From contig CAJXVW010000002.1 of assembly GCA_913062645.1 (NCBI GenBank), forward strand, positions 301,433 to 365,432: a stretch of DNA of 64,000 nucleotides, in the 5' to 3' direction. The notes beneath the pieces were generated by a model. That model ran no database searches. It saw only the letters and a list, made by a program, of their open reading frames with translations, and was not told the origin of the DNA. Source of the DNA: an uncultured Mycoplasmatota bacterium (GTDB lineage: Bacteria; Bacillota_I; Bacilli_A; Izemoplasmatales; Izemoplasmataceae). Positions 1 through 64,000 of the stretch are shown here, in pieces; within the stretch, counting starts at the first letter, position 1; each line of letters starts with the position of its first letter. The position numbers were made by a program, and so were the translations under genes.

Positions 1-875
1 AGATCCCCTTCAACAGTACGTTTCGAGAGTGGTTCACCCTCTAAATATTCCTTGAAATCTTCGCTTGGATTTGCGACTGAATGGATGTCAGTCGTAGCTC
101 CGCCCACGTCAATCGTCATGATATTTCCAAGATTTTCGCGTAAAATCATCGTCGATTCCATCACACTTCCGGGGGTCGGCATGATTTTCTGATTGACAAC
201 TTTGAAAATGTCACTCATGCCAGGAGCATGGATGATATTTTCTTCGAAGGTCTCGTAGATCACTTTGCGGAGTGGCAGGATGTTCAAATAGTCAACCCTC
301 GGGTAGACATTGTCAACAATCTTCAAATATTGGGATTTTCCGTGTTGCTTGAAGAGATGTTTTACTTCATCATGGTTTTCTATGTTGCCGGCATAGATGA
401 TGGGGATATCAAGACCCATTTTGAGGAGTTTTTCCGTATTGTAAAGTGCCGTTTCGTACTCTCCGTAGTCGGTACCTCCGGCAACGATGATGATGTTCGG
501 GTTAATTGCTTTGATACGGTCCAAATCTTTGTGTTTGATTTTTCCCGCGGTAACCAGATGAATGTTCGCTCCGGCGTTCAATGCTGCCTCTTTCGAAGCC
601 CGTACGGTCATTTCATAGACCAACCCGTGAACCGTGACTTTGAGACCGCCTGCGGCGCTAGATGTAGCGAACATCTCCTTGTAAGAGAGGTCTTCGGTAT
701 GAAGGTGTTTCTTCAGATCATCGATGGCTTCCTGTAGTCCTTCATTGACATCCGTCGAAACCGTGGTGTTGGCGACACCACGTCCTAAAAAATGCGGTTG
801 ATCGGTATGGATCATGAAGGCGTTCACTATGGTTGTGGTCGAGCCAATTTCGGCGACCAAGACATCGATGTTCAT
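1..875 (-). CDS. MutL-like (glutamate-mutase reactivase family) protein, putative aminomutase accessory/reactivase; 3' end lies outside the window
   Basis: Hand translation of the reverse strand from ATG 875 gives MNIDVLVAEIGSTTTIVNAF ... IMTIDVGGATTDIHS (ASKHA-type phosphate motifs). It starts 4 nt after the oraE stop. The + strand ORF 228..737 is its antisense shadow. Confidence 0.55.
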   Translation of the reverse strand, partial: MNIDVLVAEIGSTTTIVNAFMIHTDQPHFLGRGVANTTVSTDVNEGLQEAIDDLKKHLHTEDLSYKEMFATSSAAGGLKVTVHGLVYEMTVRASKEAALNAGANIHLVTAGKIKHKDLDRIKAINPNIIIVAGGTDYGEYETALYNTEKLLKMGLDIPIIYAGNIENHDEVKHLFKQHGKSQYLKIVDNVYPRVDYLNILPLRKVIYETFEENIIHAPGMSDIFKVVNQKIMPTPGSVMESTMILRENLGNIMTIDVGGATTDIHSVANPSEDFKEYLEGEPLSKRTVEGD

Positions 876-878
876 CGG

Positions 879-3083
879 TTATTCCTCGGTAATTTCCGTC
901 ATTTTATCAAGAATGAAACTAGCGATGTGGATCCCTTTCGTACCACGGCCAAATCCTTGGTCCATCTTGTTGATACGGGCGATTTCCGGAGTCACCTGAG
1001 TACCGCCAGCGACCAGAATCAACTTGTCCCGTACACCCTTTTCAACGGCGTAGTTATGCAGTTTAAGCATGTTCTTGTAGTGCACGTCATCGTGTGAGAT
1101 GATCGTCGACATCATGATGACCTGAGAGTTGGTTTCAATGGCCGCATCGACGAATTTTTCGATCGGAACACTGGTTCCCAGATACTCGTACTTGATGCCA
1201 TATTTCTCGATGCCGCCATGTTTGATATCCAATACTTCTCGAAGTCCAACACTGTGCTCGTCGTTTCCGGCAGTACCGGCTACAACCCGCACCGGGTGGT
1301 CCTTGAAGAACTGGATGACCTCGTCTTCACTACGCGTTTCAACGACTTCGGGAAGCTCCAGTTCATCGATCTTGATATCGAAGTTGAAGGTCCCTTTCAA
1401 CTGAATCCGAGTTCCTTCACTGGGATGAAGAACTTCTTTGTGAATGACCTCCACATCGGTGAGATTCATCTGTTCTCCAGTCACCAGAGCCGCAGCTTCC
1501 GCCGTGCGGGCATCGGTGGCGAAAAACAGATCGACGGTAACCGTTCCGTCGCCCAGCCATTGGACTTCAGGACGTAACATGCCACCGGTTCGATACTTCT
1601 CAGTGCTCTCCATGCGGAGATAGACATTATCGGTTTCATCCAGTTCATCGATGAACTGGATCTTATCTGGATTCTCAAAGGTACAACCGTCAATCAAGGC
1701 ACTTGGATCGTTCACCAGATCGGGGTTATATTGGGCTATGTTGTTGTAGCCGTAATGTGCCGTTACCGGCGCCATGTAGTCCTTATCGCGTTCAATGACG
1801 GTGCCGGATCCGACGCCGCCATCGATGGCGCGGCTGATGCCGTCGCCATTGCGCTCCGGGTATTCGCCACTATCGACGAACATGCCGGCTTCGACTGCTT
1901 GGAAGTACCCGCCCATCTCGATGATTTCTTCCATCATCAGGATGGCACGCTCTTGGATTTCACGTTTCTTGTCGTACAAGTACCCTGTGTCATTAAGACT
2001 GACCATTGACATTATATCGTCCATTCCAATCATCGCTTGCTTGGCGGTGTCCAATGCTTCGATATTGTATACGTGCCAAGGTACATTACGCCCTTCATCG
2101 GGTGTGATCGTACTCTGAATATCCGCACTGGTCAAACGCGAAATCAGAAGATTCAGCACATGGGTGACGGTGGCTTCGCGGGTGCTGGACTCCATGTATT
2201 TGGTATTCATCTGCGCGCGCATCTTGTAATTGCTCATGAACTCGCGAAGCGCGATCGCATATGGAAGATTCAATTTCAGATCCGGTGTTGGAGCGGCCGC
2301 AGGAGGAACCGTCGAGAGACAAATGTTCTCGGGAGCGATGCCGACCTTCTCGCTGAAGCGGGAATTGATAACATGCTGGACCAAGAGCTCCGGCATGACC
2401 TTCCAGGCATCTCTCGCGGTGGCATTAGCGTTGTGTGCGCCATCGATTTGAGCCATCGAGCCGTAAGCCATGATGCGTTTGCTTTCGGCAGCGTCAACGA
2501 AACTACGGACCATGTTGATATTGCGATAAAGCACGTTGTACTGCGGATCCTGATGTGCGCCATTGACACCTTCCTCGGTGAACATGACGGCAATTTCCGG
2601 ACCGGCGACGCCGGACACGTAACTATGGTAGTTGATTGGGCGTCCGACTTCCTCCTCGATGATATCTAATGCTTTCCGCTGGGCTCTAACTTGTTTGCGC
2701 GTGATCGGAATTCCGCCAACTCCCTGTGGTGTTCCTTCGAGCAATCCATCAAAATGAGATTGGCCGGCGGTACGAATTACCATGATGTGATCGGCGCCAT
2801 GCCAGGCAGCCATCCGCATGCGTCGGATGTCATCTTCGAAACGGCCCGATGCGATTTCCGTGGTAATGACCGAATCAGGCTGTGGATCGATGTTTCCAAC
2901 GTGTCTTGCGGAGGGCAGTGGTACATAGTGTTTGAGCGACGGAGAGGCCTGTTTGTACGTGAAGTCACCGATGTTCTGTTCACCGGCGTCACGCCAGGTC
3001 CAACCGCGGCGCTTGGGACGATACTTGTCGAGATCCGTGAGAATGTTGTGCAGATCGAGGCGTTCGTTGGGTTTCAGTTTCAT
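879..3083 (-). CDS. oraE: D-ornithine 4,5-aminomutase large (E/beta) subunit
   Basis: 734-aa ORF. The C-terminal cobalamin-binding module has DxHxxG (GNDEHSVGL). Size and N-terminal region fit my memory of OraE. It lies directly after a 121-aa oraS-like gene and overlaps its stop. Confidence 0.85.
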   Translation of the reverse strand: MKLKPNERLDLHNILTDLDKYRPKRRGWTWRDAGEQNIGDFTYKQASPSLKHYVPLPSARHVGNIDPQPDSVITTEIASGRFEDDIRRMRMAAWHGADHIMVIRTAGQSHFDGLLEGTPQGVGGIPITRKQVRAQRKALDIIEEEVGRPINYHSYVSGVAGPEIAVMFTEEGVNGAHQDPQYNVLYRNINMVRSFVDAAESKRIMAYGSMAQIDGAHNANATARDAWKVMPELLVQHVINSRFSEKVGIAPENICLSTVPPAAAPTPDLKLNLPYAIALREFMSNYKMRAQMNTKYMESSTREATVTHVLNLLISRLTSADIQSTITPDEGRNVPWHVYNIEALDTAKQAMIGMDDIMSMVSLNDTGYLYDKKREIQERAILMMEEIIEMGGYFQAVEAGMFVDSGEYPERNGDGISRAIDGGVGSGTVIERDKDYMAPVTAHYGYNNIAQYNPDLVNDPSALIDGCTFENPDKIQFIDELDETDNVYLRMESTEKYRTGGMLRPEVQWLGDGTVTVDLFFATDARTAEAAALVTGEQMNLTDVEVIHKEVLHPSEGTRIQLKGTFNFDIKIDELELPEVVETRSEDEVIQFFKDHPVRVVAGTAGNDEHSVGLREVLDIKHGGIEKYGIKYEYLGTSVPIEKFVDAAIETNSQVIMMSTIISHDDVHYKNMLKLHNYAVEKGVRDKLILVAGGTQVTPEIARINKMDQGFGRGTKGIHIASFILDKMTEITEE

Positions 3084-3445
3084 GATCTTGCCTCAAACGT
3101 TTTTTTCAAGTAGTCAATTGCGTTGCCGGACTGTATCATCGATCCCGCCTCACGGATCGACACACCCTTGTCCCTGGCGACTAGATAGACACATTGACCA
3201 CTACCTTTTGAAAGAAGGTGTTGCTCGCCCAGCACATCGACGATCGCTTTGGCCTCCAGACTGTTGAAGCCCATGCGCAGAAGCACGCTGCGTTCGATCG
3301 ATTTACTGGTGTTCTTGTAGGCAAGGTCAAGAAGCGGGTCGACAATCTTGTCGGCCAGCTCGAAAAAGTAGGTTTTGAGTTGTTCGTCACTCATCTGTTC
3401 CAGATGTTTGCGACGTGAGATGAAGTCGTCTTTGCGCTCCTTCAT
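3080..3445 (-). CDS. oraS: D-ornithine 4,5-aminomutase small (S/alpha) subunit
   Basis: 121-aa ORF with AGGAGG SD 9 nt upstream. Size and position immediately 5' of oraE match the known oraS-oraE pair. Confidence 0.75.
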   Translation of the reverse strand: MKERKDDFISRRKHLEQMSDEQLKTYFFELADKIVDPLLDLAYKNTSKSIERSVLLRMGFNSLEAKAIVDVLGEQHLLSKGSGQCVYLVARDKGVSIREAGSMIQSGNAIDYLKKTFEARS

Positions 3446-3459
3446 GGGTGGATCCCTCC

Positions 3460-4845
3460 TTACAGTAAGTCTCGCACGTCCTTCGTGCTGATTCTCAGCT
3501 CTTCGGCCAAGAATGCGATGTCTTGTTCGGACAAGTCAGTGTCCTTGTAGCGTTTCAAATAGGATCGTCTCAGATCTTCCATGGGAATCTCCTGATGTTT
3601 CAGATAACTGCCGTCTTTGGGGAAGATGATGTTCTTGCCCGGCACTTCTTCCAGCGGATTTCCAAAGAGGATTTCGATGCCGTTTCGCTTGGCGAACGAG
3701 ATTTGTGGCTGAATGTGTTTGCCGGCGCCCGTATACTCGGTTTCCTGGACGACGATGATCTCGTCGTCCTTCATCTGTTGGGACAGACTGAACGCTGCCG
3801 CCAAAGAGGTGTTCCCGGCCGGTCCGCGTTCCATGCCTTCCAAAATGGCCAACGCTTCGGTGATGTAGAACACACTGCCCTGATTCACCATCACGTACTG
3901 ATCCATGTACCGGAGCGGGCGGGCCGCGCTGCGCGGTACGTCGCTGCGGTCGGGATAGGTCGCGAAGGGAATGCCGAAACCGGTATGTCCGGTCGTGAAC
4001 GACTTCTTGTTGAAGTCGGTGTCACTGGCCATGTGAAGACCATAGAGATTGACGCTCGCGCCAATCACCTTGGTGTTTGTCGCGCCGGCAGCCTTTAGTC
4101 CGCGGGCAGTGCCGGTGAGATTGCCGCCTCCGGCATTGGTGACGATCACGGCTTCGGGATGACGCCCGGTCTTCCGCATCACCTGTTCGGCGATTTCATG
4201 ACCGAGCGATTCGATGCCACGGACGCCATACGGGGAATAGAGCGAGGCATTGAAATAGCCGGTTTCGTCCAGTAACTTAAGGAAATAGTAAAACAGTTCC
4301 GGTCCGACGCTGCACTGCACGACTTCCGCGCCGAAGGCTTCGCATTTGCGCGCCTTTTCGAGGATCTCCGGCTGACTGACGTTCTTGGAGTCGAAACACT
4401 CCTGAACGATGATGCATTTCAAGCCCGCTTTGGCCGCGAGGGCGGCCACGGCGGCGCCGTAGTTGCCGCTGGTGGCGGCGATGACGCCCTTGTAGCCGAG
4501 CGTTTTCGCCTGGTGGACGCTGAGTGCGGCGCGACGGGCTTTGAAACTGCCCGAGAGATTGCCGGCTTCGTCCTTGAGGAAGATCCGTGCGCCATAGCCG
4601 GGTTTCGCATACTTACGGGCGTAGGCGGTGATGTTCTTCAGTTCGACTAACGGCGTGTCGCCGACCATGTTGTCGCGCTGAATGGCGCGGATCGTGTCGA
4701 TGTCGTAGTCATTGTCGGTCATCATTGCCTCGTAATCGAAGGCGATGCCGCCTTGTTCGTACTTGGCGTAGTCGAGACCGACGCTCTGTTTCATGATGGC
4801 ATTCTTGCGAGCCATCAGTTCATCGTAGGCGTTAGGCATCGTCAT
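3460..4845 (-). CDS. ortB: 2-amino-4-ketopentanoate thiolase beta subunit (PLP fold-type II)
   Basis: Has SGSFKARRA (PLP lysine motif) and ATSGNYGAAVA. I moved the start to ATGACGATG at 4845, behind GGGAGG. The 533-aa form in the ORF track is an upstream extension that overlaps ortA. Confidence 0.8.
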   Translation of the reverse strand: MTMPNAYDELMARKNAIMKQSVGLDYAKYEQGGIAFDYEAMMTDNDYDIDTIRAIQRDNMVGDTPLVELKNITAYARKYAKPGYGARIFLKDEAGNLSGSFKARRAALSVHQAKTLGYKGVIAATSGNYGAAVAALAAKAGLKCIIVQECFDSKNVSQPEILEKARKCEAFGAEVVQCSVGPELFYYFLKLLDETGYFNASLYSPYGVRGIESLGHEIAEQVMRKTGRHPEAVIVTNAGGGNLTGTARGLKAAGATNTKVIGASVNLYGLHMASDTDFNKKSFTTGHTGFGIPFATYPDRSDVPRSAARPLRYMDQYVMVNQGSVFYITEALAILEGMERGPAGNTSLAAAFSLSQQMKDDEIIVVQETEYTGAGKHIQPQISFAKRNGIEILFGNPLEEVPGKNIIFPKDGSYLKHQEIPMEDLRRSYLKRYKDTDLSEQDIAFLAEELRISTKDVRDLL

Positions 4846-5137
4846 CGCCTCCCATGTCGTGTTTGATGATGTCCCGGACACACAGGATCTCCGGAACAAA
4901 ATCGCCATACGAATGGCGATATGGCGGGTTTGCTTCTTTGAGACGGCCCGTTTCCAGACGGCCGTCGATGGTTTTGACGGTGACGATGTCGAAGAGGTCG
5001 GCCCAATCGTCCTGAAGATACCCTTTGACCCAGATCTTGAACGGGACCTGTTTGGTATCATCGGGGAGATTGGAACTGCGCTCTTCTGGTTTCAATACGG
5101 TCTTGCGGATCCGTACGTAAGTTCCTTGTTCAATCAT
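4832..5137 (-). CDS. ortA: 2-amino-4-ketopentanoate thiolase alpha subunit
   Basis: 101-aa ORF with AGGAGA SD. Its size and position just 5' of ortB match the conserved ornithine-degradation cluster. Confidence 0.75.
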   Translation of the reverse strand: MIEQGTYVRIRKTVLKPEERSSNLPDDTKQVPFKIWVKGYLQDDWADLFDIVTVKTIDGRLETGRLKEANPPYRHSYGDFVPEILCVRDIIKHDMGGDDDA

Positions 5138-6785
5138 CTTTGCGATTCTCCTGTCTGACGGTGTTTACCCCTTCCATGGCGATATTGGAGACGAAAGAGA
5201 TACTGAGGGCGAAGAACGTGAGACCGTAGATCCCCAGGAATCCGCCCCATGCCTGGGCAATCGGATATTCGGTGGATGGCGCGATGTCGCCGTAACCGAT
5301 TGTCGATACGCTGATGACGGTCCAGTACAGGAAATCACCATAGGTGTTCGAACGTGGCGTGATCGATTCGATTCGGGCCAGACGGCCTTCATAGAAGACG
5401 GGGTTGTTAACGAAGTTGCCGTCGCCATCGGTGATGTTGAACAGATTGGCGCCGGTCGCGTCATAGAAGTCCCAGACCATGCCGCCTTGTTCATCGTACA
5501 GATCAATCGTGTTGCCGTCTTCATCGAACCCGGCGGTGACTTCGTTGCCGGCCATGTCATACAACACATCGATGGGTTCGCCACCGCTGTCGTAGACTTG
5601 TTCGATGAGCGTGGTATTCGAATAGAGTTCCGTGTCCACTTCGATGTCGTAGTGGGTCTCGGCGAAGTTGAAGGAATCGGGTTCCCAATTGTAGATCGAG
5701 TAGGCGACAACCGAGGCGTACAGGATGACGTAAATGTGGAAGCCGAAGAAGATCACGAATACGACCCGTGTAACGGCCTTGGACTTGCGTCCACGCAGAT
5801 TCTGGAAGATGTTGATCTCCCCGACGATCATGTTGAGATTGACGCCCAGAAGGGCGACAAAGCCGATGATCAACACGAAGATCATGATTTCCGCGAGATA
5901 GGTGATCTCAAAGGTGATGAAGATGATGTAGATTGCGATCACCGCGGCGGATAGCGTCAGAACGTATCCGTTCTTGGCGTCGATGCTTTTTTCGAGGATC
6001 GACGGAATGATGTTGAACAGATACTGCCACGAACAGATCACGACGAGGTAGATCAACAGTGAGATGAGCGCCCCGTAGATGATCTCGAGGACAGTCTCGT
6101 CACTCGTTACGCCGTCCATCACGGCGGCGTAGGCGATGAGTCCGCCGAACAGTGCGTACAGCACCAGCGTGAAAATGGATTTGTATTTGTTGAAGGTCGT
6201 CTGAACCTGGTTCTTGCCGACCGAATAGATGATTTCTTTCTTCGCTTCCTGTTTCGCCTGTTTGAAGAGTCGTTTGAACGGCAGGACGAAGAACAGGAAG
6301 ACTAGCATGTGAATGTTGAACAGCATCAACACGAACGCGATGAACAGAGCCGCGAATGCGAAGATCGCACTCTGGAGATAGTCGCCGCCGTCGTAGACGA
6401 CGTTGTTGACATAGAAGAAGGCGATCGCGTAGAACACGATCGAAAAGATCAAATAGAAGGTCTTGCCGAGTTTCTTCTCGCGAACCGGTTTTCCTTCGAT
6501 TTCGGCTTCCAAAGTCTCGAGTGTCGAGAGTTCTTTTTGGTCCTTGATGCGGCCTTGGGACTTGGGTTTTTTGGTTCTGGGCTTGCGCGTCGTTTTCTTC
6601 TTGGTTGACGCTCCAGCGCTCTGTTTCGTGGACCCACTGTCCGTTTTGACTGCTTTAGCGCGAGGTTTCTTGGTTGAACTCTTCTTCGTACCGGACGAGG
6701 AAGACGACTTTTTCGTGGTGGTTTTCTTCTTCGTTGTCGAGGTCGCTTTCGGGGCGTTTTTGTCTTTCAAGTCTTCTGCTGCCAT
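5130..6785 (-). CDS. Polytopic membrane protein with a K+-channel pore module and a Lys/Ser/Thr-rich N-terminal tail
   Basis: Selectivity-filter signature VSTIGYGD near the C-terminus, flanked by hydrophobic helices. There are multiple upstream TM segments and an acidic D/G-rich loop (DEDGNTIDLYDEQGG...). Start set at ATG 6785, 8 nt after AGGAG; the track start at 6794 is GTG. The stop overlaps the ortA start. Confidence 0.6.
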   Translation of the reverse strand: MAAEDLKDKNAPKATSTTKKKTTTKKSSSSSGTKKSSTKKPRAKAVKTDSGSTKQSAGASTKKKTTRKPRTKKPKSQGRIKDQKELSTLETLEAEIEGKPVREKKLGKTFYLIFSIVFYAIAFFYVNNVVYDGGDYLQSAIFAFAALFIAFVLMLFNIHMLVFLFFVLPFKRLFKQAKQEAKKEIIYSVGKNQVQTTFNKYKSIFTLVLYALFGGLIAYAAVMDGVTSDETVLEIIYGALISLLIYLVVICSWQYLFNIIPSILEKSIDAKNGYVLTLSAAVIAIYIIFITFEITYLAEIMIFVLIIGFVALLGVNLNMIVGEINIFQNLRGRKSKAVTRVVFVIFFGFHIYVILYASVVAYSIYNWEPDSFNFAETHYDIEVDTELYSNTTLIEQVYDSGGEPIDVLYDMAGNEVTAGFDEDGNTIDLYDEQGGMVWDFYDATGANLFNITDGDGNFVNNPVFYEGRLARIESITPRSNTYGDFLYWTVISVSTIGYGDIAPSTEYPIAQAWGGFLGIYGLTFFALSISFVSNIAMEGVNTVRQENRKDD

Positions 6786-6811
6786 GTCATTCACTCCTGA
6801 TCAAATTGGGT

Positions 6812-7858
6812 TTAATCTTCGAGTAAGTCGCGCATGTCTCCTAAGATGGCTCTTGGCACCGGCAGATCGATCATCGTTTTGAGACCAGGCCGGGCATTTA
6901 GCACGTGGGGAATCATGTTGACGCAGACCGCGATGGTTCCGATGCCGCCGTCGATTTCGGGGGTGATCGCCATGTTCACTTCGGGGACACCCTTGATCGT
7001 GATGTAGTCGCCGGTGTGGGTTCCTTCCATCTCCGGTTCAATCTGTTGCGGGTGCTTCATGTCGATGAACACCTTGCCGTCAACAAAGCCTTGGCCGGTC
7101 ATGTTGACGCCGGCGACGTTGCCCTTCTTGGCTTCGCCATACTTGCTCTTGCGGTCGACGGACGTAATGATCGGTTTCATCTGCTGTTTGAAGTCCGACA
7201 GCTCGACGCCGATGGCGTCGGCGATCATCCGGACGCTTTCGGCGAAGCCGACATGTCCGGCGAGGGTTCCTTCCCGGACGCCTTTGACGAATTGTTCGAC
7301 GGTGATGCCGACACCCTGTTCCTCCATCACGGCGGGGCCGAAGGGGGACAGGCTGTTGACGCGGTTTGCTTCAATGTGATCTACACGTTCCATTGTACCA
7401 CTTAACGCTATCACAAGTAAATCCATTATGAATCCGGGGTTGATCCCGGTGCCCAGAACCGTCACGCCGTTGGCTTTGGCGATTTGGTCGAGTTCCTCCG
7501 CAAGATCGGGGTCCTGCGCCTTGGGATAGGCCATTTCTTCAGCCGTGGAGATGCAGTTGATGCCCTGCTCCAGGACCTTCTTCATTTTCGGGAAGGCCTT
7601 CTTTGTGAAGCTGTCTGTCGCCAAGAGCACGATGTCGCAGGTGTCCTTGTCGAGAAGGCGGTCGATGTCGTCGCTGACAAGCACGTCAGGATGCCCGCCC
7701 TTCGTGCGGGACAGAATGTGGAAGATGCTTTTGCCGATCAGTTCGGAATGGAGGTCGCAGACGCCGGTGATGGTGACACCTTTCTTGTTCAGAAGCATGT
7801 CGGCCATGCCGCGCCCCATGGCTCCGAAACCCCAGATCACTACGTTAATATTCTTCAT
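6812..7858 (-). CDS. ord: 2,4-diaminopentanoate dehydrogenase (DapB-like NAD(P) oxidoreductase)
   Basis: N-terminal Rossmann motif VVIWGFGAMGRG. The 348-aa size and its position as first gene of the ornithine cluster fit ord. Confidence 0.75.
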   Translation of the reverse strand: MKNINVVIWGFGAMGRGMADMLLNKKGVTITGVCDLHSELIGKSIFHILSRTKGGHPDVLVSDDIDRLLDKDTCDIVLLATDSFTKKAFPKMKKVLEQGINCISTAEEMAYPKAQDPDLAEELDQIAKANGVTVLGTGINPGFIMDLLVIALSGTMERVDHIEANRVNSLSPFGPAVMEEQGVGITVEQFVKGVREGTLAGHVGFAESVRMIADAIGVELSDFKQQMKPIITSVDRKSKYGEAKKGNVAGVNMTGQGFVDGKVFIDMKHPQQIEPEMEGTHTGDYITIKGVPEVNMAITPEIDGGIGTIAVCVNMIPHVLNARPGLKTMIDLPVPRAILGDMRDLLED

Positions 7859-8073
7859 ACTGTTCTCCTTATCTCATTAAGTAAATTTCATCACACTATA
7901 TAGTATCATAAAAACGCTTTCAATGGTACCCTATTATAAATATTGGTTCCGGATTGCTTCAGTTGATAATTTCAATTTTTTAATACTCACTTTGTTCATC
8001 AATTATAATTTTTTACATTCTAACAAACCTCATATGTTAGGTGATATTTTTCCGTGATTAATTCATCATTATT

Positions 8074-8082
8074 TGCTATAAT
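8074..8082 (+). promoter_or_regulatory. Extended -10 promoter element (TGCTATAAT) for the R-M operon
   Basis: TGnTATAAT match about 26 nt upstream of ATG 8108; AGGGGG SD at 8095-8100. Confidence 0.45.
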
Positions 8083-8107
8083 GGTATAGACAGTTAGGGG
8101 GACAAAT

Positions 8108-9856
8108 ATGTCTACGGAGCTTTATCAATCATTTGAGCAATTTCGAAAGAAACACTACCCAAATAATGAAAGCCTTGCTATAGATATCTATTTCGATACA
8201 CTTCTTCTTGTTGTTTGTCGGAATCTTTTAATTTGTGATAGTTTTGAAGCTGATTTGTTTTCTTACTCCAAGCTGGATAACGTACTTAGTTACATACCAA
8301 ACACATTAGAGTTAACGCCAGATGATATAGGTGTAGCCTATGAGAAAGCTGTAAATCGAAGAAAAACAGGAACATATTTTACCCCAAGAATCGTTACTGA
8401 TTTTATTGCAAAAAAAGCTTTGGATCAATATCATGCAAAGGAATCAAACTCCCAACCAAAGGTTCTAGATCCGTCCTGTGGATCAGGAGAATTTTTGCTC
8501 AGTGCCTTCGAATATCTTTTATTAAACAATACAGATGAGAAAAACGACATACAAGAAAGAATAATTAAATTATCTGATCAGATTTATGGCGTGGATATAA
8601 GCAGAACAGCTATAGAAATTGCGCGATTTCGACTTATCTACTGTGCTCTTAGCAATGGTTTAAGTCTTAAGAATGTCCCCAAGCTCAAGTTTCACCTGTA
8701 TGTAGGTAATTCTGTTCTCGGAAATGGATATGGAGGCCGCAGATCTCTAAAAAGGATTTTTGAAGAACAGCCTAAAGTATTCAATTATGAAGAGTGGTTA
8801 TCAGAATGCAACCCATTTAATTGGCGACGCGTTGCTACTAGATTTGATATAGTTGTCGGTAATCCTCCTTATATAGAATTATCAAAAGTTAAATCGTATA
8901 AGCCAACCCTGTCATCTTCTCAAACTGGCAACATTTTTGCATCATTTGTTGAAAGAAGTCTAGATTTATTAAGTGACGGTGGCGTAGTCGGAATGATTCT
9001 TCCTATTTCTTTTCTTACGACTAAAAGAATGAAACCTATTCGTGATCTGGTTCTAGCAAAATCATCTATTGTGGAGATTTACTCTTATGCAGATCGGCCT
9101 GGGAGTTTATTCACTGGTGTACATCAGAAACTGAATATCTTGTTCTGCAAAAAAGGCGATCCATCTGGCACTGCTACAATACGCACAAGCTCTTACATCC
9201 ATTTTTATTCAGACCGAATCACATTGGACACGCTCGACCCAGGAACAATTACAAACGAGCTTGTTTTTGATGACGGCATACCAAAACTTGGGAATGATAT
9301 TGAAAAGTCGATTTTTAACAAGGTGTACAATTGGGAAACCCAACAGACTTTTAATTATGGCGGGAAGCATCACTTGTATATTAACTCTAGAAGTTGTTTT
9401 TGGATGAAAACTTTCTTTGATCAACCACACTCTTCTGATTATCTTGATTTGAAGTTTGATAACCAAAACCGAGCGAGACATGTATATGCGGTTTTCAACT
9501 CCTCGTTGTTTTTTTGGTTCTGGGAAGTAATTTCTGATGGGTGGCACTTGAGGAAAGCAGATCTCAATAAGTTTAACTTCAAATCGAAGGAGCCCAATGC
9601 GGAGTTGATAAAACTAAGTTCTATTGTGGAAAATAAGTTGGAAACCACAAAAATGTATATTGGAAGTAAACAAGTTGATTACGAATATAAACATAAACTA
9701 GTTAAGAAGGAACTAGACCAAATTGATAAGGTGTTAGCGAAAATTTATGACCTTACTGACGAAGAACTTAAATACATAATAAAATATCAGGTGAAATATC
9801 GTATGAATGATGAGTACGGAAATTATATCAAAACGAGTGATCTATATGAAACTTAA
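8108..9856 (+). CDS. N6-adenine DNA methyltransferase, gamma-class (Eco57I/N6_Mtase-like)
   Basis: Motif I VLDPSCGSGEFLL lies upstream of motif IV VVGNPPYIE. A long C-terminal region is consistent with a target-recognition domain. Confidence 0.8.
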   Translation: MSTELYQSFEQFRKKHYPNNESLAIDIYFDTLLLVVCRNLLICDSFEADLFSYSKLDNVLSYIPNTLELTPDDIGVAYEKAVNRRKTGTYFTPRIVTDFIAKKALDQYHAKESNSQPKVLDPSCGSGEFLLSAFEYLLLNNTDEKNDIQERIIKLSDQIYGVDISRTAIEIARFRLIYCALSNGLSLKNVPKLKFHLYVGNSVLGNGYGGRRSLKRIFEEQPKVFNYEEWLSECNPFNWRRVATRFDIVVGNPPYIELSKVKSYKPTLSSSQTGNIFASFVERSLDLLSDGGVVGMILPISFLTTKRMKPIRDLVLAKSSIVEIYSYADRPGSLFTGVHQKLNILFCKKGDPSGTATIRTSSYIHFYSDRITLDTLDPGTITNELVFDDGIPKLGNDIEKSIFNKVYNWETQQTFNYGGKHHLYINSRSCFWMKTFFDQPHSSDYLDLKFDNQNRARHVYAVFNSSLFFWFWEVISDGWHLRKADLNKFNFKSKEPNAELIKLSSIVENKLETTKMYIGSKQVDYEYKHKLVKKELDQIDKVLAKIYDLTDEELKYIIKYQVKYRMNDEYGNYIKTSDLYET

Positions 9857-10862
9857 TGTCCTAGACCTTTTTGCAGGTGCTGGTGGTTTTTCTGCCGGTT
9901 TTAAACAGGCAGGCTACAATATCTTGGCCGCAAATGAGATTGACTCCATGATTGCAGAAACGTATAAACGAAATCATCCGAACACACTCACATATGTTAG
10001 CGATATCAAGATCTTCAAAGACAAGCTAGATTCTTTGCCTGAGAACATTGATGTTATTATTGGTGGACCACCCTGCCAAGGGTTTAGTATGGCTGGCGCC
10101 AGGAATAGAGAAAACAAACATGAAAAATTCATTAATGATGAGCGGAACCTGTTATTCCGCGAATATATCGAGATAGTTAAAAAATTAAAACCAAAAGCTT
10201 TCATTATGGAAAACGTAGAAGGTCTTGTTACCATGGATAAGGGATCCGTAATTAGTGAGATTGTTGAACTCTTAGGTGATAACAAATACGTTGGTCAAAA
10301 GTATAAAATCGAGTACAAGATTATCAATATGTCAGATTATGGAATCCCCCAAATCAGGAAACGTGTTATTATAGTTGGATATCGTAGCGAATCTGAACAT
10401 ATGAGCTTTTTTGATATTCTTAAGAATAAACGCGAAGGATTGGTTACTGTTAAGGACGCAATCTATGACTTAATGGGCTTAGAGAATACCATTCCAAACC
10501 ATACACCGACAAAACATTCTCCAGTTGCCATCAGCAGGATGAAACGAATCCTACCTGGAGAAAACTATGCTGTCTTAGGAGACACAAACATCAAATCTAT
10601 ACATAGTGGATCCTATGGTCGCATGGTGTGGAATAACCCTTCTAAAACTATTACAACACGCTTCGATACGCCTTCTGGTGGCGAATACATTCATCCCAAG
10701 GAACATCGCACGATCACGCCAAGAGAGGCTGCCAGAATTCAAACCTTTGATGACAACTATACTTTCTATGGAAACAAGAGTTCAATAATCCGTCAGATCG
10801 GTAATGCTGTGCCACCTAAAATGGCATACAAAATTGCCGTTTCGTTAAAAGAAATCTTATAG
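9846..10862 (+). CDS. DNA (cytosine-5)-methyltransferase
   Basis: Motifs LDLFAGAGGFSAGF (I), GGPPCQGFS (IV), ENVEGL (VI) and QIGNAVPP (X). Start taken at ATG 9846 (MKLNVLDLF), overlapping the upstream stop. Confidence 0.9.
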   Translation: MKLNVLDLFAGAGGFSAGFKQAGYNILAANEIDSMIAETYKRNHPNTLTYVSDIKIFKDKLDSLPENIDVIIGGPPCQGFSMAGARNRENKHEKFINDERNLLFREYIEIVKKLKPKAFIMENVEGLVTMDKGSVISEIVELLGDNKYVGQKYKIEYKIINMSDYGIPQIRKRVIIVGYRSESEHMSFFDILKNKREGLVTVKDAIYDLMGLENTIPNHTPTKHSPVAISRMKRILPGENYAVLGDTNIKSIHSGSYGRMVWNNPSKTITTRFDTPSGGEYIHPKEHRTITPREAARIQTFDDNYTFYGNKSSIIRQIGNAVPPKMAYKIAVSLKEIL

Positions 10863-10873
10863 GGGGGAAATTT

Positions 10874-12025
10874 ATGAAACTATTTAGTCAACTTCTTAGT
10901 GAAATCCGCACTGGTGCCAGAGCGTTTTGGTGGGTACCAAAACACACACCAGACCTAAAAGAACAGCTTACCCGGTGTGAATTGCTAGACGACTTTCATA
11001 GAACGAACCAAAAAGGATCTTTTCGTGATTACTATGGAAAACATTTCCCAATCGAAACATACAGAAAGTTGGACATTTCACGCTACCTAGGGTTAATAAC
11101 CAATCACACTAGCTATGATGACTGTAGAGTAACCAAAAAATATAGAGACATCATGAAACATCATAATGGTAATATTGATTTAATTGTTAAACACCCCGAG
11201 TTGACTGATCACTTATTCGAACAGCTCTCCGTCAAAGGTCTAAATCAGCCCTACCAAAACCCATATAACATTGTATTCAACTATATTGAAAATAGCCCTA
11301 GCCAGTATGTCACACGGGCTGAGTTCATGCTGGTTGTTTGCTCAACATGGACCGAACAACAGTACATAGATGGCTTGAAGATAATTCAATATATTCGATC
11401 CAATAATGTTCGTTTAGAAGCTCTACCTGAATATGCTTCGACAAGTGAAATAAGAATTCACAAGTATCTTGAACAACACTCAATATTCTCATTCGGTACC
11501 AGCAAGTTTGAATTTTCCAAAAAATATAAGCCAATCGATCTCATCGAACAACTCGAGGACACAAAAGAACAAGTTAGAATCCAAAAAAGCAAACATTATT
11601 CTACACAATCAGATATCAAAAAATCAAACAACAGAAAACCAAATAAGAAATCCTCAAAAACTGGTAGTTCCTCATACACCACGGATGCAAGACTTGGGAA
11701 GACTGCATTGCAAAATGCAAATTTCACTTGTGAATATGCATCACTTACCAAACAAACACATCCAACGTTTGATACAAAAGCCGGCAAGCGGTATGTTGAG
11801 GCACATCATTTAATACCAATGTCTGCACAAGATACATATCTACCAGACAACATTGATAGAACCGAGAATATAGTTGCATTGTGTCCGATTTGTCACCGTG
11901 CAGTCCATTATGGTAATAGTTTCGAAAGATATAAGATACTTGATGTTCTATTCAATAATCGGAAACGATTATTACAGAATGCAGGCATTAATATCACTTT
12001 GGGTGATTTATTGAAACATTATTAG
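10874..12025 (+). CDS. HNH-family nuclease, probable restriction endonuclease of the two-methylase R-M operon
   Basis: C-terminal HNH motif: VEAHHLIPMS ... NIVALCPICHRAVHYG. It starts 11 nt after the C5-MTase stop, with GGGGGG SD. Confidence 0.65.
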   Translation: MKLFSQLLSEIRTGARAFWWVPKHTPDLKEQLTRCELLDDFHRTNQKGSFRDYYGKHFPIETYRKLDISRYLGLITNHTSYDDCRVTKKYRDIMKHHNGNIDLIVKHPELTDHLFEQLSVKGLNQPYQNPYNIVFNYIENSPSQYVTRAEFMLVVCSTWTEQQYIDGLKIIQYIRSNNVRLEALPEYASTSEIRIHKYLEQHSIFSFGTSKFEFSKKYKPIDLIEQLEDTKEQVRIQKSKHYSTQSDIKKSNNRKPNKKSSKTGSSSYTTDARLGKTALQNANFTCEYASLTKQTHPTFDTKAGKRYVEAHHLIPMSAQDTYLPDNIDRTENIVALCPICHRAVHYGNSFERYKILDVLFNNRKRLLQNAGINITLGDLLKHY

Positions 12026-12046
12026 CAGACAATAGTCTGCTTTTTA
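12024..12046 (+). terminator. Rho-independent terminator closing the R-M operon
   Basis: AGCAGAC-aata-GTCTGCT hairpin followed by TTTTATT, overlapping the stop codon at 12023-12025. Confidence 0.6.
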
Positions 12047-12074
12047 TTATATTTCATGTTTTTCAATCACAATA

Positions 12075-12103
12075 TTGACTATATATTGAACATGTAGTAT
12101 ATT
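12075..12103 (+). promoter_or_regulatory. Sigma-A-type promoter of GHKL cassette 1
   Basis: TTGACT, 17-nt spacer, TATATT, about 20 nt upstream of ATG 12124. Confidence 0.5.
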
Positions 12104-12123
12104 ATTATTGTGGAGATGATAAA

Positions 12124-12339
12124 ATGGAAACTAAAAAAGATAAATTTATTCGACTGGCAGAGAAACGAGTCAATAATCTATTGAAACAGATGGAGCTTGT
12201 TGGCAATCTGGCAAACAAGAGAAACTACGATTATTCCGACAAAGAAGCTAGGGCAATATTAACTGCGATAAAGAAAGCATACCAAAATTTGGAAGTTCAA
12301 TTTGATAGTGCCAAGAATAAGAAGTTTAAGTTGAAATAG
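12124..12339 (+). CDS. Small basic protein, copy 1 of a duplicated ~72-aa family (unknown function)
   Basis: 71 aa. In my hand alignment, 35 of 71 positions are identical to ORF 22657..22878 (DKFI-LAEKRVNN-KQ-LVGNL-N ... KFKLK). Confidence 0.6.
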   Translation: METKKDKFIRLAEKRVNNLLKQMELVGNLANKRNYDYSDKEARAILTAIKKAYQNLEVQFDSAKNKKFKLK

Positions 12340-12359
12340 GGCTAGGGAGGGTCGTATGT

Positions 12360-14690
12360 ATGAATTATGCAAACTATGTTATGGAAGAAAAATTAGTTGC
12401 TCAACCAAACAATCCGGATAAGCAGATCGACAATCACAGAAAGATGTATGAATCACAATGTGACTATGGCTGGATACATGCTTTTCAAAAGGATGCGATT
12501 CAGAATAGTATGGGAGCCCGGGTCCAAAGGGATTATACCGGCTTTTCTGTTGAGATCTTTATCGAAGAAACTAACCAAGGTACCTTTGTCATTGTTGAAG
12601 ACCATGGAACTCACGGGTTAACCGGTCCGAACTTGGATAGAGAAGAGATTGAGAAATTACAGAAATCAGGAGATTTAAAATCCAACCTGCGTCTTGCTAG
12701 GTTTTCTTCGTCAAATAACTCTGGAGACATTGACTTGGGGGGAGGGTTGTTCGGGATCGGAAAAAGCGTTTATGCAATGGCATCCACTACCAAGACTTAC
12801 TTCTTCGATAGTCTTTGTGATGATGGTTATAGAGCTAATATTTTTCGTGCAGGATACTTGTATGGCAGAGCCGAAGAAGGTGTTCAAGCACAAGAGTTCA
12901 TCAAAAATAACACTGGATTGGACATTCTTGAGTCTTCAGGAACAAGAATTGTTATTTGTGAACCAGATCCAGATCTCCTTACAGCTATTGAAGACGGTAC
13001 ACTTATCCGATATGTCGAAGAAACATGGTGGCGTGCAATCGTAATGTTTCCAAATTCTGCTCATATTATCATTAATAGTATTGAAGCAAATAAACCGAAA
13101 GCTCTCAATAATAACAATATAATTCAAATGGATCAACTTGAAAAACCATACCGTCTAGATTCATACACAGTAAAACGAATCGGGCTATTTATTGTTAGGC
13201 AATGTGAAGTTGATGAGAGTGGATTCTACTTCTACAGACGCGGTATGCGTATTGGTAAGATTAATATTCAAAGTGTACCTAAGAAGTTAAATAATGATTT
13301 CATTGGCTATATTGAAATTGATGAAACCTGGGAATCCGAACTCTCAAATATTGAAGGAACAGCTCATTATGATGTTACTCATGGAGGTAAACATACAAAA
13401 GTATATAGTGTTCTTAGAAATGCTGTGAATGAGTACTTTACTGATATGATGGAGCAATGGGGTTACTCCTCTACGGAAAATTACGAAGATAAGAAGTTAA
13501 ACAGACAGATACATGAGATAAAGGCCAGGCTTGAAGATTTATTCGATAATCTGGGATATGATGATCTTGGCAAAGGAACAAGAAAGAAAAAACTTCATAT
13601 TCGATGGAAAAAAATCCTATACCCTGAAAAAGATACGAAGTCCGTTTATGAAAATGGCCATATTCACCTGGAGTTTGAGCTCACAAACGAGTATAAATCA
13701 CACAATAAGATAATCTTATCATCTTCCATTATTAACTACTTCCAGCAAGAAACACTGAATAGCAGAGAAACAATCTCACTGGAACCAAATCAAGTGTTTT
13801 CGGGATCAATTGACTTTGATCTGACAGACAGTAATTCAACCAAATATGAGAAGAATCGAATACAGGTTGTTGTCACACCCACTCGCGGTGATAAGATTAT
13901 TAAAAAGTTTGATTACTTCTATTTCGCGGATACACCAGAAGTTACGAAACGCGATTTCAACTTATCTCTACACGACATCCTGCTGCCGCGAAAGACTTCA
14001 AAAAGGGTAAACACTGGTGAATCAATCGAAAATGTTGTCTACACAATATCGAATAACACTTCATCTCCTGTCTCTCTTATGTTGAGTGTATCAACACATA
14101 ACATGGAAATGAATGGTAATGAAATTGAAGGCATAATGAGACAGACGCTCAAATTAGAACCAGGTGAAGATAAGAATATTGAAACTGGTCCAATTTTGTT
14201 GGAGCGCGACGTATACGAAAATCATCTAACAAAAGGGATAGTCCAGTTGAGAGCCCGGCTGATTGCAAATTCAACCATTGGATCCATTCAAAAAGGCGAT
14301 CGTTTAGCAACATATAAATATCAAATTTACTTCAATCGCAATGAGAAGAAAGGTATTCAAGATACTTTCGAGCCCTATCCACTGAAACAACCCGAAGATC
14401 CAAGAAGATCTTGGACTGGTGGAGCAGGGGAAAATCGAATGATATATCTGAATGTATCACATCCTGCGTATAGTTTGTCAAAAGATAACGGTACGACTGA
14501 AAGTTATATTTTTGAACAAATGCTAATTCAATTTGTAAATTTGTACATAAGAGAGGGGAATTACTCAGTGTTAGAAACGGATAAAGATGAGTTTTTAAAC
14601 CGTGATCCATACCAACAATACGAACTGATTCTGAAAAGTATTGACACCCTACTATTTAGGTCCCTTGGGGGCAATCATGCCAGTAATTAG
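12360..14690 (+). CDS. GHKL (Bergerat-fold) ATPase-like protein, 776 aa
   Basis: N-terminal motifs: KDAIQNSMGA (N-box-like), VEDHGTHGLTG (G1, DxGxG-like) and GGGLFGIGKSVY (G2). The remaining ~550 aa are unrecognised. GGAGGG SD. Confidence 0.5.
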   Translation: MNYANYVMEEKLVAQPNNPDKQIDNHRKMYESQCDYGWIHAFQKDAIQNSMGARVQRDYTGFSVEIFIEETNQGTFVIVEDHGTHGLTGPNLDREEIEKLQKSGDLKSNLRLARFSSSNNSGDIDLGGGLFGIGKSVYAMASTTKTYFFDSLCDDGYRANIFRAGYLYGRAEEGVQAQEFIKNNTGLDILESSGTRIVICEPDPDLLTAIEDGTLIRYVEETWWRAIVMFPNSAHIIINSIEANKPKALNNNNIIQMDQLEKPYRLDSYTVKRIGLFIVRQCEVDESGFYFYRRGMRIGKINIQSVPKKLNNDFIGYIEIDETWESELSNIEGTAHYDVTHGGKHTKVYSVLRNAVNEYFTDMMEQWGYSSTENYEDKKLNRQIHEIKARLEDLFDNLGYDDLGKGTRKKKLHIRWKKILYPEKDTKSVYENGHIHLEFELTNEYKSHNKIILSSSIINYFQQETLNSRETISLEPNQVFSGSIDFDLTDSNSTKYEKNRIQVVVTPTRGDKIIKKFDYFYFADTPEVTKRDFNLSLHDILLPRKTSKRVNTGESIENVVYTISNNTSSPVSLMLSVSTHNMEMNGNEIEGIMRQTLKLEPGEDKNIETGPILLERDVYENHLTKGIVQLRARLIANSTIGSIQKGDRLATYKYQIYFNRNEKKGIQDTFEPYPLKQPEDPRRSWTGGAGENRMIYLNVSHPAYSLSKDNGTTESYIFEQMLIQFVNLYIREGNYSVLETDKDEFLNRDPYQQYELILKSIDTLLFRSLGGNHASN

Positions 14691-15450
14691 AAAAGATAAA
14701 GAAAACTATAAGACCTATCTTGGATTAATGTCAGATGAAGAGATGGAGCACGCTGATGTACTCCTAGAAAAACTAATTAATGAAATCCCTCAAGTCGAAT
14801 CTAGTTTACAAAGAAAATATAACAACTCCCTAGATTATAAGTATTATTTAGGAAAACATTTGCATGATTATATAACCTCAGAAGGAATAAAAGAGAGAGA
14901 GAGATTATACTTCTGGCGTGAAATCGAAGACTTCGCATCAACAAATGATAATCCAAATAGCGAAAGTGATCAAAGGCATTTTTATGAGTATTGTTATACT
15001 ATCTACACTTTTGGATATGATATCGCTCATGCGCTCACCTACAGAGAGTGGAACGACATATTAGCTAGAAAAAAAATCCGACAGGATGAGCGAATATTTA
15101 AGTGGTTCCTGGACAAAAAGACTAATCATGAATCACTAAACTGGCGCTCTCTGCTACCTACCTTAAATAGCTATCTTACAAAAACTGACACGTCTGTTTT
15201 TTCTGATCAAGAACTCTTCGCAATGTATGATAAACTACATCTAATTGCATATTGCTTCGATAATTTTGTTAAAGAGTATGGCGGAAAGAATAAGTCAAAC
15301 TTGACACCGGCAAGAAGAAAGCATTTCTCCAAATACAAGAAAAAATATATTTCCGAAGCCTTACAATCACTGAGAGAGAACCGACTAGACGAAAAGTATT
15401 TAGAGAAAATATTTTCAAAAATCTTTCTAACAAATATGAAATCAAGCTAA
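14677..15450 (+). CDS. Hypothetical protein, third gene of GHKL cassette 1
   Basis: ATG 14677 overlaps the GHKL stop by 14 nt. The ORF is 257 aa and I recognise no motifs. Confidence 0.45.
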   Translation: MPVIRKDKENYKTYLGLMSDEEMEHADVLLEKLINEIPQVESSLQRKYNNSLDYKYYLGKHLHDYITSEGIKERERLYFWREIEDFASTNDNPNSESDQRHFYEYCYTIYTFGYDIAHALTYREWNDILARKKIRQDERIFKWFLDKKTNHESLNWRSLLPTLNSYLTKTDTSVFSDQELFAMYDKLHLIAYCFDNFVKEYGGKNKSNLTPARRKHFSKYKKKYISEALQSLRENRLDEKYLEKIFSKIFLTNMKSS

Positions 15451-15502
15451 TAGACACTAGATATGCTGACGACTATGAGTTTATTATCCGGAGGTTTGTT
15501 GT

Positions 15503-16492
15503 ATGCCCTTCAACGTCATCCGTAACGACATCACCAAAATGCAGGTCGATGCCATCGTCAATTCCGCCCACCCCGAACCCGCCATTGGCGGCGGGGTGGA
15601 TTTCGCCATACACGAAGCTGGTGGTCCGGAGCTGGTGCAAGCCAGGATCGCCCTTGGTGACATTTTTGTCAGTGACATAAAAGTCACCAGGGGATACAAT
15701 CTTCCTAGCAAGTATGTGATTCATACTGTCGGACCGAGATGGGAATCCACGAACAAGAAGAAAGAAGATGAGTTGTATCGGTGTTATTACAACTCACTAA
15801 TGGAAGCAAGCAAGCTCGGTTGCGAATCGGTCGCACTGCCATTGATTTCCGCGGGAACCTACGGCTTCCCGCGTCATCTGTCGATGTCGATCTGCAACGA
15901 CGCGGTTCGTGATTTCCTCGAAGATCATGAGATCATGATCTATCTCGTCGTCTTCGATCAGGAATCCTACATCATATCCAACGAACTCTACAACACCATT
16001 GAAGAATTGATTCATTCGGATGCCGTCGTTCGTCAGATCGAGCGCGAAGTCGCCTATGGCGCACGGCGCCGGAAAGAACGATTGGAACGTCCGGTTCGCT
16101 TACGCACACAAAAGGTCATGCATGAAAGTGTCCGCTTCGATCCCAGAGACAACGACAAGTCCTTCCGCGACAAGCTGTTCGAACTGATCGATGACCGTGA
16201 CATGACGGATCCCGAAGTCTACAAGAAGGCGAACCTCACCCGCCAACACTTTTCCAAGATCCGCAGCAACAAGGACTATCATCCATCCAAATCGACGGTA
16301 CTCGCATTGTCCATCGCGTTGGAGCTGGACATCGATGAAACCGAGGACCTCTTATCCAGAGCAGGATACAGTTTGTCTTGGTCGTTGTCATTCGATCGGG
16401 TTGTCCGTATGTTCATAGAAGATGAGGTGTATGATATCTTCCTGATCAATGAAGCATTGTTGGAGTTTGATTTGGAAACAATTGGAATATAA
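15503..16492 (+). CDS. Macro-domain (ADP-ribose binding/hydrolase) protein with C-terminal XRE-like HTH
   Basis: Macro motifs AIVNSAH...GGGVDFAIHEAGG and ALPLISAGTYGFP. The C-terminus has ANLTRQHFSKIRSN...STVLALSIALELD. Composition is host-like rather than island-like. Confidence 0.8.
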   Translation: MPFNVIRNDITKMQVDAIVNSAHPEPAIGGGVDFAIHEAGGPELVQARIALGDIFVSDIKVTRGYNLPSKYVIHTVGPRWESTNKKKEDELYRCYYNSLMEASKLGCESVALPLISAGTYGFPRHLSMSICNDAVRDFLEDHEIMIYLVVFDQESYIISNELYNTIEELIHSDAVVRQIEREVAYGARRRKERLERPVRLRTQKVMHESVRFDPRDNDKSFRDKLFELIDDRDMTDPEVYKKANLTRQHFSKIRSNKDYHPSKSTVLALSIALELDIDETEDLLSRAGYSLSWSLSFDRVVRMFIEDEVYDIFLINEALLEFDLETIGI

Positions 16493-16496
16493 AGAA

Positions 16497-16520
16497 TAGG
16501 CAGCCTATATGGGCTGCCTA
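16497..16520. terminator. Hairpin between convergent genes
   Basis: TAGGCAGCC-tatatg-GGCTGCCTA, a 9-bp stem with weak U tracts. Confidence 0.4.
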
Positions 16521-16544
16521 TAATTATGTATAGACTCCTAAATA

Positions 16545-18080
16545 TCAAGCTTCATTATCACCTGCAGATAGTTGTGGTCTCTGAAAACTCTCAAACGTTG
16601 TGCTAATACTCTTCAGATGGTTGTCTATACGATCAATGATTACTTTATCAATCTTGCTTTTCACTTCTTCCAAACTTTCATCTTCTTTGTAAGTAATGAT
16701 GTTGGTAATCTTTATAGTTGTCCATTTTTTGGATGATTTGGTTTTTTGTTTTTCTTTTTGGTTATAATACTCAATCAGTTCATCTCTCTCGTAACCATCG
16801 GATGGACCAATAACGGTTGATAACTTCACATCTTTTTCTCTTATCTGTAGTTCATGAAGGAGGATTGAACCATCTTTCACCCAACCGTGTGATACATTCG
16901 GATACATACGATTGATTGATCGTAGTGTGTCATCCGTGAAGCGAACGATTCTCTTGACACAATGGTTTAACTCAATGTCGTTGAAGTCTGATAATTTTTC
17001 TTTTAGGTATTCAGATATTTCATAGATCATATCAGGTTTGTACTCATATATTAAGTCCAACGCCTTTTTGTGTTTATAGTATATCCTTCTGCATAGTTTC
17101 ATTAAATCTTCATCGGTCATAATATGTCTCCTTAAGATGTCTCGATAGTCTTTTAAAAAAGAAGAAACGGAATCGCTTGACTTTTGAATTACTCTATCTA
17201 CTTGTTCGATGATTCCATCATATGAGTAAGTACCCCAGGTATCAGGATCAGATGATTCATCTCCGTCTTTTGTCAAGTAGACGAATAACTGCTTAAAGTT
17301 GGAATACTTCTCTCGAACGATTTCCTTATACTTGTTTAGTTGGTTATGATGCTCGGTGGTATCTACTTTATTTTCAATTACAATTACAAGTTGATTTTCG
17401 CGATCAATTAGTAATATATCGATATTGTCTCTTTCTCTATATACCTCAGTTTGATCGTAGTCCCACAGGAAGATATCTTCCGTATGGATACCTTGCTCGA
17501 GATATAATTTCTTATTTCTAAGATAGACATCTCGAATGAATAATTGTATGAACATATCCCCAAGTTCATGCGACTCGTTCGGATTCAAAAGCCAACTTAA
17601 CACATTGGAATGTCTGATTTCATTTCTTACAATCGATAAGGTCTCGAATAGATTAAATTTAGTAATGTCTTGTAACTGATCAAGATCAGATATATTCTCA
17701 AGAAACTCTGTGACGTAGTTGTATTTCTTAGTGATATCCTCACTAGTAACATCGATTTCCAAAGATGATTCGTAGTCGCCAATTGCTCTACCATCCTCTA
17801 GTTTCCATTCATAGGTGCCAGCGGCCGGTCTACCACCAATCACAGCCGCAGCGGAACTTAAACTGTTAAACAGGTAATCCTCTTTTAGAACAAAAGTATT
17901 GTCAACTATCCCAGAATTTAGCATACGCTCTCTAAGTTTATTATAATGGTGGTTCTTAAAACTCTTTGAAATCGTTTTTTCAAAAATCGCACCTTTTTGT
18001 ACCTTGATATTTCTGTCTTCAGTATCGTAAGTACCCTGCGCAAGTGCGTTCTTCATTGATAAAGTCAGATTGATTTTCAT
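16545..18080 (-). CDS. DUF4357-like N-terminal domain fused to a PD-(D/E)xK nuclease-fold domain
   Basis: N-terminus: FNSLSSAAAVIGGRPAAGTYEWKLEDG (pattern F-SPS-AA-V-G---NG--W as I remember DUF4357). Middle: RHSNVLSWLLNP ... NIDILLIDRENQLVIVIENKV (D...E-x-K). Confidence 0.55.
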   Translation of the reverse strand: MKINLTLSMKNALAQGTYDTEDRNIKVQKGAIFEKTISKSFKNHHYNKLRERMLNSGIVDNTFVLKEDYLFNSLSSAAAVIGGRPAAGTYEWKLEDGRAIGDYESSLEIDVTSEDITKKYNYVTEFLENISDLDQLQDITKFNLFETLSIVRNEIRHSNVLSWLLNPNESHELGDMFIQLFIRDVYLRNKKLYLEQGIHTEDIFLWDYDQTEVYRERDNIDILLIDRENQLVIVIENKVDTTEHHNQLNKYKEIVREKYSNFKQLFVYLTKDGDESSDPDTWGTYSYDGIIEQVDRVIQKSSDSVSSFLKDYRDILRRHIMTDEDLMKLCRRIYYKHKKALDLIYEYKPDMIYEISEYLKEKLSDFNDIELNHCVKRIVRFTDDTLRSINRMYPNVSHGWVKDGSILLHELQIREKDVKLSTVIGPSDGYERDELIEYYNQKEKQKTKSSKKWTTIKITNIITYKEDESLEEVKSKIDKVIIDRIDNHLKSISTTFESFQRPQLSAGDNEA

Positions 18081-18185
18081 TTTGTTCTTACTCCTTTAAA
18101 CGGTCATATACAACGAATTTTGTTGAGCTTCCTTACGATCTCTCACAAAATTTGATGAAAGACTATCCTATATAACACTTATGAT

Positions 18186-19133
18186 TTATAAATAGTTCTT
18201 TGCAGACAAATTATCTAAATCAAAATCAATCGCTTTTTTTACTGACATCAATAGATCAGAAATCTCATTGTTTGAAATACTATCATAAATGCTAATTGCT
18301 GTGTAATAATTAATACTCTTAACATCATCAAGACCTAAAACATTAGTAACAATTGATCTTTTGTGATGATTCGAAAATGCTTTCGATATATAAATGTAGT
18401 CCCTAATGTACTTCTTGAATGCATTGACCCTTTCTTCAAGTTTAAATACTTCTAAATAATAAGGCGACATTTTATTTACTTGTATATGGAACTCATTAGT
18501 TTGAAGCTTAACTTGGTGTATCTTGGGTATAGCCTCTTTTTTGATTTTCAGACTGAACAACTCTGGTGGACAAATCTTATTAATGTCCTCTATCACTAGC
18601 TCTTTGTCATTTTTCAAAATCGAATTACATGTGTAACAGCTACAAACTAGATTCCCGTATGACATAGATAGTATTGGATATTTCGACATAGGGAAAACAT
18701 GGTCGAGAAAACCTGTATAGTGTTTTCTGTTTTTACCCCTAAATATATATCCAATTTGAGTTTGGCAATAATCACAGGTATATGATCCAAGCGAATTAAA
18801 TAAGAATTCAGCAGAAGAACTCTGATCATATTTATTGGCAAACGAGTCTTCAAGAAACTTAGTAATAATCTTCTTATTCTTGGTTTCTTTAGCGATTTTT
18901 CGTATAGTCATGTAATCTGAAAAAAACAAATCATATACCGTATAGTTAGAACTATAGCAATTCTTTATACGTCTTTTGTTGGGCAACTCGTGCAAGTAGA
19001 TATTTTTATATTGGTCTTCAATTGGCAGATCAGTAATTTGCTTCCGTTGGATAATTTCTTCTAGATGCTTCGGAATTCTTGAATTGCTTCGAAGCCCAAG
19101 TATGTATTGTTTGTATAAGTATTTATCTATCAT
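18186..19133 (-). CDS. HNH endonuclease, Septu PtuB-like
   Basis: CDYCQ ... LDHVFPMS ... NLVCSCYTCNSILKND matches the TIGR02646-like C-x2-C / DH / N / C-x2-C-N layout. The start overlaps the stop of the upstream ATPase gene. Confidence 0.5.
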   Translation of the reverse strand: MIDKYLYKQYILGLRSNSRIPKHLEEIIQRKQITDLPIEDQYKNIYLHELPNKRRIKNCYSSNYTVYDLFFSDYMTIRKIAKETKNKKIITKFLEDSFANKYDQSSSAEFLFNSLGSYTCDYCQTQIGYIFRGKNRKHYTGFLDHVFPMSKYPILSMSYGNLVCSCYTCNSILKNDKELVIEDINKICPPELFSLKIKKEAIPKIHQVKLQTNEFHIQVNKMSPYYLEVFKLEERVNAFKKYIRDYIYISKAFSNHHKRSIVTNVLGLDDVKSINYYTAISIYDSISNNEISDLLMSVKKAIDFDLDNLSAKNYL

Positions 19134-20859
19134 TATTAGCGACTATCCTTTCCAATGTACTTCTTAAAAAATCATCGCCAATCTGCTCAACACGCTTTAC
19201 ATCTTGCTCTGTATACTGATTGTTAATAATTCTTCTTATCAACTTCTCAGAATAAGCTCCTATAGTTGATTTAATGATTAAATTATCTACCGATATATCT
19301 CCTATGTGCTTGGCTATGGTCTTATTTGGATTGTTTCCAACATGTAAATGATCTAGATTACTTAAGTCAAGGATATTTGTTGATGGAATGTCAGAGATAA
19401 TATATGGTGAATGTGTTGAAATAATAAAATGGTAATTACACTTCACCCCTTGAAATATATTTGTGATGTCCTGAATGAGATTTCTAGATAACTCTGGATG
19501 AAGGGTTAAATCAGGTTCATCAATAAGAATATATATATCCTTAGCACCTACGCTACTATTGATATTGTCTTCAATAGCTATTTTGGATAGATCTAATAAA
19601 AGACTTGTGTAGTCCTCTTCTCCTTTTGATCCGCTAAAAAGATCTAGCGAGGTAAACATCCTTATCATCTCATTGTCGAACTCTTGATCAGAGAATGTAA
19701 CGCTTTCCTTAAAAAGATACCTGCGCGCAACGTCTTTGTCTTGAAGATTTTCAATCATATCTAAGAAATCATTATACTTATTCAGTACTCTTTCGTACAA
19801 AACATTAGAATCATCAAAAAGAACAATCGGTCCGTCACCTTTATCCTCAAACCTATTTATGCCTAAAGTACCGGCATAATTCAGTAATACTCTCAGATCT
19901 TCTTTTGCAATGTCAACACTAAATGAGTTTGTGTTATGAGACAAAACAGTAAGAATTTGACCCATGTCATTGATGAAGTCTTCGCCTGTTAATCTAGTAA
20001 TCAATCCTTGCTCTTCGAAAACATGTAGTCCACCAAAAAACTCCTTCACGATGTTAGTCATTAAAAATTCATACAAGTTGATATCTTTGTACTCTTTTTG
20101 ATTTAACATGGTATTAAACCCATAATACTCATCATATTCAATGTCGAAATTGAGCAAATAGTCTGATACTTCTTTTTCGAATTGCTTTTCCCTGTCAGCA
20201 TCTTTAGGGTATAGCTCATAACTCATTGGTTTGAATGATAAGCAAACAGCATCACTATCGAAGTTTCGAAGTTTCTCCTTTAAGAAAACCTTGTTCTGAA
20301 AAAAGAATATCAATCTCTCAAGTTGAGAGCTAATTCTTAATTTCTTTCTTCTAGTAAAATAGTATCCCCCATGAACTCGAGTATCTAAATCAATATTAGT
20401 GTAAATGGGTCCTCTATCTTTGGCTTGATCCATATCATATAAACGAACATAAGTTTCATATTCTTGCTTACTCCAAAAGGGTTTTGTAACAAATCCTCTG
20501 TCTTCCGAGTCATCTTTTCCATTGATAACTACATTTGGAGTTTTCTTATTTCCGGTATATCCTTCTAAATAGCACATTTCTCTATTATTTACGTAAACTA
20601 AAATATACTCATGTAAATATTTGAAGCTTAGCATCTCAAGAACTGTAGTCTTCCCGGCACCATTTATCCCTAATAGAGCTGTAAAATGGACATTATTGTC
20701 ATCTGTATGATAAAAGTCAAAGATACCAGTTTTCCTAGTGATGTTAATTATGAAATGATCTTCATCAATTTTACAATCTACATTATACTTCATGTCAAAC
20801 TGTATAAATTGATTATTGAAATTTCTTGCTTTAATTACATAAACCCCAATTAGTTTCAT
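19123..20859 (-). CDS. ABC/AAA_15-type ATPase, Septu PtuA-like
   Basis: Walker A LLGINGAGKTTVLE, Walker B IYILIDEPDLTLHP, and ISTHSPYI. No Toprim or nuclease domain seen. Overlaps the downstream HNH gene. Confidence 0.55.
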   Translation of the reverse strand: MKLIGVYVIKARNFNNQFIQFDMKYNVDCKIDEDHFIINITRKTGIFDFYHTDDNNVHFTALLGINGAGKTTVLEMLSFKYLHEYILVYVNNREMCYLEGYTGNKKTPNVVINGKDDSEDRGFVTKPFWSKQEYETYVRLYDMDQAKDRGPIYTNIDLDTRVHGGYYFTRRKKLRISSQLERLIFFFQNKVFLKEKLRNFDSDAVCLSFKPMSYELYPKDADREKQFEKEVSDYLLNFDIEYDEYYGFNTMLNQKEYKDINLYEFLMTNIVKEFFGGLHVFEEQGLITRLTGEDFINDMGQILTVLSHNTNSFSVDIAKEDLRVLLNYAGTLGINRFEDKGDGPIVLFDDSNVLYERVLNKYNDFLDMIENLQDKDVARRYLFKESVTFSDQEFDNEMIRMFTSLDLFSGSKGEEDYTSLLLDLSKIAIEDNINSSVGAKDIYILIDEPDLTLHPELSRNLIQDITNIFQGVKCNYHFIISTHSPYIISDIPSTNILDLSNLDHLHVGNNPNKTIAKHIGDISVDNLIIKSTIGAYSEKLIRRIINNQYTEQDVKRVEQIGDDFLRSTLERIVANNDR

Positions 20860-21140
20860 TATAAATCCCTTCCTCTCAAATTTCGTATCATATATATCCG
20901 TTAGCTTGAATTATCTAAACATTTGACTCAATATAGTCTGTCAAACTAATTTCAATATGTTTCACAACTATATTATATCACGAATCTCTATAAAAATGCG
21001 TTATATCTAGCACAACAGGAGATGCCGTAAAAACAGTCGTTATCATCTTGATAGTTTCTATAGCTTAGTCCTAATCGATGTTGAATGGTATGTGAACATG
21101 ACCAGTCTGATTACATTAAATGTCGCCTGCCAGGCGACCA

Positions 21141-21194
21141 GATCACTCCTTCGTTGTGGCATACTATAGTCATAAACCAAACGAAGGAGTGATT
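21141..21194 (+). promoter_or_regulatory. SD-sequestering hairpin in the leader of the vWA gene
   Basis: CACTCCTTCGTT (21144-21155) pairs perfectly with AACGAAGGAGTG (21180-21191), which contains the AAGGAG SD of ATG 21198. Confidence 0.4.
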
Positions 21195-21197
21195 TTC

Positions 21198-21842
21198 ATG
21201 AAACAAGATTTGACGGAAATGGTATTCATCCTGGATCGCAGCGGATCGATGGCCGGGTTGGAAAAGGATACCATTGGCGGATTCAACTCGATGATCGACA
21301 AACAGAAAGACCTCGACGGTGATGCGATTGTCTCGACGGTCCTCTTCGACAACCACTTCGAGGTCATCCACAACCGCGTGAATCTCAAAGACATCTCGCA
21401 CCTGACACACAAAGACTACTACGTACGTGGTTCTACTGCTTTATTGGACGCAATCGGGCGATCGATTCGAAAGATCCGTACGATCTACGCGGAAACCTTG
21501 CGTGAAGATCGTCCGGACAAGGTGATGTTCGTCATCACCACCGACGGCATGGAAAACGCCAGTCGCCAGTTCTCCTATCATGACATCCAGCACATGATAC
21601 AGGATGTCAAAGAGAAATACGGCTGGGAGTTCCTATTCTTAGGCGCCAACATCGACGCCGTCGGCGAAGCTCGTCGCTTCGGCATCGATGCCGACCGCGC
21701 CGTTCGGTACCACGCCGACAAGGTCGGCACCCAAGTCAACTACGAGGCAATCAACGATGCAGTGTCTTCCTATCGAATGAACAAGGCGATCTCGAAGGAA
21801 TGGAAACAAAAGGTCGAGGACGATTTTGAGAAGCGCAAGTAA
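21198..21842 (+). CDS. von Willebrand factor A (vWA) domain protein
   Basis: MIDAS motif VFILDRSGSM, plus GSTALLDAIG and ITTDGMENAS. Start moved to ATG 21198, behind AAGGAG. Confidence 0.75.
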   Translation: MKQDLTEMVFILDRSGSMAGLEKDTIGGFNSMIDKQKDLDGDAIVSTVLFDNHFEVIHNRVNLKDISHLTHKDYYVRGSTALLDAIGRSIRKIRTIYAETLREDRPDKVMFVITTDGMENASRQFSYHDIQHMIQDVKEKYGWEFLFLGANIDAVGEARRFGIDADRAVRYHADKVGTQVNYEAINDAVSSYRMNKAISKEWKQKVEDDFEKRK

Positions 21843-22148
21843 GTTCCGATCCATCACGAATTGAAATGGACTTAAAAACCGGACAGATTTGCCGTATTCT
21901 CACAAAACTCAGTATGATATGACCTTATGTGAACGTAGGGGATGACCGTACTACCGCCATCGCATGGCGGGGCAACGTGGTTGCCAGCGGATTCATGCGA
22001 AGGGGAAAACAGTTCGTCCAACACGAACTGTTTTTTCATTCCCCAGACACGACAAGACAAGCGATAGAACATGTCTCCCTCTTGATTGATTTTTGCCTTC
22101 GCTTGTCTTGTTGCATTTGAATGCTCGGCCCAACTACCACACAAAAGG

Positions 22149-22409
22149 ATGATGAACATGACGAAAACATCCCATGCATTGATATTGATCATCGTCACGG
22201 TTTACGTACTTTGCACTATGGTTCTATGGCTGTCGCCGATCGCAGTAAGGATCGATCCCATGGCCCGGATCATGACCATCGGTTTCTTCGGCGTGTGCGT
22301 GTTAGTTGTAACTTTGAGTTTCTATTTACTCAAAGGCCCGGAACACCCTTTCAGTTTCTCCGATCTATATGATTCGAATATATCAAAACGAAAGAGGAGG
22401 GGATCCTGA
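22149..22409 (+). CDS. Small two-TM membrane protein
   Basis: Two hydrophobic helices (ALILIIVTVYVLCTMVLWL and IMTIGFFGVCVLVVTLSFYLL). The start is uncertain. Confidence 0.35.
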   Translation: MMNMTKTSHALILIIVTVYVLCTMVLWLSPIAVRIDPMARIMTIGFFGVCVLVVTLSFYLLKGPEHPFSFSDLYDSNISKRKRRGS

Positions 22410-22605
22410 ACAGAGCAATCAATGCTCATTATGCAACACAGCGCTTTTGCATAAATGCATATTTACTAAGGATTATCTACGTTATCTAACCAATCTGATA
22501 AAATGACAACCCAGTCACGACATAATGGATATCTTATCAAATCAAGAGCCATATTCAAGTTATATGTGTTTTTTATATATTTTATTATATCTATTTTACT
22601 AATAT

Positions 22606-22635
22606 TTGACTAATATGCTCTCCTTATGTTACCAT
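22606..22635 (+). promoter_or_regulatory. Promoter of GHKL cassette 2
   Basis: TTGACT, 18-nt spacer, extended -10 TGTTACCAT; AAGGAG SD at 22642-22647. Confidence 0.45.
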
Positions 22636-22656
22636 TAAATCAAGGAGTGATTTTAT

Positions 22657-22878
22657 ATGTCAAAAAAGCATGATAAATTCATTGATTTGGCCGAAAAGAG
22701 AGTCAATAATGCAATAAAGCAAATCCAATTAGTAGGAAACCTCTCAAACACATCATATTATGAATATGAGGATACAGAAGTCGATAAGATTTTTCGCACG
22801 CTCAAGAACGAGTTGAAAATCGCTCAAGATCGTTTTGCTAGTCGGCATCGCGAAGAGCCGAAGTTTAAGTTGAAGTAA
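22657..22878 (+). CDS. Small basic protein, copy 2 of the duplicated ~72-aa family
   Basis: 73 aa, homologous to 12124..12339 (see that entry). First gene of the cassette. Confidence 0.6.
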   Translation: MSKKHDKFIDLAEKRVNNAIKQIQLVGNLSNTSYYEYEDTEVDKIFRTLKNELKIAQDRFASRHREEPKFKLK

Positions 22879-22887
22879 TCTGTAACA

Positions 22888-24042
22888 ATGAGTAAACTAC
22901 ATCCATTCGTTAAGTGGCCAGGTGGTAAGTCATCAGAGTTAAAGGTTGTTTTACCAAACTTGCCAAACAATTTCAAAAGATTTTTTGAACCCTTTGTTGG
23001 AAGTGGCGCGGTCCTCTTTGCGCTATCAAATCAAGACTCTATCAAAAGCTTCGTGATCAACGATTTTTCCGAAGAACTATGTATGTTATACAAGTATGTA
23101 CAAGAATCAAACCAGCTTTTTCATAAATCTTTGATACTCCTAAGAGAGAACTGGTTGCAACTTGAAGCGGTTGTTGAAGCCCACAGTAATGAACTGCTAA
23201 ATTACTATTGTTCGTTCAAGCGCAACGGTGGTGATGAAGAGAAGCTCAACAACTCTTTTGAGTGCTTTCTTTACCAGCACGCTGCAGACTTCGGTGGAAT
23301 GTTATTAGACGATGAAAATCCCCATATCGAAAACCTCCGAAACGAGCTGTTAAAAACAATACGTAGAAAGTTCAAGCGAATGAGGCAGCTTGAAATGGAA
23401 TCTGGTTCATTCGATGAAACCATGTACATACCAAACATAGAAACAGTATTTAAGTCGGCATATTACACACATATTCGTCATCTATATAATAACCAAGAGA
23501 ACTTCAGTATTTCGCTAGAACGGCATATAGCTCATTTCTACTTTATCCGAGAGTACTGCTACTCCTCGATGTTTCGGTTTAACACTTCAGGTGGTTTCAA
23601 CGTGCCCTATGGAGGGATGAACTATAATCGAAAAGATTTCACGAAAAAGATTGATTACTTGAAAAGCATGGAACTGCTGCAGTTTCTGAAACAAGTTGAA
23701 ATATACAATCTCGATTTCGAAGAATTTTTAGGAGATTTCCAGATGGATGAATACGACTTCATATTTCTTGATCCTCCATATGATAGTGAATTTAACGAGT
23801 ACGATAGAAACTCGTTCAATCGAAAGGACCAAACCAGATTACGAGATTACCTGAAACAAACAAAAGCCAAATTTCTTTTAATCATCAAAAACACGGATTT
23901 TATTGATCAACTATACTCTAATCAAGGCTTTTACATCACTGGTTTTGATAAACGATATACGGTGAGTTTCATGAATCGGAACGAGCAAGATGTTGAGCAT
24001 TTGATTATAACAAACTACAAACTGCGAGGTGAAAAAGCATGA
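22888..24042 (+). CDS. Dam-family (D12 class) N6-adenine DNA methyltransferase with a long insertion
   Basis: FVKWPGGKS, FEPFVGSGAVLF (motif I) and FLDPPYDSEF (motif IV). At 384 aa it is clearly longer than classical Dam as I remember it. Confidence 0.8.
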   Translation: MSKLHPFVKWPGGKSSELKVVLPNLPNNFKRFFEPFVGSGAVLFALSNQDSIKSFVINDFSEELCMLYKYVQESNQLFHKSLILLRENWLQLEAVVEAHSNELLNYYCSFKRNGGDEEKLNNSFECFLYQHAADFGGMLLDDENPHIENLRNELLKTIRRKFKRMRQLEMESGSFDETMYIPNIETVFKSAYYTHIRHLYNNQENFSISLERHIAHFYFIREYCYSSMFRFNTSGGFNVPYGGMNYNRKDFTKKIDYLKSMELLQFLKQVEIYNLDFEEFLGDFQMDEYDFIFLDPPYDSEFNEYDRNSFNRKDQTRLRDYLKQTKAKFLLIIKNTDFIDQLYSNQGFYITGFDKRYTVSFMNRNEQDVEHLIITNYKLRGEKA

Positions 24043-24398
24043 AAAAACCACTATCTGAAAATGAAATTGCGAAAAAGGCAATTATTTTGGTTGGACTGGA
24101 TCCAAACATCAACACTTCAGAGCTCATTGAAAAGCTGGAGACGGTGTTTTATCCTCTTCATCCCCAGGATCAAGCAATACTCCAAGGCCGACGTGACAGT
24201 CATTTTTCGCAAAAGGTTCGGAATCTGAACTCCCATTACGATACCAATTTTTTCGGTAAACATGTGGACAAATCCGGCACCAGAGATAACGCCACAACTT
24301 GGATACTGAACCAGAGAGGTCGTAAGTTGTTCGAATCACTAATGACCCAATTGATCAAGAACAGTGGTGACATACTTGATAAAATCATTGAGAACTGA
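24039..24398 (+). CDS. Small protein, possibly winged-helix
   Basis: 119 aa. The ATG overlaps the methylase stop (ATGA). RRDSHFSQKVRNLNSH ... WILNQRGRKL resembles wHTH recognition segments; this is weak evidence. Confidence 0.4.
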   Translation: MKKPLSENEIAKKAIILVGLDPNINTSELIEKLETVFYPLHPQDQAILQGRRDSHFSQKVRNLNSHYDTNFFGKHVDKSGTRDNATTWILNQRGRKLFESLMTQLIKNSGDILDKIIEN

Positions 24399-24421
24399 AA
24401 CCTAAAAAGGAAGGTGATGCT

Positions 24422-26311
24422 ATGAAATGGAGATTCCCAGAGAATGCAACTGGTAGTGTCAAAGGGTTAAACGACCAGGTTGAGACCTTTATGAAAAATC
24501 CCTTGGGGTCGCTCGCAAAAGAAATTTGTCAGAACTCTCTTGATGAAATTCAAGACCTAGAGCAACCCGTTGAGATTCATTTTCAAACGTTTGACATGCC
24601 AACAAAAGACTACTTGGAGGGTATTCCCGAAACCCTTCAACAAGAGTTCAAATATTGGGATCAAAGACAAGAACACGACAAAAAAGTTCCCAATTTTTAT
24701 CAGCATGCACTCGATCTGATTTCCAAAGAAACGGTTCGATGCCTAAGAATAAGTGATTTCAACACCACGGGCCTCACTGGAAGCAAAGAAACCGATACAG
24801 GAAAATGGAATCATCTAATCAAGTCCACTGGTGTGTCTGATAAAAAGGGTGGACAGCTCGGAAGTTTTGGTCTCGGTAAGTTCGCTCCATTCGCTAACTC
24901 GAGTTTCAGAATGGTATTCTACAGCACCAAAGACACAGAGGGTTTAGAGGCCACACAAGGTGTCGCTCGATTGTCCAGTTTCCGTGAGGACTCGGGCCGT
25001 CTTCGCGATGGTTTGGGTTATTATTGTGCCGATGAGGATTATTCGGCAATCAATAAGTGGCTATCGCTCGATTCAGAATACACAAGAACCAGCGCTGGAA
25101 CCGATGTATTCATTGTCGCATTTAATGGAGGCGAAGATTGGATTGATCAATTGATCCAATCACTCTTGGACAACTTCATTTTTTCGTTTTTATGGAACAA
25201 GCTCATCGTTTCAATCAATGGCAAGCTTATCAATAATAGCAACATTCATACGATAATCGATGAGGCGAAATCAAAAGAAAAAATCGACCCCCTGACCTGT
25301 GATTATTATGAGTCGCTTATGGGGGCTGACAAACACCATTTCATGAAAACCATCTTCCAAAAAAATGATGTTGAACTGGTCATGAAACTAAAGAAAGGTC
25401 TAGGTCGAAAAGTCGCAATTGTAAGAAATAACGGAATGAAGATATTCGACAAGGATCGAATTTCGGCAAGGGCGCAATTCGCTGGAGTATTGACCTTGAG
25501 TGGTGAAAAAGTTAACTCCTATTTCAAACGCCTGGAAGATCCCACACATAGCGCCTGGGATCTAAGCAGAGCCCCAAATCCGAAAGATGCCGAAAACAAG
25601 CAAAAGCAAATATATGGTTTCATCAACCAGTGCTTCAACTCACTAATTGACAAAGAGCGGCCGGATACGATGGACGCCATAGGAGCAGGTGAATTTCTGC
25701 CTGATTTCGGAGACTTGAATAGCGACAAACAACCCGCTGAGAGTCTCACAGATCGAATCATCAAGGACCTAGAAGTCAAACGATCCAAACCTAGAAATCC
25801 AAACCGCGCGGACACCCAAGAAGACAATGATGATGGGACCAATATCGACACTGGAGAGCTCGGTTCGGCTGATCCAGACGGCAACGTATTGGTAGACAAA
25901 CCCGGTGATTTGGGTACTGGCGGATCGGGAACGCATGATATTGGCAGTGATACTGAAAAGGGATCCAAAGATGATGATGGGGATAGGCACGTTCTTGAAA
26001 AATCAAAGATTCATGACATTGATGTGAAATTCCGTGTAGTTCGTTTTGGGAGCGGTTTGCGAATCAATATTATACCAAAATTCGATATATCTGTTGGTGA
26101 ACTCGAGTTGTTCTCATCTGGCGAAAACGTGAAGGATCCGATCAACGTTCTTTCTGCTAAATCTGATAAGTCCAAACTGAAAGTTCTCAAGCAAAACGGC
26201 GTTGAGGTAACAAATCTTAAGCGGGATGTCGCGAACTTTGTATATGTCGAACTAGAGCGTGAATTTGGATATGCAGTGGAGGTTAGCCTATATGAAATTA
26301 AACAAAAATAG
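24422..26311 (+). CDS. GHKL (Bergerat-fold) ATPase-like protein, 629 aa, with an acidic low-complexity region
   Basis: AKEICQNSLDE (N-box), ISDFNTTGLTG (G1) and GGQLGSFGLGKF (G2). A D/G-rich segment lies around nt 25800-25990. Confidence 0.5.
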   Translation: MKWRFPENATGSVKGLNDQVETFMKNPLGSLAKEICQNSLDEIQDLEQPVEIHFQTFDMPTKDYLEGIPETLQQEFKYWDQRQEHDKKVPNFYQHALDLISKETVRCLRISDFNTTGLTGSKETDTGKWNHLIKSTGVSDKKGGQLGSFGLGKFAPFANSSFRMVFYSTKDTEGLEATQGVARLSSFREDSGRLRDGLGYYCADEDYSAINKWLSLDSEYTRTSAGTDVFIVAFNGGEDWIDQLIQSLLDNFIFSFLWNKLIVSINGKLINNSNIHTIIDEAKSKEKIDPLTCDYYESLMGADKHHFMKTIFQKNDVELVMKLKKGLGRKVAIVRNNGMKIFDKDRISARAQFAGVLTLSGEKVNSYFKRLEDPTHSAWDLSRAPNPKDAENKQKQIYGFINQCFNSLIDKERPDTMDAIGAGEFLPDFGDLNSDKQPAESLTDRIIKDLEVKRSKPRNPNRADTQEDNDDGTNIDTGELGSADPDGNVLVDKPGDLGTGGSGTHDIGSDTEKGSKDDDGDRHVLEKSKIHDIDVKFRVVRFGSGLRINIIPKFDISVGELELFSSGENVKDPINVLSAKSDKSKLKVLKQNGVEVTNLKRDVANFVYVELEREFGYAVEVSLYEIKQK

Positions 26312-27158
26312 ACTCTACCTATATCCGGTTCTGCACGAACTGAGAGATGACTATTTGGAAGACTCAAAGTTTTCTGTGGTTATTGAAGCAAAACAGCGTA
26401 CCACGAGTGTCGATTTGAGCGTGACATTTACGGTAAACGATAACCTGATTGAACAATATATAAGGGAAGAGAAATTCTTGCAGATCGTTCACGTCGAATG
26501 TCCGAAAACCAAGTTGAGGACTATACACCGAATCAAGAGTGACGAGATAAAAATCGATGTCAGTATACCTTCTGGTTTGCTTAATGGTGTAGTTGAAATT
26601 TCACCAATGATTATCTCCAACTATACCGGCCCTTACTACAATCCGAACTTCTCAGATGATTACAATGGTTTGGATATAGAATTGTCAATAGGCAATATTG
26701 TGGCATATGATGATACGCGGTACTTCTATGTTGAGAAAGATCGCATGGAATACGTTGACGTTGAATCGGTGTTCGTCTTGAACCGGACAAAAAACAATCA
26801 CATGATAATTGATGTAACCAGTGGTGATAAAATTGTTGTCGACCTTCCAAATGAAATCTATGCAAGTTATTTTGCCTTGGATGATGAAATCAATCGAACC
26901 ATCTCTTTGCAGATGATCATTTATCCCGCAGTTATCAAAGCGCTTGAAATGCTTGCAAATGAAGAGACCCGTTCACATGTCAAACATAAAAAGTGGTATC
27001 TCACCTTCAAAAATCAGCTGGCCAAGTACGATTATGACATCGATTCTAACTCATTGTCCGACATGGACGAGAAGTACGTTGCGGCACAAAAATTGCTCGA
27101 AGATCCTCTTCTTAGATCATACATTGAACTTACCAAGCTCCAGGAGGGATTATCATGA
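26292..27158 (+). CDS. Hypothetical protein (288 aa), cassette 2
   Basis: ATG 26292 lies behind GGAGG and overlaps the GHKL stop by 20 nt. I recognise no motifs. Confidence 0.45.
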   Translation: MKLNKNRLYLYPVLHELRDDYLEDSKFSVVIEAKQRTTSVDLSVTFTVNDNLIEQYIREEKFLQIVHVECPKTKLRTIHRIKSDEIKIDVSIPSGLLNGVVEISPMIISNYTGPYYNPNFSDDYNGLDIELSIGNIVAYDDTRYFYVEKDRMEYVDVESVFVLNRTKNNHMIIDVTSGDKIVVDLPNEIYASYFALDDEINRTISLQMIIYPAVIKALEMLANEETRSHVKHKKWYLTFKNQLAKYDYDIDSNSLSDMDEKYVAAQKLLEDPLLRSYIELTKLQEGLS

Positions 27159-27907
27159 GACTCAAGATATTCCGAGAAGATCCTTTGATTATTTTCAGGC
27201 GGAAGTCTCAAATAAAAGAAAACATTCAATTCTACTCTGAAACGGACAATGATTGGCAACAAATGATGATCGATCAGCCCTTGTTCCAAGAGTTCGGCAA
27301 GCAACTGCAGCCGATTGAACTCGACATGAGTTTTTCCGAACCGAACAAGTCCGATGTCGTCAACGCAAAGATCATTTATGAGGCATTGAGCTTTCTGAGT
27401 GACAGCCAAGCATCGGAGGAACGACTTTGGGCCGCATTGTGTCATGATATGTTTTGGGATTACATGCAGTATCGATGGCCCCTTTCTTTGACCAAGCGTT
27501 CAGAGGTAAACTATGTTTTGGCACATTATTTCTTCTCCGAACCGTCTAGAGGTCGTTATTTCAATGGCATTTCGAGATTGTGGTGGTTTGCTAGGAGCAC
27601 ATATGATCGAACCAGAGAGAACCCCTACGAAGTATTGGAATATTTCGGCGGCGACCTTAGTGGTAAATTGTATCCTCTACTTGCCGGTCATAATTACTCA
27701 AGCAACCCCATTATCATGCGGCAGTTCATGGATGGTCTGTTCGAATATGAGAAGTCACTTGGTGAGCAGGTAGGAAGAAAACAATTTAGCTACCTTACGA
27801 AAAGGTTGGACCTGTATTCAGGCGGAGTGCAACCAGATCTGTTGGCTGAACAAGGATTACTCAAAGACATCGTGATTGAAATCCTGCATGAGTTCGAATC
27901 CCGATAA
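27155..27907 (+). CDS. Hypothetical protein (250 aa), last gene of cassette 2
   Basis: ATGA start/stop overlap with the preceding gene. Trp/aromatic-rich (ERLWAALCHDMFWDYMQYRW) with no catalytic motif recognised. Confidence 0.45.
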   Translation: MRLKIFREDPLIIFRRKSQIKENIQFYSETDNDWQQMMIDQPLFQEFGKQLQPIELDMSFSEPNKSDVVNAKIIYEALSFLSDSQASEERLWAALCHDMFWDYMQYRWPLSLTKRSEVNYVLAHYFFSEPSRGRYFNGISRLWWFARSTYDRTRENPYEVLEYFGGDLSGKLYPLLAGHNYSSNPIIMRQFMDGLFEYEKSLGEQVGRKQFSYLTKRLDLYSGGVQPDLLAEQGLLKDIVIEILHEFESR

Positions 27908-28089
27908 ATCTCCGTCTGTTAGCTTGTTCGTTTCGATTTGACAACATCTGCACACAGACGAGCTATCCCTATGTTAATAATGCAGACTGGAGTAATTAAA
28001 TTATTTCCAAAGATCTCAGTTTGACATTTTCTAGCAGACTAAGTTATGTTATTATATTAATAGAATTGCGGTTATGTAAGGAGAAAAAA

Positions 28090-28170
28090 ATGCTGAGATT
28101 CGGGTCGAACGAAATCATTTTGATACTCAATTTAATCGTACGTGCAAATCATCTTGAGGATAGGTACTGA
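28090..28170 (+). CDS. Possible 26-aa leader ORF upstream of the giant gene
   Basis: TAAGGAGA SD 7 nt before the ATG. Sequence MLRFGSNEIILILNLIVRANHLEDRY. TTGACA at 28021-28026 lies upstream. Confidence 0.2.
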   Translation: MLRFGSNEIILILNLIVRANHLEDRY

Positions 28171-28236
28171 AACATGCAATCTTTTTGTTTGCATGTTTTT
28201 GTTTGATCACGGGTGTAATGGGAGGATGACAAGAAC

Positions 28237-31200
28237 ATGAATAAAAATGATCTAAATGCGGCTGTTGAGTCATGGAAAGCGCTTAATGAGAACTCAATTA
28301 TTAAATTAGATGAAATGGTCTCCAAGTTGAATAAGGGCTTAATTCCATCAGAAAAGCAAATCTCCGATTTGGTTTCTGGATTATCAGAGTGGGATATAAT
28401 CAGAGTTCGAATCAAAGATTATATATCATCCATTCAAAAGGATGGAAATATAGACACAATAACTCTAGAGGAGTTCACAAAGCTTTCTGATGAGTACATC
28501 AGCTCTTTTTTTGAAGCCTCCTCTAGAATTACAGATATTCTTGAACAGTTCATCCATGTGAAATCAGACGAGCAATATTTTGATGCGGCGATTGAGGAAT
28601 CTCGTAACGACGCAAAAGCATTACTCGAGAAGGTTCCCGACGCCAAATCACCAGAAAATATCGAAACCCTAGTTAAACAGACGGAGATCTACGATTACTT
28701 CATTAAAGCAATCCGGATTGTGGCAGAAAATGTAAAAACGAAGTCTGAAGTACTAAATATGATACCGAGCCTCTTCTCTCCCGATGTAACTCGGGGAGTG
28801 TATACGAACATGTACTACATTGATCAAGACAACACCGCAACTAGATTGGATAAGACATCCGAAACCAATGACTCATCTGACGCCAGTGAACCATCCGCGG
28901 ATACCAATGAAAATAAGGTTGACCTAGTCAAAATCGTCAAAGGTAAGAGAAAAAAAATCAAGGTCTCATCCTTTAAAGGTGATATGGAAAGCCATATTCA
29001 CTATAAGATTTTCGTGACAATTGGAACATATAAGGTTATGAGTCTTGATCAATTGTGTTATGTGGTGAATGATGAATCCAAAAATAATTATGATGAAGAA
29101 TATATTTCTGCGATCGCAGGATCATTGATTAGTCGAGGACACCTATATGAGCTTGAAGTGGCGGGTCTCAAAGAAAATGTATATGTCGTATCCACATATT
29201 CCCGGGAAGCTTTTGACAAGGCAAGTATAAAAGATAGACTGTTCAGTTATTCCAACTTCGGATATCCCGAAGTGTTCAAGATCCCCTTATGGGAAAAAAC
29301 GGGAGCCCCCGAGGCTCGATCACATTACTACAATACAGCGGCTGTAATACAATATGGCAAGTTGATTCAACAATTGTATGATCATACACCAGAACGAAGC
29401 GAAGCAATGAAACACTTGGTGGCCTACGCAGAGAATTTCGCTCTTAAGTTCAATGATGAAGAGGGAAATAAACAAACCGCGGCAATCATTGGTTATGATA
29501 TGTTACTTGATGATCAGATTGATATGCTATCGAATGAGGAAAATCCGATTAGTGTCGCTATTTTGATTGATGAATCACAAATCGAAAACTGCAAATCCGC
29601 TCTAAAACCCCATATGAGTGACTTCATCAATAGGGCTTTCTTGATAACAACTGAGCATGGTTCTGTTTTCCAATATCGTAATGAAGCCCTTACTGAGATT
29701 GGTACCATTTTTAACATGTTCAATGATTCCGCCAAGCCAAAAAGATCCAAGAAGTCCAAAACCCAGCTTCAAGATGAGACTGGCCGTCAGAGGGAAGAGA
29801 TTACATCAGGCCACACTCAATCCACATCAAAACAAAAGGATAAAGCAACGGAAGAGAACAAGAAATCAATTGAAAAAGAATCTACTCAGAAACCAAGTGT
29901 TCCAAAAAAGAAACAAGAAAAATCCTCATCGAAGGAACAGCTTGATTTAAAAGCAATCGCAAGTCAAATAATCGAAAACAATGAGGACTTCGAGATCTGC
30001 AACGTTCAGTTGAGTGACTTGATATGGACAACCATTCAAGAAGGCCGGGTTCCCGAAGCATTGGTACTGACCAAAGCCATCATCGAATCCAACAAAACCA
30101 GCGATAAATGTGAAGAGTTCACTGCCGTCTATGATTGGTTCCGCCACTCCATCAACAATAATCTTGATGAACTCAAATATACTAGTGCTAATATTGAAGA
30201 ACTCGATTTATACGACATTTCCGATTCACTTATCCCAACCAAAATACTATCCACAATGAAGCAATTGGCATTAATTTGGGCAATGCTCCGCCCAACCAAA
30301 AAATACGACCACGGATTCAGAGATAACCATAAGGAGATTATGGACGTAAATACCGGAGTGAGCCTGAAAAGCATTCACCATTTGCTTCACAATATGCATT
30401 TAAACAACGAGATGATGTCCGGATTCTCAAAATCTATCGTATCACTCTTGGAATCGAATCGAGACAGAAACATTGTTCAATCAGATTTTGCAAAACGGGC
30501 AAGCCATTTACAGATTGTCCCATCTCCCACCCAAAGAATCAAAAACCTTCATATCGTATACAAGAATGCTTTCGGAAAATCCTCACCATTATACGAACTG
30601 CTTTCACTCGTTAGAGACAATGCCTCAGATGGTATTGAGAAACTATCGAAATCCTCATTTTATAAAGTTGTACACCATCATGAGATGGATGACACGACCA
30701 TTGAGATTAACAATCACGAGGTTGAAGAGTTCATTTTGAACGAGTGGAACAAAGTTCGTGGTGACTTTGACTTGGAAAACTCCGCATATAAAAATATAAA
30801 GAGTCACATTGTAAGAAGACTCGAGTTGACCATCGATTGGTATGAGCATGCCAAGAACAACAATGTCCTAAATACCAAGATTCTCAACAAGTTCGATTCT
30901 GTCAGACAGCGGGTAATCGGTGCCATTCTTAACATTCACAACAAAATTGAATCAAGTTCGAGAAAACCGAATCCAGTTGTTGCCCAACTCGTCCGCTTTT
31001 CAACGAATCGTATGAAAGACTATCTCCAAGGTGTCTCAAACCAAAACGATTATTTGAACTTCTATAAAACGCCATACGTTTTGATGATTGATCAAATTCC
31101 CGACTTCAAAGCTGAGTTTATCTCAGTAACGGGTTATGAACCTTGGCGTTTGATTGTGAAACACCTAGCAACTGATTTACTTGATCTAGAAGATGCGGCT

Positions 31201-33570
31201 CATGCAATAGACAAAAGGGATAATCCTCATTGGTACTGTAATTACGGTCAGCTGGAACAGATTCATGACATATTGAACCCAGACAAAGACATAACTGACT
31301 TTGAAATGGCAAAAAAAGCTGCTGACAAGTACGCAGACCATAAGTACCAAGAATTTTGCAACGAAGTTGAAATGGCATTTGCGCTATTTCGAATCAACGA
31401 ATCACAAACGGAGTATCTAACTTCACTTGCAGACCGCAATAAAGATTATTTCGTCCAATATTCTGAAGCCGGCAAATTCGTCTTTTTCCTAGAAACGCTG
31501 GAAAAGCAAATCCAGATTGCAACACTCAAGAAACAAGAACTGTTCATGCAACGGTTTAGAAAAATCGAGCTGAATATCGACAAAACTGATAATAATATTG
31601 AAAAAGTCTTATCCATAACGAAAAACTGGATAGATAAGGGTAACTTCACAGTTGCTGAAGAATATCTCAATAGTCTCGCATCCGGTGAGGCCGAACTTAT
31701 ATTTGAAAGCATTCAGAACATCGAGTTCACGAACTATCGCAACGACTTCTTTGATAAACATCATCAACTAGCTCGTGCATGCTCTGCGAATTCAGGGAAA
31801 CGCCTCGCCAGTTTTGGTGCAGATGTCATTTCTTCATATCAGCCAAAGACATCAAAAAGTCAGTTCAATAAGACTGTTCGTAACATCACTGGCAACTGGC
31901 CGCGCATAACCAAAAACGAAGGCAGCTCAGGCTCTTATGCAAAATCAGAAAACGATATTAGAGATCTAATGAAGGTTTTAGGTTTCAGCGCAACAACTGC
32001 AACATATGACATAGCACATCGAAAAAATTACAGCAACTCATATGATGTCGATGTAGTTGCTACCAATGTCATCTTACCAAACTTCAGCCATCCGATTCCT
32101 GAGTTTGGTACCCAAATGACAGAGTTCGTAAAAGTCTTGGCGATATTTGGCGATCGAGGAAACAAAGGCATCACGACTGACATAAGCAATCTTCTTTCTT
32201 CAAGTCCGACGATAGTATTGATTGACAGGGCCCTAAAACTTAGTGACAGAAGAGAAATAGCTGAACTTGTGAAAGGGAACTCCCTCAATATTCCTCAACC
32301 TTTCATCTTAATCGACTGGGTACTGGCATTGTATCTCTGTACAGTTGTTGAGAGCGATCGGATGGCTGCTCTACTTCAATGCTCACTTCCCTTCACCAAT
32401 GTGATGCCATTTGTCAAACTTTCCGGAAAAGTAGCGGACGAAATGTTCATTGGTAGAAGCGACCAATTAAAAGACATCCTTTCCAAGAACGGTAGCAAGT
32501 TGGTCTACGGGGGAAGACAACTGGGCAAGACTGCGTTGTTAAGACGCGCTCAAAGCCTTAAAAACAATCCTGAAAACAAGGTTTACGCTTTGTATTTGGA
32601 AGCGAAGAACATGAACGAGGAAAAATTAACTCAAGAATTAAGTGAACTATTCTTGAAGAACGAGCTATACGTAACGGGTAGTTCAAAAGTCAAAACCATC
32701 GAAGAGTTCTTCAAAAAACTAGATGACATATGGGACAACCAAATCTCGGAACTTCACTTATACATAGACGAAGCAGATGCATTTCTTGATGAATGTTCAA
32801 AAGATGGCTATCAGTTGTTGAATCACTTCATAAAACTGGCTTCAAACAGAAATTTCCGTTTTGTGTTCGCTGGATTGCATGATGTTCTGCGATCACACAC
32901 TGGAACTTCACATAACTCCTCATTACCCCAACTTGGTGATCCACTCGCTATCAAACCACTATCACCATTCGAAGGGTTTAGTCTTCTCGCAAAACCATTA
33001 TCATTCATGGGCATAGATCTAGAGTATGAACAAGCAGCTTTGATACTTGCAAACTCAATGTACTATCCTGGCATCATTCATTTGCTTGGGTATTCCTTAG
33101 TAAACTCGATTTCTGAGCAATACAAATCAAAATTTTATGATGCACAAAACAATCCACCGTATTTTGTCAATGCAATCAACCTCAAGAAAATATTCCGTAA
33201 TGAAAACATAAATGACAAAATCAAGGAACGTTTGGATATGACGCTGGATCTTGAAAAACCAATTATGCCTTATCGAAAGATTGCTGCTGTTTTCTCATAC
33301 CTTTATCACACTGACAAGGACATCGTTGGTTCTGATGGAATTCCCATTGAGCGCATCATGAATTTCATCAAACAGCAAAAAGTACCTTCCATCAAAGATT
33401 TGTCAGCTCCGGGGTTAAAGAATCTATTGCTTGAAATGGTAGGCATGGGGATATTGGCAAGCAACATTAATGATACCAAGTTCATGTTGCGCAAAACTAG
33501 ATTCCGTGACCTCATAGCTCGAGATGATATGGAAGCTATGGCAATGATCGATCCGGAGTTAAGCCAGTGA
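28237..33570 (+). CDS. Giant (1777 aa) protein with a C-terminal P-loop NTPase (Arch_ATPase/AAA+-STAND-like) module
   Basis: FIGRSDQLKDIL...LVYGGRQLGKTALLRRAQ (Walker A, about nt 32500-32540) and LHLYIDEADAF (Walker B, about nt 32755-32785). A Lys-rich disordered stretch lies around nt 29730-29940. The N-terminal ~1300 aa are helical and unrecognised. Confidence 0.55.
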   Translation: MNKNDLNAAVESWKALNENSIIKLDEMVSKLNKGLIPSEKQISDLVSGLSEWDIIRVRIKDYISSIQKDGNIDTITLEEFTKLSDEYISSFFEASSRITDILEQFIHVKSDEQYFDAAIEESRNDAKALLEKVPDAKSPENIETLVKQTEIYDYFIKAIRIVAENVKTKSEVLNMIPSLFSPDVTRGVYTNMYYIDQDNTATRLDKTSETNDSSDASEPSADTNENKVDLVKIVKGKRKKIKVSSFKGDMESHIHYKIFVTIGTYKVMSLDQLCYVVNDESKNNYDEEYISAIAGSLISRGHLYELEVAGLKENVYVVSTYSREAFDKASIKDRLFSYSNFGYPEVFKIPLWEKTGAPEARSHYYNTAAVIQYGKLIQQLYDHTPERSEAMKHLVAYAENFALKFNDEEGNKQTAAIIGYDMLLDDQIDMLSNEENPISVAILIDESQIENCKSALKPHMSDFINRAFLITTEHGSVFQYRNEALTEIGTIFNMFNDSAKPKRSKKSKTQLQDETGRQREEITSGHTQSTSKQKDKATEENKKSIEKESTQKPSVPKKKQEKSSSKEQLDLKAIASQIIENNEDFEICNVQLSDLIWTTIQEGRVPEALVLTKAIIESNKTSDKCEEFTAVYDWFRHSINNNLDELKYTSANIEELDLYDISDSLIPTKILSTMKQLALIWAMLRPTKKYDHGFRDNHKEIMDVNTGVSLKSIHHLLHNMHLNNEMMSGFSKSIVSLLESNRDRNIVQSDFAKRASHLQIVPSPTQRIKNLHIVYKNAFGKSSPLYELLSLVRDNASDGIEKLSKSSFYKVVHHHEMDDTTIEINNHEVEEFILNEWNKVRGDFDLENSAYKNIKSHIVRRLELTIDWYEHAKNNNVLNTKILNKFDSVRQRVIGAILNIHNKIESSSRKPNPVVAQLVRFSTNRMKDYLQGVSNQNDYLNFYKTPYVLMIDQIPDFKAEFISVTGYEPWRLIVKHLATDLLDLEDAAHAIDKRDNPHWYCNYGQLEQIHDILNPDKDITDFEMAKKAADKYADHKYQEFCNEVEMAFALFRINESQTEYLTSLADRNKDYFVQYSEAGKFVFFLETLEKQIQIATLKKQELFMQRFRKIELNIDKTDNNIEKVLSITKNWIDKGNFTVAEEYLNSLASGEAELIFESIQNIEFTNYRNDFFDKHHQLARACSANSGKRLASFGADVISSYQPKTSKSQFNKTVRNITGNWPRITKNEGSSGSYAKSENDIRDLMKVLGFSATTATYDIAHRKNYSNSYDVDVVATNVILPNFSHPIPEFGTQMTEFVKVLAIFGDRGNKGITTDISNLLSSSPTIVLIDRALKLSDRREIAELVKGNSLNIPQPFILIDWVLALYLCTVVESDRMAALLQCSLPFTNVMPFVKLSGKVADEMFIGRSDQLKDILSKNGSKLVYGGRQLGKTALLRRAQSLKNNPENKVYALYLEAKNMNEEKLTQELSELFLKNELYVTGSSKVKTIEEFFKKLDDIWDNQISELHLYIDEADAFLDECSKDGYQLLNHFIKLASNRNFRFVFAGLHDVLRSHTGTSHNSSLPQLGDPLAIKPLSPFEGFSLLAKPLSFMGIDLEYEQAALILANSMYYPGIIHLLGYSLVNSISEQYKSKFYDAQNNPPYFVNAINLKKIFRNENINDKIKERLDMTLDLEKPIMPYRKIAAVFSYLYHTDKDIVGSDGIPIERIMNFIKQQKVPSIKDLSAPGLKNLLLEMVGMGILASNINDTKFMLRKTRFRDLIARDDMEAMAMIDPELSQ

Positions 33571-34700
33571 TTTTTGGTGCCTCGATTTGGTGGGATTTGA
33601 TAACCGGTCCGCGAAGATTCATTCAAGAAGCTTCCAGACTAATCCGTGAAGGCCATTCTATAATGCTTCAAATTAGTCAGGACACCCCTTGGCGAAGTGA
33701 ACTTCGTCTTCAGATTGAACCCCAGTCTAAAACAAGCAAATCTATAATGGTGCTAGATTTTGAAGATACTTATGACGGAACTGATTTTGACAATTACATT
33801 CTAAATCAAATTGCTCCCCAAAAAGCCAATGATTACCGCGCACATGTGCATGGTAATATACAGAATTTCATCACAATGGAAAATTTACTGTCCGACAGAA
33901 TACTTTGGATCAAAGGCATTACACAACAACACAATTCTCGGTGGCAGGAGTTGTTTTCGCAGTGGAAAAGTTCCATTGGACAGTTGGTCCTAGAGTTGAC
34001 TCATAATCAAGAACGAAACCTAGTTAAGCTGGGAAAAAATAAATCCCATTTGTATGATCTAGATTTCATAACGAGCGAAGACAATCGCGTGTTCGTATCC
34101 ATGTTGTGTCGTGAGATGTCGGAAAACGCAACTCACCAGCGCTACCTTACATCATTGTTGGTACACATGTGTGGTATGGATGCGGAAGTTAGCTCAGCAT
34201 GTTTGGAAGAATCTGATTTTCTAAAAGAAGATCCGCTGGAGATAATTACCAAAGTCTACAACAAGCATTTTTTTGGGGGATTCAGAGGATCGTCATCAAA
34301 CAAAATGATTGAGCATCCCTTTTATCACATCAAAAACGATAATCGATCAGCCTTGGAAAAACGAGTCCGTAAAGCACAAGTGGAAGTCTTCTTCCCCATA
34401 ATCGAGGACATAAGAATGGATTTCATAAATCTACACACTGACACACTAAGAAGAATCATGCCAAGTAGTGATCGTTTTGGCAAAGCTGTTCATTCCGTAT
34501 ACGACATGGATATCAACATGGTCGTTTCATGCATTGAGACCAACCGGAATCGGGACAAAGATGCCAAAATCATTTACTACAGTGAAGAGTTTAAATCAAT
34601 CCGTAAATTTCGTGACATTCGGAACAGGTTGGCTCATGCTGAAGTGTTGAACTTGAGTGAAGTTCAGATAATGATTCAATGGAATAGAAAGATATCTTGA
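33567..34700 (+). CDS. Protein with a C-terminal HEPN-like Rx4H motif
   Basis: The GTG start overlaps the giant gene's TGA (GTGA). KFRDIRNRLAHAEVL near the C-terminus resembles the HepT/DUF86-type RNxxxH motif. Confidence 0.5.
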   Translation: MIFGASIWWDLITGPRRFIQEASRLIREGHSIMLQISQDTPWRSELRLQIEPQSKTSKSIMVLDFEDTYDGTDFDNYILNQIAPQKANDYRAHVHGNIQNFITMENLLSDRILWIKGITQQHNSRWQELFSQWKSSIGQLVLELTHNQERNLVKLGKNKSHLYDLDFITSEDNRVFVSMLCREMSENATHQRYLTSLLVHMCGMDAEVSSACLEESDFLKEDPLEIITKVYNKHFFGGFRGSSSNKMIEHPFYHIKNDNRSALEKRVRKAQVEVFFPIIEDIRMDFINLHTDTLRRIMPSSDRFGKAVHSVYDMDINMVVSCIETNRNRDKDAKIIYYSEEFKSIRKFRDIRNRLAHAEVLNLSEVQIMIQWNRKIS

Positions 34701-34710
34701 GAGAATAATA

Positions 34711-34741
34711 TTCACAAAAACTGAATGTTCTATGATACAAT
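34711..34741 (+). promoter_or_regulatory. Promoter of the riboswitch-like leader
   Basis: TTCACA, 19-nt spacer, extended -10 TGATACAAT. The same TGATACAAT recurs at 35462-35470. Confidence 0.45.
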
Positions 34742-34745
34742 ACAA

Positions 34746-34834
34746 GTACCTATGAAGAGTACGCGAGAGACTGGCTCCGTGACCGTACAGCAACCTACCT
34801 AAAGGGCAAGGTGCTAACGCCAGAACGATGGGAC
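34746..34834 (+). promoter_or_regulatory. S-box / SAM-I-like riboswitch aptamer (P4-less variant?)
   Basis: AGAG-UACGC-GAGAGA-CUGGCUCC-GUGA-CCGUAC-AGCAACC-(hairpin ACCU..AGGU)-GCUAACGCCAG tracks the SAM-I core as I remember it (AGAG.GGC.GAGGGA.UGGCCC.AUGA.GCC.GGCAACC...GGUGCUAA.UCCAG). A CUGGC/GCCAG pseudoknot is possible. P1 would be GUACCUAU with AUGGGAC. Confidence 0.5.
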
Positions 34835-34849
34835 TTTTTTTGATGCCTG

Positions 34850-34897
34850 ATCTCCTTTCGTTTGCTCTTCAGGGACCAAACGAAAGGAGATTTTTAT
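34850..34897 (+). terminator. Terminator / SD-sequestering hairpin (expression platform)
   Basis: A 14-bp perfect stem, ATCTCCTTTCGTTT (34850-63) with AAACGAAAGGAGAT (34878-91), followed by TTTT. The 3' arm contains the GGAGA SD of ATG 34902. GAACGAUGGGA (34823-33) can pair with the 5' arm instead, acting as an anti-terminator. Confidence 0.6.
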
Positions 34898-34901
34898 TAT
34901 C

Positions 34902-35444
34902 ATGATTACTAAATGTCAACGTTGTGGTAGTAGAGACATCACTTGGAAGCGTGAAGATTACTACCGCTGCAACACCTGCAAGATCTATGCGAAAGTCATC
35001 AATCAAAAACTGATCAATCGAAAGATCCCAACTCATTGTCCTATATGTGACAGTGATAATGTCGTCGGAACATCAGATTTCAATATCTGTAAAGACTGCG
35101 GAAGTGAAGTCAGGTTTAGGAAGTCGACTGTGAAACGAAGAATATTCAACAATTATGATACTTGGATGTATACCGTGCATAATACCAAGTATGGCCTCTT
35201 GAGATATTGTGGTGTTCAATATGACTGTGATGATGAGCTGGATCGATTGCATCTAATGATCCGCCTAGTAAACAATGATGTAATTGAACTTGATGAAAGC
35301 ATCAACAACTTGCATTATCGTTTCAAAGATTCATCTGTGATCAATTCTTTTAGGGAAACTTTTGCATACAAAGATCAAGACAACGCGAATCTAAACTCCA
35401 AAGCCGTGATACTAAATCTAAAAAAAGTTCGTATTATCTCTTGA
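34902..35444 (+). CDS. Double zinc-ribbon protein (180 aa), unknown function
   Basis: CQRCGS-x15-CNTCK and CPICDS-x13-CKDCG. Lies directly downstream of the riboswitch-like leader. Confidence 0.5.
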   Translation: MITKCQRCGSRDITWKREDYYRCNTCKIYAKVINQKLINRKIPTHCPICDSDNVVGTSDFNICKDCGSEVRFRKSTVKRRIFNNYDTWMYTVHNTKYGLLRYCGVQYDCDDELDRLHLMIRLVNNDVIELDESINNLHYRFKDSSVINSFRETFAYKDQDNANLNSKAVILNLKKVRIIS

Positions 35445-35470
35445 CACATACGGGGATAAGATGATACAAT
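35441..35470 (+). promoter_or_regulatory. Strong promoter for the 438-aa gene
   Basis: TTGACA, 18-nt spacer, TGATACAAT. Confidence 0.5.
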
Positions 35471-35514
35471 GTATTTGTAGCATCACTTGACATTATCGGA
35501 AATGGGGTAATCAC

Positions 35515-36831
35515 ATGTTCTATCCAACCAATCTATTAGCAATCATACAAAGTGACTTCAACGGCTACGAAGAACTTGCAGAAGAACTATCAGAGAAGTA
35601 TGATCTCAAAATGACGGGAAGCACGCTGTATCGCTATGCCTCGGGTGAGAGAACGCCCCCTTTGGAGATTTATCTCGCCGTAGCGGATCATTACAACGTA
35701 TCGCCTGATCAAGTCGCTGGTTGTTACTGCCCTATGTGCATGAATCTACTTCCATCAAACTCGTTTCAAATTGATCGTTTTGGAACAAAAACCAGTTCGA
35801 GATCCGATAAACATGTGGTGATCGACTGTTTGAACTGCGGGTACCTTGCAATGGACAAACACAATCAATACTTCGATGATGAACTTGAGATTAGTTACTT
35901 CGAAAATGAGAGTACCATTGTAACAGATTACATTACAGCCTTTCGCAGAGAAAACAACCTTGAATGGCACGACGTAATCGAGGTCGAAGTAGAATGCATA
36001 ATCGACCAAGTAATCAACAGATTGACTTTGTGTCACGATACAAATACCAAAACCTACATGTTACATCCAATCAATTTTGGTTTCGTGGGCGGGTTAAGCA
36101 CAAATGCCAATGTTTCAGCTCCAAGTTTTGATGATTCTGACATCATTTTGGAGGGAACAAATGCAAATGGCTATTGGCGATTGGTCAGCCAAGAAGATGA
36201 GCCCTACTACATTTTCGAGCTGGAAGCGGGAACTTGCATAGCAAGAAAAACGAGTGCAACCATTCCTGAAATAAACATCATTAGAACTCAAATCTTCTCA
36301 AGCGATTATGTCATTGAGCATGAAAACTGTTATGAAATCACTCGTTCCTTCCTCGTTCGTGATACCCAACTTGCTGAAATGCTCGTCAAAGGCATCGATC
36401 ATGCTGAAGTGCTAAATAATGAATTCCTGTTTGCATTCATGGATATCGACACTCCCGAAAAAGTATCCAACTATGAAGATGTATTGAACAATGCCAAAAC
36501 ATATGCTCAACTGATTGAAGAAAAAAACCCATTCTTCTACTCGAACATGTCATCAAACAGGTATTGGTACTACTTTCCTGAAATTGACACATTCGCCGCG
36601 AACAAGTTTCTCGCCTACAAAAACAACAATTACCTGCTTTACAAGTATTTCACCAACAAAAAGCAGAATCGCGATAAGATGGATGGCGGCCACGCCAATA
36701 GAATTTTATCCAACTTCTTCGTAAAAACCAGTGATCCAACCATCTTGAAGAAGTTTGATAAGTATAAATTAGAACATAATATCAAAGAAACAAAAAGAAT
36801 CCGAAACGCCGAAATCAGAGTCAAGAAGTAA
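35515..36831 (+). CDS. HTH (XRE-like) + zinc-ribbon protein, 438 aa
   Basis: N-terminal TGSTLYRYASGERTPPLEIYLAVADHYNVSPDQV, then CYCPMC ... DCLNCG. The rest is unrecognised. Confidence 0.45.
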   Translation: MFYPTNLLAIIQSDFNGYEELAEELSEKYDLKMTGSTLYRYASGERTPPLEIYLAVADHYNVSPDQVAGCYCPMCMNLLPSNSFQIDRFGTKTSSRSDKHVVIDCLNCGYLAMDKHNQYFDDELEISYFENESTIVTDYITAFRRENNLEWHDVIEVEVECIIDQVINRLTLCHDTNTKTYMLHPINFGFVGGLSTNANVSAPSFDDSDIILEGTNANGYWRLVSQEDEPYYIFELEAGTCIARKTSATIPEINIIRTQIFSSDYVIEHENCYEITRSFLVRDTQLAEMLVKGIDHAEVLNNEFLFAFMDIDTPEKVSNYEDVLNNAKTYAQLIEEKNPFFYSNMSSNRYWYYFPEIDTFAANKFLAYKNNNYLLYKYFTNKKQNRDKMDGGHANRILSNFFVKTSDPTILKKFDKYKLEHNIKETKRIRNAEIRVKK

Positions 36832-36853
36832 TCTAATTGGAACGTGAGGGATC

Positions 36854-36943
36854 ATGAAATCATTCAGTAGTCTTGTTAGAAGCATATCAAAGGCCATTTT
36901 TGCGATCGTCTTCGCAATGCTCGCGATCGCCAAGAAGAAATAA
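36854..36943 (+). CDS. Possible 29-aa hydrophobic peptide (type-I-toxin-like shape)
   Basis: MKSFSSLVRSISKAIFAIVFAMLAIAKKK: a single TM-like helix with a KKK tail. GTGAGGGA lies upstream. Not in the ORF track because it is too short. Confidence 0.25.
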   Translation: MKSFSSLVRSISKAIFAIVFAMLAIAKKK

Positions 36944-36958
36944 GGAAGGGAAGATACT

Positions 36959-38113
36959 ATGCCGAAACAAAGCACGAAAAACATTCAGGACGCAATCGTA
37001 CGACTCGGAGAACAACTGGGATTCATCAGCATCGCCGAGTTTCGCACCAATCACAAAGGCACGTATTCACCGATCATCGATGTCGCCTGGTTGATCGATC
37101 TCGATCAACACTTCGATATCGATGCGCTCAAACCGTTGTTCGGAAAAGAGTACGACAATCTCAACACACTTCACCGTTTTCCGATCGCCGGGTTTGAGAT
37201 CGAGGGTTCGAACACCACCAGCAAGAATCAGCTCAGTAACTTCGCCAATCTCGCCGCGTCCAACTTCTTCTTCAAGTTCGTGGTTGTCGACAATGCCGGC
37301 GCCTTGAAAGAAAATGACACCTACCGCCGAGGTGTCAAGATCGCAAACTATTTCGAATCTCTGATCGGCGACAAACAAATCATTTTCTCCGACTGGCTCC
37401 ACATCAAGGAGTCGATCGAACGGATGGACGCCAAAGAGTTCGAACTACTTCATTTTGATTGGCTGATGTGGCTGAAATCCATCCCGAACAATGAAACATC
37501 ACGATCCGCTGTCGGCGGAGAAACCAAGTCCGTTCCCGTTTTCGATTCGATCACGCCGCACTTCCGTGCATCCGGACTTGAACTCCGAGAGAATCATCAA
37601 CCCAACTGGCAGACAATGGAGTTTGAAATGAACAAAGATCTCCTCAAAGCCGAGACCATTGAAAACGAGCAGTTGAAATTCGCTCTGCGCCAACGGTTCT
37701 ATCCGCAACCGGACCATGCAACCATCAAAGACGTGAGAACCGTGAAAGACGCATTTTATGTCCCGAAACTCGATCTGGTCGCAGGTTTCCGGGCTCCGGA
37801 TCCGTTCATTCACTGGTTGTCGATCCTAGCCGGATGCAAACACAATGATGTGGTTTACAGTCCATTACTGTACAACATTCTTCATCTCAACAAGAAGGAT
37901 TTGTTCATCCCATTGATTTCCTGTGAAATCGAAACATCGTCAAACAAACATCTCAATGGCGGATTGATCAACATGGCCAAGAACTCGCACATCGGATTGC
38001 TTGTGAGCAAAGCCGAAGGTGACTCCCACATCTCGTATTTCTCAAAGCAACTCGGATTGAACAATATATATCATTACTGTTATGAAACAACAAATCATAA
38101 GGAGGAACAATGA
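36959..38113 (+). CDS. Protein with two tandem PD-(D/E)xK-like nuclease motifs
   Basis: IIDVAWL ... AGFEIEGSNTTSKNQLSNFANLA, and again KLDLVAGF ... SCEIETSSNKHLNGGLINMA. Visibly more GC-rich than its neighbours. Confidence 0.45.
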   Translation: MPKQSTKNIQDAIVRLGEQLGFISIAEFRTNHKGTYSPIIDVAWLIDLDQHFDIDALKPLFGKEYDNLNTLHRFPIAGFEIEGSNTTSKNQLSNFANLAASNFFFKFVVVDNAGALKENDTYRRGVKIANYFESLIGDKQIIFSDWLHIKESIERMDAKEFELLHFDWLMWLKSIPNNETSRSAVGGETKSVPVFDSITPHFRASGLELRENHQPNWQTMEFEMNKDLLKAETIENEQLKFALRQRFYPQPDHATIKDVRTVKDAFYVPKLDLVAGFRAPDPFIHWLSILAGCKHNDVVYSPLLYNILHLNKKDLFIPLISCEIETSSNKHLNGGLINMAKNSHIGLLVSKAEGDSHISYFSKQLGLNNIYHYCYETTNHKEEQ

Positions 38114-38415
38114 GAATCAACTGGAAAGTCGTTACCCGAGATCACGTTCTGAAGGCCATCGAGAAGTTCAACACCGAAAACATCAAGGCACCGAAAGCAC
38201 GGAGCACCTTCCTGCTCCACGAAGGCCAGTCGCTGCCAGCCAAACACATCCGCGGCATGGCATATGAAATCGCCACTGGAATCCGTCTGAGCAAAGAAGA
38301 TTACACAGGTGGACAGGAAACCGTCGATTTCTTCGACAGATTGACCTTCATCGTACGACACACCCCGAAAAGTCGAAATAAGATAACATACAAACAGCGT
38401 AAAACAAATAACTAA
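38110..38415 (+). CDS. Hypothetical 101-aa protein, translationally coupled to the tandem-nuclease gene
   Basis: ATGA start/stop overlap. I recognise no motifs. Confidence 0.4.
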   Translation: MRINWKVVTRDHVLKAIEKFNTENIKAPKARSTFLLHEGQSLPAKHIRGMAYEIATGIRLSKEDYTGGQETVDFFDRLTFIVRHTPKSRNKITYKQRKTNN

Positions 38416-38460
38416 CCCGATTAGTCCAGTACTCAAATGTGCAACCCCCTTTCATACAAC

Positions 38461-38499
38461 TGGCACCGGAATACCGGTGCCAATTGTATTTTTTTTTAT
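38461..38499 (+). terminator. Rho-independent terminator
   Basis: TGGCACCGG-aata-CCGGTGCCA followed by a T-rich run (attgtattttttttt). Confidence 0.65.
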
Positions 38500-40256
38500 T
38501 ATTTACAGTCAACTTTACAAGCAACCGCTTTTTGAAATTTGCCTTTTGATTCTTGAAGTATTTCCTCGAGTTCGTTGCTCTTAGTCTGCAAGGTATGGTA
38601 CATATTTTTTTTGTCAGTAAGTTCCTGTTTTAAATTATTGTATTTATCTCTTTTCTTGTTCACTAGTTCCATCTTATTATCAACAAAATTTGTGCTTTTC
38701 AAATAAAGTTTACATAGATGATTACGTTCACAACTCTCCTTCTCTAAACGTTCTTGATTATATATTTTGACAAGTTCTTTATACTTTTCATGGCAGTTAT
38801 TTCTATTAAGAATTTCAATGACCTGCTCAAAACCACTTCTTTCCAAGACTCCTTTAAATATCTCGTACACAATGGATAAATATACGTATGTGATATCTCT
38901 GGCATTTTTCTGCGCACTCAGTGTGCTGAAAAGTTTATTAAACAACTCATCGTCGAAGTCAAGTAAGTCTTCTTTCTGACACTTGAGATCTTCAATTGAC
39001 TCTCTCAAGTTTTGACTGTGACTATCAAACTTTTCCTTATCAGGGTGATTGTTATCTAAAAGTATCATAATAGCAGATAAATTATCTCTAATCTTTAAAA
39101 AGATTCCTAATATTTTGAACTCTGAACTCGTTTCCCAGGTCACTTTTTCTTGTAACTCTTTTTTATGCATCTCTTTGAGGTATATTCTTTTTTGGGTTAA
39201 GTCTTTTTTAACATTGCAAATGAAAAGCTTTGCGTCCACAAGAAAATCTGAAATCAATGAAATAACTTTCTCGTATGTGCTTACGTCTTCAACTTTGTAT
39301 GACAAACTCTTCAAGTCATCAACAATATCTATTGCCAACAGCACTTTTTTTCCTCTGTATATATATAAATCCACACCACTGAACTCGTATGGTTTGCAAT
39401 CGTAATTTTCGTCAAAATAGTTGTCCAGATATGTGCTTATATCAGAATCCAACATTTTTTCTAGGCGAAGTAAGTCATCCACATAGAAGAAAGATCTCTC
39501 TGTTAGTACTTTCTCAAATAACATTACAAAATCGGAGAGAGACTTACGAACATATTTCCCAAATTTTCCATTCAAACCTCTCAACCTATAGTCGTTATAG
39601 ACTGAGATGATATAATCAAACAACTCATTCCACGATTTCTCATCAACCGTTAATATCTTGGTAGATAACAATAATTCAGCTGCTTCGGCAAAATCATATA
39701 ATATCATTCTTGAGTATCGTAATATGCTAACATTTTGAAAAATTACCGTTGCATAAAAATATGAAGAGTTCCCATAACCAAAATTCGTTTTAATTACGAT
39801 CTCGAAATCATTGTCGATAGTCAATCTTCTTTTGTTGAAACCCCTTATCCTATGCGAGTATGCAATGACATTATCATTATTGTCATAGTTTCGATAGTAA
39901 GACTTGAGAAGATAAGCGTAATAATAACCCCGAATCACCTCTCGCAAACTATCTTTCACAATTTCTGAAGTATCGATATTGGATATATCTATCAGATCAC
40001 AGTTTGCTCCATTATATTCTAAACAATATTCGTTTTTTCGATAATGAAACAAACCAGGATATTGTACTTCTAGTTTACTAATCAGTTCCTTAACTCTTTC
40101 ATCACTTATAGATTTGTTGGGAAGATTACAGAAGTTGTTGATTTGTCCCCAAAGATAGGGATTATGTGCAATTTGTCGTGTTTGCTTCTTAATAGTACTT
40201 CCGTGACGTTCTAATGATACCAAATAATCTCTTGTAATCTTCGCCATTTCTCTCAC
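38499..40256 (-). CDS. Hypothetical 585-aa protein with a coiled-coil C-terminal half
   Basis: Long AT-rich ORF with no recognisable catalytic motif. Divergently arranged with the HTH gene at 40668. Confidence 0.45.
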   Translation of the reverse strand: MREMAKITRDYLVSLERHGSTIKKQTRQIAHNPYLWGQINNFCNLPNKSISDERVKELISKLEVQYPGLFHYRKNEYCLEYNGANCDLIDISNIDTSEIVKDSLREVIRGYYYAYLLKSYYRNYDNNDNVIAYSHRIRGFNKRRLTIDNDFEIVIKTNFGYGNSSYFYATVIFQNVSILRYSRMILYDFAEAAELLLSTKILTVDEKSWNELFDYIISVYNDYRLRGLNGKFGKYVRKSLSDFVMLFEKVLTERSFFYVDDLLRLEKMLDSDISTYLDNYFDENYDCKPYEFSGVDLYIYRGKKVLLAIDIVDDLKSLSYKVEDVSTYEKVISLISDFLVDAKLFICNVKKDLTQKRIYLKEMHKKELQEKVTWETSSEFKILGIFLKIRDNLSAIMILLDNNHPDKEKFDSHSQNLRESIEDLKCQKEDLLDFDDELFNKLFSTLSAQKNARDITYVYLSIVYEIFKGVLERSGFEQVIEILNRNNCHEKYKELVKIYNQERLEKESCERNHLCKLYLKSTNFVDNKMELVNKKRDKYNNLKQELTDKKNMYHTLQTKSNELEEILQESKGKFQKAVACKVDCK

Positions 40257-40616
40257 CCTTCACATAAAACCAGCAAACCCGTCAAGAAAAACCAAAATAA
40301 TTTAGAGTGGCCTATAATTTCACCTTATAAGGATTACTAGAATCATTAGATTCGATTTTCACATTTTTAGACCATACATCAAAATGGTAATCAGCATCAA
40401 TACAATGTCCCCATCTTAGCATCTGAGATTGACATTGACGCCTGGAAACACCATGAAATTAACACACTTGTCTCCCAATAGGTTTTTTAGCATTTGAGTT
40501 ACATTAAGATTATATCATGATTTTCGGATTTCACGGACAAGCCTTTCATGTATATCACCAAACCAAGTAGTTCATTATATTCCAGTCAAACTGGAATGAG
40601 TTCCCACCATAATATT

Positions 40617-40646
40617 TTGACATCACATTTCCTACGGTAGTACAAT
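40617..40646 (+). promoter_or_regulatory. Promoter of the 486-aa HTH gene
   Basis: TTGACA, 18-nt spacer, TACAAT; AAGGAGGAG SD before ATG 40668. Confidence 0.5.
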
Positions 40647-40667
40647 GAAAGCAAAGGAGGAGTTCAC

Positions 40668-42128
40668 ATGCTAAAATCAAAAACGGAAATAGGAATGGCG
40701 ATTAGGAAATATCGAACTGAGCAAAAACTAACGCAAACAGAGTTTGCTGAATTGCTGAACGTTTCAAAAAGTGCCGTGTCTAATTGGGAAAACGGAGAAA
40801 CATATACGGATTTGGAAGTGCTTGAAAAACTTGCTACGATGATGAAAATCACATTGGATGATCTGATTCGTGAAAAAGATGTCCCATCCAAATTGCGAGT
40901 GTTTGATGCGGTTAATTTTGGCGCACTGATGATTCAGTTTCATGAACTCACTGTCAAACCACGTACGACCCTTCGCCTAAAAGCAAAGAATAATACCGAC
41001 AAACCACTCAACCTGAAATCACTTCATTATCAACTAACAGATCCTGAAGGGCGCGTTCTAAAGGAGACAACAAAAATCATTCCAAGTTACGACGAATGGG
41101 ACGATGACATTCGAACCACTGAAAAATTATCCAATATTCCTAGTTTCATCAGTTCCAATGACGAAATCATATTGGAGTTCATATATGATACGAGTTTGCA
41201 TCGGAATGTTGGCACATACGTTTTCACTCTAATATTCAACAATCATGAGGTCAAATTAGAGATTTCACCGAGCATCATTGAGTTTCTCGATAATCAAAAG
41301 CGGATGATTAGAAGTCCCGACAAACTTAATGAAGATGTTTTCCAAGAGATTTTACAATACATTCTAGCAACCGGCAATTTGGAAGAGGCTATCTCATTCT
41401 TTCTAAAACGCAAAGAACTGCTAGATCTCGACGACTTGAAGACGCTAGGTATTGCCGAGATGGATCAGTACTGCAATAAACTATCCCAAAACCTCACAGA
41501 AGAAACGAAGTACCAACTACTAGAGGACCATTTCCCATCGTCACGGCTCTTGGTTGATCTGAAGGACGCCGATCGTCTCAATAAGATTTTCGATGCTCAC
41601 GAAAGCCAGATTTTGTCCCTGCTTCAGAAAGAACCGACGCAAGCAAAAGTTCTCTATTATCACCTCTACCCGCTATTGACATCTGATCACAAAGCCCGAT
41701 TCGCAAAATTGTTCGCACAAGTTGAATATGAACATCGTGGCACCGAAGGGTTATCCTTATTTGATGCATACGTACATCACTTTGTAAATGATGGAACCTA
41801 TTCAAGTACTTATGAAGCCATAAAGACGCATGGCAAAAGAGTTTCGAGTCGTCAGCTCCGTTCCATGATCGCCGACTTGAGTGATAGCCAAATTTTGGAC
41901 TTAATCCACGAAAAAGACGTTCAAATCACATTGAGTGATGCATTGAGGATGATCCAAGAACGAATGTTCAAGAAAGAATCGAATCAGGAACTTCAAATGA
42001 TCTTGCTTGAATACGTTGAGTTTAACGACAAAGAGCACTTCTTACAGTCAAAAAATCTGATTCATTCCAAAGAGTTATTGGAACTTCTAATTCAATCCGG
42101 AAAAGTCTCATACGACTATTTATTGTAA
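40668..42128 (+). CDS. XRE-family HTH protein with a large unknown C-terminal region
   Basis: IRKYRTEQKLTQTEFAELLNVSKSAVSNWENGETYTDLEVLEKLA is a classical HTH_3. After it come a beta-rich segment and then helical repeats. Confidence 0.6.
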   Translation: MLKSKTEIGMAIRKYRTEQKLTQTEFAELLNVSKSAVSNWENGETYTDLEVLEKLATMMKITLDDLIREKDVPSKLRVFDAVNFGALMIQFHELTVKPRTTLRLKAKNNTDKPLNLKSLHYQLTDPEGRVLKETTKIIPSYDEWDDDIRTTEKLSNIPSFISSNDEIILEFIYDTSLHRNVGTYVFTLIFNNHEVKLEISPSIIEFLDNQKRMIRSPDKLNEDVFQEILQYILATGNLEEAISFFLKRKELLDLDDLKTLGIAEMDQYCNKLSQNLTEETKYQLLEDHFPSSRLLVDLKDADRLNKIFDAHESQILSLLQKEPTQAKVLYYHLYPLLTSDHKARFAKLFAQVEYEHRGTEGLSLFDAYVHHFVNDGTYSSTYEAIKTHGKRVSSRQLRSMIADLSDSQILDLIHEKDVQITLSDALRMIQERMFKKESNQELQMILLEYVEFNDKEHFLQSKNLIHSKELLELLIQSGKVSYDYLL

Positions 42129-42222
42129 AACCCATTGATTAATGATTTAGCAGGTTCGCAAAATGATTTAATTTGATGAATGACAAGATTTGCATGAGGC
42201 AGATCTACGAGGAGGTGAAACC

Positions 42223-42396
42223 ATGTCAAAACGAGGAGGAGTATCCGGTCATACACACACGCAACAACAACTGGATCATTACGCCAATCAAAACAACCCC
42301 AACAATGATGCGTATCAGGATGATCATGACAACCATGCCAATCAACTCAATCCCAACAACGACGAATACAAAGGTGACGACAAAGACGATAAGTAA
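42223..42396 (+). CDS. Small acidic/Asn-rich repeat protein (57 aa)
   Basis: GAGGAGGTG SD. Internal repeat HYANQNNPNNDAY / NHANQLNPNNDEY. Confidence 0.4.
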   Translation: MSKRGGVSGHTHTQQQLDHYANQNNPNNDAYQDDHDNHANQLNPNNDEYKGDDKDDK

Positions 42397-42419
42397 AGGG
42401 ATAATCCTTTAGGGGGGGG

Positions 42420-43739
42420 ATGAGAATGCTGAAAAACGCACTCAAACGCTTTGATTACAAGTTGTTCCTGGCCATCTTCATCACCGGGTTGCTGCCGACC
42501 ATTTACACCACGGTTCGCTTCAACTTCCTCGGCAATCTGCCTGGTGACTGGGGCTACAACATCGCATCGCAACTGCAGTATGTCAATCTGATCTTCGAAG
42601 TCATCCAGGAGATGCTGATTCTGCCGCTATTCTTTCTTATCGGCAAGACCATTCTGGATGACAGCGAGACACGAAACAAGATCAAAACCGGACTCATTGG
42701 TCTGTTCGCAGTCATCCTCTTCTTCAGTACGATCCTGTTCGTTTTCGCCGAAGGCATCGTCACGGCGATGGCGCAGAATCCGGACTTGATCAGTGGTACC
42801 GTAACCTACATCCGATATGAACTCGGCGGCGTCCTCATCAGCAACATGGTGAAGTTTCTGATGGTCGTGTTGGTATTGAAGGAGTTCAAAAAGGACATCT
42901 ACATTGTTCTGGTAATCCAGATGGTTTTCACGGTACTGTTCGACTCCTGGTTCATAAGTGAACTGAGCTTCAGTCTCGATCTCGGTGTCAACGGTATCGC
43001 CTTCACCAACATCATTGTCAACGTGTTGATGTTCGTCTACATGGCATATCGGATCTTCACCGTCTACGCTATCAAAGTCAAGACTTTCTTCCAAGATCTT
43101 GATTTCATCTGGACCAAGGAATGGCTCAAAGTCGGCGGGTTCAGCGGCATCGAATCGTTCGTGCGCAACTTCGCCTTCATGATCATGATCATTCGGATGA
43201 TCAACGTCGTCAACGAACAAGGAACCTTTTGGGTTGCCAACGGATTCATCTGGGGCTGGATGTTGTTACCGGTGTTGACACTTGGTGAGCTGATCAAGAA
43301 AGAAACCGCCGAAGGCGATCAGTACATTGCTCGCAATACGATTGGTTATTTCGTAGTGACGACTATCATCGTCATCATCTGGTTGGTGACCATACCAGTT
43401 TGGTCCCCCTTTCTCCAGCATGTCATGAACGTACCCGAATACGGCAAGGTGTTCGATCTCATCGTACTGCAAGTGATCTTCTACATCATCTTCGCCTACA
43501 ACAACATCATGGACTCCACGTTCTATGGTGTCGGACGAACCGACTACATGTTGTATCAATCGTTAATCGTCAATATCATCTTTTACGGTGCTGCGTTCAT
43601 CCTGTTCCGCGCCGGCATCTTCGAACCAACTCTCAACGGCATCGCCATCATGTTCGGACTTGGAATGACGTTTGATTTCATCCCCACTGTGGTTTTGTAC
43701 ATCAAGTTATTGAAAGATCGCAACATCAAGTTCACTTAG
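42420..43739 (+). CDS. Polytopic membrane transporter, MATE/MOP-superfamily-like
   Basis: About 12 hydrophobic segments in 439 aa. The family assignment rests only on size and topology. Confidence 0.4.
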   Translation: MRMLKNALKRFDYKLFLAIFITGLLPTIYTTVRFNFLGNLPGDWGYNIASQLQYVNLIFEVIQEMLILPLFFLIGKTILDDSETRNKIKTGLIGLFAVILFFSTILFVFAEGIVTAMAQNPDLISGTVTYIRYELGGVLISNMVKFLMVVLVLKEFKKDIYIVLVIQMVFTVLFDSWFISELSFSLDLGVNGIAFTNIIVNVLMFVYMAYRIFTVYAIKVKTFFQDLDFIWTKEWLKVGGFSGIESFVRNFAFMIMIIRMINVVNEQGTFWVANGFIWGWMLLPVLTLGELIKKETAEGDQYIARNTIGYFVVTTIIVIIWLVTIPVWSPFLQHVMNVPEYGKVFDLIVLQVIFYIIFAYNNIMDSTFYGVGRTDYMLYQSLIVNIIFYGAAFILFRAGIFEPTLNGIAIMFGLGMTFDFIPTVVLYIKLLKDRNIKFT

Positions 43740-43749
43740 GAGTGGTATC

Positions 43750-44508
43750 ATGAAAACCAACATGAGCACGTTAGAACGCCTTCTCAGCACCATGTCCTGG
43801 GAAGGGAAACTCGTCGTGAAAGCGTATCGGAACGGCGGCAAGGGAATGGAGAACGTCCTCACCACCGAGGCCTTCAACATTCTTGAGTTCTTGCCTCGAA
43901 AAACCTTCTGGACACCGATCGTGAACGCGCTTCACATGGAGAACGATTCTACTCGCAGGACATTCTTGAAGGAACTTGACTCATTGACATTCTCCATTCT
44001 TCCGGACAACTACTACCTGAAAGAACCCGTCACCTCCCATGCCAGGAGCATGCCGGTTCAACCCGACGGCATCCTCGAAACGGATTCGCTTTACATCCTG
44101 TTAGAAGTGAAACCAATCAAACCGGGACCATTCCAACGGTATCAGATGACCAAGGAATACTACCTCGTCGTCCGTGAAGCAAAACGTCTGGGCAAGACCC
44201 CGCTGTTGTTGTTCGTCACAGGAAAAGAGCCACCATATACTGTCAAACAATACGGCAAAGCGAACCCTGTCCCATTCATCCAGGAAAGCATCTCACACAT
44301 CTACTCACAAACCAAATCAAATACACTCACGCTGGATGAACTCATCAATCAAGTAGAAGATGTCGTCACATGGGTTACATGGAACGAAATCAATCAAGCT
44401 GTAAAGTTGGCTGGGGATACATACGAGAATGTGGATCAAGACACATATAGTGCCGTTTCACGTTTGTACGAAGAGTTTCAAGCAATCATCAAACGTCATA
44501 CGAAGTAG
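43750..44508 (+). CDS. Hypothetical protein with a PD-(D/E)xK-like motif
   Basis: VQPDGILETDSLYILLEVKP (D ... E-x-K). Confidence 0.4.
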   Translation: MKTNMSTLERLLSTMSWEGKLVVKAYRNGGKGMENVLTTEAFNILEFLPRKTFWTPIVNALHMENDSTRRTFLKELDSLTFSILPDNYYLKEPVTSHARSMPVQPDGILETDSLYILLEVKPIKPGPFQRYQMTKEYYLVVREAKRLGKTPLLLFVTGKEPPYTVKQYGKANPVPFIQESISHIYSQTKSNTLTLDELINQVEDVVTWVTWNEINQAVKLAGDTYENVDQDTYSAVSRLYEEFQAIIKRHTK

Positions 44509-44522
44509 ACTGGGAGGATACC

Positions 44523-45005
44523 ATGGAACAATGGAAACCGGTTCAAGGTCTGAAAGACAAATATGAAGTGTCAAACACTGGTAAGGTTCGCTCTTTGATT
44601 ACGAACAAAATACTGAAAACATACTCCAACAACGGACGCCGTGTCGTTAGTCTCAGCACCGATGGAAAAAGCAAGAACAAGATGGTTCATCACCTGGTTG
44701 CTGGTGCGTTCATTCCCAATCCGCATAACTGCAAGTACGTCAAACACAAGGATCACGACTGGACCAACAACCACGTTGACAACCTCTACTGGTCCAACAC
44801 GCGGGGCAGTGGCAAGCCAACATTCATATCAATGAAAGACCTTCAAACGCAACGTGAACTCCAAATCTGGAGCAGCATCCGCTCAATATCAGTCTGGTTC
44901 CGCACCAACCGTCCGAACGCCGGATTCAAAGTGACTGATTTTCGTGCTGCAATGTATAAATCCAAACGCTTCAGCATGTACGGATACTCTTGGGAGTTAT
45001 TGTAA
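44523..45005 (+). CDS. NUMOD4 + HNH_3 homing-endonuclease-like protein
   Basis: EQWKPVQGLKDKYEVSNTGKVRS (NUMOD4) and VHHLVAGAFIPNP...VKHKDHDWTNNHVDNLYW (HNH). Confidence 0.7.
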   Translation: MEQWKPVQGLKDKYEVSNTGKVRSLITNKILKTYSNNGRRVVSLSTDGKSKNKMVHHLVAGAFIPNPHNCKYVKHKDHDWTNNHVDNLYWSNTRGSGKPTFISMKDLQTQRELQIWSSIRSISVWFRTNRPNAGFKVTDFRAAMYKSKRFSMYGYSWELL

Positions 45006-45038
45006 ACACGAAGATAATCCTCCATCCAACCAAAATAA

Positions 45039-45061
45039 AAAGACCATTTAAGGTCTTTTTT
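45039..45061. terminator. Bidirectional terminator between convergent genes
   Basis: AAAGACC-atttaa-GGTCTTT flanked by A and T runs. Confidence 0.55.
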
Positions 45062-46277
45062 AGTGTTTCCCGGAAGCATAGTCACAGTAGTTGCTTAATG
45101 GACATTGCGTGCACAAGGGAGAACTTGGTTTACAGTAATCCCTACCGATTTCCCAAGCGCCTAGATCGAAGATCCCTGGGAAATCGGGGTTCATCGTACG
45201 AGCTTTCCTAATTGTGTCGGTTTTTGATTCTTTGGGTATCAAGCCCAATCGATGGAATACTTTGACAACTTGAATGTCAGGGGATATGTCGATGCCTAAT
45301 AAGTTGTTGAATGGAAACTTGAAATCACGAAGTAGAATGTTGACGATCATGGTACCTAACTTGTCGCCGACACCGTGAAACTCCTGAAATCGTTGTACCA
45401 ATCGGGAGGCATCCGTCTCGGATTTCCACAGGTTGGATGGATCGCCAGCATACTCCGAGTTGACTTTTTTGATTGCCAAATACAATACTTTGGCCATACC
45501 TTTGTTATCAATATGAAGATGGTTCCGGTTGAAAAATGCAATCCACTCATCAAGCGGAACGTCCTTGAGCTTCTCAAAAGAGAGTGTTCCATAATGCGAC
45601 AGAATGATGTAGGGAATGCTCCAGGCACGTTCCGCTTTGATACGACGGTCCATCAACATGCCGATGAACAGGGCTTCCGGCTGATGTTCAATGTCCTTGA
45701 TCAGTGCATCTGCTGTAGGGTTGTCATCCACGTAAACAATGGAGGTGACATCACGGTCCATCTCTTCCAAATGTCGTCTGGACAACAGCTGTTTGATTTG
45801 CTGTTCATGTTCGTGCTCCGATGCTTCGAGGGTTTCGGTGGTGTTTTTTACTGGTTCGTTTTGTTTCTTATGTTTGATTTTTTCTGAGGAACCGTCATTT
45901 CGTTGCGGGAGTTCTCCTCGCTCAACTTGCTGTTTGATCTCATTGAATGATTGGCCCTGTCCAGTCTTCCAGACATGCCCGCCTGTCATCTCTTTTCCAA
46001 GCATCACGGCGGCGGCGAGTGCCGGAGACGTGAACGATACGTCTTCAATCAATACTCTGGTTTTGCCATCGTGAGGTTTTGATTTAAGAGTAACGACACG
46101 TTGTCGGTTGCGAACGGTGTTAGGTTTGTTTGTTCTGTCTTCTCTCATGAGGTAACCTCCCTCTAAAACAATCATTTCATTATCAGAAGGGGTGAATGTT
46201 CCGGTGTAAATCCCCTGCGCCATAATCGTTCGAGATTTCGCGGTCTGGTGCAAATAGAACCGAATTCCTTTACTCAT
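45060..46277 (-). CDS. DUF4357-like domain fused to an endonuclease III / HhH-GPD DNA glycosylase domain with a 4Fe-4S loop
   Basis: N-terminus FTSPALAAAVMLGKEMTGGHVWK. HhH region FHGVGDKLGTMIVNILL and IDISPDIQVVKVFHRLGLI. C-terminal CKPSSPLCTQCPLSNYC (C-x6-C-x2-C-x5-C). Start set at ATG 46277 (MSKGIRF). Confidence 0.6.
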   Translation of the reverse strand: MSKGIRFYLHQTAKSRTIMAQGIYTGTFTPSDNEMIVLEGGYLMREDRTNKPNTVRNRQRVVTLKSKPHDGKTRVLIEDVSFTSPALAAAVMLGKEMTGGHVWKTGQGQSFNEIKQQVERGELPQRNDGSSEKIKHKKQNEPVKNTTETLEASEHEHEQQIKQLLSRRHLEEMDRDVTSIVYVDDNPTADALIKDIEHQPEALFIGMLMDRRIKAERAWSIPYIILSHYGTLSFEKLKDVPLDEWIAFFNRNHLHIDNKGMAKVLYLAIKKVNSEYAGDPSNLWKSETDASRLVQRFQEFHGVGDKLGTMIVNILLRDFKFPFNNLLGIDISPDIQVVKVFHRLGLIPKESKTDTIRKARTMNPDFPGIFDLGAWEIGRDYCKPSSPLCTQCPLSNYCDYASGKH

Positions 46278-47391
46278 CGCGTTTACCACCCATCTCGCTT
46301 CTAACTTCATTTTCTTGTGCAACAATCAGAACCTCATCATCTCGTCGATACTCACGTACGAAGTGTTCATTAATTTCCTCTTCCGACATGGCATAATTTC
46401 CGGTATCGTGAACGCTGTGAGACAACTCCTCCAGGTCACTGTAATACAAACCAGGCAACAGCGACCGTCTTACATAAAAATGCTTGATGCCCCTACGCAG
46501 CTGGTAGGATTTTCCCAGTACTGATTGCAGTTTGTGGAACGATTGATCCGGTAGATTGCCGGCGATTCGAACACTCACATATTTGGTACGGATCATTTCC
46601 TGCCACATCGCATCGACCGCGTCATTGAACTCCATTTTCTTCATCCTGTCATAGATATCATCGAAGTCATAATCCCAATGCTCTTTTTGATGTTCTTCCA
46701 CCAGTTCCGTGCTACGGATAAATCGCAGATGGATCACACGCGGTTTCATACGTTTTAGATCCAATACGACAATGGGATCGGAATCAATGAAATGACACTC
46801 ATGATCGTTCAATCTATAATACCCGGCCAAACTTAACACGTCTAGATTTTCAAGACCTTTTGTGTTGTGATATTTGATTTTGACGTATCTGGGATAATTA
46901 TCATCCAGCTCCGTCAAGTGAATGTCATGGACCAACATGATGCTTCGTGCAGCTTGGTAGTAGTTGACGTAATCAATATCGTTCCATAGTTTCAATTTCT
47001 CGTTTGTTCCTTTGTCATCTCCAGCAGCGGATTGATGAGGAAGAACATGGTTGATTTGATCCGTCAGTTCCTGTTTCACCTTGGGAGACCCCTGAGAATC
47101 ATCCACCAGTTCCATGGCCGTTGTTTTCAGTTCCGACAGTCCATCATAACTGATACCAAACAGATAATCATATACATCCTGACCCAGACGATATCCACCT
47201 TTCGGTCCTCGTTTCGACCGAATATCAATGCCAACATCGTTCTTTAACAGCGCTACTATACTACGGATGTTTCTCTCATCCGTTCCTATTTTATGCTTGA
47301 TCTCGTTAACGGAAACAAAATCGTCGTTGTATGACGCTGTCCCTGCGATGGAATGAAGAAACCTCATTGCTTTCAACACTCTGCTTCCCAT
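46270..47391 (-). CDS. wHTH + WYL-like transcriptional regulator (BrxR/CapW-like architecture)
   Basis: N-terminal VSVNEIKHKIGTDERNIRSIVALL...GPKGGYRLG (HTH_11-like). Later YYRLNDHE...RVIHLRFIRSTEL resembles the WYL core. The stop overlaps the glycosylase start (ATGAGTAA). Confidence 0.5.
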   Translation of the reverse strand: MGSRVLKAMRFLHSIAGTASYNDDFVSVNEIKHKIGTDERNIRSIVALLKNDVGIDIRSKRGPKGGYRLGQDVYDYLFGISYDGLSELKTTAMELVDDSQGSPKVKQELTDQINHVLPHQSAAGDDKGTNEKLKLWNDIDYVNYYQAARSIMLVHDIHLTELDDNYPRYVKIKYHNTKGLENLDVLSLAGYYRLNDHECHFIDSDPIVVLDLKRMKPRVIHLRFIRSTELVEEHQKEHWDYDFDDIYDRMKKMEFNDAVDAMWQEMIRTKYVSVRIAGNLPDQSFHKLQSVLGKSYQLRRGIKHFYVRRSLLPGLYYSDLEELSHSVHDTGNYAMSEEEINEHFVREYRRDDEVLIVAQENEVRSEMGGKRDE

Positions 47392-47672
47392 TGTTTTCTC
47401 CTTTCATGCTTCTATTGTGATACGTGAGGCATGGACAACACCAATCCGTGCCCCACTGTATCAAAGGGGTGTCATATCGTACCAAAACTACTATTCAATC
47501 GATTGAATATACTTAAATTTTATCATATACCAACTCATTTTAGGGTTATTTCATTCCTTTATTAGAGATTTTATTGATATTGTATCAAGCCCAAAGTGGA
47601 ATATACTCTACAAAATAATATCAATAGATTGTGTTCGTTTTCCATAATCAACACATCTGAGGAGGCTGGGCA

Positions 47673-47780
47673 ATGAGTTATATAAAGAAATCAGAAGTAT
47701 TTCGATTGCTGAAAAATTCAGCTTTATCCTCTCGAATCGTACCAATCAATCATTTACTTCATCGTTTTATGCTGATATAA
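47673..47780 (+). CDS. Possible 35-aa ORF
   Basis: GGAGG 7 nt upstream of the ATG. Followed by a hairpin terminator, AGGCAAC/GTTGCCT + TTTT, at 47805-47830. Confidence 0.25.
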   Translation: MSYIKKSEVFRLLKNSALSSRIVPINHLLHRFMLI

Positions 47781-47861
47781 TGTCATTAGGAAATAGGGGA
47801 TAACAGGCAACTCCTATGGGTTGCCTTTTGATTTGATACTACTGACAAGGAGATCTGCCAC

Positions 47862-48209
47862 ATGAAAACGAAACAACAAATGAACACGTTCAAGAACGTC
47901 ACCATCATCAGCAATTTCGTCCTCGCCTTTTTCTGGTTGTTCTGGATTGCATTCGCAATCAATGCGTTGTTGGGAAACTTTGATCCAAGCACCGGTGATT
48001 TCGCCATGTGGATTGTCATCATGATGTTACTTGTATTGCTCTTTCTGACAGGGCTGTTGATCTATACCAAGGATGCGATGGATGACATCATCTCATTGCG
48101 CCATGTGAACAACACCCAAAACAACAAACTCTACCGTCTCGAAAAGGAACTGGAGGCACTGAAAGCGAGTGTCAAATCACTGGAATCGGATAAGGAGTCA
48201 TCGCAATGA
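47862..48209 (+). CDS. Small membrane protein (2 TM) with a C-terminal coiled coil
   Basis: Hydrophobic segments; the stop overlaps the next start (ATGA). Confidence 0.5.
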   Translation: MKTKQQMNTFKNVTIISNFVLAFFWLFWIAFAINALLGNFDPSTGDFAMWIVIMMLLVLLFLTGLLIYTKDAMDDIISLRHVNNTQNNKLYRLEKELEALKASVKSLESDKESSQ

Positions 48210-48964
48210 CGACCAAAGACTACATTAAGAAACTTGCGCTCGGCTTTGTACTGATGATCATGGGCATCGTCAGTTTCTTCGTCGCCGGCGCCCTTCAGGA
48301 CGAAGACACGCCGGAACTGATTTACAATCTGATCGGCGCCAGTGGGTTTCTCTGGCTGATCGGATCAATCTGGTTCTTCTGGAAAAACCGCAAGATGATG
48401 ATGGACTTCGAGATGGACCGCAATGTCAAACGCATCGAACAAAGCGGAAACTACCATCTATCCACATATCGTCTCCCATTCGATCAGAAATCCGTTCTGA
48501 GCGCGTTTGAGACCGCCAAGCACAAACAGATCATGGACGACACCGCGTGGATCCACAAGCGTTACATGGGCGATTCATTCCTTTACATGGTCCAGTTCTC
48601 CGACATCGAGGACGATCCCTCGCCCGAAGAACTGAGCGAACGACGCGATCAGATCGCCAAACTGCTTCAGGTTCACAAACCGCCAAGGCATCAATACGTT
48701 GTCCATGTCCACATCGTCTTCGCCGATCAACTGACGAGTGAACAAAACGACAAGATGGAACAGATCGTGGCTCGCGCTCGCGCCCTTGCCAAAACGCTAG
48801 GACGCGCCGCACCCCTGGCTCTGTACTACATCTATGACAACGCAACCCAAACCATTCATTACGAACCACACAAGAAACTGCCTATCCTGATCCGCGAAGA
48901 AGCAAAGAAATACTTCAACAAGACGCTCGGTCTACCGATCCCGCCAAAGGAGACCACCTCATGA
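48206..48964 (+). CDS. Membrane-anchored hypothetical protein
   Basis: Two N-terminal TM helices followed by a soluble domain. Overlapping junctions on both sides. Confidence 0.5.
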   Translation: MTTKDYIKKLALGFVLMIMGIVSFFVAGALQDEDTPELIYNLIGASGFLWLIGSIWFFWKNRKMMMDFEMDRNVKRIEQSGNYHLSTYRLPFDQKSVLSAFETAKHKQIMDDTAWIHKRYMGDSFLYMVQFSDIEDDPSPEELSERRDQIAKLLQVHKPPRHQYVVHVHIVFADQLTSEQNDKMEQIVARARALAKTLGRAAPLALYYIYDNATQTIHYEPHKKLPILIREEAKKYFNKTLGLPIPPKETTS

Positions 48965-50652
48965 TCCTCAAACGACTATTGATCCTGTTACTGATACTCC
49001 CACTTGCAGGATGTGCCTTCCTCAACGACGTCCGCGCCAAGGTGGCGTTGATCAATACCGATCTCGGCCAGAAACTGGCCGACATTGAAGCTTACGCCAA
49101 GGAAGTCAACGGCTACAAGATGAACTCGCGCCTGACTTTCAAGATCACGGACCCCGAAACCGACAACACCGCCAACGTCTGGGGCGCCTACGAAGTCGAA
49201 GCGAGCCAGGAACAAGATTACTTCTATTCCTATCTCTATGACAGCGAGAACACCTCCATCCAGCAATACGTCTACAAGGAAAACGATACCTACTTCGAGT
49301 TCACGATAGATAGTGACATCGTTGACGTAAAGGACGTCGATTCGGCGACGTTCAATAGTTTGTTCACCGATGTCGACGACGAGTACGAACTTGATCTTCT
49401 GTCGCTCGAAGTCCGGTCCTTCGAGGAACTGGACGACGGGTCCTACGAGTTCGAGCTCGACATCGACAGCCTTCGTGAACAGACCGATCTCGACAGCATG
49501 TTCGAGCAGATCGGTCTCACCAACGTTGAAGCCTCCAAGGCGATGTTCAACATCGAAGTGTTCGAACCATCCGGCTACCGCGTCCGGTTCGACATCACCG
49601 ACATCGAGATGCCGAGCGAGGACCTCATTGTCGATATTGTGTCATCGACGTACTTCCGATACGATGACATCGAAGTGGAAGATCTCCGCGACGATTCGAA
49701 TCTGAAATGGTTTTTGCCGCACGATCCCGACGGATTCCAAGTCTTCGCCGATGCCGCGACACAGAACCAACTGTACATGCACGGCGTGCGCGGCAGCGGC
49801 TATGTCTGGGTCGAACTGGAGCCGGGATTCTACGATGTCAACCTGTATTCTTACGACACCAACGATTACTTCACCTACATCATTCAGGGTGCAGACGGGA
49901 CCGCCTTTGATCCGTCCGAACTGCTCATCACGGAAAGCGGCATTTACCGGATGCGGATCAACACCGAAGCAAACTACGACATCAGCATCAATTTGAGTTT
50001 CGAGCATCGCGGCATCACCGACATCGTACGACTGGAGAACTTACCACTCTCGGGTCGCATCGAAGGGACGCACGAAGGCGCGGCCGACCGCGCCTACTAC
50101 GATTTTCAGAGTGTTCCCGCAAATGGTTTCTTCGTGTTCACCGACGTCCTGGAAATCGAAGGATATTTCGCCATTTTCAGCGACTTGGATGAGATGCCGC
50201 GCTCCTGCAATTTCGCTTTCATGGACACCTGTTACATGAGTGTCGCAGCGGGTGAAGCCCTGTCCTTGATTGCCAATGGATCGTACAACGGAACCTTCCG
50301 CTTGGACTACGACTACGTCCAATACGTCACACCCCCGAGCGATCCTACCTTGTATCGTAACATCACTGCGGTCACCGACGACACACCGATCGTCCTGATG
50401 AACGGCGACACCGAATACATCCGGTTCACCATTGACGAACAATCCGATATCGAACTCGACATGGAATACTGGATGGAAAATCCCGGTTTCGTCCGCTATC
50501 AGTTGCTGGACAGTGACGGGAATCTACTCCTTCCCTATCTGGAATCCAGACAACAGCTCGACGCCGGCGAATACATCCTCAAGATCACCCTGGATGACGA
50601 GGAACCAGCCGTCGTGTTCACGCTCTTGATGGACGTCACCCCGACCAACTGA
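48961..50652 (+). CDS. Acidic lipoprotein (563 aa)
   Basis: Signal peptide with lipobox: MILKRLLILLLILPLAGC. Confidence 0.6.
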   Translation: MILKRLLILLLILPLAGCAFLNDVRAKVALINTDLGQKLADIEAYAKEVNGYKMNSRLTFKITDPETDNTANVWGAYEVEASQEQDYFYSYLYDSENTSIQQYVYKENDTYFEFTIDSDIVDVKDVDSATFNSLFTDVDDEYELDLLSLEVRSFEELDDGSYEFELDIDSLREQTDLDSMFEQIGLTNVEASKAMFNIEVFEPSGYRVRFDITDIEMPSEDLIVDIVSSTYFRYDDIEVEDLRDDSNLKWFLPHDPDGFQVFADAATQNQLYMHGVRGSGYVWVELEPGFYDVNLYSYDTNDYFTYIIQGADGTAFDPSELLITESGIYRMRINTEANYDISINLSFEHRGITDIVRLENLPLSGRIEGTHEGAADRAYYDFQSVPANGFFVFTDVLEIEGYFAIFSDLDEMPRSCNFAFMDTCYMSVAAGEALSLIANGSYNGTFRLDYDYVQYVTPPSDPTLYRNITAVTDDTPIVLMNGDTEYIRFTIDEQSDIELDMEYWMENPGFVRYQLLDSDGNLLLPYLESRQQLDAGEYILKITLDDEEPAVVFTLLMDVTPTN

Positions 50653-50767
50653 CGAACAGGAGTCCGACCGGACTCCTGTTTTTGTTGGAATTGAAACAAG
50701 CAATACAACCGGTGCGAGTTTTGTGCTACAATGGAAATAAGGAAATTCAAGTGGAAAGGAGTACGCC

Positions 50768-52792
50768 ATGTTCCAAGTCGACTGGATCTACATCCGCCGT
50801 AATGTATCGCACGGATTCTTCGTGCTGGCCGCAGCCCTCATCGGATACCTGTATCTGCCCGAGGACTCGTTTTTCAGCGTGCTGATGCCGGTCACCGGAT
50901 ATGCCGTGGCACTCTTTTACATTACCAAAGGCCGAACCCTGCCCGGCATCACCGCCGGCCTGTTCTTCGGGTTCTTCGGTTTGACGATATTCCGCGAGAT
51001 ACCAATCAATGTGGCCATTCCCATCGCTCTTATCTACGCCCTCGTGATTCTTGGTGAAGCGGCCGCCGTTCACTTCATCGTACGACCGATCGACAACAAG
51101 AACATCCCGACGCCGGAACGGCTGACGCTGTATGGTCTCTTGTCGCTCGCCATCGTCGGCGCCGGTACGGGGCTGATGATTCTGTCGCACTGGGTCTTCC
51201 CCAGAGCGATGTTGCCCTGCGATTGGAACTGTTGGCTGATCGGCACCGGCGGCCAGTTCTTGTCGCTACTCGTGTTCGCCTACACCGTCACCCGCAGCCA
51301 CGATCACGGCCATGTCTATCGCTGGCGGGATTTCAAGGCGATGTGGTTCGCGTTCTTGTTCATCGGTGTGTTGGTGAACGCGATGGTGTTCGATTTGATC
51401 CCGTTCCTCAACTTCAACGATCACAAGTATTTCCTGTTCATCTTCTTCATCTTCGCTCCGTTCAAGCTCCGACGCTCGGTCATCACCCACTATGTCAACA
51501 TCATCGTCGTCGCCTACGGCATCCGGTTCTACTTGTCGGGCGCAAACGACAGTGGTAACCTGTACGACGTCATCCTCGAGCTGAACCTGTTTCTGATCGC
51601 GATGATTTCAGCCTCGCTGATCATGTACCACCTCAATGACAACATCCAGACCAGGACCAAGGAAGTCCGTGATTCGGCGAAGCGGATAGAAGACATGTTC
51701 TTCTCCACGACCGACATCCTCAACATCTCCTCCGACATTCTCGACCGGTCCTACCGGCTTGATCAGTTCTTCATGAAACGGGCGTTCAAGATCGCCCAGC
51801 AACTGTTCGGCAAGTACGACGCCGCGTCGTGCTACTACTTCGAAGACGACAAGATCGTGTTCATCGACGCCGTCAACTACGACGTCGACTTTCTCAACAC
51901 GCTGACCTTCTACAAACCCGAACTCGGCAACAAGCGGATCATCATCCGCAACAACATCGAACAGATCATTCAGAACGAGCTCCAGACTCAATACAACGAA
52001 TACAACCGACGCTACAAGCCGATCAGACGATCGATTTCACTCTACACGACGATGGAGAACAACACCTTCTACGGCATGACCTTCGACATCCTCGAAGGCA
52101 GTGACGAACACTACACCGTCGATGACGCCAAGAAGATGGAAGCGTTCCAGCACTTCCTCGACAACGCCTATGAAATCCATCGCACCCAGTATCAGAAGGA
52201 CAAGTTCCTGACCGACATCGTCGACGCCTTGATCCAGACCTTGGAACTCTACGACGTCTACACCGGAACCCACTCCCAGGACGTCGCCTTCCTGACCCAG
52301 AAACTGTGCGAGAAAGTCGGACTAAGCCGCAGTCGCACCGCCACGGTCTACTGGGCCAGCGTGCTCCACGACATCGGCAAGATCGGCGTCCCCGACCACA
52401 TCATCAACAAACCCGCCAAACTCACCAAGGAGGAATACGAAGCCGTCAAGCAACATGCGATCAACGGGTTCGACATCCTCGACAACACCGAATCGCTCCA
52501 CGACATCGCCGTGTTGGTCCGCCACCACCACGAACACTGGGACGGCGGTGGCTATCCCGACGGTCTCCAAGAAACCGAAATCCCTTATGGCTCCGCCATC
52601 ATCGGCATCGCCGACGCCGTCAGCTCGATGCTGACGAAGCGCCCCTATTCGCCGATCCGCACGATTGACGAAGTCAAGGAAGAACTGCTACGGTGCAAGG
52701 GCACCCAGTTCCATCCCCAGCTGGTCGACGCGACGATCGAACTGCTCGATGACACATCCATTCAGGACTACTTCAGAGACAATAATGAATGA
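50768..52792 (+). CDS. Membrane sensor with a C-terminal HD-GYP phosphodiesterase domain
   Basis: Multi-TM N-terminus, then HSQDVA...VLHDIGKIGVPD...HHEHWDGGGYPDGL. Confidence 0.8.
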   Translation: MFQVDWIYIRRNVSHGFFVLAAALIGYLYLPEDSFFSVLMPVTGYAVALFYITKGRTLPGITAGLFFGFFGLTIFREIPINVAIPIALIYALVILGEAAAVHFIVRPIDNKNIPTPERLTLYGLLSLAIVGAGTGLMILSHWVFPRAMLPCDWNCWLIGTGGQFLSLLVFAYTVTRSHDHGHVYRWRDFKAMWFAFLFIGVLVNAMVFDLIPFLNFNDHKYFLFIFFIFAPFKLRRSVITHYVNIIVVAYGIRFYLSGANDSGNLYDVILELNLFLIAMISASLIMYHLNDNIQTRTKEVRDSAKRIEDMFFSTTDILNISSDILDRSYRLDQFFMKRAFKIAQQLFGKYDAASCYYFEDDKIVFIDAVNYDVDFLNTLTFYKPELGNKRIIIRNNIEQIIQNELQTQYNEYNRRYKPIRRSISLYTTMENNTFYGMTFDILEGSDEHYTVDDAKKMEAFQHFLDNAYEIHRTQYQKDKFLTDIVDALIQTLELYDVYTGTHSQDVAFLTQKLCEKVGLSRSRTATVYWASVLHDIGKIGVPDHIINKPAKLTKEEYEAVKQHAINGFDILDNTESLHDIAVLVRHHHEHWDGGGYPDGLQETEIPYGSAIIGIADAVSSMLTKRPYSPIRTIDEVKEELLRCKGTQFHPQLVDATIELLDDTSIQDYFRDNNE

Positions 52793-52938
52793 TTCCGTTG
52801 TCCATACCTGAACATCAATGTCATCCATTACGTGCCCCGTCTTCGCCAAGCATGTTGTGTTCGCCCGCTTCTCATAGTATAATGGAACAAGGTGCGAACT
52901 CAGTGACACTGTCACCATACGGGAAAGGAAGGTTGTAC

Positions 52939-53467
52939 ATGACCACACGCGACATCTACGAACAACTCAAAACCAAGCACAAGTACAACACGATCGGCAA
53001 GGAAATCATCGAACTGGTGCAAGCCGACGTGATCAAGAAGCAATCATTCGAAGGATATCCCAAGTACGAGCGGGTGTCCGAAAGCAACATCGTATACCGC
53101 GACGCATACAAACTCTACAAGCATGTTGACAAGGAGCGCTATGCCTTGTTGACACAATCGACCGGCGCCGACGGCCTCACGAGAGGTCAGAAGTTCGAAC
53201 TCGACTACAGTGATCCCCAAATCATCCAGGAGATGCTTGCGATCATCCGCAAGACCAGTTCCAATGTGATCGTCGGGCTATTGCGGGCTGCGGCCTTCGT
53301 GATTCTCATCATCGGTATCGTGGTATCGTTTCTTGATTGCGCAAAACGGTGGCGAGTTTCTGATCTTCGGACTCTTCAGCACCTTCACCTCGGCCCTCGT
53401 GTTCTTCGCTCTGGCGCAGATCGTGGCCCATTTGGAAAACATCGACAATCAAACAAAAAACGGCTGA
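52939..53467 (+). pseudogene. Membrane-anchored hypothetical gene with an apparent +1 frameshift near 53335
   Basis: The frame from ATG 52939 reads through the terminator hairpin at 53456-53487. The +1 frame gives a clean TM helix (FLIAQNGGEFLIFGLFSTFTSALVFFALAQIVAHLENIDNQTKNG) and stops at 53465-53467, just before that terminator. Confidence 0.35.
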
Positions 53468-53522
53468 TTTCAGCCGTTTTTTTCATTTTTACTCAACACT
53501 AATTGCTGAAAAAACTAGATAA

Positions 53523-54368
53523 TCACTTGACACTGATGATGTAAGTCAATCGATACAAACCATTCATCATCTTCTCAACGTACTCAATCTCACAAACGGG
53601 AACAAAATCGTAGTCGATGTCGTTCCATTCGTCGATGATCATTGTTTTGAGTGTCCGGATCGATGCCAGAGACTCGCCGGTGCCGGTATACTTGAGATAC
53701 TTGTGGTGATCAATCGTGACTGTGTCATAACCAGGGAGATCGTGTTCATCCGCATCCAGCCCGAACGTCAGTTGATAGGCCTTGTGGTAGGTGTCGATGT
53801 CCGTCTTGACTTTGTAGATGATGCGGTTGGTGCCGTACATGTCGGTTTCGCCGATGGCATCGGCAAACGCTTGTTGCGCGGTGTCGATGTCGCGGCGTTG
53901 GCGAAAGATGTCGCCCTCCTCCACGACGTCATGGGTGACGCCGATGAATCGGAACGTTTGTGCGCCCAGTTCTTCATATTCCAATTGAAAGACATCGGTC
54001 TTGGGAATGTCATACATGACGGAGGGGAAATGCACGAAGGTCTTGATCTTCCGTTTGCGCGCTTCGGAGGGATTCATGCCGTGGGTCTGTTTGAACGCGC
54101 GGCTGAACGCTTCGTTGCTGGAATAGCAATACTTGACGGCGATGTCGATGATGCGCTGATCGGTGTTCGATACTTCATAGGAAGCGAGCGTCATCCGCCG
54201 GTTGCGGATGTACTCCTTGATTGGATATCCGGTGATCATCGGAAACACCTTGGCGAAATAACTGTAACTCACGTTGCAGTGTTTCGCCAGTTCGTGCAGA
54301 TCGATGTCTTCGGTGATGTGATGTTCGATATAGGTCGAGGCCTTGTTGACGATTTCCAGCCAGTTCAT
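53523..54368 (-). CDS. AraC-family regulator with a GyrI-like effector domain
   Basis: HTH_18 motifs (LAKHCNVSYSYFAKVF ... SSNEAFSRAFKQTHGMNP). Start at ATG 54368 behind GGGAGGTGG. Confidence 0.75.
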   Translation of the reverse strand: MNWLEIVNKASTYIEHHITEDIDLHELAKHCNVSYSYFAKVFPMITGYPIKEYIRNRRMTLASYEVSNTDQRIIDIAVKYCYSSNEAFSRAFKQTHGMNPSEARKRKIKTFVHFPSVMYDIPKTDVFQLEYEELGAQTFRFIGVTHDVVEEGDIFRQRRDIDTAQQAFADAIGETDMYGTNRIIYKVKTDIDTYHKAYQLTFGLDADEHDLPGYDTVTIDHHKYLKYTGTGESLASIRTLKTMIIDEWNDIDYDFVPVCEIEYVEKMMNGLYRLTYIISVK

Positions 54369-54507
54369 GATGCCACCTCCCGTCACATCAAATTATATCA
54401 CAGATTCGTTTCGTTGGTTCAATCGATTGCGGTGAATACAAATAATCAAGTGGAATCCCCATGGGTGGGGTATGCTGGTAACGACAAGACCCCAAGGAGA
54501 TGATTCG

Positions 54508-55161
54508 ATGTTCATATTCGAACGGATGTGGCGCAACAAGATCAAGACCAACACCAAACAGATCGCCGGAACCGAATCCCATGAGACTGTCTCGGCGATT
54601 GTTGAAGACGATCCGGTATGCTTCAGTCGGACATTGATCCGCGAACTACGAGGCGCGACCACCGATGAAAAAATCAGGGCGATCTTCTCGCAGAGCGCCT
54701 GCTACATGCCTCACGAGAAACTCGCCGAACCGAAGCAGGTGTATGCGGAAACCAAGGACATCGAGATAGCCCGGAAAGCACTCGAAGACATGTTCAGACG
54801 CGACATCAAAGAGTACAAGAACCTGTCCGACGCGCAGGTCGAAGACATCCTCAATCGTGGCTGGGGTGCGGCCGGTCTGTTCGTCGATGGCGCGATCATC
54901 GCCACCAAGATTCCATCCCAGTTTCACGAGTATTTTGCAACCGAAGACCCGATTCAGAAGAAGTACTACTACTGTCATTGTCCCCGTGTCAAAAAAGAAT
55001 TGCTTGAAGCGGTCGACCTCGACAGTATATACTGTAATTGCGGAGGCGGATTCTATCGTGACATCTGGGAGACGATCACCGGCGAAGCTGTCACCATCAC
55101 CGTCCTGAACAATCTGTTCGACGGTGACGATGTCTGTCGTTTCCGCATCGAATTCACATAG
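54508..55161 (+). CDS. Cys-rich hypothetical protein
   Basis: YYYCHCPRV ... IYCNCGGGFY ... CRFRIEF. AAGGAG SD 8 nt before ATG 54508. Confidence 0.5.
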   Translation: MFIFERMWRNKIKTNTKQIAGTESHETVSAIVEDDPVCFSRTLIRELRGATTDEKIRAIFSQSACYMPHEKLAEPKQVYAETKDIEIARKALEDMFRRDIKEYKNLSDAQVEDILNRGWGAAGLFVDGAIIATKIPSQFHEYFATEDPIQKKYYYCHCPRVKKELLEAVDLDSIYCNCGGGFYRDIWETITGEAVTITVLNNLFDGDDVCRFRIEFT

Positions 55162-55175
55162 AAAGAACTGATACC

Positions 55176-55727
55176 ATGGACGACAAACTCCACCTCAAAC
55201 CCTATCCGCTCATCCATCCGACGACCATTTGTCTGGTCGGAACGCTCGTCAACGACAAGCCGAACTGGACGACAATCGGCGATCTCGCCGTCGCCGGTCT
55301 CAACCCGCCGCTGGTGATGATTTCCTTGCACGCCGAACACGGCGCGATGCGTTACATCGACGAACACCACAAGCTGTCGGTGAACATCCCCACCAAGGAG
55401 ATGGTGGCGAAGGTCGACTTCGCCGGCATCCACTCTTCGAAGAAACTCGACAAGTCGACCTTGTTCGAACATCACATGGAGGATGGCCTGCCGCTGATTG
55501 CCGATGCACCGATCGCACTTCTGCTCAGGGAACTCGATCGCATTCAGGTGAAACAGCGGGTCGTGCTGGTCTGTGAAGTCTACGACACCATCGTGGATGC
55601 ATCACTCGTACAAGACGGACGCTTGTCGCTCGAACCACTCAAAACCGTTCTATATGGTCTGGACAATCTCTACTACACCATCGGTGACATCATCGGTGAA
55701 GGCTACAAGAGTGGCCTGACGAAATAA
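55176..55727 (+). CDS. Flavin reductase-like (FMN-binding split-barrel) protein
   Basis: 183 aa. The pattern PTTICLVGT...NWTTIGDLAVAG...PPLVMISL is typical of the flavin reductase domain. Confidence 0.55.
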   Translation: MDDKLHLKPYPLIHPTTICLVGTLVNDKPNWTTIGDLAVAGLNPPLVMISLHAEHGAMRYIDEHHKLSVNIPTKEMVAKVDFAGIHSSKKLDKSTLFEHHMEDGLPLIADAPIALLLRELDRIQVKQRVVLVCEVYDTIVDASLVQDGRLSLEPLKTVLYGLDNLYYTIGDIIGEGYKSGLTK

Positions 55728-55884
55728 TTCACTTAAGTAATTTCCGATCTCGAAACCTCCTGATTCTTTACGAACGGACCGCAATCGCGGTCCGTTCTTG
55801 ATTGTTGAGAATACGAAATATCAAGCATGTTTGCCCTTCCAGCGCTACAATACTGGTACTACCACGGGACAAGGAGGGGTTCGC

Positions 55885-56808
55885 ATGCTGCGTTATCTGA
55901 TCATCCGCACGCTGTCGCTGGCGGTGACGATATTCGTCATTTTCACATTCTGTTATTTCGCGCTCAACTTCGCGCAGTACGCACTCTATACCGATCTGAC
56001 ATTCCCAGCCTACCTCGAGAAAACCTGGATGATGTACCGACTCTACCTCGATGCGATCGTCAAGCACAACTGGTGGGGTTTCGCCAAAGACGGAACGCCC
56101 CTTTGGGATGTATTGGCCGATCGTTCGGTGATTTCGCTCAAGATCAACGCCATCGCCTTTGCCATCTACCTTCCCGGTGGTGTCATCATCGGGATGTTGT
56201 CGGGCATTTATCGTGATTCTTGGTTCGATCGTTTCTTCACCTTTTTCAACTCGATCTTCGCGGCGATTCCCGTTCACATTCTAATATCGATGTTGATCTA
56301 TTATCTAGGATTCCGCCTGCACATCGGTCATTACCAGTACGTGCGCGGATGGGGATCGATCAACTTCGTTCTGCCGGTCATGGCGCTCCTGTTCAAACCG
56401 ATCGCCGAACTGTCGCGACTGGTGCGCAGCGAACTGATCGAAAGCACCACCGCCGAATACATATTGCTGGCCCGTGTCAAGGGGTTGTCACGAGCGCGGG
56501 CGCTGTTCCGCCATTCCTTCCGCAACAGTCTGATCACCATCATCCCGGAAATCCCGAACGTGTTCATGTTTGCGCTGACTGGCAGTTTCTTCGTGGAAAT
56601 CATCTACGGCATTCCCGGTCTTGCGCGCTTTCTGTATGACAATCTCATCAATGTCTCACCAATCGGCACGTTGTTTGTCAAGATCGACATCTACCCGGTG
56701 ATGGTGATTCTGATGTTTTATGCCGGTATCTCGTTGTTGATGAATCTGGTGGTTGACATGTCGCTTGGTTTCATCGATCCACGAATCCGTCTGTACGAAC
56801 GCACATAG
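55885..56808 (+). CDS. ABC transporter permease, OppB/DppB-like
   Basis: N-terminus MLRYLIIRTLSLAVTIFVI. Permease-type loop ELIESTTAEYILLARVKGLSRARALFRHSFRNSL. Confidence 0.7.
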   Translation: MLRYLIIRTLSLAVTIFVIFTFCYFALNFAQYALYTDLTFPAYLEKTWMMYRLYLDAIVKHNWWGFAKDGTPLWDVLADRSVISLKINAIAFAIYLPGGVIIGMLSGIYRDSWFDRFFTFFNSIFAAIPVHILISMLIYYLGFRLHIGHYQYVRGWGSINFVLPVMALLFKPIAELSRLVRSELIESTTAEYILLARVKGLSRARALFRHSFRNSLITIIPEIPNVFMFALTGSFFVEIIYGIPGLARFLYDNLINVSPIGTLFVKIDIYPVMVILMFYAGISLLMNLVVDMSLGFIDPRIRLYERT

Positions 56809-56816
56809 TTTGCAAA

Positions 56817-56846
56817 AGAAAAGAAGCACTTCATGTGCTTCTTTTT
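56817..56846. terminator. Bidirectional terminator
   Basis: GAAGCAC-ttcat-GTGCTTC flanked by A and T runs, between convergent genes. Confidence 0.6.
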
Positions 56847-56864
56847 TCACTCTCCCGATGGAAT

Positions 56865-58313
56865 CTAACCCTCATAGGTCGTTGAGGACGTCGCTCCGCC
56901 TTGTCCGGTCCAGTCGGTATGATGGTGTTCGCCCCGAGGACGATCCACCCGTTCGTAGGTATGGGCACCAAAATAATCTCGCATCGCCTGGAGGAGATTG
57001 GCGGGAAGTGACTTCGTAGTGTATCCATCGAAATAACTTAGTCCCGCGCTCAATGCCGGAACCGGAACGCCATGAAGAACTGCTTCAGACACGACATGAC
57101 GCCATCCATTCAATCGTGATCCAATCTCATTTTGAAAGAACGGATCCAACATCAGATTGGATAATGTTCGATCCCGATCGTATGCCGTTTTGATGTCATC
57201 GAGGAATGCGCTGCGGATGATGCATCCGCTGCGCCATAGTTCAGCGATGCGACCATAATCGAGATTCCATCCATACGTATCGGCGGCAGTTCTCATCAAA
57301 TCGAAGCCTTGGGCATATGAGATGATTTTAGCCGCGTACAGAGCATCTTGAAGGACATTGACAAAGGATTGCTTGTCTCCGTCATACTCAAGAACGGTGC
57401 GACCATACTGTCGTGCCGCTTTGATCCGTTCGTCCTTGCGGGAACTCAACGTACGGGCAAACACCGCTTCGCCTATCAGTGAAAGCGGAACGCCTTCGTC
57501 CAAGGCAGTGACGACCGTCCATCGACCGGTGCCTTTCTGCCCGGCCACATCAAGAATCTTGTCTACCAGTGGCGTTCCATCCGTATCTTGCTTGCGAAGG
57601 ATGTCGGTCGTGATTTCAATCAGGTAGCTGTTCATCGGTCCTTGGTTCCAGGTTTCGAATGCATCGGCCATCTCCGTTGCCGTCATACCGAGCAAATCCC
57701 GCATCAAATGATAAATTTCGGTGATGAGCTGGATGTCTCCGTACTCGATGCCGTTGTGAACCATCTTGACGAAGTGTCCGGCTCCATCCGAACCTACCCA
57801 GTCGCAACAGATTGCGCCACGGTTGGTTCGAGCCGCAATTGCCTGAAGAATGCCTTTGACGCGAGGCCATGCATCCGGGTTCCCTCCCGGCATGATCGAG
57901 GGACCATGAAGAGCGCCCTCTTCGCCTCCGGATACGCCAGCGCCGATGAACTGAATTCCATGTTCGGCCAGCCATGCGGTACGACGAATCGTATCATGGA
58001 AGTTCGAGTTGCCTCCATCGATGACGATGTCGTCGATTTCCAGAAAGGGAATCAGTTGTTCCAAGACCGCATCGACCGGCTTTCCGGCGCGGATCATAAT
58101 CATGATCTTGCGCGGTTTGGACAGTTTTCCAGCCAGATCAGCGAGATCCGTGGCGAAGTGGATATTGCGATCTTTGGCCCGGCTTTCAGCGAATGTCGTC
58201 ATTCGTCCGAGATCGATGTCGTAACCGATGACGGAAAAGCCTCGCGATTCGATGTTCAACGCGAGGTTTTCACCCATTACGGCAAGTCCGATCATGGCGA
58301 TGTCATACATCAT
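56865..58313 (-). CDS. gnd: 6-phosphogluconate dehydrogenase (decarboxylating)
   Basis: IAMIGLAVMGENLALNIESRGF N-terminus. The 482-aa size and conserved blocks throughout fit Gnd. Confidence 0.9.
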   Translation of the reverse strand: MMYDIAMIGLAVMGENLALNIESRGFSVIGYDIDLGRMTTFAESRAKDRNIHFATDLADLAGKLSKPRKIMIMIRAGKPVDAVLEQLIPFLEIDDIVIDGGNSNFHDTIRRTAWLAEHGIQFIGAGVSGGEEGALHGPSIMPGGNPDAWPRVKGILQAIAARTNRGAICCDWVGSDGAGHFVKMVHNGIEYGDIQLITEIYHLMRDLLGMTATEMADAFETWNQGPMNSYLIEITTDILRKQDTDGTPLVDKILDVAGQKGTGRWTVVTALDEGVPLSLIGEAVFARTLSSRKDERIKAARQYGRTVLEYDGDKQSFVNVLQDALYAAKIISYAQGFDLMRTAADTYGWNLDYGRIAELWRSGCIIRSAFLDDIKTAYDRDRTLSNLMLDPFFQNEIGSRLNGWRHVVSEAVLHGVPVPALSAGLSYFDGYTTKSLPANLLQAMRDYFGAHTYERVDRPRGEHHHTDWTGQGGATSSTTYEG

Positions 58314-58318
58314 GGTAT

Positions 58319-59389
58319 CTATCTCCTAATGCGTGCGTTGCCTTTCCACACGCTCCATATTTGTGATTCACTCATCGGTGAACTGAAGTCGTCCAGCAAA
58401 GTCACCACATAAGCTCCATTGGCCCATCCGAAATGACATGCATCCTGATGGTCCCATCCTTTTAATAGTCCGTACAGGAGCCCTCCGACAAAAGCGTCGC
58501 CGCCACCAATACGATCAAGGACGGGAATCCGTCGTGGGGTCACGACATGCCAGTCGTCGCTTTTCATCACGGCTCCCCAGAGATGTTCGTTGGCGCTGGT
58601 GACTTCCCGCAAGGTGGTCGCGATGACGGCAGCATTCGGGTAGTCCGGCTGCATGCTGTCGATCATCTGTTGGAAGGTGGCGATTTGATCATTCAAATCG
58701 CGGCCGCCCGTGTCCGGGCCGGGTACTCCGAGAGCGAGTTGAAAATCCTCTTCGTTGCCGATCAACACGTCAGCCAACGTGGCGAGTTCATGAAAGACAT
58801 GAATCAATTCATCGTTGCGACCATCCCAGAAACTTGCCCGATAGTTGATGTCGAAGGATAACTTCGTCCCGCTGCTGCGAGCGGCTCGGGCCAGTTCGAG
58901 ACTGAACTGGGCGGTCTCGTCACTAAGCGCTACGAACAATCCCGATAGATGTAGAATCTTCACGCCATCCTGTCGAAACAGTCGATTAAGATCAAAATCT
59001 TCTGCGCGTAATAATCGTCCCACCTCATTGGCACGATCGTTGTGGACCGAAGGAGCGCGCATGCCATACCCGCTGTCAGCAAAATTGATTTGGTGGCGAT
59101 ATCCCCATGGCCCATTCTGAGGGACATGTTTCGCGTCAATCGCAATGTTGCGCCGGCCGAGATCATTCGTAATTCGTCTCGCGATCGGACTACCTTCGAC
59201 GATTGCCGTCAGCACCTTTGTCGAGAGACCCAGCGCCGCGGCCGTGCTGAGCACGTTGCTTTCCGCGCTGGTGACCTGCAAGCACAACTCTCTTGCCAGT
59301 TCCACCGGTTGATGATCGACGGGTGTCAGACGAATGCCCATGCTCGTCGGGGCAACGATGTCATACGCACAATCTTGCTTGAACTCCAT
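58319..59389 (-). CDS. PfkB-family sugar kinase (KdgK-like)
   Basis: C-terminal GGGDAFVGGLLYGLL. Start set at ATG 59389 behind GGAGGG. Confidence 0.7.
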   Translation of the reverse strand: MEFKQDCAYDIVAPTSMGIRLTPVDHQPVELARELCLQVTSAESNVLSTAAALGLSTKVLTAIVEGSPIARRITNDLGRRNIAIDAKHVPQNGPWGYRHQINFADSGYGMRAPSVHNDRANEVGRLLRAEDFDLNRLFRQDGVKILHLSGLFVALSDETAQFSLELARAARSSGTKLSFDINYRASFWDGRNDELIHVFHELATLADVLIGNEEDFQLALGVPGPDTGGRDLNDQIATFQQMIDSMQPDYPNAAVIATTLREVTSANEHLWGAVMKSDDWHVVTPRRIPVLDRIGGGDAFVGGLLYGLLKGWDHQDACHFGWANGAYVVTLLDDFSSPMSESQIWSVWKGNARIRR

Positions 59390-59800
59390 GGCGATCCCTC
59401 CATTTCCATTATACGTGCAATGTGTATCATCTACTACCATAATACATCATTGCCGATGCTTTGTCATATGGTTTGTACTACCGAAGGCGAACAGCGTGAT
59501 GTTTTCATTTTGGCAATAATGTGTTAAAATGATAGATGACGGTGAAGTAGTCTAAATCAGTAATCGATACCCGATGACACCGATGTTTTCGCAGCTGTCT
59601 CAAAAGGTATCTAAGACGATGAAAATCTAGATGAAAAACCTTCATGGAACTGAGGTCTGTTCAGGGTCAAGAGGCAATGAACCACAGTATCGAACGATGC
59701 TGTGTCATGAGTTACCAACGTAGCGAAATGAAGACACCCTAACTCTATGGCAATGTCATGGAATGGGGTGTCTTTTTCATTTCATGTTAGGAGTGGTACC

Positions 59801-60334
59801 ATCAGCAAATACACCTACGCGCTCGCGACGATGGCCGATGTCGATGCGATCAACGCCATCATGGAGCGCACCAACAAGGAAATTGCCAGTGACGACGTGT
59901 TCGTCATGGACGACAAGGACTTCATCGCGCATCACATCGAAAAACAGGGCTTCATTGTCACGGTCACGCACCATGACGCGATCATCGCCTTTCTTCTCGT
60001 CCGCTTCCCGAACACCGATGACGACAATCTCGGTCGCGATGCCCAGGTGGACGATGACGAACTCCATCACGTCGCCCACATCGAATCGCTTGCCGTCGTG
60101 CCCAAGCACCGCGGCAACCGTCTGCAGTACAAGATGATTCACTACGCCGAAAAGATCATCAAACAGCGTGGTCTAAAATATTCGATGGCGACCGTATCGC
60201 CCAAGAACAAATACAGTCTCATCAATTTCCTCAAACACGATTTTCGCATCGTCAAGATCAAACGCAAGTATTCCGGAGTCAGACGACTGATTCTCAAAAA
60301 ACAACACAAAGATAGAAAGGAAGGATCCCAATGA
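59801..60334 (+). CDS. GNAT-family N-acetyltransferase (start uncertain)
   Basis: HIESLAVVPKHRGNRLQYKMI (acetyl-CoA motif A-like). AGGAG at 59789-93 is spaced for ATC 59801. The first in-frame ATG downstream of the upstream hairpin is 59831. The track start at 59747 lies inside that hairpin. Confidence 0.55.
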   Translation: MSKYTYALATMADVDAINAIMERTNKEIASDDVFVMDDKDFIAHHIEKQGFIVTVTHHDAIIAFLLVRFPNTDDDNLGRDAQVDDDELHHVAHIESLAVVPKHRGNRLQYKMIHYAEKIIKQRGLKYSMATVSPKNKYSLINFLKHDFRIVKIKRKYSGVRRLILKKQHKDRKEGSQ

Positions 60335-60843
60335 ATGTCATCGGAATCGTTGACAACACCACCAAAGACGACAACTCCCACACTCTCGTAAAAGTCGCGC
60401 TGAAGTACATTCAGACCTTCAAGTACGACACGCGCATCATCTCCGCCGACGACTTTGACTTCTCGAAGGCGAACCCCGACAGTGACAAACTGAAGGCGGA
60501 TCTCGAAGGCGCGGACGCGTTGATTCTCGCCACCAGCGCAAATTTCCCCGAGGCCACGACCGACATCGATCCGTTTCTCCAGTGGGTCGATAGAAAGGGC
60601 GTCGATCTCACCGATAAGCCGGTCGGAGCGATGCTTCTGATTGAACCCCGCGACTCGATCAAGGACATCGACGAGGACATCCTCGTCAAACACGTCAAAG
60701 GCTGGAAAGCGAACGTCGTCAGTGAAGTCAAGTTCACCAAAGTCGCCGAAGACAACGACGCCCGCAGCAACACCTACGTACTAACCGAAGCAATGCGTTG
60801 CGGCGAGGACATTGGAAAGTATCTCAAAAAACTTGACAAATGA
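60331..60843 (+). CDS. Flavodoxin-fold / NAD(P)H-dependent FMN reductase-like protein
   Basis: 170 aa. GADALILATSANFPEATTDIDPFLQWVD resembles the FMN_red core. The ATGA overlaps the GNAT stop. Confidence 0.4.
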   Translation: MNVIGIVDNTTKDDNSHTLVKVALKYIQTFKYDTRIISADDFDFSKANPDSDKLKADLEGADALILATSANFPEATTDIDPFLQWVDRKGVDLTDKPVGAMLLIEPRDSIKDIDEDILVKHVKGWKANVVSEVKFTKVAEDNDARSNTYVLTEAMRCGEDIGKYLKKLDK

Positions 60844-61019
60844 TGAAGAACGACCTTCTTGTAGGGTCGTTTTTATCTGCGAATTAAAGTTCTTATACAC
60901 ACTGTCTGTTGCGTGGTAGCGTTTACAGCTGGAAAGTTTTCCACGACCTCGTTTTTCCCTATGTACGGTCGATGTCGTTGGTTGGCCCTCTCTGGGGTTG
61001 ACTGCCATGTTGTGGATAA

Positions 61020-61050
61020 CTTTGTGGATAAGTTGTGGTACCGATTTCAT
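61020..61050. promoter_or_regulatory. DnaA-box cluster (two perfect, one degenerate)
   Basis: TGTGGATAA at 61020-28 and 61032-40, TGTGGTAC at 61043-50. All are in the same orientation with starts 12 and 11 nt apart. Confidence 0.55.
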
Positions 61051-61058
61051 TGACTTTA

Positions 61059-61087
61059 GCAACTTAAAGTAGGATAATATGTGTACG
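61059..61087 (+). promoter_or_regulatory. Near-consensus promoter immediately downstream of the DnaA boxes
   Basis: TTGACT, 17-nt spacer, GATAAT. No convincing ORF follows on the + strand. Confidence 0.45.
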
Positions 61088-61363
61088 GAGAGAAGAACAA
61101 ATAGAGATTTCGATCTTGAAAACAGGCAGCGAAAATGATCGGCTCGTATGTCGGGATAGTTGGTTCTTATATCTTGATCCGTGCAAAGAGTTGGATTTTG
61201 ATCCGAGGATTTGCGAGGGATCGGTGCAACAGCCAATCTGAACCGTGTATGAAATGAGAAAATGAAATGTCGTTGACGGGTCTGTAGACTCGTTAAAGAA
61301 ATGGATCTTTATCAAATCCTGACAGGTCTTCTCTCCCTTTTTTATGCAAAAAAAACGAGGTGC

Positions 61364-61741
61364 TCAGGCACCTCGTTTTTGGTTGCGCGCATGCAGCGCA
61401 TATAGACATCCGCCTCCAGTCAAAACCAGAAGCAAAGAGAAGAGTACAATCATCGCATATTCGCCGCTTTCGGCATAGTAGCCACTTGAGTTGATGACCG
61501 AGTAGAGAATCATTCCAGAGGCGAACAGGAGGGCCTCGACGGACCATTTGTGATTCTTTAGTGTCAATGTACCCGCGGTGATCGCGGCCACGGCCATCAG
61601 ACATTCGACAATGATGTGAAAGGTGATGGCGGCCGGCTCCGTCTGTAGTTCGGGAACCTGATCGGACACGATCAACATCAGCCAAAGAGCGACAATGCCG
61701 ATCCCGACAACAATGAAATACCATCCCAATACTTTGTTCAT
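61364..61741 (-). CDS. Small 4-TM membrane protein
   Basis: 125 aa, four hydrophobic helices. A hairpin terminator (AACGAGGTGC/GCACCTCGTT) lies at its 3' end. Confidence 0.5.
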   Translation of the reverse strand: MNKVLGWYFIVVGIGIVALWLMLIVSDQVPELQTEPAAITFHIIVECLMAVAAITAGTLTLKNHKWSVEALLFASGMILYSVINSSGYYAESGEYAMIVLFSLLLVLTGGGCLYALHARNQKRGA

Positions 61742-61802
61742 GTCATCACCTCACCTTGATTGTAGTACAATCCAATCCGATTCGCAAGCAACCCTCGGTT
61801 GC

Positions 61803-63638
61803 CTAACGATTACGCCGGAAGATCTGTTCCAGCAGATTGCGGAAGACCGATCGCGTCGTATCGCTGTACACGATTTCTCGCGTAACACGCGGCGTTCCGG
61901 TGATGATGCCGTCGACACCGACGGTACTCAGCCGGGCTATCAGATCCTCATCATCGACGGTCCACACATACACGCCTTTGCCCGCCTCTTTCAACTCACG
62001 AATGATGTCGATGTTGCCATCGACGATCGACCGATGGAACCCGATGTAATCGATGTAGTCGTAACTCGCCAGCAGTTGCACGTCACCGACGTAGTTGCGC
62101 AATAACAACACCGTGTCGATTGACGCGTTGTCGGCTTTGATTTCTTCCAGGAGCAGCCCGTTGAACGACAGGATCTTGACATGGCGCTGCATGTTGGTTC
62201 GTTCGATGATCGGTACCAACACGTCGGCCAGATCGGTAATCCCCGCCTTCAGTTCGATGTAGACGTCAACTCGCCGATCGATTGTGGCCAAGGCCTCTTC
62301 CAAGGTCGGCACCGGCTCGTTGAAAAACGCCGCGGCATACCAACTGCCGGCATCGAGCTGTTTGATTTCCGCGAGGGTCATCTCGGCGACCTTCCGGTTG
62401 AGCGCGTCGTTGGTCGTGCGACCGGTCGTCTCGTCGTGCATCAGAATTGGAACGCCGTCGGAGGTGAAACGAACATCGATCTCGACGGCATCGGCACCGA
62501 GATCGATGCCGGTCTCGATCGCAGCAATCGTGTTTTCCGGCGCGAAGTTGCCGCCACCACGATGAGCGACGATGCTGGGGTTGCTTAAGAAGGCAATGCG
62601 GGTCGGACTGGATGAACCAAATCGAAACATCACGAAGATCACCACCAAGAGGGATAGAGTAACAAACAGAAGCACGCGTTGAAACAGTCTGGTACTGAGC
62701 GGTTTGTGGCGTTTGATGCGGCGAACTTCCTGAACCGTGACACGGTCGGGTGTTCGCTTCTTCTCATAATAATGGGAGTTGATCCAGGCGAAGTTGACAG
62801 GAATCAAGATGATCGTTCCGATGAAGCCGATGACGATATAGATGGAATATAGAAACGACAGCATGATGCCGAAGACGGCCGCATCATCGCGGATCCACAG
62901 GACGACCAGCGCAACGATGCCGACAACGATTGCATACAGCACATACAAGATGCCATTCAATACCCCATTGACGATGAGAAACTCGCCGACCATCTTGGCG
63001 CGATGTCCGTGAAGCAGTTGACGTGAATGCGAGATGTTCTCCCGGAACGACGTGTTCTCGATGGTACACTGAATTTCATAATAGATGGTCTCGATGAACA
63101 ACACCATCAGAATCAACAGCAATATACCGATGACGGGATAGATCCAACCGGCGGCAACGAGTTCATTGAGGATGAATGTCGGCAACTGAATTGTCGAAGC
63201 AATCCCGGCGACATGCAGCCCTTCGACGATGAACAGAAACACCATCGACGACATCAAAATCGTCACATGATACTTGCGGAACACCTTTCGCAGTCGGCCG
63301 AAGGCAACAACCAACAAGGTCTGAAGGCCGATGGATTCCTCATAATATGAACTATGAAAGAGGGCCGACAGCGCCACCACTTCAAAGGTTACATAGAGCC
63401 CGAACACGAATACAATCAGTACGAACACGACGATGGTCGAGGGGCGAAACAGATAGGCGAAGAGATTGTCGTTGATGATGAAGGCATTGCCGGTAAGACG
63501 GATTGACAGATAGAAGAGCTGGTTGACAATCGGAAACACCAGCGCAATCCCGACAAGGCGATACAACACTTCAAACAACAACAAGGTGCGCTTGTTGATC
63601 GTCAGCAATTTCCAGATGTCATGCATGCGTTGTTTCAT
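61803..63638 (-). CDS. Membrane-anchored glycerophosphodiester phosphodiesterase (GDPD) family protein
   Basis: Multi-TM N-terminal half, then VAHRGG..FAPENTIAA...GADAVEIDVRFTSDGVPILMHD. Start set at ATG 63638 behind GGAGGTGGAGGG. Confidence 0.8.
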   Translation of the reverse strand: MKQRMHDIWKLLTINKRTLLLFEVLYRLVGIALVFPIVNQLFYLSIRLTGNAFIINDNLFAYLFRPSTIVVFVLIVFVFGLYVTFEVVALSALFHSSYYEESIGLQTLLVVAFGRLRKVFRKYHVTILMSSMVFLFIVEGLHVAGIASTIQLPTFILNELVAAGWIYPVIGILLLILMVLFIETIYYEIQCTIENTSFRENISHSRQLLHGHRAKMVGEFLIVNGVLNGILYVLYAIVVGIVALVVLWIRDDAAVFGIMLSFLYSIYIVIGFIGTIILIPVNFAWINSHYYEKKRTPDRVTVQEVRRIKRHKPLSTRLFQRVLLFVTLSLLVVIFVMFRFGSSSPTRIAFLSNPSIVAHRGGGNFAPENTIAAIETGIDLGADAVEIDVRFTSDGVPILMHDETTGRTTNDALNRKVAEMTLAEIKQLDAGSWYAAAFFNEPVPTLEEALATIDRRVDVYIELKAGITDLADVLVPIIERTNMQRHVKILSFNGLLLEEIKADNASIDTVLLLRNYVGDVQLLASYDYIDYIGFHRSIVDGNIDIIRELKEAGKGVYVWTVDDEDLIARLSTVGVDGIITGTPRVTREIVYSDTTRSVFRNLLEQIFRRNR

Positions 63639-63925
63639 GGCTGTCCCTCCACCTCCATTATACACCCGAATGATTTCAAAAGAAATTGAAACAAATCCCT
63701 TGCCATAACTTTCACAGTGTGTTAACATACTAATGACACTTTATCGATGTAAAGCGTTAAAGGATGAGAATCATGAACCGCAAATCGTATTGTCAAGTCC
63801 ATCATCATATCTAGACATCGGCCTGTATGACATCATACAAGCCATTTGGATATGGGCTTGTACCAAACGCAATCAAACGCCAGGTACATTCGACCTGGCG
63901 TTTTCTATGGAAAGGAGTCATTGCA

Positions 63926-64000
63926 ATGACATTCACAACCATCTTTCAAGAACTGGAGTTCGTCAAAAAACGTTATGCCATCCAGTCGCGCCTCGAGCAC
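63926..64000 (+). CDS. 5' end of an unidentified gene
   Basis: AAAGGAG SD, then ATG 63926 (MTFTTIFQELEFVKKRYAIQSRLEH), open to the window edge. Confidence 0.3.
   Translation, partial: MTFTTIFQELEFVKKRYAIQSRLEH

Follow-up and report, generated by a model that had tools for sequence, protein, structure and literature searches.

MORC ATPases, eukaryotic and prokaryotic, pair a GHKL ATPase domain with an S5 domain and are associated with DNA methylation; ATP-gated dimeric clamping of DNA is the likely mode of action of the family, and other GHKL+S5 proteins dimerize into a clamp on ATP binding. A set of relatives from restriction–modification (R-M) neighbourhoods is described, computationally only, in the main text of Iyer, Abhiman and Aravind (2008, PMC2292703), where paraMORC GHKL proteins are predicted to act in R-M systems, DNA looping is proposed for them, and paraMORC2–5 are reported as discovered through linkage to superfamily II helicases. 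Of these, paraMORC3 has since been validated as the Shedu protein VcSduA (Shedu type I-D), which consists of one protein ending in a DUF4263 PD-(D/E)xK nuclease, and with it the paraMORC radiation includes real defence proteins (PMC12137116). The closest known kind to the ATPase described here appears to be paraMORC2, judged by the published description rather than by the sequence of a named member. Our search of the literature on DUF6339, PDC-M33 and anti-phage work on GHKL/MORC proteins found no published experimental study of the present system.

Gene content of the locus and its closest relatives

The window, by which we mean the whole 64-kb stretch of DNA analysed, carries an R-M trio followed by a triad of genes consisting of a small basic protein, a GHKL ATPase and a helical partner, with the following features.

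8108–9856, forward strand: N6-adenine DNA methylase of the Eco57I/N6_Mtase type, 582 residues (Pfam Eco57I 8e-26, N6_Mtase 5e-17)
9807–10862, forward strand: C5-cytosine DNA methylase, 351 residues (Pfam DNA_methylase 2e-79)
10874–12025, forward strand: HNH nuclease, 383 residues (Pfam HNH_2/HNH about 1e-5; PADLOC REase models)
12024–12046, forward strand: terminator-like hairpin AGCAGAC-AATA-GTCTGCT (12024–12041) after the HNH gene, then a T-run
12075–12103, forward strand: promoter-like site TTGACT-17-TATATT, upstream of the small gene
12079–12097: palindrome CTATAT-N7-ATGTAG in the promoter spacer, occurring exactly once in the window
12124–12339, forward strand: small basic protein, 71 residues, pI about 9.9, first gene of the triad
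12360–14690, forward strand: GHKL ATPase, 776 residues, second gene of the triad
14677–15450, forward strand: all-alpha partner, 257 residues, third gene of the triad

The first-pass annotation had placed these three genes immediately behind two methylases and an HNH nuclease, and the open reading frames and homologue alignments bear this arrangement out. The reading frame of the third gene, which ends at 15450, has two candidate starts, 14641 and 14677; because homologues of about 254 residues align from the ATG at 14677, the 257-residue reading is the correct one, and the gene overlaps that of the 776-residue protein by 14 nt. The upstream trio runs in the order N6 methylase, C5 methylase, HNH, the two methylase genes overlapping and the HNH gene beginning 11 nt after the second, so that methylases and nuclease lie in one operon, as in type II/IIS systems (Pfam, PADLOC). 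The HNH protein has a unique N-terminal part of about 270 residues, with only residues 274–383 matching other HNH proteins, and a scan of IMG/VR gave no match to it; within the trio it is the putative restriction enzyme, of a type IIS-like kind. The trio is probably MnlI- or HpyAV-like, and we know of no HNH type IIS two-methylase R-M system that needs a GHKL module. An adenine methylase, a cytosine methylase and an HNH protein are the combination expected of HNH type IIS enzymes that act at asymmetric sites, where one C and one A must be methylated (PMC2816704).

The sub-clade to which this triad belongs has two known members besides the window (P0002 and P0003), both accompanied by the same two methylases and HNH gene. 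The six-gene set is present in both of these closest relatives, with the two modules swapped in one of them: at L090/L091 the gene order is as in the window and the proteins are 48–63% identical (N6 methylase 48%, C5 methylase 63%, HNH protein 58%), and at L001 the triad comes first and the trio second, with proteins 42–59% identical (43%, 59% and 47%, respectively). The macro-HTH gene that follows the triad (15503–16492) was considered as a fourth member and rejected, since it is missing from L090, L091 and L001. In the window the triad belongs to a low-GC island some 40 kb long, a defence context in which PtuAB-like, PDC-S26 and PDC-M33 genes lie alongside it; no tRNA genes were found in the window.

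Terminator, promoter and probable operator

A terminator and a new promoter ahead of the small gene had been read from the sequence before, and both elements are present. Promoter-like matches are frequent in the AT-rich window (40 found against 29 expected), and conservation between loci is better support for a promoter than the motif match alone. At L090/L091, a different hairpin and T-run, followed by the promoter, occupy the same position as in the window, and at L001 the promoter core lies upstream of the small gene with an almost identical spacer. The core is nearly invariant in the window, L090 and L001, although the proteins are just 42–63% identical, and the palindrome within the spacer is conserved; this suggests that the triad promoter is its own and is regulated, the palindrome probably being an operator. 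No such palindrome is present upstream of the R-M operon. At the canonical loci of the family, repeated AATATTTGAAAAATATT palindromes go with a strong TTGACA promoter. The small protein was considered as the operator binder and rejected, because its helix-1 variant (EKRVNN or EARTNK) does not track the type of promoter palindrome. With its own terminator and promoter, the cassette could be expressed separately from the R-M operon, a point that counts against coupling between the two.

Motifs and fold of the 776-residue protein

The 776-residue protein matched nothing in Pfam, NCBIfam or PADLOC, and neither the protein nor a 21-sequence profile found anything significant among PDB sequences. 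The three GHKL motifs that the first-pass annotation had picked out, DAIQNSMGA, DHGTHGLTG and GGGLFGIGK, are all present, and 21 homologues show no variation at their key residues (N49, D81, G86, G89, G129, G132, G134 and K135). Motif I (the N-box, ExxxNxxD) reads QKDAIQNSMGA, with N49 invariant and D45 nearly invariant at the usual Glu position; in motif II (DxGxG), D81, G86 and G89 never vary and G83 hardly does, and motif III (GxxGxG) is also found. Most GHKL proteins have a catalytic Glu in motif I and, because an Asp stands there in this family, ATP hydrolysis by the protein is not certain.

The AF2 model (pLDDT 85.7) shows a Bergerat-fold ATPase domain (residues ~10–232), an S5/transducer domain (~233–345), long helices (347–398), tandem Ig-like beta-sandwiches (~405–662) and a helical domain (~700–770). 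In Foldseek searches the N-terminal part matches the GyrB 43K ATPase (6enh, 1kij, 3zkd) with E about 1e-8 and TM 0.45–0.52, normalized to the target, covering both the Bergerat fold and the S5/transducer domain, and the matches to the beta-sandwiches are RbmA and the C-terminal domains of transglutaminases. The S5/transducer domain carries RxGM(K/R)I and ExxxH motifs, E332 and H336 of the latter being invariant and lying inside the modelled S5 region. Model confidence is low for residues 121–130, the loop just before GGGLFGIGK, which fits an ATP lid because the lid is expected to be flexible. A beta-beta-alpha element at ~671–710 was examined as a His-Me finger nuclease and rejected, only N698 and H701 being conserved there. 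Motifs and model together point to a GHKL ATPase.

The arrangement of an N-terminal GHKL domain and then an S5-type domain with an invariant ExxxH at its end is that given for paraMORC2 in the main text of PMC2292703; the same text, as searched, mentions no small basic protein, 257-residue helical partner or tandem Ig-like domains. With MORC ATPases the protein shares the GHKL+S5 engine and the association with DNA methylation, but it has no Pfam HATPase_c_3 match and its C-terminal domains differ; the MORC-specific S5 motif is GhXhhpXXRhl, and the S5 region here carries YRRGM(K/R)IG. It differs from VcSduA in its Ig-like and helical C-terminal domains and in having two obligatory partners, and no DUF4263 PD-(D/E)xK domain was found in it with Pfam or PADLOC.

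Searches of the three triad proteins (Pfam, PADLOC, Foldseek) revealed neither a nuclease domain nor a known reader domain for methylated DNA, which weighs against the function proposed below. A tight linkage to a methylase (see below) with no obvious nuclease is the one observation that would suit a guard, or abortive infection, module, in which the GHKL complex would monitor the methylase or the R-M system and arrest growth when a phage anti-restriction factor disables it. The same searches found no toxin-like effector domain, however, and nothing in the data suggests the sensing of a phage protein, so that we consider such a role very improbable.

The small and helical proteins, and comparison with PDC-M33

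A second cassette in the same island, with the following genes, contains M33A, M33B and M33C and is thus a complete copy of PDC-M33, a candidate system of PADLOC (22657–27907).

22657–22878, forward strand: paralogous small protein, 73 residues, 48% identical to the 71-residue protein
24422–26311, forward strand: paralogous GHKL protein, 629 residues, PDC-M33A (PADLOC 5e-174)
26259–27158, forward strand: PDC-M33B (PADLOC 2e-60)
27155–27907, forward strand: PDC-M33C/DUF6339 (PADLOC 5e-64; Pfam DUF6339)

The proposed homology of the two small proteins is clear (E 6e-19). That of the two large proteins had been drawn from their shared motifs, which are insufficient by themselves because a pairwise BLASTP comparison is not significant (E 1.8); it stands at the level of profiles and fold, an hhalign comparison of the 776-residue and PDC-M33A families giving a probability of 95% and E 3.6e-8 over 342 columns, in the N-terminal ~400 residues. 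In this alignment E332/H336 of the ExxxH motif pair with E372/H376 of the M33A family. The M33A profile, like that of the 776-residue family, found nothing significant among PDB sequences. The triad thus resembles PDC-M33 in its homologous small protein, in the homologous GHKL+S5 N-terminal half of the large protein and in having a DNA methylase alongside. It differs in that the 776-residue protein does not match the PDC-M33A model and the C-terminal halves are unrelated, in that the methylase is C5 rather than Dam-like, and in its third protein, which hhalign finds unrelated to M33B, M33C (DUF6339) and the 119-residue protein of the second cassette.

This third protein, of 257 residues, is all-alpha, with many invariant Arg, Trp and Tyr residues in the homologue alignment. 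It had no match in Pfam, PADLOC or NCBIfam, and Foldseek found no relative of its AF2 model (pLDDT 85.8), the best E values being 0.57 in the PDB and 1.3 in BFVD.

The small protein likewise has no Pfam, PADLOC or NCBIfam match and no PDB relative by profile search. Of 1.84 billion representatives, 3937 belong to its family at E ≤ 1e-3, or about 3,900 clusters at 50% identity. A search seeded with the small protein alone gave 59 metagenome loci. At the majority of the loci whose downstream DNA is long enough, the next gene or the one after it encodes a protein of 620–830 residues with GHKL motifs; a C5 methylase is often directly upstream. The large proteins beside the small gene fall into at least four families with differing third components. 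Two of these, types C and D, are related to each other (hhalign 98.9%) and show no detectable relationship to the A1 or A2 profiles, so that their identity as GHKL proteins is taken only from motif inspection and weak matches; a search of the PDB with the type C/D profile gave nothing significant, the best match being the GHKL region of TRAP1 (E 0.5).

Recurrence and genomic linkage

Full-length homologues of the 776-residue protein were found at 60 genome loci, 54 of which could be evaluated for the small gene. The third gene lies directly 3′ of the GHKL gene in 60/60 and the small gene directly upstream of it in 46/54, and these counts, with the 14-nt overlap, argue that the three genes form one module. 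The idea put forward in the first-pass annotation, that the small protein and the GHKL ATPase are the conserved core of a modular family, is supported by the small-gene count, by the 59 small-protein-seeded loci and by viral-contig relatives of the second cassette (order small–M33A–M33B–M33C): the pair recurs widely, the profile homology of the large proteins is significant and the model has an ATPase fold.

No gene accompanies the triad as consistently as a C5 methylase, which lies within 6 kb in 51/60 full-length loci and, in 24/46, immediately precedes the triad on the same strand. This linkage spans Bacillota, Veillonella, Streptococcus, candidate-phyla-radiation (CPR) bacteria and archaea, often with a fixed order on the same strand, and the commonest conserved unit is [HTH]–C5 methylase–small–GHKL–partner, with variable flanks and no recognizable nuclease. 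The ~200-residue insertion of the long C5 methylases was tried as a hidden nuclease and set aside, as no PDB relative was found. Genes for Vsr, FokI/AlwI-like, NgoFVII-like and AIPR proteins recur near the triad. According to the main text of PMC2292703, paraMORC2 neighbourhoods similarly contain C5 methylases, Vsr, restriction endonucleases, HNH and AIPR proteins, in mostly Gram-positive hosts with a sporadic spread that includes archaea. In contrast to paraMORC2, the triad has no linked superfamily II helicase: the genes that flank it at 80 loci include no recurrent helicase cluster.

The first-pass annotation had left undecided whether this copy draws on the adjacent R-M genes or works independently. 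The comparative data favour coupling, because both sub-clade relatives keep the trio and a C5 methylase accompanies 51/60 of the wider loci. Against a coupling to methylation, about 15% of the full-length loci have no C5 methylase within 6 kb and, since defence islands gather unrelated systems, neighbourhood statistics of this kind are inflated. The separate promoter and terminator, the density of the defence island in the window and the occurrence of the triad alone in Clostridium kluyveri would all suit an autonomous defence system whose proximity to R-M genes reflects nothing more than island clustering and in which methylation plays no part. Such clustering would not account for a linkage specific to one enzyme class across many phyla and often in fixed order, or for two modules that stayed together through rearrangement, and we regard full autonomy as distinctly unlikely.

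The co-inheritance of the triad with the HNH trio in 3/3 sub-clade members, the REase genes that adjoin the C5 methylase in several other loci and the looping proposed for paraMORCs in PMC2292703 are also consistent with an accessory motor. The GHKL complex would then loop or clamp DNA to join recognition and cleavage sites, or process cut DNA, for a neighbouring REase (HNH in the window, FokI/AlwI-like or NgoFVII-like elsewhere), and would not itself discriminate self from non-self. The commonest unit, however, has no REase to assist, and we think this role rather unlikely, if still one to be taken seriously.

In C. kluyveri the triad lies between serine recombinases in a prophage-like element which, with the basic small protein and the operator-like palindrome of the promoter, might suggest a function other than defence, in mobile-element maintenance or epigenetic regulation such as silencing or partitioning. 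The usual neighbours are R-M-type genes, however, and the family hardly occurs in sequenced plasmids and phages (no match by tblastn), with one locus of the triad family in IMG/VR, so that this explanation seems to us scarcely credible. A DNA search of E. coli genomes also gave no match.

Proposed function

The triad probably serves as the ATP-driven arm of an anti-phage system that relies on methylation. We infer a complex in which the 71-residue protein would be a small basic subunit and the 257-residue protein a helical partner, the 776-residue paraMORC-type ATPase probably dimerizing into a clamp on ATP binding, by analogy with other GHKL+S5 proteins. The neighbouring methylase would mark the host's own DNA, and the complex, reading the methylation state, would act in an ATP-dependent manner on unmarked incoming DNA; that triad and C5 methylation form such a methylation-coupled unit is, on balance, the explanation we hold to be probable, if only just. 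In the window and its two closest relatives the six genes are probably one unit with HNH as the cutter, because adenine and cytosine methylases together suit an asymmetric type IIS site. In family members with no nuclease gene, the complex would have to carry an unrecognized nuclease or else block foreign DNA without cutting it.

A bolder and doubtful extension of the last possibility, to which we would give little weight, is that the small protein and GHKL pair, present in bacteria, CPR lineages and archaea, is the core of a large unrecognized class of immune systems coupled to methylation, in its commonest form a nuclease-free clamp that recognizes DNA lacking the host's 5-methylcytosine and shuts it down by clamping or compaction, the two partner proteins helping to load the ATP-gated clamp. 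If true, this would make it a prokaryotic counterpart, and possibly a forerunner, of eukaryotic MORC silencing of foreign DNA.

A role in R-M was predicted for GHKL ATPases beside methylases in 2008, and the experiments that we found concern only the nuclease-fused paraMORC3 (VcSduA). The triad offers a compact and well-defined test case with two obligatory, previously undescribed partners, a naturally occurring form of six genes in which the nuclease can be identified, and a paralogue to compare it with, the PDC-M33 system of the same island. Once its function is worked out, it should become clear how DNA methylation is read or exploited by a MORC-like ATPase against foreign DNA, and a small-protein family of several thousand members that no database describes would gain a role.

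Gene content and setting of the triad

The region at about 8,000–47,500 of the window is a low-GC island (32–46% G+C, in surroundings of about 50–55% G+C) that is dense in defence-type genes, including both the small-protein + GHKL cassette studied here (the triad) and a second such cassette, starting at 22657, that is the PADLOC candidate PDC-M33. Neither an integrase nor a tRNA gene was found at the left or right edge of the island; a further DUF4357 protein is encoded near the right edge, at 45060–46325 (−).

Defence-type features of the island
8108–12025: N6 methylase, C5 methylase and HNH protein, one operon (the trio)
12124–15450 (+): triad cassette, with small (71 aa), GHKL (776 aa) and partner (257 aa) genes
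15503–16492 (+): Macro–HTH fusion protein (HTH of Cro/C1 type, 329 aa)
16545–18080 (−): DUF4357 + PD-(D/E)XK protein (PADLOC PDC-S26, 2e-108)
18186–19133 and 19123–20859 (−): PtuB/PtuA-like HNH + ATPase pair (PDC-M62, Septu-like), between the two GHKL cassettes
24422–27907: M33A, M33B and M33C genes of PDC-M33 (PADLOC match)

The three ORFs of the first-pass annotation were all present in an ORF check of the window, and the overlap proposed for the third gene with the 776-aa gene was borne out, at 14 nt. The best start of the third gene is the ATG at 14677, giving 257 aa, because its homologues of about 254 aa can be aligned from that point. None of the three proteins gave a meaningful match to Pfam, PADLOC or NCBIfam, and profile searches of the PDB sequences gave no match either.

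The 776-aa protein

All three of the reported GHKL motif strings were found in the 776-aa protein, and their key residues are invariant in 21 homologues that are merely 23–52% identical to it. In the AlphaFold model (pLDDT 85.7), the N-terminal alpha/beta domain and the domain that follows resemble the GyrB 43K ATPase fragments, that is, GHKL plus transducer (E about 1e-8; target-normalised TM-scores 0.45–0.52). The ATPase part is followed by two long helices, tandem beta-sandwiches, which resemble the FnIII pairs of RbmA and the C-terminal barrels of transglutaminases, and a helical C-terminal domain; no nuclease domain is apparent in the model. The sole internal stretch of low confidence, residues 121–130, is the loop preceding GGGLFGIGK, and would lie where a mobile ATP lid is expected. 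The protein is thus a GHKL+S5-type ATPase with intact binding motifs. In motif I, Asp45 stands where GHKL proteins usually have the catalytic Glu, so the case is better for ATP binding than for hydrolysis. The family is of modest size: clustering at 90% identity gives 103 clusters, none with a name beyond ‘hypothetical’.

Relation of the two cassettes

The small proteins of the two cassettes are homologous, as had been proposed (48% identity, E 6e-19). The proposed homology of the two large proteins was not seen in pairwise comparison (BLASTP E 1.8) and emerged from comparison of family profiles (hhalign 95%, E 3.6e-8). The alignment extends over 342 columns, covering the N-terminal 400 or so residues, and includes the three ATP-binding motifs together with RxGM(K/R)I and ExxxH, which are common to both families; the C-terminal halves are unrelated, and no relationship of the triad's third protein to M33B, M33C or the second cassette's 119-aa protein could be detected. 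In the window, the genes upstream of M33A encode the small protein, a Dam-like D12 methylase and this 119-aa protein; outside it, the small gene sits immediately before M33A, and relatives on viral contigs have the order small–M33A–M33B–M33C. PDC-M33 is followed (region 22657–34700) by genes for two proteins that match nothing in PADLOC, one of 1777 aa with an AAA_22 region and one of 377 aa. The two cassettes of the window are about 7 kb apart (15450 to 22657), and the same paralogous pairing occurs in Neobacillus bataviensis (locus L036), where a 776-aa-type locus (10001–12319) and an M33A-type gene (16684–17961) are separated by about 4 kb.

Recurrence of the triad and its link to C5 methylases

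Scanning a single genome from each species gave 80 loci, mainly from gut and rumen Bacillota, but also from Veillonella, Streptococcus oralis, Neobacillus, Planctomycetia, CPR bacteria and several archaea. Neighbours were counted by profile searches over all locus ORFs. Among the 60 loci with a full-length homologue (at least 700 aa), the third gene lay immediately downstream of the GHKL gene in every case, and the small gene immediately upstream in 46 of the 54 that could be evaluated, showing that the 776-aa protein has two obligatory partner genes. A C5 methylase was encoded within 6 kb in 51 of the 60, and in 24 of the 46 that could be evaluated for it, one lay immediately upstream in the same orientation; the link of the triad to C5 methylases is thus specific and persistent. 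In the 23 loci of deeper relatives (GHKL 620–690 aa), the partner was found in 12 of 20 and the small gene in 10 of 23.

Clustering of neighbours and Pfam scans of representatives gave, as the commonest conserved unit, [HTH_17 protein]–C5 methylase–small–GHKL–partner, with variable flanks; Streptococcus oralis and Veillonella parvula provide examples of it. The C5 methylase of this unit is about 530 aa long (527–556 aa in loci L003–L058). Between its ENV and QxRxR motifs it has an insertion of some 200 residues, which has no Pfam or PDB relative and may couple the methylase to the GHKL module. At other loci the C5 methylase is shorter and is accompanied by Vsr, AIPR or an endonuclease of FokI/AlwI-like or NgoFVII-like type.

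The six-gene unit

Identity to the window's 776-aa protein exceeds 40% in two clusters only. In the first (P0002, 52% identical, from metagenome contigs L090 and L091), the order N6 methylase–C5 methylase–HNH–small–GHKL–partner is that of the window; in the second (P0003, 42% identical, locus L001), the triad comes first and N6 methylase–C5 methylase–HNH follow immediately. Trio and triad have therefore stayed linked despite divergence (about 42–63% protein identity) and a swap of module order. One of the main rival explanations is that the triad is an autonomous system which adjoins R-M genes by chance, but the joint retention of the two modules through both changes speaks against this, and such persistence would be hard to explain by clustering in a defence island alone. 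By analogy with HpyAV, for which the logic of two-methylase protection at an asymmetric site has been described (PMC2816704), the trio looks like a type IIS-style system, in which the cytosine methylase would protect one strand of an asymmetric site and the adenine methylase the other, with the HNH protein as the cutter. The likeness of the latter to other HNH proteins is confined to its C-terminal 110 or so residues.

Promoter and candidate operator

The terminator-like hairpin upstream of the triad was found at 12024–12041, with a T-run after it, and the proposed TTGACT-17-TATATT promoter at 12075–12103. Promoter-like matches are common in this AT-rich DNA (40 observed against 29 expected), so the scan is by itself little proof. 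In the same intergenic place, L090 and L091, whose proteins are 48–63% identical to those of the window, have a different hairpin and T-run, then TTGTCT-17-TACAAT with an almost identical spacer. When the window, L090 and L001 are aligned, the promoter core TATTg.CTATATATT.AA.AT.TAGTA is nearly invariant, although the proteins are just 42–63% identical. The core contains a palindrome, CTAYAT-N7-ATRTAG, which occurs once in the whole 64-kb window, as CTATAT-N7-ATGTAG at 12079–12097, inside the promoter spacer. From this conservation, 12075–12103 is probably a promoter with the palindrome as an operator in its spacer, which gives the triad regulated expression from a promoter of its own.

In canonical loci (L005–L046 and others), a strong TTGACA-17-TAtAAT promoter lies about 50–130 nt upstream of the small gene, with the palindrome AATATTTGAAAAATATT before it in one or two copies. 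The conservation of this arrangement across many genera suggests that the canonical small, GHKL and partner genes have a common regulator, apart from the upstream methylase gene. The helix-1 variants of the small proteins did not co-vary with the type of operator. Downstream of the third gene, a scan of the + strand gave no terminator-like site before a two-way hairpin at 16496–16521, which stands 3′ of the Macro-HTH gene, and this gene may be co-transcribed with the cassette; no relative was found to have a Macro-HTH gene adjoining the triad.

The small protein, the partner and the wider family

The small protein is basic (pI 9.9; family median 9.7) and has the signature F..LAE.R.N…LLGN.SN…Y.Y. 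When 1.84 billion proteins were searched with a profile built from the two copies in the window, 3,937 cluster representatives matched at E ≤ 1e-3 and 739 at the stricter E ≤ 1e-10; nearly all are stand-alone proteins of 70–110 residues. Tandem duplications and fused two-copy proteins also occur (L102, 6001–6605; L119, 502–1026), with several more matches of 155–182 aa. The 257-aa partner is all-alpha (pLDDT 85.8); no similar structure was found in PDB or BFVD. Its invariant residues are mostly Arg, Trp and Tyr, which would suit nucleic-acid binding.

A metagenome scan seeded with just the small protein gave 59 loci, in which a large protein is encoded next, or one gene on, nearly always where the downstream DNA suffices. 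The pair thus recurs from both search directions, seeding from the 776-aa protein and from the small protein, which supports the earlier proposal of a modular family with these two proteins as its core.

Large proteins at the 59 small-protein loci
776-aa type, with partner: 6 loci
M33A type, often with M33B/M33C: about 18 loci
Third type, about 750 aa (motifs ERLTNAIDA … D.GIG … GTFGQGGS): about 16 loci
Fourth type, about 820 aa: 3 loci
Singletons: a few, one with a weak HATPase_c_3 match (9e-5)

By hhalign, the third type is homologous to the fourth (98.9%), and neither has detectable homology to the 776-aa and M33A types; inspection of motifs and a marginal TRAP1 match make it likely that they too are GHKL proteins. 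None of these further types is in PADLOC. In loci L092–L150, other families of 730–830-aa proteins bearing GHKL-like motifs, likewise absent from PADLOC, are encoded immediately after small-protein homologues (examples: L124 6223–8478, L137 3140–5596 and L099 927–3128). In many of the loci found with the small gene, a C5 methylase lies immediately upstream of it, and one partner protein (L092, 8768–10030) bears the ‘methylase-associated X1’ (MTaX1) domain, which Aravind's group ties to discrimination of modified DNA (PMC10853773). At L095 and L094, the protein after the small gene has helix-hairpin-helix repeats, by eye similar to the C-terminal domain of RNA polymerase alpha.

Relation to paraMORC systems and possible mechanism

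In their survey, Iyer, Abhiman and Aravind (2008; PMC2292703) describe GHKL+S5 ATPases of MORC and of five ‘paraMORC’ families, whose genes lie in predicted R-M operons alongside those for cytosine methylases, Vsr, HNH, AIPR and restriction nucleases. The ExxxH motif of paraMORC2 is present at the same place in both large proteins (E332/H336 in the 776-aa protein, E372/H376 in M33A) and is invariant in both families, and both have a neighbourhood of the paraMORC kind. Since motif and neighbourhood match that description, both proteins appear to belong in or beside paraMORC2. In contrast to the survey, the typical helicase linkage is absent here, and the passages of it that were searched do not mention a small protein, a helical partner or Ig-like domains. 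The only paraMORC branch for which we found experimental support is paraMORC3, the Shedu protein VcSduA, which depends for its activity on a C-terminal PD-(D/E)xK nuclease as well as on the ATPase (PMC12137116); such a nuclease is missing from the 776-aa protein.

In the reading that we prefer, which draws on GHKL+S5 proteins generally and on the gene neighbourhood, the methylase would mark self DNA, and the GHKL complex would dimerise with ATP into a DNA clamp and act on unmarked DNA; in the window, the HNH enzyme would do the cutting. At loci without a nuclease gene, either one of the triad proteins would contain an unrecognised nuclease site, or foreign DNA would be blocked uncleaved. Candidates for such a site are an acidic cluster of the S5 domain (E319-D321-E325-E332-H336) and the helical partner, rich in Arg, Trp and Tyr. 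The main rivals here are that the triad is purely an accessory motor serving a conventional restriction enzyme, or a guard or abortive-infection module. Two observations point against the preferred reading: about 15% of the full-length loci have no C5 methylase within 6 kb, and in Clostridium kluyveri the triad stands alone in a prophage-like element. In the remaining main rival, the triad would serve a mobile element in a role outside defence.

Our search of the literature on DUF6339, PDC-M33 and GHKL/MORC with anti-phage terms found no study of the triad system. Among the R-M-associated GHKL systems of paraMORC type, a general kind whose prediction dates from 2008, the triad cassette is a new, uncommon and unannotated variant, with two undescribed partner families and a conserved six-gene form; PADLOC already lists its sister cassette as a candidate. 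The triad bears on the biology of both phage defence and MORC proteins.

Follow-up and report, generated by a model that had tools for sequence, protein, structure and literature searches.

A Dam-type version of the candidate defence module PDC-M33 in a six-gene methylase and GHKL ATPase operon

The six genes at positions 22606-27907 of the window (the whole 64,000-nucleotide stretch analysed) form a real co-conserved operon that recurs in two other lineages and is a Dam-type version of the already catalogued candidate PDC-M33. We tentatively read this cassette as a horizontally acquired, methylation-linked, restriction-modification (RM)-like defence operon without a recognisable DNA-cutting enzyme. 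A preliminary description had proposed an undescribed methylation-linked anti-phage system; its core proved to be catalogued, while conservation and methylase linkage still favour RM-like defence. PDC-M33 A, B and C were already known, and the small protein s73 as a core component, the recurrence of the six-gene set and the enrichment and co-divergence of the methylases are new here.

Gene content, recurrence and spread of the cassette

The ORF list and a motif check placed all six ORFs on the + strand, with the gaps and overlaps first described: gaps of 9 nt (s73/methylase) and 23 nt (g3/GHKL), ATGA overlaps at 24039/24042 (methylase/g3) and 27155/27158 (B/C) and a 20-nt overlap at 26292/26311 (GHKL/B).

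22606..22635, +, promoter-like site (TTGACT, 18-nt spacer with TG, TACCAT), a weak consensus match only
~22642, +, RBS AAGGAG, 3' of the promoter-like site
22657..22878, +, s73, basic protein of 73 aa (pI 9.4); ORF and homologues
22888..24042, +, D12/Dam-class N6-adenine DNA methyltransferase, 384 aa; PF02086, TIGR00571, motifs
24039..24398, +, g3, accessory protein of 119 aa, possibly DNA-binding; homologues in loci L082 and L085
24422..26311, +, GHKL (Bergerat-fold) ATPase, 629 aa, PDC-M33A; PADLOC, AF2, Foldseek
26292..27158, +, B, PDC-M33B, 288 aa from ATG (299 aa if an upstream GTG is used); PADLOC, AF2
27155..27907, +, C, PDC-M33C (DUF6339), 250 aa; PF19866, PADLOC

The promoter-like region reported earlier is present, but such sites occur in the region at chance level (35 found, 33.5 expected from shuffled sequence, hence no excess).

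The last three proteins match the PDC-M33 profiles of PADLOC end to end: the ATPase matches PDC-M33A with E 5.2e-174 (residues 2-625 align with positions 4-625 of the 627-position profile), B matches PDC-M33B with E 1.6e-60 and C matches PDC-M33C with E 4.8e-64 as well as PF19866 (DUF6339) in Pfam with E 4e-43. Their genes are adjacent, overlapping and on the same strand, in the A-B-C order of the PADLOC model. PDC-M33 is a three-gene computational candidate, one of 145 obtained by 'guilt-by-embedding', and owes its definition to being nested within RM/BREX/DISARM loci (Payne et al. 2024, bioRxiv 10.1101/2024.01.29.577857). Its model lacks s73, the methylase and g3, whereas the window carries the Dam methylase and g3 between s73 and the ATPase gene. 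Thus B and C, in which nothing had been recognised before, do have named relatives, and the earlier statement that the cassette matches no named defence system stands only for the systems it listed: none of the PADLOC profiles of BREX, DISARM, Mza, Gabija, Lamassu or Dnd/Ssp, nor those of MADS, matched the six proteins. This includes the BREX proteins PglZ, BrxC and PglX, and for MzaA-E, DrmA-E and mad1-8 no profile match was obtained at E <= 0.1.

The co-conservation expected from the sequence was found in other genomes. Locus L082 has the same six genes in the same order, with s73, methylase, g3 and ATPase 71, 64, 72 and 57% identical to those of the window, and L085 has s73-g3-GHKL-B-C (s73 and g3 each 58% identical) with a convergent Dam methylase (38%). 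Among 80 related GTDB loci, many of them related by recent transfer so that the counts are not independent events, B was found in 79, C in 73 and an s73 homologue in 42 (HMM E 1e-32 to 1e-40). The s73 gene lies 0-22 nt upstream of the ATPase gene on the same strand in 41 of these 42, which bears out the suggested pairing of the two genes; the exception is L048, where it lies 2.9 kb upstream. It has no match in Pfam, PADLOC or PHROG and is a fourth core component of the module, new relative to PDC-M33. The unit conserved across genomes is s73, GHKL, B and C, while the Dam methylase and g3 are limited to the small clade of the window. The g3 homologues of L082 and L085 lie directly 5' of the ATPase gene; none was found in the 80 GTDB loci, so that g3 is specific to this clade. 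Pfam and PDB profile searches gave no match for g3, described earlier as a possible winged-helix protein; it is possibly DNA-binding. A QxVRNLxSHxD-type motif of g3 recurs N-terminally in the NOV_C protein encoded by L049, a likeness that was not significant with hhalign.

Relatives of the core are present in 312 GTDB species representatives, including gut, oral and environmental Bacillota, Fusobacteria and Bacteroidota. The distribution is patchy and horizontally transferred: the module moves as a block across phyla, is plasmid-borne in some cases, and adjoins integrase, Mob_Pre and DUF3987 genes and, in one copy, a prophage integrase, and many copies form chromosomal islands that have no mobility genes close by. 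The window itself lies in a low-GC island (0.40 vs 0.52) in which RM, PDC-S26 and Septu-like genes accompany the cassette.

The ATPase, the methylase and their relation to known systems

Pfam (E <= 0.1) and PDB sequence profiles both miss the GHKL fold in the 629-aa protein. Despite this, Foldseek comparison of its AF2 model (pLDDT 82) retrieved TRAP1 (1e-9), TopoVI-B (6e-8) and MORC3 (1e-7), as well as MORC4 and SMCHD1 (range 1e-9 to 1e-4), in alignments of roughly 440-480 columns; on the modelled structure, its proposed identity as a GHKL ATPase is confirmed, with a predicted transducer domain of the Hsp90/TopoVI-B/MORC-like kind. The motifs quoted earlier for this protein and for the methylase were all located in the translations: EICQNSLDE at residue 34, DFNTTGLTG at 112 and GSFGLGK at 147 of the ATPase, KWPGGK at residue 9, FEPFVGSGAV at 33 and FLDPPY at 293 of the methylase. 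Across 91 GHKL sequences, ATP-binding motifs I-III are invariant, as are the residues E34, N38, D41, D112, G117, G147-K153, E372 and H376, the last two belonging to an ExxxH motif that reads EDPTH in the window. The supposed acidic tail had to be revised: the acidic stretch is a disordered, acidic and Gly-rich linker (residues 417-513, pI 4.1) within the protein, and in the AF2 model a folded beta-sandwich at ~520-629 makes up the C-terminal end.

The earlier comparison with MORC-type ATPases was apt, since the ATPase carries the signature of paraMORC2, a group of GHKL+S5 proteins with an ExxxH motif for which a role in RM systems, in linkage with DCM/Vsr, was predicted (Iyer et al. 2008, PMC2292703). 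By this motif and by domain architecture as published, namely a GHKL and S5/transducer module with ExxxH at its C-terminal end, the ATPase is paraMORC2-like, and it shares with paraMORC2 a Gram-positive-rich, laterally mobile spread and neighbouring cytosine or adenine methylases and Vsr. For MORC/paraMORC operons generally, Iyer et al. 2008 (PMC2292703) stress SF-II helicase and RE-fold nuclease partners, whereas the conserved partners here, which include no helicase, are s73, a beta-sandwich protein and a DUF6339 protein. VcSduA (Shedu type I-D, paraMORC3) and the Response_reg_2/HEF_HK pair provide further bacterial GHKL ATPases from defence- or RM-rich surroundings, and the pair is likewise linked to C5 methylases. 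VcSduA is a single protein in which GHKL is fused to a DUF4263 PD-(D/E)xK nuclease, a domain that was undetected in our ATPase, whose C-terminal domain is a beta-sandwich; the HATPase_c_3/HEF_HK/HATPase_c domains of HEF_HK proteins were undetected by Pfam as well, with no HATPase_c_3, HEF_HK or Response_reg_2 match at E <= 0.1 in the 629-aa protein or its neighbours. With BREX, MADS and MANTIS the cassette shares the logic of a methylase and ATPase(s) with no classical or immediately obvious restriction enzyme, but PglZ, BrxC, PglX, mad1-8 and the helicase-nuclease MtsD are all unmatched, the ATPase is GHKL and not AAA+/P-loop, and the methylase is small and Dam-type; MADS itself spans 22 kb and includes a kinase and a specificity subunit beside its Type I-like methylase.

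The methylase was correctly placed in the Dam family (PF02086 5.3e-32 and TIGR00571 7e-46, both above cut-offs; PADLOC MTase_II 4e-58, among matches to Type II and orphan methylase profiles), with motifs I and IV (FxGxG and DPPY) intact. The long insertion seen in it corresponds to ~110 aa in the target-recognition region relative to DpnM (2dpm), which aligns in two blocks (1e-25). Homologues beside the module, apart from those of L082 and L085, occur in L049/59/68 (48-49%), where the methylase is paired with a NOV_C nuclease-like protein.

Methylase linkage and alternative explanations

In the 80 loci, methylases reach a density of 1.81 per 10 kb within 1.5 kb of the core as against ~0.07 per 10 kb at 1.5-10 kb, an approximately 25-fold enrichment over a baseline formed by the flanks of the same defence-rich loci, and 22 of the 40 fully flanked loci have a methylase within 1.5 kb. 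At least three families are involved (C5, Dam, N6_N4+RAMA), and family and position are fixed within each GHKL clade, so that methylase type tracks ATPase phylogeny. In the C5L clades the identity of the methylase follows that of the ATPase with r = 0.93 (Mantel p 0.0005) over 38-99% identity; the same comparison gave 0.91 for GHKL and C and 0.98 for GHKL and B. No restriction enzyme was recognised beside the C5L methylases, which have only mobility genes and an HTH_3 regulator at their side, and the order of core, convergent methylase and HTH is a classical RM layout. The s73-methylase correlation was computed across loci without correction for phylogeny. The suggested methylation link is thus supported statistically and phylogenetically but is not universal, as a central group of ~27 of the 80 loci, about a third, is without a small adjacent or dedicated methylase.

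The RM-like reading is favoured because the six-gene set recurs in L082 and, with a convergent methylase, in L085, because the methylase lies inside the operon, 9 nt after s73 and with an ATGA overlap into g3, because methylases are enriched beside the core and the C5L enzymes co-diverge with GHKL while standing solitary in a classical RM layout, and because of the defence context, mobility and prior paraMORC2 prediction. As in classical Type II/III RM systems, a methylase is co-inherited with a mobile, island-borne non-methylase module, in many clades convergently and with an HTH regulator; in difference from them, the cassette has no recognisable endonuclease or helicase, and the 'R' side would be a four-protein ATPase complex conserved while the methylase family changes. 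Against this reading, profile searches of s73, g3, GHKL and B and structure comparison of GHKL and B revealed neither a nuclease family nor a nuclease fold, in agreement with the first impression, some of the loci without a small methylase are merely nested in Type I RM, several adjacent methylases come with a nuclease of their own, and a conserved restriction machine shared by three unrelated methylase folds would have to be re-matched in specificity at every change of partner.

In the main competing explanation the core s73-GHKL-B-C would be an autonomous, methylation-independent defence module (for example sensor/abortive-infection or DNA-targeting, with its own trigger) with a habit of nesting among DNA-modification genes. 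The Dam methylase and g3 would then be a separate cassette embedded at the s73/GHKL junction, the former an orphan methylase and the latter either a DNA-binding remnant of a former restriction enzyme or its regulator. PDC-M33 was indeed defined as three genes embedded in other systems, the L. salivarius plasmid copies, which are among the ~27 loci, lie inside a Type I RM locus, and in L048 a complete methylase and FokI-domain nuclease pair is inserted at the same junction. Since EcoRII-C and NgoFVII-like (Veillonella), Sau3AI-like (Priestia), NOV_C (L049) and FokI-domain (L048) nucleases accompany adjacent methylases, adjacency can reflect nesting of independent RM systems, and the NOV_C protein paired with the Dam homologue in L049/59/68 has the g3 motif in its N-terminal part. 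We nevertheless regard this explanation as less likely than the RM-like reading: g3 is the best-conserved protein of the clade (72%, 58%) and so not a decaying remnant, the Dam methylase stays with the core even when moved to its other side (L085), the solitary C5L methylases match C in how closely they co-diverge with GHKL, down to 38% identity, and the local enrichment was measured against the flanks of these same defence-rich loci.

Two roles outside immunity were weighed as well. Classical RM systems behave as addiction modules, and the block transfer of the module across phyla, beside mobility genes and on plasmids, would suit a maintenance module of mobile elements in which the methylase and GHKL complex cause post-segregational killing on element loss; this is improbable as its primary function, as it is compatible with defence, requires the same putative methylation-dependent toxicity and leaves aside the many copies in chromosomal islands without nearby mobility genes. 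Still less probable is DNA-repair or epigenetic housekeeping by a MutL-like GHKL machine aiding Vsr/Dcm very-short-patch repair or methylation-directed processing. Vsr, which MutL stimulates in E. coli, and C5 methylases often adjoin the module, and Iyer et al. 2008 (PMC2292703) raised the possibility that such proteins were recruited to repair, but the clade of the window has an adenine methylase and no Vsr, the module is patchy, horizontally transferred, low-GC and embedded in defence loci, and sequence searches revealed no MutL-type C-terminal endonuclease or mismatch-recognition partner.

Proposed mechanism and candidate effector

In the RM-like reading, the methylase would mark host DNA at its own site, probably not GATC because the recognition region is enlarged. 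The GHKL dimer may close on DNA upon ATP binding like MutL, MORC and Topo VI-B, and with B (as a beta-sandwich/helical adaptor), C and s73 could form an ATP-dependent complex acting on unmethylated incoming DNA, for which g3 would supply site recognition or regulation in the Dam-linked clade only. A more speculative version, to which we give a small chance, is restriction without a nuclease: the paraMORC2 clamp, carrying B, s73 and DUF6339, would act on DNA without the methylase mark by topological entrapment or compaction, and the invading DNA would be silenced or blocked in its replication and not cut, with clade-specific readers such as g3 coupling the clamp to the travelling methylase. Such a system would be a bacterial parallel to the methylation-linked silencing by MORC/SMCHD1 in eukaryotes, and might be ancestral to it. 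If the methylation link is functional, the module would add a further large family to the epigenetic self/non-self systems, one with a GHKL motor in place of a P-loop ATPase and with no known nuclease. The 2008 prediction of an origin of MORC-type ATPases as parts of restriction systems could then be approached directly by experiment, and the module would also bear on how these ATPases read DNA methylation. With the methylase inside the operon, the compact 5.3-kb cassette of the window is convenient to clone and test.

B was considered as a nuclease and rejected: its AF2 model (pLDDT 92) is an N-terminal beta-sandwich with a C-terminal helical bundle, for which Foldseek returned only generic FnIII/Ig-like matches (E >= 1.7e-3) and no recognised catalytic fold. 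It is represented by 1755 clusters at 50% identity, being ~290 aa long and stand-alone in all 150 listed. Since the searches of s73, g3, GHKL and B revealed no nuclease, C (DUF6339) is the sole remaining candidate within the module for the effector step and could be a catalytic subunit or new nuclease; otherwise the complex would act without cutting. C gave no PDB profile match and no secondary Pfam signal, and its invariant residues are N70, A86, R90, W92, R107, L142-W144, D151, G223 and D228.

Layout of the cassette and its island

The ORF listing of the window bore out six plus-strand ORFs between 22606 and 27907, encoding a 73-aa protein, a 384-aa methylase, a 119-aa protein, a 629-aa GHKL ATPase, protein B (288 aa) and protein C (250 aa), together with the junctions described for them: gaps of 9 and 23 nt, stop and start codons overlapping as ATGA at 24039/24042 and 27155/27158, and 20 nt shared by the two ORFs at 26292/26311. 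Every motif quoted in the preliminary description was found in the cassette proteins. The promoter-like region reported upstream of the first gene does hold a TTGACT and a TACCAT 18 nt apart, with TG in the spacer, and a good RBS follows, but such sites are no commoner here than in shuffled sequence (35 found vs 33.5) and the site is therefore weak evidence. The cassette (40.7% GC) lies in a low-GC island of about 40 kb (8-48 kb, 39.5% GC) surrounded by sequence of about 52% GC.

Other genes of the island (window coordinates, strand)
8108-12025 (+), island left edge: Eco57I/IIG-like N6 methylase (582 aa), C5 methylase (351 aa, MTase_II 5e-103), HNH / Type IV-like endonuclease (383 aa)
12360-16492 (+): 776-aa and 269-aa proteins without a family match, then a Macro-domain + HTH protein (PF01661 3e-31)
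16545-20859 (-): PDC-S26 candidate (2e-108) with a PDC-S14-like N-terminal domain, then a Septu-like/PDC-M62 pair (578-aa ATPase, 315-aa HNH-like protein)
21120-21842 (+): 240-aa ORF just 5' of the cassette
28237-34700 (+): 1777-aa protein, then a 377-aa protein whose start overlaps the preceding stop
45060-46325 (-): the PDC-S14-like N-terminal domain found again

The left-edge genes resemble a two-methylase RM cluster and those at 12360-16492 could be another candidate conflict module. The 240-aa ORF, whose 1-kb bin (21001-22000) has about 49% GC, above the island level, carries a DRSGSM stretch that by eye resembles a vWA MIDAS motif; it matched no Pfam family at E <= 0.001. Downstream, a 329-nt gap between the sixth gene and the next ORF holds another promoter-like site (28021-28050), belonging to the genes of the 1777-aa and 377-aa proteins. 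These two gave no PADLOC match and, in Pfam, only a weak, sub-threshold P-loop/STAND-like NTPase signal in the larger one (AAA_22 8.7e-6, residues 1419-1550); they may form a separate uncharacterised defence pair. Their membership of the cassette was ruled out, as none of the related loci has them, the 1777-aa protein is unrelated to c7, the accessory-protein cluster of those loci, and the gap bears a promoter-like site. An eight-gene operon that would include these two genes and correspond to MADS was likewise rejected: no mad profile matched, and MADS comprises a kinase and a specificity subunit besides its Type I-like methylase.

Proteins of the cassette

For the 629-aa protein, Pfam, NCBIfam and PDB sequence profiles gave no match. 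Its AlphaFold model (91-sequence alignment, pLDDT 82) matched TRAP1/Hsp90 (1e-9), Topo VI-B (6e-8), MORC3/4 and SMCHD1, and residues E34, N38, D41, D112, G117 and G147-K153 are invariant in the family alignment; the protein, whose GHKL motifs had been read from the sequence, is therefore a GHKL ATPase with a transducer domain. What had been called an acidic tail is instead an acidic disordered linker (417-513) followed by a beta-sandwich. The ATPase also contains, with E372 and H376 invariant, the ExxxH at the C-terminal end of the S5 domain that defines paraMORC2, a family mostly of Gram-positives and cyanobacteria, with a predicted RM role alongside DCM and Vsr (Iyer, Abhiman and Aravind 2008, PMC2292703). 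More than 700 database relatives, none with a name, were counted in the GHKL family, and a relative is encoded in 312 GTDB species genomes.

The 384-aa methylase belongs to the D12/Dam class of adenine methylases (PF02086 5e-32, TIGR00571 7e-46, PADLOC MTase_II 4e-58). DpnM aligned with it in two blocks; between them the cassette protein has about 110 additional residues, in the target-recognition region of this enzyme class.

PADLOC identified the 629-, 288- and 250-aa proteins as the candidate system PDC-M33 A, B and C (5e-174, 1.6e-60 and 4.8e-64). Pfam and PDB sequence-profile searches gave nothing for B, and its model (pLDDT 92), an N-terminal beta-sandwich with a C-terminal helical bundle, found just generic FnIII/Ig-like matches among PDB structures (E >= 1.7e-3); B is thus not a recognisable nuclease, and a PD-(D/E)xK fold was ruled out by this confident model. 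It nearly always stands alone at about 290 aa, without larger fusions, among the 150 listed of 1755 representative clusters. C belongs to DUF6339 in Pfam, with invariant polar residues N70, R90, R107, D151 and D228, and showed neither a relative among solved structures by PDB profiles nor a secondary Pfam signal. The 73-aa protein (pI 9.4) and the 119-aa protein matched no profile library tried, Pfam and PDB sequence profiles included for the latter, and no core protein matched PHROGs.

Conservation and linkage to methylases

By tblastn over the 80 related loci fetched, B was found in 79/80, C in 73/80, the 73-aa protein in 42/80 and the Dam methylase in 3/80, while the 119-, 1777- and 377-aa proteins were found in none. 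In the neighbourhood check proposed for the 73-aa and GHKL pair, an HMM search found the 73-aa gene on the strand of the GHKL gene and 0-22 nt ahead of it in 41 of the 42 loci that have it. The conserved core therefore comprises the 73-aa, GHKL, B and C genes; it is PDC-M33 plus one small gene previously unlisted. The full six-gene set is also conserved, as its closest relatives show: contig L082 keeps the window order with a 73-aa protein, a D12 methylase, a 118-aa protein, GHKL and B (71, 64, 72, 57 and 58% identity), and loci L085-L087 encode 72-aa and 132-aa proteins (the latter 58% identical to the 119-aa protein), GHKL, B and C with a convergent D12 methylase (38%). The related loci and these relatives thus bear out the cassette as a real co-conserved unit.

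The module occurs on 24 plasmid records. It is generally rare on viral contigs (5 loci); in the temperate Clostridium innocuum phage NatCom_9291 (PV036421.1, 1907-9912) the four-gene module lies directly beside the integrase; 1 kb downstream comes a C5 methylase fused to an HTH, and further on an AAA_5 ATPase.

Clusters of flanking ORFs included two of C5 methylases (23 and 13 loci), Vsr, some large Eco57I-type enzymes, an N6_N4 methylase with a RAMA domain (3 loci) and the Dam family (3 loci and the window's clade). Small methylase genes were dense close to the core, with 1.81 per 10 kb inside the first 1.5 kb vs about 0.07 per 10 kb further out (1.5-10 kb) in these loci, and 22/40 fully flanked loci had one within 1.5 kb. 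When a neighbour-joining tree was built from the GHKL domain, each clade had a constant methylase family and position.

Methylases and accompanying genes by GHKL clade
Window's clade: Dam and the 119-aa protein
Sister pair: N4/N6 methylase
One clade: Dam and NOV_C
Some clades: C5 upstream, with Vsr and c7 protein
One clade: C5 upstream only
Veillonella clade: C5 downstream
Large clade: convergent C5 methylase and HTH_3 gene

Pairwise identities of the long C5 methylase and GHKL were correlated (r = 0.93, Mantel p 0.0005; 20 loci, 38-99% identity), compared with 0.91 for GHKL vs C and 0.98 for GHKL vs B. Beside the methylase in the long-C5 clades we found nothing restriction-enzyme-like, only XRE-type HTH and mobility genes.

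Probable defence role, the proposed self-marking and its rival, accessory genes

The six genes of the cassette form a real unit. That it is a defence system is very probable, given the island context, the origin of PDC-M33 among embedded genes, carriage by mobile elements and linkage to methylases. The observation in the preliminary description is confirmed and its interpretation partly supported: the cassette matches none of BREX, DISARM and Mza, but GHKL, B and C are catalogued as PDC-M33. By profile or architecture the module differs from BREX, DISARM, Mza, MADS and Shedu, and the Response_reg_2/HEF_HK pair is not its identity; lactococcal AbiR and other Abi systems were rejected, with no PADLOC match. 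Literature searches on PDC-M33, DUF6339, paraMORC/paraMORC2 and GHKL defence turned up no experiments on this module.

Within the defence reading, the methylase might provide self-marking for the GHKL complex, which is the best-supported possibility, albeit a tentative one. Its main rival, an autonomous module in which methylase genes are nested, we regard as somewhat less likely. Nesting of the module itself is seen in L. salivarius megaplasmids, where the module simply sits inside a Type I RM locus, and it is how PDC-M33 was discovered, as one of 145 candidates, none tested, found among genes that lie within BREX, DISARM and Type I RM loci (Payne et al., bioRxiv 10.1101/2024.01.29.577857). 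About 27 loci that form a central group, most of them with no 73-aa gene detected, lack a small methylase nearby. Some neighbouring methylases come with a nuclease of their own: in locus L048 (6862-13428) a C5 methylase and a FokI-cleavage-domain protein lie between the 73-aa and GHKL genes, the junction that holds Dam and the 119-aa gene in the window, so this junction may be a recurrent insertion point. Further such cases, likewise speaking against the link, are EcoRII-C and NgoFVII-like enzymes in the Veillonella clade and a Sau3AI-like enzyme in Priestia, and a NOV_C protein adjoins the Dam methylase of loci L049/59/68. The 119-aa protein, however, is the best-conserved protein of its clade, which argues against a remnant; a QxVRNLxSHxD-type motif is common to it and the N-terminal part of that NOV_C protein, at an hhalign score that is not significant.

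Already known are the core, as a catalogued candidate, and the ATPase family, predicted as RM-linked in 2008, and the cassette is therefore not a categorically new system. New are the in-operon Dam methylase, the 119-aa gene, the 73-aa gene as a fourth core gene and a sharper, testable hypothesis.

Directly downstream of C, nine loci (L040, L042, L051, L063, L067, L069, L070, L075, L077) encode a c7 accessory protein of 925-1100 aa. It combines 'SxRAKNxL' repeats of alpha-CTD-like type with a sigma-70 region-4-type HTH (SigA by PDB profile, 3e-10) and is confined to clades that have a C5 methylase; the window lacks c7. On L081 (1-11299), a metagenome contig near the window's clade, the genes after the GHKL C-terminus, B and C encode an HNH endonuclease of 146 aa and a c7-like protein of 907 aa containing Sigma70_r4, neither with a counterpart in the window. 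Past the 907-aa gene lies a second, divergent GHKL-B-C module and then a 641-aa ORF, without blastp similarity to the window GHKL, that runs to the contig end; this layout therefore represents two tandem paralogous modules on one contig.

Follow-up and report, generated by a model that had tools for sequence, protein, structure and literature searches.

A giant ATPase and a smaller partner, encoded by overlapping genes, constitute a conserved two-gene operon in an uncultured Mycoplasmatota bacterium and in many other phyla. Judged from this conservation the pair is a real functional unit, and it probably represents a new anti-phage system. A description of the pair was found neither among the families of Pfam, NCBIfam and PADLOC nor under a RefSeq name or in a paper. 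All coordinates below are positions on the forward strand of the window, that is, the whole 64,000-nt stretch of DNA that was analysed.

Gene organization

ORF calling placed the giant gene (1777 aa, ATG start) at 28237..33570 and the partner gene (377 aa, GTG start) at 33567..34700, both on the + strand. The TGA of the giant (33568-33570) shares bases with the GTG of the partner (33567-33569) as GTGA. This is the arrangement given in a first-pass annotation of the sequence, and the strings quoted there (FIGRSDQL, GGRQLGKT, LYIDEAD and RNRLAH) were all recovered in the translations. Inspection of the sequence revealed a GGAG Shine-Dalgarno element 9 nt 5' of the partner's GTG, within the end of the giant gene (33554..33557, +). 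Public gene calls, at 345 aa and 317 aa, use an internal ATG (M33). The GTG start is backed by homology because a conserved tryptophan pair, W8-W9, lies upstream of M33.

On the same strand, a gap of 329 bp separates the pair from an upstream cassette consisting of a Dam-type methyltransferase and PDC-M33 A/B/C. The promoter previously assigned to the giant is present in this gap as the site TTGACA-18 nt-TATGTT (28021..28050, +), which matches at 10/12 positions. It constitutes weak evidence because the region contains no more of these sites than chance would give (20 found, 22.2 expected from shuffled sequence). A separate transcription unit is better argued from the intergenic gap itself.

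Conservation and distribution of the pair

The first-pass annotation regarded the pair as an isolated curiosity. A family profile search instead identified relatives of the giant in at least 560 reference-genome stretches, while the partner family comprised 1331 representative clusters. The partner lay directly downstream of the giant in 67 of the 72 reference-genome loci that could be assessed, across many phyla. Of these 67 loci, 58 had the genes overlapping or no more than 20 nt apart, the commonest spacing being the -4 overlap (20 loci). This survey of co-occurrence supports the earlier view of the two genes as one unit.

The phylum distribution of the pair was patchy. Copies were also found on Salinibacter and Thiodictyon plasmids, where they adjoin integrases, recombinases and a transposase, and a DNA-level search of the 5,426 complete E. 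coli genomes found the pair in none. In the Selenomonadaceae the pair occupied one fixed chromosomal slot across many species-level genomes, preceded by an epimerase, a cupin and a 128-aa gene and followed by NAD synthase. In some genomes of this family the giant had no partner beside it, and a paralogue of the partner stood by itself, flanked by serS and a DeoR regulator. A mobile defence system would less typically show such a pattern.

Architecture of the giant

The N-terminal region of the giant (residues 1-579; 28237..29973, +) had no Pfam match, and its length varied from 570 to 1374 aa among diverse family members while the rest of the protein remained constant. Residues 498-568 (29728..29940, +) form a low-complexity linker rich in Lys, Ser and Glu (17 K, 12 S and 9 E in its 71 residues), the Lys-rich linker of the earlier description. 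The following middle region (residues 580-1329; 29974..32223, +) is conserved and likewise without a family match, and was of constant length, 731-788 aa in 26 diverse members. The tblastn alignments of relatives began at about residue 500-700.

Residues 1330-1777 (32224..33567, +) constitute a C-terminal ATPase module of the ORC/Cdc6-STAND type, constant in length at 435-456 aa across the family and containing the majority of the family's invariant columns. Pfam matched AAA_22, ATPase_2 and AAA_14 at residues 1419-1550 and no family elsewhere in the giant, in line with the earlier statement that this is its sole recognisable module. FIGRSDQL corresponds to residues 1404-1411. It is followed by a Walker A motif, GGRQLGKT (residues 1425-1432; 32509..32532, +; G1425-K1431 invariant in 26 diverse giants), and a Walker B motif, LYIDEAD (residues 1508-1514; 32758..32778, +; D1511, E1512 and D1514 invariant in the same set). 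Among these 26 giants AAA_22 was matched by 21, ATPase_2 by 16 and AAA_16 by 7. The family consensus reached 35.3 bits for AAA_22, above the cut-off of 27, and also matched ATPase_2 and AAA_16, with weaker matches to DnaA, TniB and NB-ARC behind AAA_22. These profiles place the ATPase in the ORC/Cdc6-STAND neighbourhood, which agrees with its earlier naming as an AAA+-STAND-like NTPase. With both Walker motifs intact and the family consensus above the AAA_22 threshold, we infer that it is active.

Architecture of the partner

The partner had earlier been seen as a HEPN-motif protein only, and its N-terminal two-thirds had been missed. This part (residues 1-245; 33567..34301, +), which includes W8-W9, models as an AAA+/STAND-like domain without Walker A, in which an alpha/beta domain is joined by a helical lid-like segment (AF2 model: pLDDT 81, pTM 0.73). 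Foldseek searches with the model matched NB-ARC, ORC subunits, clamp-loader delta-prime/RFC and RuvB, all with weak E-values of 1.5e-3 or worse. The partner family had no conserved Walker A, strings resembling it being sporadic, and profile-profile comparison found no relation between partner and giant.

Residues 246-377 (34302..34697, +) form a C-terminal helical, HEPN-like domain that was modelled with confidence (pLDDT 88). It carries the motif RNRLAH (R352, N353 and H357; residues 352-357; 34620..34637, +), noted earlier as an RNxxxH signature. R-x4-H was invariant throughout the 1331 clusters of the partner family; its R and H were present in 70/70 genome-derived partners and in 141/141 full-length representatives, and N directly followed R in 68/70 and 138/141, respectively. 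Such absolute invariance would be expected of a catalytic HEPN site. In the AF2 models the motif closes the penultimate helix on its C-terminal side; the published definition of HEPN puts it at the end of that helix and also names an Ex3[KR] element (PMC3710099). A possible counterpart of the latter, and a candidate second active-site element, is formed by P277, E280 and R283, which lie in the domain's long first helix (FPIIEDIR; 34392..34415, +) and are near-invariant in the 70 partners.

Matches to the HEPN_Swt1, Abi_2 and RiboL-PSP profiles were found in register in 10/70 partners, and of eight subfamily consensus sequences HEPN_Swt1 was matched by seven and DUF4145 by three; all of these fell below the Pfam cut-off and rested largely on about 30 residues round the motif. 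Foldseek searches with the confident C-terminal model returned no HEPN structure from the PDB (best E 3.8) or BFVD (0.39). The HEPN assignment made earlier is consistent with the motif, with where it falls in the model and with the recurrent sub-threshold matches to HEPN_Swt1 and DUF4145, whereas the search for a HEPN fold in the predicted structure, a check named in the first-pass annotation, came out without a positive; taken together, the domain is probably HEPN.

Genomic context

The pair is embedded in defence islands, both in the window and elsewhere, an association established qualitatively. The island in the window is low in GC and dense with defence genes, including R-M genes, PDC-S26, a Septu-like pair and PDC-M33. 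In other genomes the immediate neighbours matched LeoA/LeoBC, LmuB, MkoA/B/C, DrmA, AriA, PtuA, PD-Lambda-5 and R-M models. The pair is independent of these neighbours: no conserved third gene was found beside it across loci, including any methyltransferase, PglZ, helicase or nuclease, and PDC-M33 A, B and C and a 119-aa ORF were absent from all of the more than 90 other loci that carry it.

Comparison with known systems

PADLOC returned no match to Avs or any other model for the pair, consensus sequences included, which supports the earlier view that the pair is unlike Avs. In common with Avs and bacterial STAND NTPases, a P-loop NTPase switch of the AAA+/STAND neighbourhood is found within a very large protein with extensive unassigned, sensor-like sequence, is coupled to a nucleic-acid-targeting effector (putative in the pair) and is located in defence islands. 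In Avs, however, one polypeptide carries the effector at its N-terminus, the NTPase in the centre and the sensor at its C-terminus, whereas the NTPase of the pair is C-terminal, is best matched in Pfam by AAA_22 or ATPase_2 and not by NACHT or NB-ARC, and is accompanied by a putative effector encoded separately with a dead AAA+-like domain of its own.

In BREX, the large ORC/Cdc6 ATPase BrxC pairs with the inactive STAND-like BrxB, and HEPN domains fused to DUF499 ATPases have been reported as back-up effectors (PMC12839542). These 'BREX-related' DUF499 (HmaC) systems carry an N-terminal Swt1-type HEPN of the Swt1/Abi2 clade attached to the ATPase (PMC12839542; PMC3710099), the same clade as the weak profile matches of the partner. 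A large ORC/Cdc6-clade ATPase with a small inactive STAND/ORC-like partner is common to BREX and the pair. The pair differs in that its ATPase is C-terminal instead of N-terminal, its HEPN-like domain is on the inactive partner and not on the ATPase, and no methyltransferase, PglZ or helicase is conserved alongside; BrxB, BrxC and DUF499/Hma models gave no sequence match in Pfam or PADLOC.

With the HEPN abortive-infection and toxin proteins AbiD/AbiF (Abi_2), RnlA, PrrC/RloC and Tha, to which it had no significant sequence or structure match, the partner shares a defence context and a helical C-terminal domain whose penultimate helix ends in R-[N/D/H]-x3-H. In the partner, by contrast, this domain is fused to an AAA+-like domain and strictly coupled to an ATPase of about 1800 aa, not to an antitoxin or ABC-type NTPase. 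The ATPase block also occurs in distant fused relatives: plasmids of Azospirillum, Microvirga and Bradyrhizobium encode a fusion of this block to a full pPIWI-RE module, followed by a partner homologue, which in Azospirillum keeps R-x4-H. In the published contexts pPIWI-RE genes (Argonaute-like PIWI, REase, DinG helicase) either stand alone or form the REase/DinG triad, and fusion to an ATPase is not among them (PMC3702460). The giant in the window had no match to PIWI, MID or RNase H.

Alternative explanations

The likeness to BREX could be read as a DNA-directed scaffold, in which the giant, like BrxC/DUF499, would load on or track invader DNA and the partner would act, like BrxB, as an inactive STAND-like co-regulator, its R-x4-H domain being a binding or regulatory element or a mere back-up effector. 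The ORC/Cdc6-type models nearest to the ATPase (AAA_22, ATPase_2, DnaA and TniB), the published BrxC-BrxB pairing and HEPN-DUF499 fusions, the ORC-subunit and delta-prime matches of the partner and the lack of Foldseek confirmation for HEPN all fit. We nevertheless consider this rather unlikely, as BREX-type genes, nucleases included, are not conserved beside the pair, the PADLOC BrxB, BrxC and Hma models stayed unmatched even with consensus sequences, and the R/H invariance with N after R exceeds what a scaffold needs. That the pair instead joins the upstream methyltransferase and PDC-M33 cassette in a larger system, a possibility raised in the first-pass annotation on which shared strand, adjacency and the 329-bp distance bear favourably, is highly improbable and largely refuted. 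The cassette genes and 119-aa ORF accompany it in no other locus, the pair is found alone between housekeeping genes, and PADLOC already defines PDC-M33 as a system without these two genes.

A cellular role outside defence, with the pair a chromosomally maintained ATPase machine for, e.g., chromosome or RNA housekeeping that lies in islands by happenstance in some genomes, would account for the fixed slot in Selenomonadaceae and the lone paralogue by serS. It appears improbable given the patchy distribution, the plasmid copies beside mobility genes, the absence from E. coli, the low-GC defence island in the window and the many different defence systems among neighbours elsewhere. The variable N-terminal region of the giant is moreover typical of conflict systems, and this modular front end, together with the pPIWI-RE fusion to the same ATPase block, would count for a conflict module.

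Proposed function

We put at about even the chance that the pair is an autonomous, horizontally mobile two-gene conflict (anti-phage/anti-plasmid) module in which the giant serves as sensor and switch and the partner as a HEPN-like RNase effector. The variable N-terminal and approximately 750-aa middle regions of the giant would recognise an invader-derived cue, which the C-terminal ATPase would turn into a nucleotide-dependent conformational or oligomeric change. Translational coupling would supply the partner in a fixed ratio to the giant, and the partner may dock on the ATPase via its catalytically dead AAA+-like domain, by analogy with inactive subunits in ORC, clamp loaders and BrxC-BrxB. 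The invariant R-N-x3-H of its HEPN-like domain would form the RNase site. Assembly would gather partner domains and switch on the RNase, whereupon the infected cell would be arrested or invader RNA destroyed. The pair would accordingly be an undescribed variant among defence systems that combine an NTPase switch with an RNase effector.

Results

The giant, a 1777-aa ATPase, is encoded on the plus strand of the window at 28237..33570 and is followed directly by the 377-aa partner, which starts with GTG (33567..34700, plus strand). The TGA of the giant and the GTG of the partner share 4 nt (GTGA), and a GGAG lies 9 nt 5' of the partner start. Every sequence string quoted in the first-pass annotation was found in the window. 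The promoter proposed there has less behind it: the site at 28021 matches at 10 of 12 positions, yet such matches are no commoner than in shuffled sequence, making it weak promoter evidence. In public gene calls the partner starts at an internal ATG, resulting in a protein of 345 aa or 317 aa. These shortened calls, noted at 33567-33662 in the window and at 6511-7334 in locus L093, leave out a family-wide conserved WWxxITGP segment and conceal the GTGA overlap with the giant. As the W8-W9 of this segment is kept throughout the family and precedes the internal ATG, the GTG start and the overlap are supported, and public annotations miscall the partner by cutting its N-terminus.

For the giant, a word-indexed homologue search returned only five distant relatives, and for the partner a single one; in each informative contig a giant was followed by an ORF of 355-374 aa. 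This search strongly under-reported both families, which was put right by profile and exhaustive searches. In a profile scan of one genome per species, relatives of the giant were encoded in at least 560 stretches from Clostridia, Lachnospiraceae, Ruminococcus, Selenomonadaceae, Paenibacillaceae, Collinsella, Synergistetes, Spirochaetes, Fibrobacter, Desulfovibrionaceae, Alistipes and Aeromonadales. Genes of the giant family also occur on proteobacterial plasmids, and the pair is found on plasmids of Salinibacter ruber and Thiodictyon, where RefSeq labels it 'ATP-binding protein' and 'hypothetical protein'. An exhaustive HMMER search of 1.84 billion representative proteins gave 1331 partner clusters at E <= 1e-3 and 743 at E <= 1e-10. 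Nearly all are stand-alone proteins of 340-400 aa, and the members named in public sources are all 'hypothetical protein'.

HMMER was run on all ORFs of the 80 loci kept, 72 of which had enough downstream DNA to be assessed. A partner homologue lay immediately downstream of the giant on the same strand in 67 of these 72, as expected if the two genes form a unit as first proposed. The two genes overlap or are separated by at most 20 nt in 58 of the 67, and the commonest spacing is -4, as in the window. A 619-aa ORF lies between giant and partner in locus L047. The downstream ORF in L007 was considered as a partner and rejected, being a RecG-like helicase.

In an alignment of 26 diverse members, the giant falls into three blocks. 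The N-terminal one varies in length (570-1374 aa) and contains, in the window, a K/S/E-rich linker at residues 498-568; the middle one (731-788 aa) and the C-terminal ATPase module (435-456 aa) are constant in length. Almost all of the invariant residues belong to the ATPase block: the Walker A GGRQLGK, the Walker B DExD and an AGLH...R segment. The window giant is matched in Pfam only by the generic P-loop models AAA_22, ATPase_2 and AAA_14, at residues 1419-1550; across the 26 giants the matches were AAA_22 (21), ATPase_2 (16), AAA_14 (9), AAA_16 (7) and nSTAND1 (1). The family consensus scores 35.3 bits against AAA_22 (Pfam cut-off 27), followed by ATPase_2, AAA_16, DnaA, TniB and NB-ARC, the last below cut-off at E 0.003. 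This order of matches places the module, at the level of sequence, in the ORC/Cdc6-STAND neighbourhood of AAA+, in agreement with the ATPase class originally assigned. The N-terminal and middle blocks gave no match in Pfam, PADLOC or, by sequence, the PDB. Neither giant nor partner matched NCBIfam or PADLOC, Pfam gave generic AAA models at most for the two, a PDB sequence search with profiles of both families returned nothing meaningful, and PADLOC and Pfam scans of the consensus sequences of both families added nothing beyond generic AAA models. The segment before the ATPase (32086-32500, residues ~1284-1400) is strongly conserved without a family match. H1285, P1286, G1291, R1338, D1360, P1385 and P1391 are invariant or nearly so within it, and the segment might be a separate small domain.

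An AlphaFold2 model of the partner, built on a 42-sequence alignment, is confident (pLDDT 81, pTM 0.73) and consists of an alpha/beta domain (1-165), a helical segment (170-237) and a helical C-terminal domain (250-377), the last modelled with very high confidence. In the PDB, Foldseek gave weak matches to the partner (best E 1.5e-3). Because these share one theme, namely the NB-ARC of plant NLRs, ORC subunits, clamp-loader delta-prime/RFC, RuvB and p97, the first two-thirds of the modelled partner look like an AAA+/STAND-type module, a domain that the first-pass annotation had overlooked. The partner has no Walker A: among the sets of 70 and 141 members, similar strings turn up in 1 and 2, respectively, and their positions do not agree. 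That the partner is a paralogue of the giant ATPase was considered and rejected, as hhalign detected no relationship between the two (probability 0.3%).

The R-x4-H motif reported earlier as a HEPN signature is RNRLAH, running from R352 to H357. Both R and H are invariant in 70 of 70 genome-derived partners and in all 141 full-length representatives, and N directly follows R in 68 of the 70 and 138 of the 141, most exceptions being H or D. [quoted passage not shown] The partner carries both the Rx4-6H and the polar residue of this definition. Both AlphaFold2 models place RNRLAH at the C-terminal end of the penultimate helix (340-356), with H357 as the first residue of the loop that leads into the last helix (363-376), a predicted placing that fits the same definition (PMC3710099). 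E280 and R283 are near-invariant on the long first helix of the C-terminal domain, with a spacing of Ex2R and not the typical Ex3[KR].

Weak matches to three different HEPN families were obtained for 10 of 70 members (HEPN_Swt1 in 6, Abi_2 and RiboL-PSP in 2 each), and among eight subfamily consensus sequences HEPN_Swt1 was matched by seven and DUF4145 by three. The motif segment always aligns with the motif-bearing end of the HEPN models. The best HEPN_Swt1 match reaches E 0.003 and 18 bits (cut-off 27.5), and every HEPN profile match, though recurrent and in register, stays below its Pfam cut-off. Foldseek with the isolated C-terminal domain (pLDDT 88) against the PDB and BFVD returned nothing significant and no HEPN structure, small divergent helical domains being hard for the method. 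Weighing these results, we rate the C-terminal domain as probably HEPN.

The genes around the pair are arranged differently in almost every genome, and no third conserved gene was found beside it across more than 80 loci. The window pair resides in a low-GC island of ~40 kb (38% GC compared to 52% in the flanks). The same island is dense in defence genes. It holds an N6-MTase (8108), a C5-MTase (9807) and an REase-like gene (10874), three ORFs at 12360-16492 without a PADLOC match and, on the minus strand, PDC-S26 (16545-18080) and a Septu-like/PDC-M62 ATPase with an HNH-like partner (18186-20859). On the plus strand directly upstream of the giant, 22888-27907 encodes a Dam-type N6-adenine MTase, a 119-aa ORF and the PADLOC candidate cassette PDC-M33 A/B/C (E 5e-174, 2e-60 and 5e-64; M33C is DUF6339). 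No mention of PDC-M33 or DUF6339 was found in the literature searched. Downstream of the pair, the plus strand at 34902-38113 encodes three proteins, of 180 aa (double zinc-ribbon), 438 aa (XRE-type HTH at the N-terminus) and 384 aa (without matches). The window flanking genes, that is PDC-M33 A/B/C, the 119-aa ORF and these three downstream genes, were sought in all other pair loci and none was found. The suggestion that the pair may act with the upstream cassette is therefore unsupported: PDC-M33 A, B and C lie upstream in the window, but they do not co-occur with the pair elsewhere, and the pair is not part of PDC-M33. No tRNA gene, which could mark an integration site, was found in the window, and in E. 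coli genomes neither the locus nor its flank was matched at the DNA level.

Two genes on each side of the pair were surveyed elsewhere (103 proteins). Strong matches included Eleos LeoA/LeoBC, Lamassu LmuB, Mokosh MkoA/B/C, DISARM DrmA, PARIS AriA, Septu PtuA, PD-Lambda-5, PDC-S13 and R-M components. Such defence-rich neighbours are the usual signature of defence genes, the comparison being qualitative and without an enrichment statistic. A counterpoint to this defence-context reading comes from the Selenomonadaceae. In many species here the pair occupies the same chromosomal slot, flanked by an epimerase/cupin/128-aa block and by NAD synthase. A few genomes retain a giant that has no partner next to it, and a partner paralogue of 361 aa also occurs alone between serS and a DeoR regulator. 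The loci behind these observations are L003, L008, L009, L012, L049, L058 and L059 (Selenomonadaceae-type), L010/L011, and L052, L060 and L065.

Side observations were made at two further loci. In L002 (4877-16841), the pair is directly preceded on its own strand by Mokosh-like genes, which encode a weakly MkoB-like protein of 397 aa and an AAA_11/AAA_12 helicase of 1302 aa. L006 (559-16139) holds the most distant relative of the giant (2115 aa, 25% coverage), which has no partner. The genes after it encode a 932-aa product, a DrmA-like helicase of 1187 aa, a 682-aa product and a member of the PLD family, an arrangement that is DISARM-like.

Azospirillum plasmids encode a 3256-aa protein in which a complete pPIWI-RE module (pPIWI_RE_X, E 3e-16; MID, 5e-12; RNase H/PIWI, 4e-30) is joined to an ATPase block as in the giant. 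The next gene after this fusion, as on the Azospirillum oryzae plasmid NZ_CP054617.1 (L094, 1588-13028), is a partner homologue (E 2e-11) in which the R-x4-H is kept as RRGMAH and an AAA_33 P-loop kinase domain has been added at the C-terminus. Its RefSeq name, 'AAA family ATPase', comes from this kinase domain and was discarded as support for an AAA+ origin of the partner. The 3256-aa protein was also considered as a fusion of giant and partner and rejected, its C-terminal tail having no match to the partner profile. Similarly annotated 'RNaseH domain-containing protein' matches from Microvirga and Bradyrhizobium plasmids were listed, by annotation alone. No such ATPase fusion is described in the founding pPIWI-RE paper (PMC3702460). 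As far as the compared sequences go, the fusions show that the ATPase and the partner form a core to which different N-terminal modules can be joined, as would be expected were the sensor located in the N-terminal part.

Discussion

The two-gene module is real, widespread and unannotated, and a role in conflict is very probable. The pair was not found described in the literature searched, in Pfam, in NCBIfam or in the PADLOC release used. The original reading of a sensor NTPase and a HEPN RNase forming an abortive-infection pair survives in its pairing, ATPase class and motif; it loses the cassette link, lacked the AAA+-like domain of the partner, and its HEPN assignment is reduced to a probable one.

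Several known systems were compared with the pair. In its proposed working, the pair comes closest to two known arrangements, of which the first is a STAND/ORC-type switch coupled to a HEPN effector. The Walker A and B motifs of the giants are intact, as is required of Avs and STAND proteins, with GGRQLGK and DExD invariant. Avs is a single polypeptide with an N-terminal effector, a central NTPase and a C-terminal sensor, whereas in the giant the NTPase makes up the final ~450 residues and the putative effector is encoded by a gene of its own. Against STAND family models, the best match of the giant was AAA_22, NB-ARC stayed below cut-off, nSTAND1 matched 1 of 26 members and no PADLOC Avs model matched; the pair is not a member of Avs. 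The second arrangement is that of BREX, in which an active BrxC is paired with an inactive AAA+-like BrxB (PMC12839542). In the pair, the ATPase motifs of the giant are intact, and the partner lacks Walker A and has an AAA+-like fold suggested by weak Foldseek matches (best E 1.5e-3). BREX combines a MTase with PglZ or a helicase-nuclease in a conserved operon, while only the pair itself is conserved across more than 80 loci, and no Pfam or PADLOC match to BrxC, DUF499 or BrxB was obtained for giant, partner or consensus sequences. The pair is thus not BREX or a BREX-related system. MADS, a system based on a type I-like MTase together with specificity-subunit and kinase components, was rejected as well: PADLOC includes mads models, of which mad2 and mad8 matched among other proteins, and neither giant nor partner was matched by those for the core proteins mad6-8. 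MANTIS/Gao_RL, the iSTAND MoxR-vWA ternary systems and a 2026 STAND survey were also consulted, and none describes the pair.

For the pair itself, the analysis establishes the pairing of the genes, their motifs, their setting and their independence of neighbouring genes; from these we infer sensing, giant-partner interaction, RNase activity and an outcome for the cell. The giant would sense an invader cue via its N-terminal and middle regions and switch state by means of its ATPase. The partner, whose synthesis keeps pace with that of the giant by translational coupling, would dock through its dead AAA+-like domain and deliver a HEPN-like RNase that becomes active on assembly. A broader and decidedly tentative proposal is that the ~450-aa ATPase block and the partner constitute a general 'signal-to-RNase' chassis with interchangeable grafted front ends, activated by hetero-oligomerisation of an active and a dead AAA+ domain. 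In one branch, an Argonaute-like pPIWI-RE front end would provide guide-directed nucleic-acid sensing. In the large branch to which the window belongs, the ~750-aa conserved region and the variable N-terminus match no known fold and therefore may be a new kind of invader sensor. To our knowledge, ORC- or clamp-loader-like hetero-oligomer logic is undescribed for bacterial immunity outside BREX.

If confirmed as a defence system, the pair would add a widespread family that current tools miss entirely, carried by at least 560 species-level genomes, those of gut Firmicutes among them. It would also be, besides BrxC-BrxB, a second case in which an ORC/Cdc6-type ATPase that is active works with an AAA+-like protein that is inactive. 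The connection to pPIWI-RE fusions opens a route to the poorly understood PIWI-RE proteins. With the likely effector carried on the inactive partner, the role of dead subunits would, given such confirmation, become directly testable.
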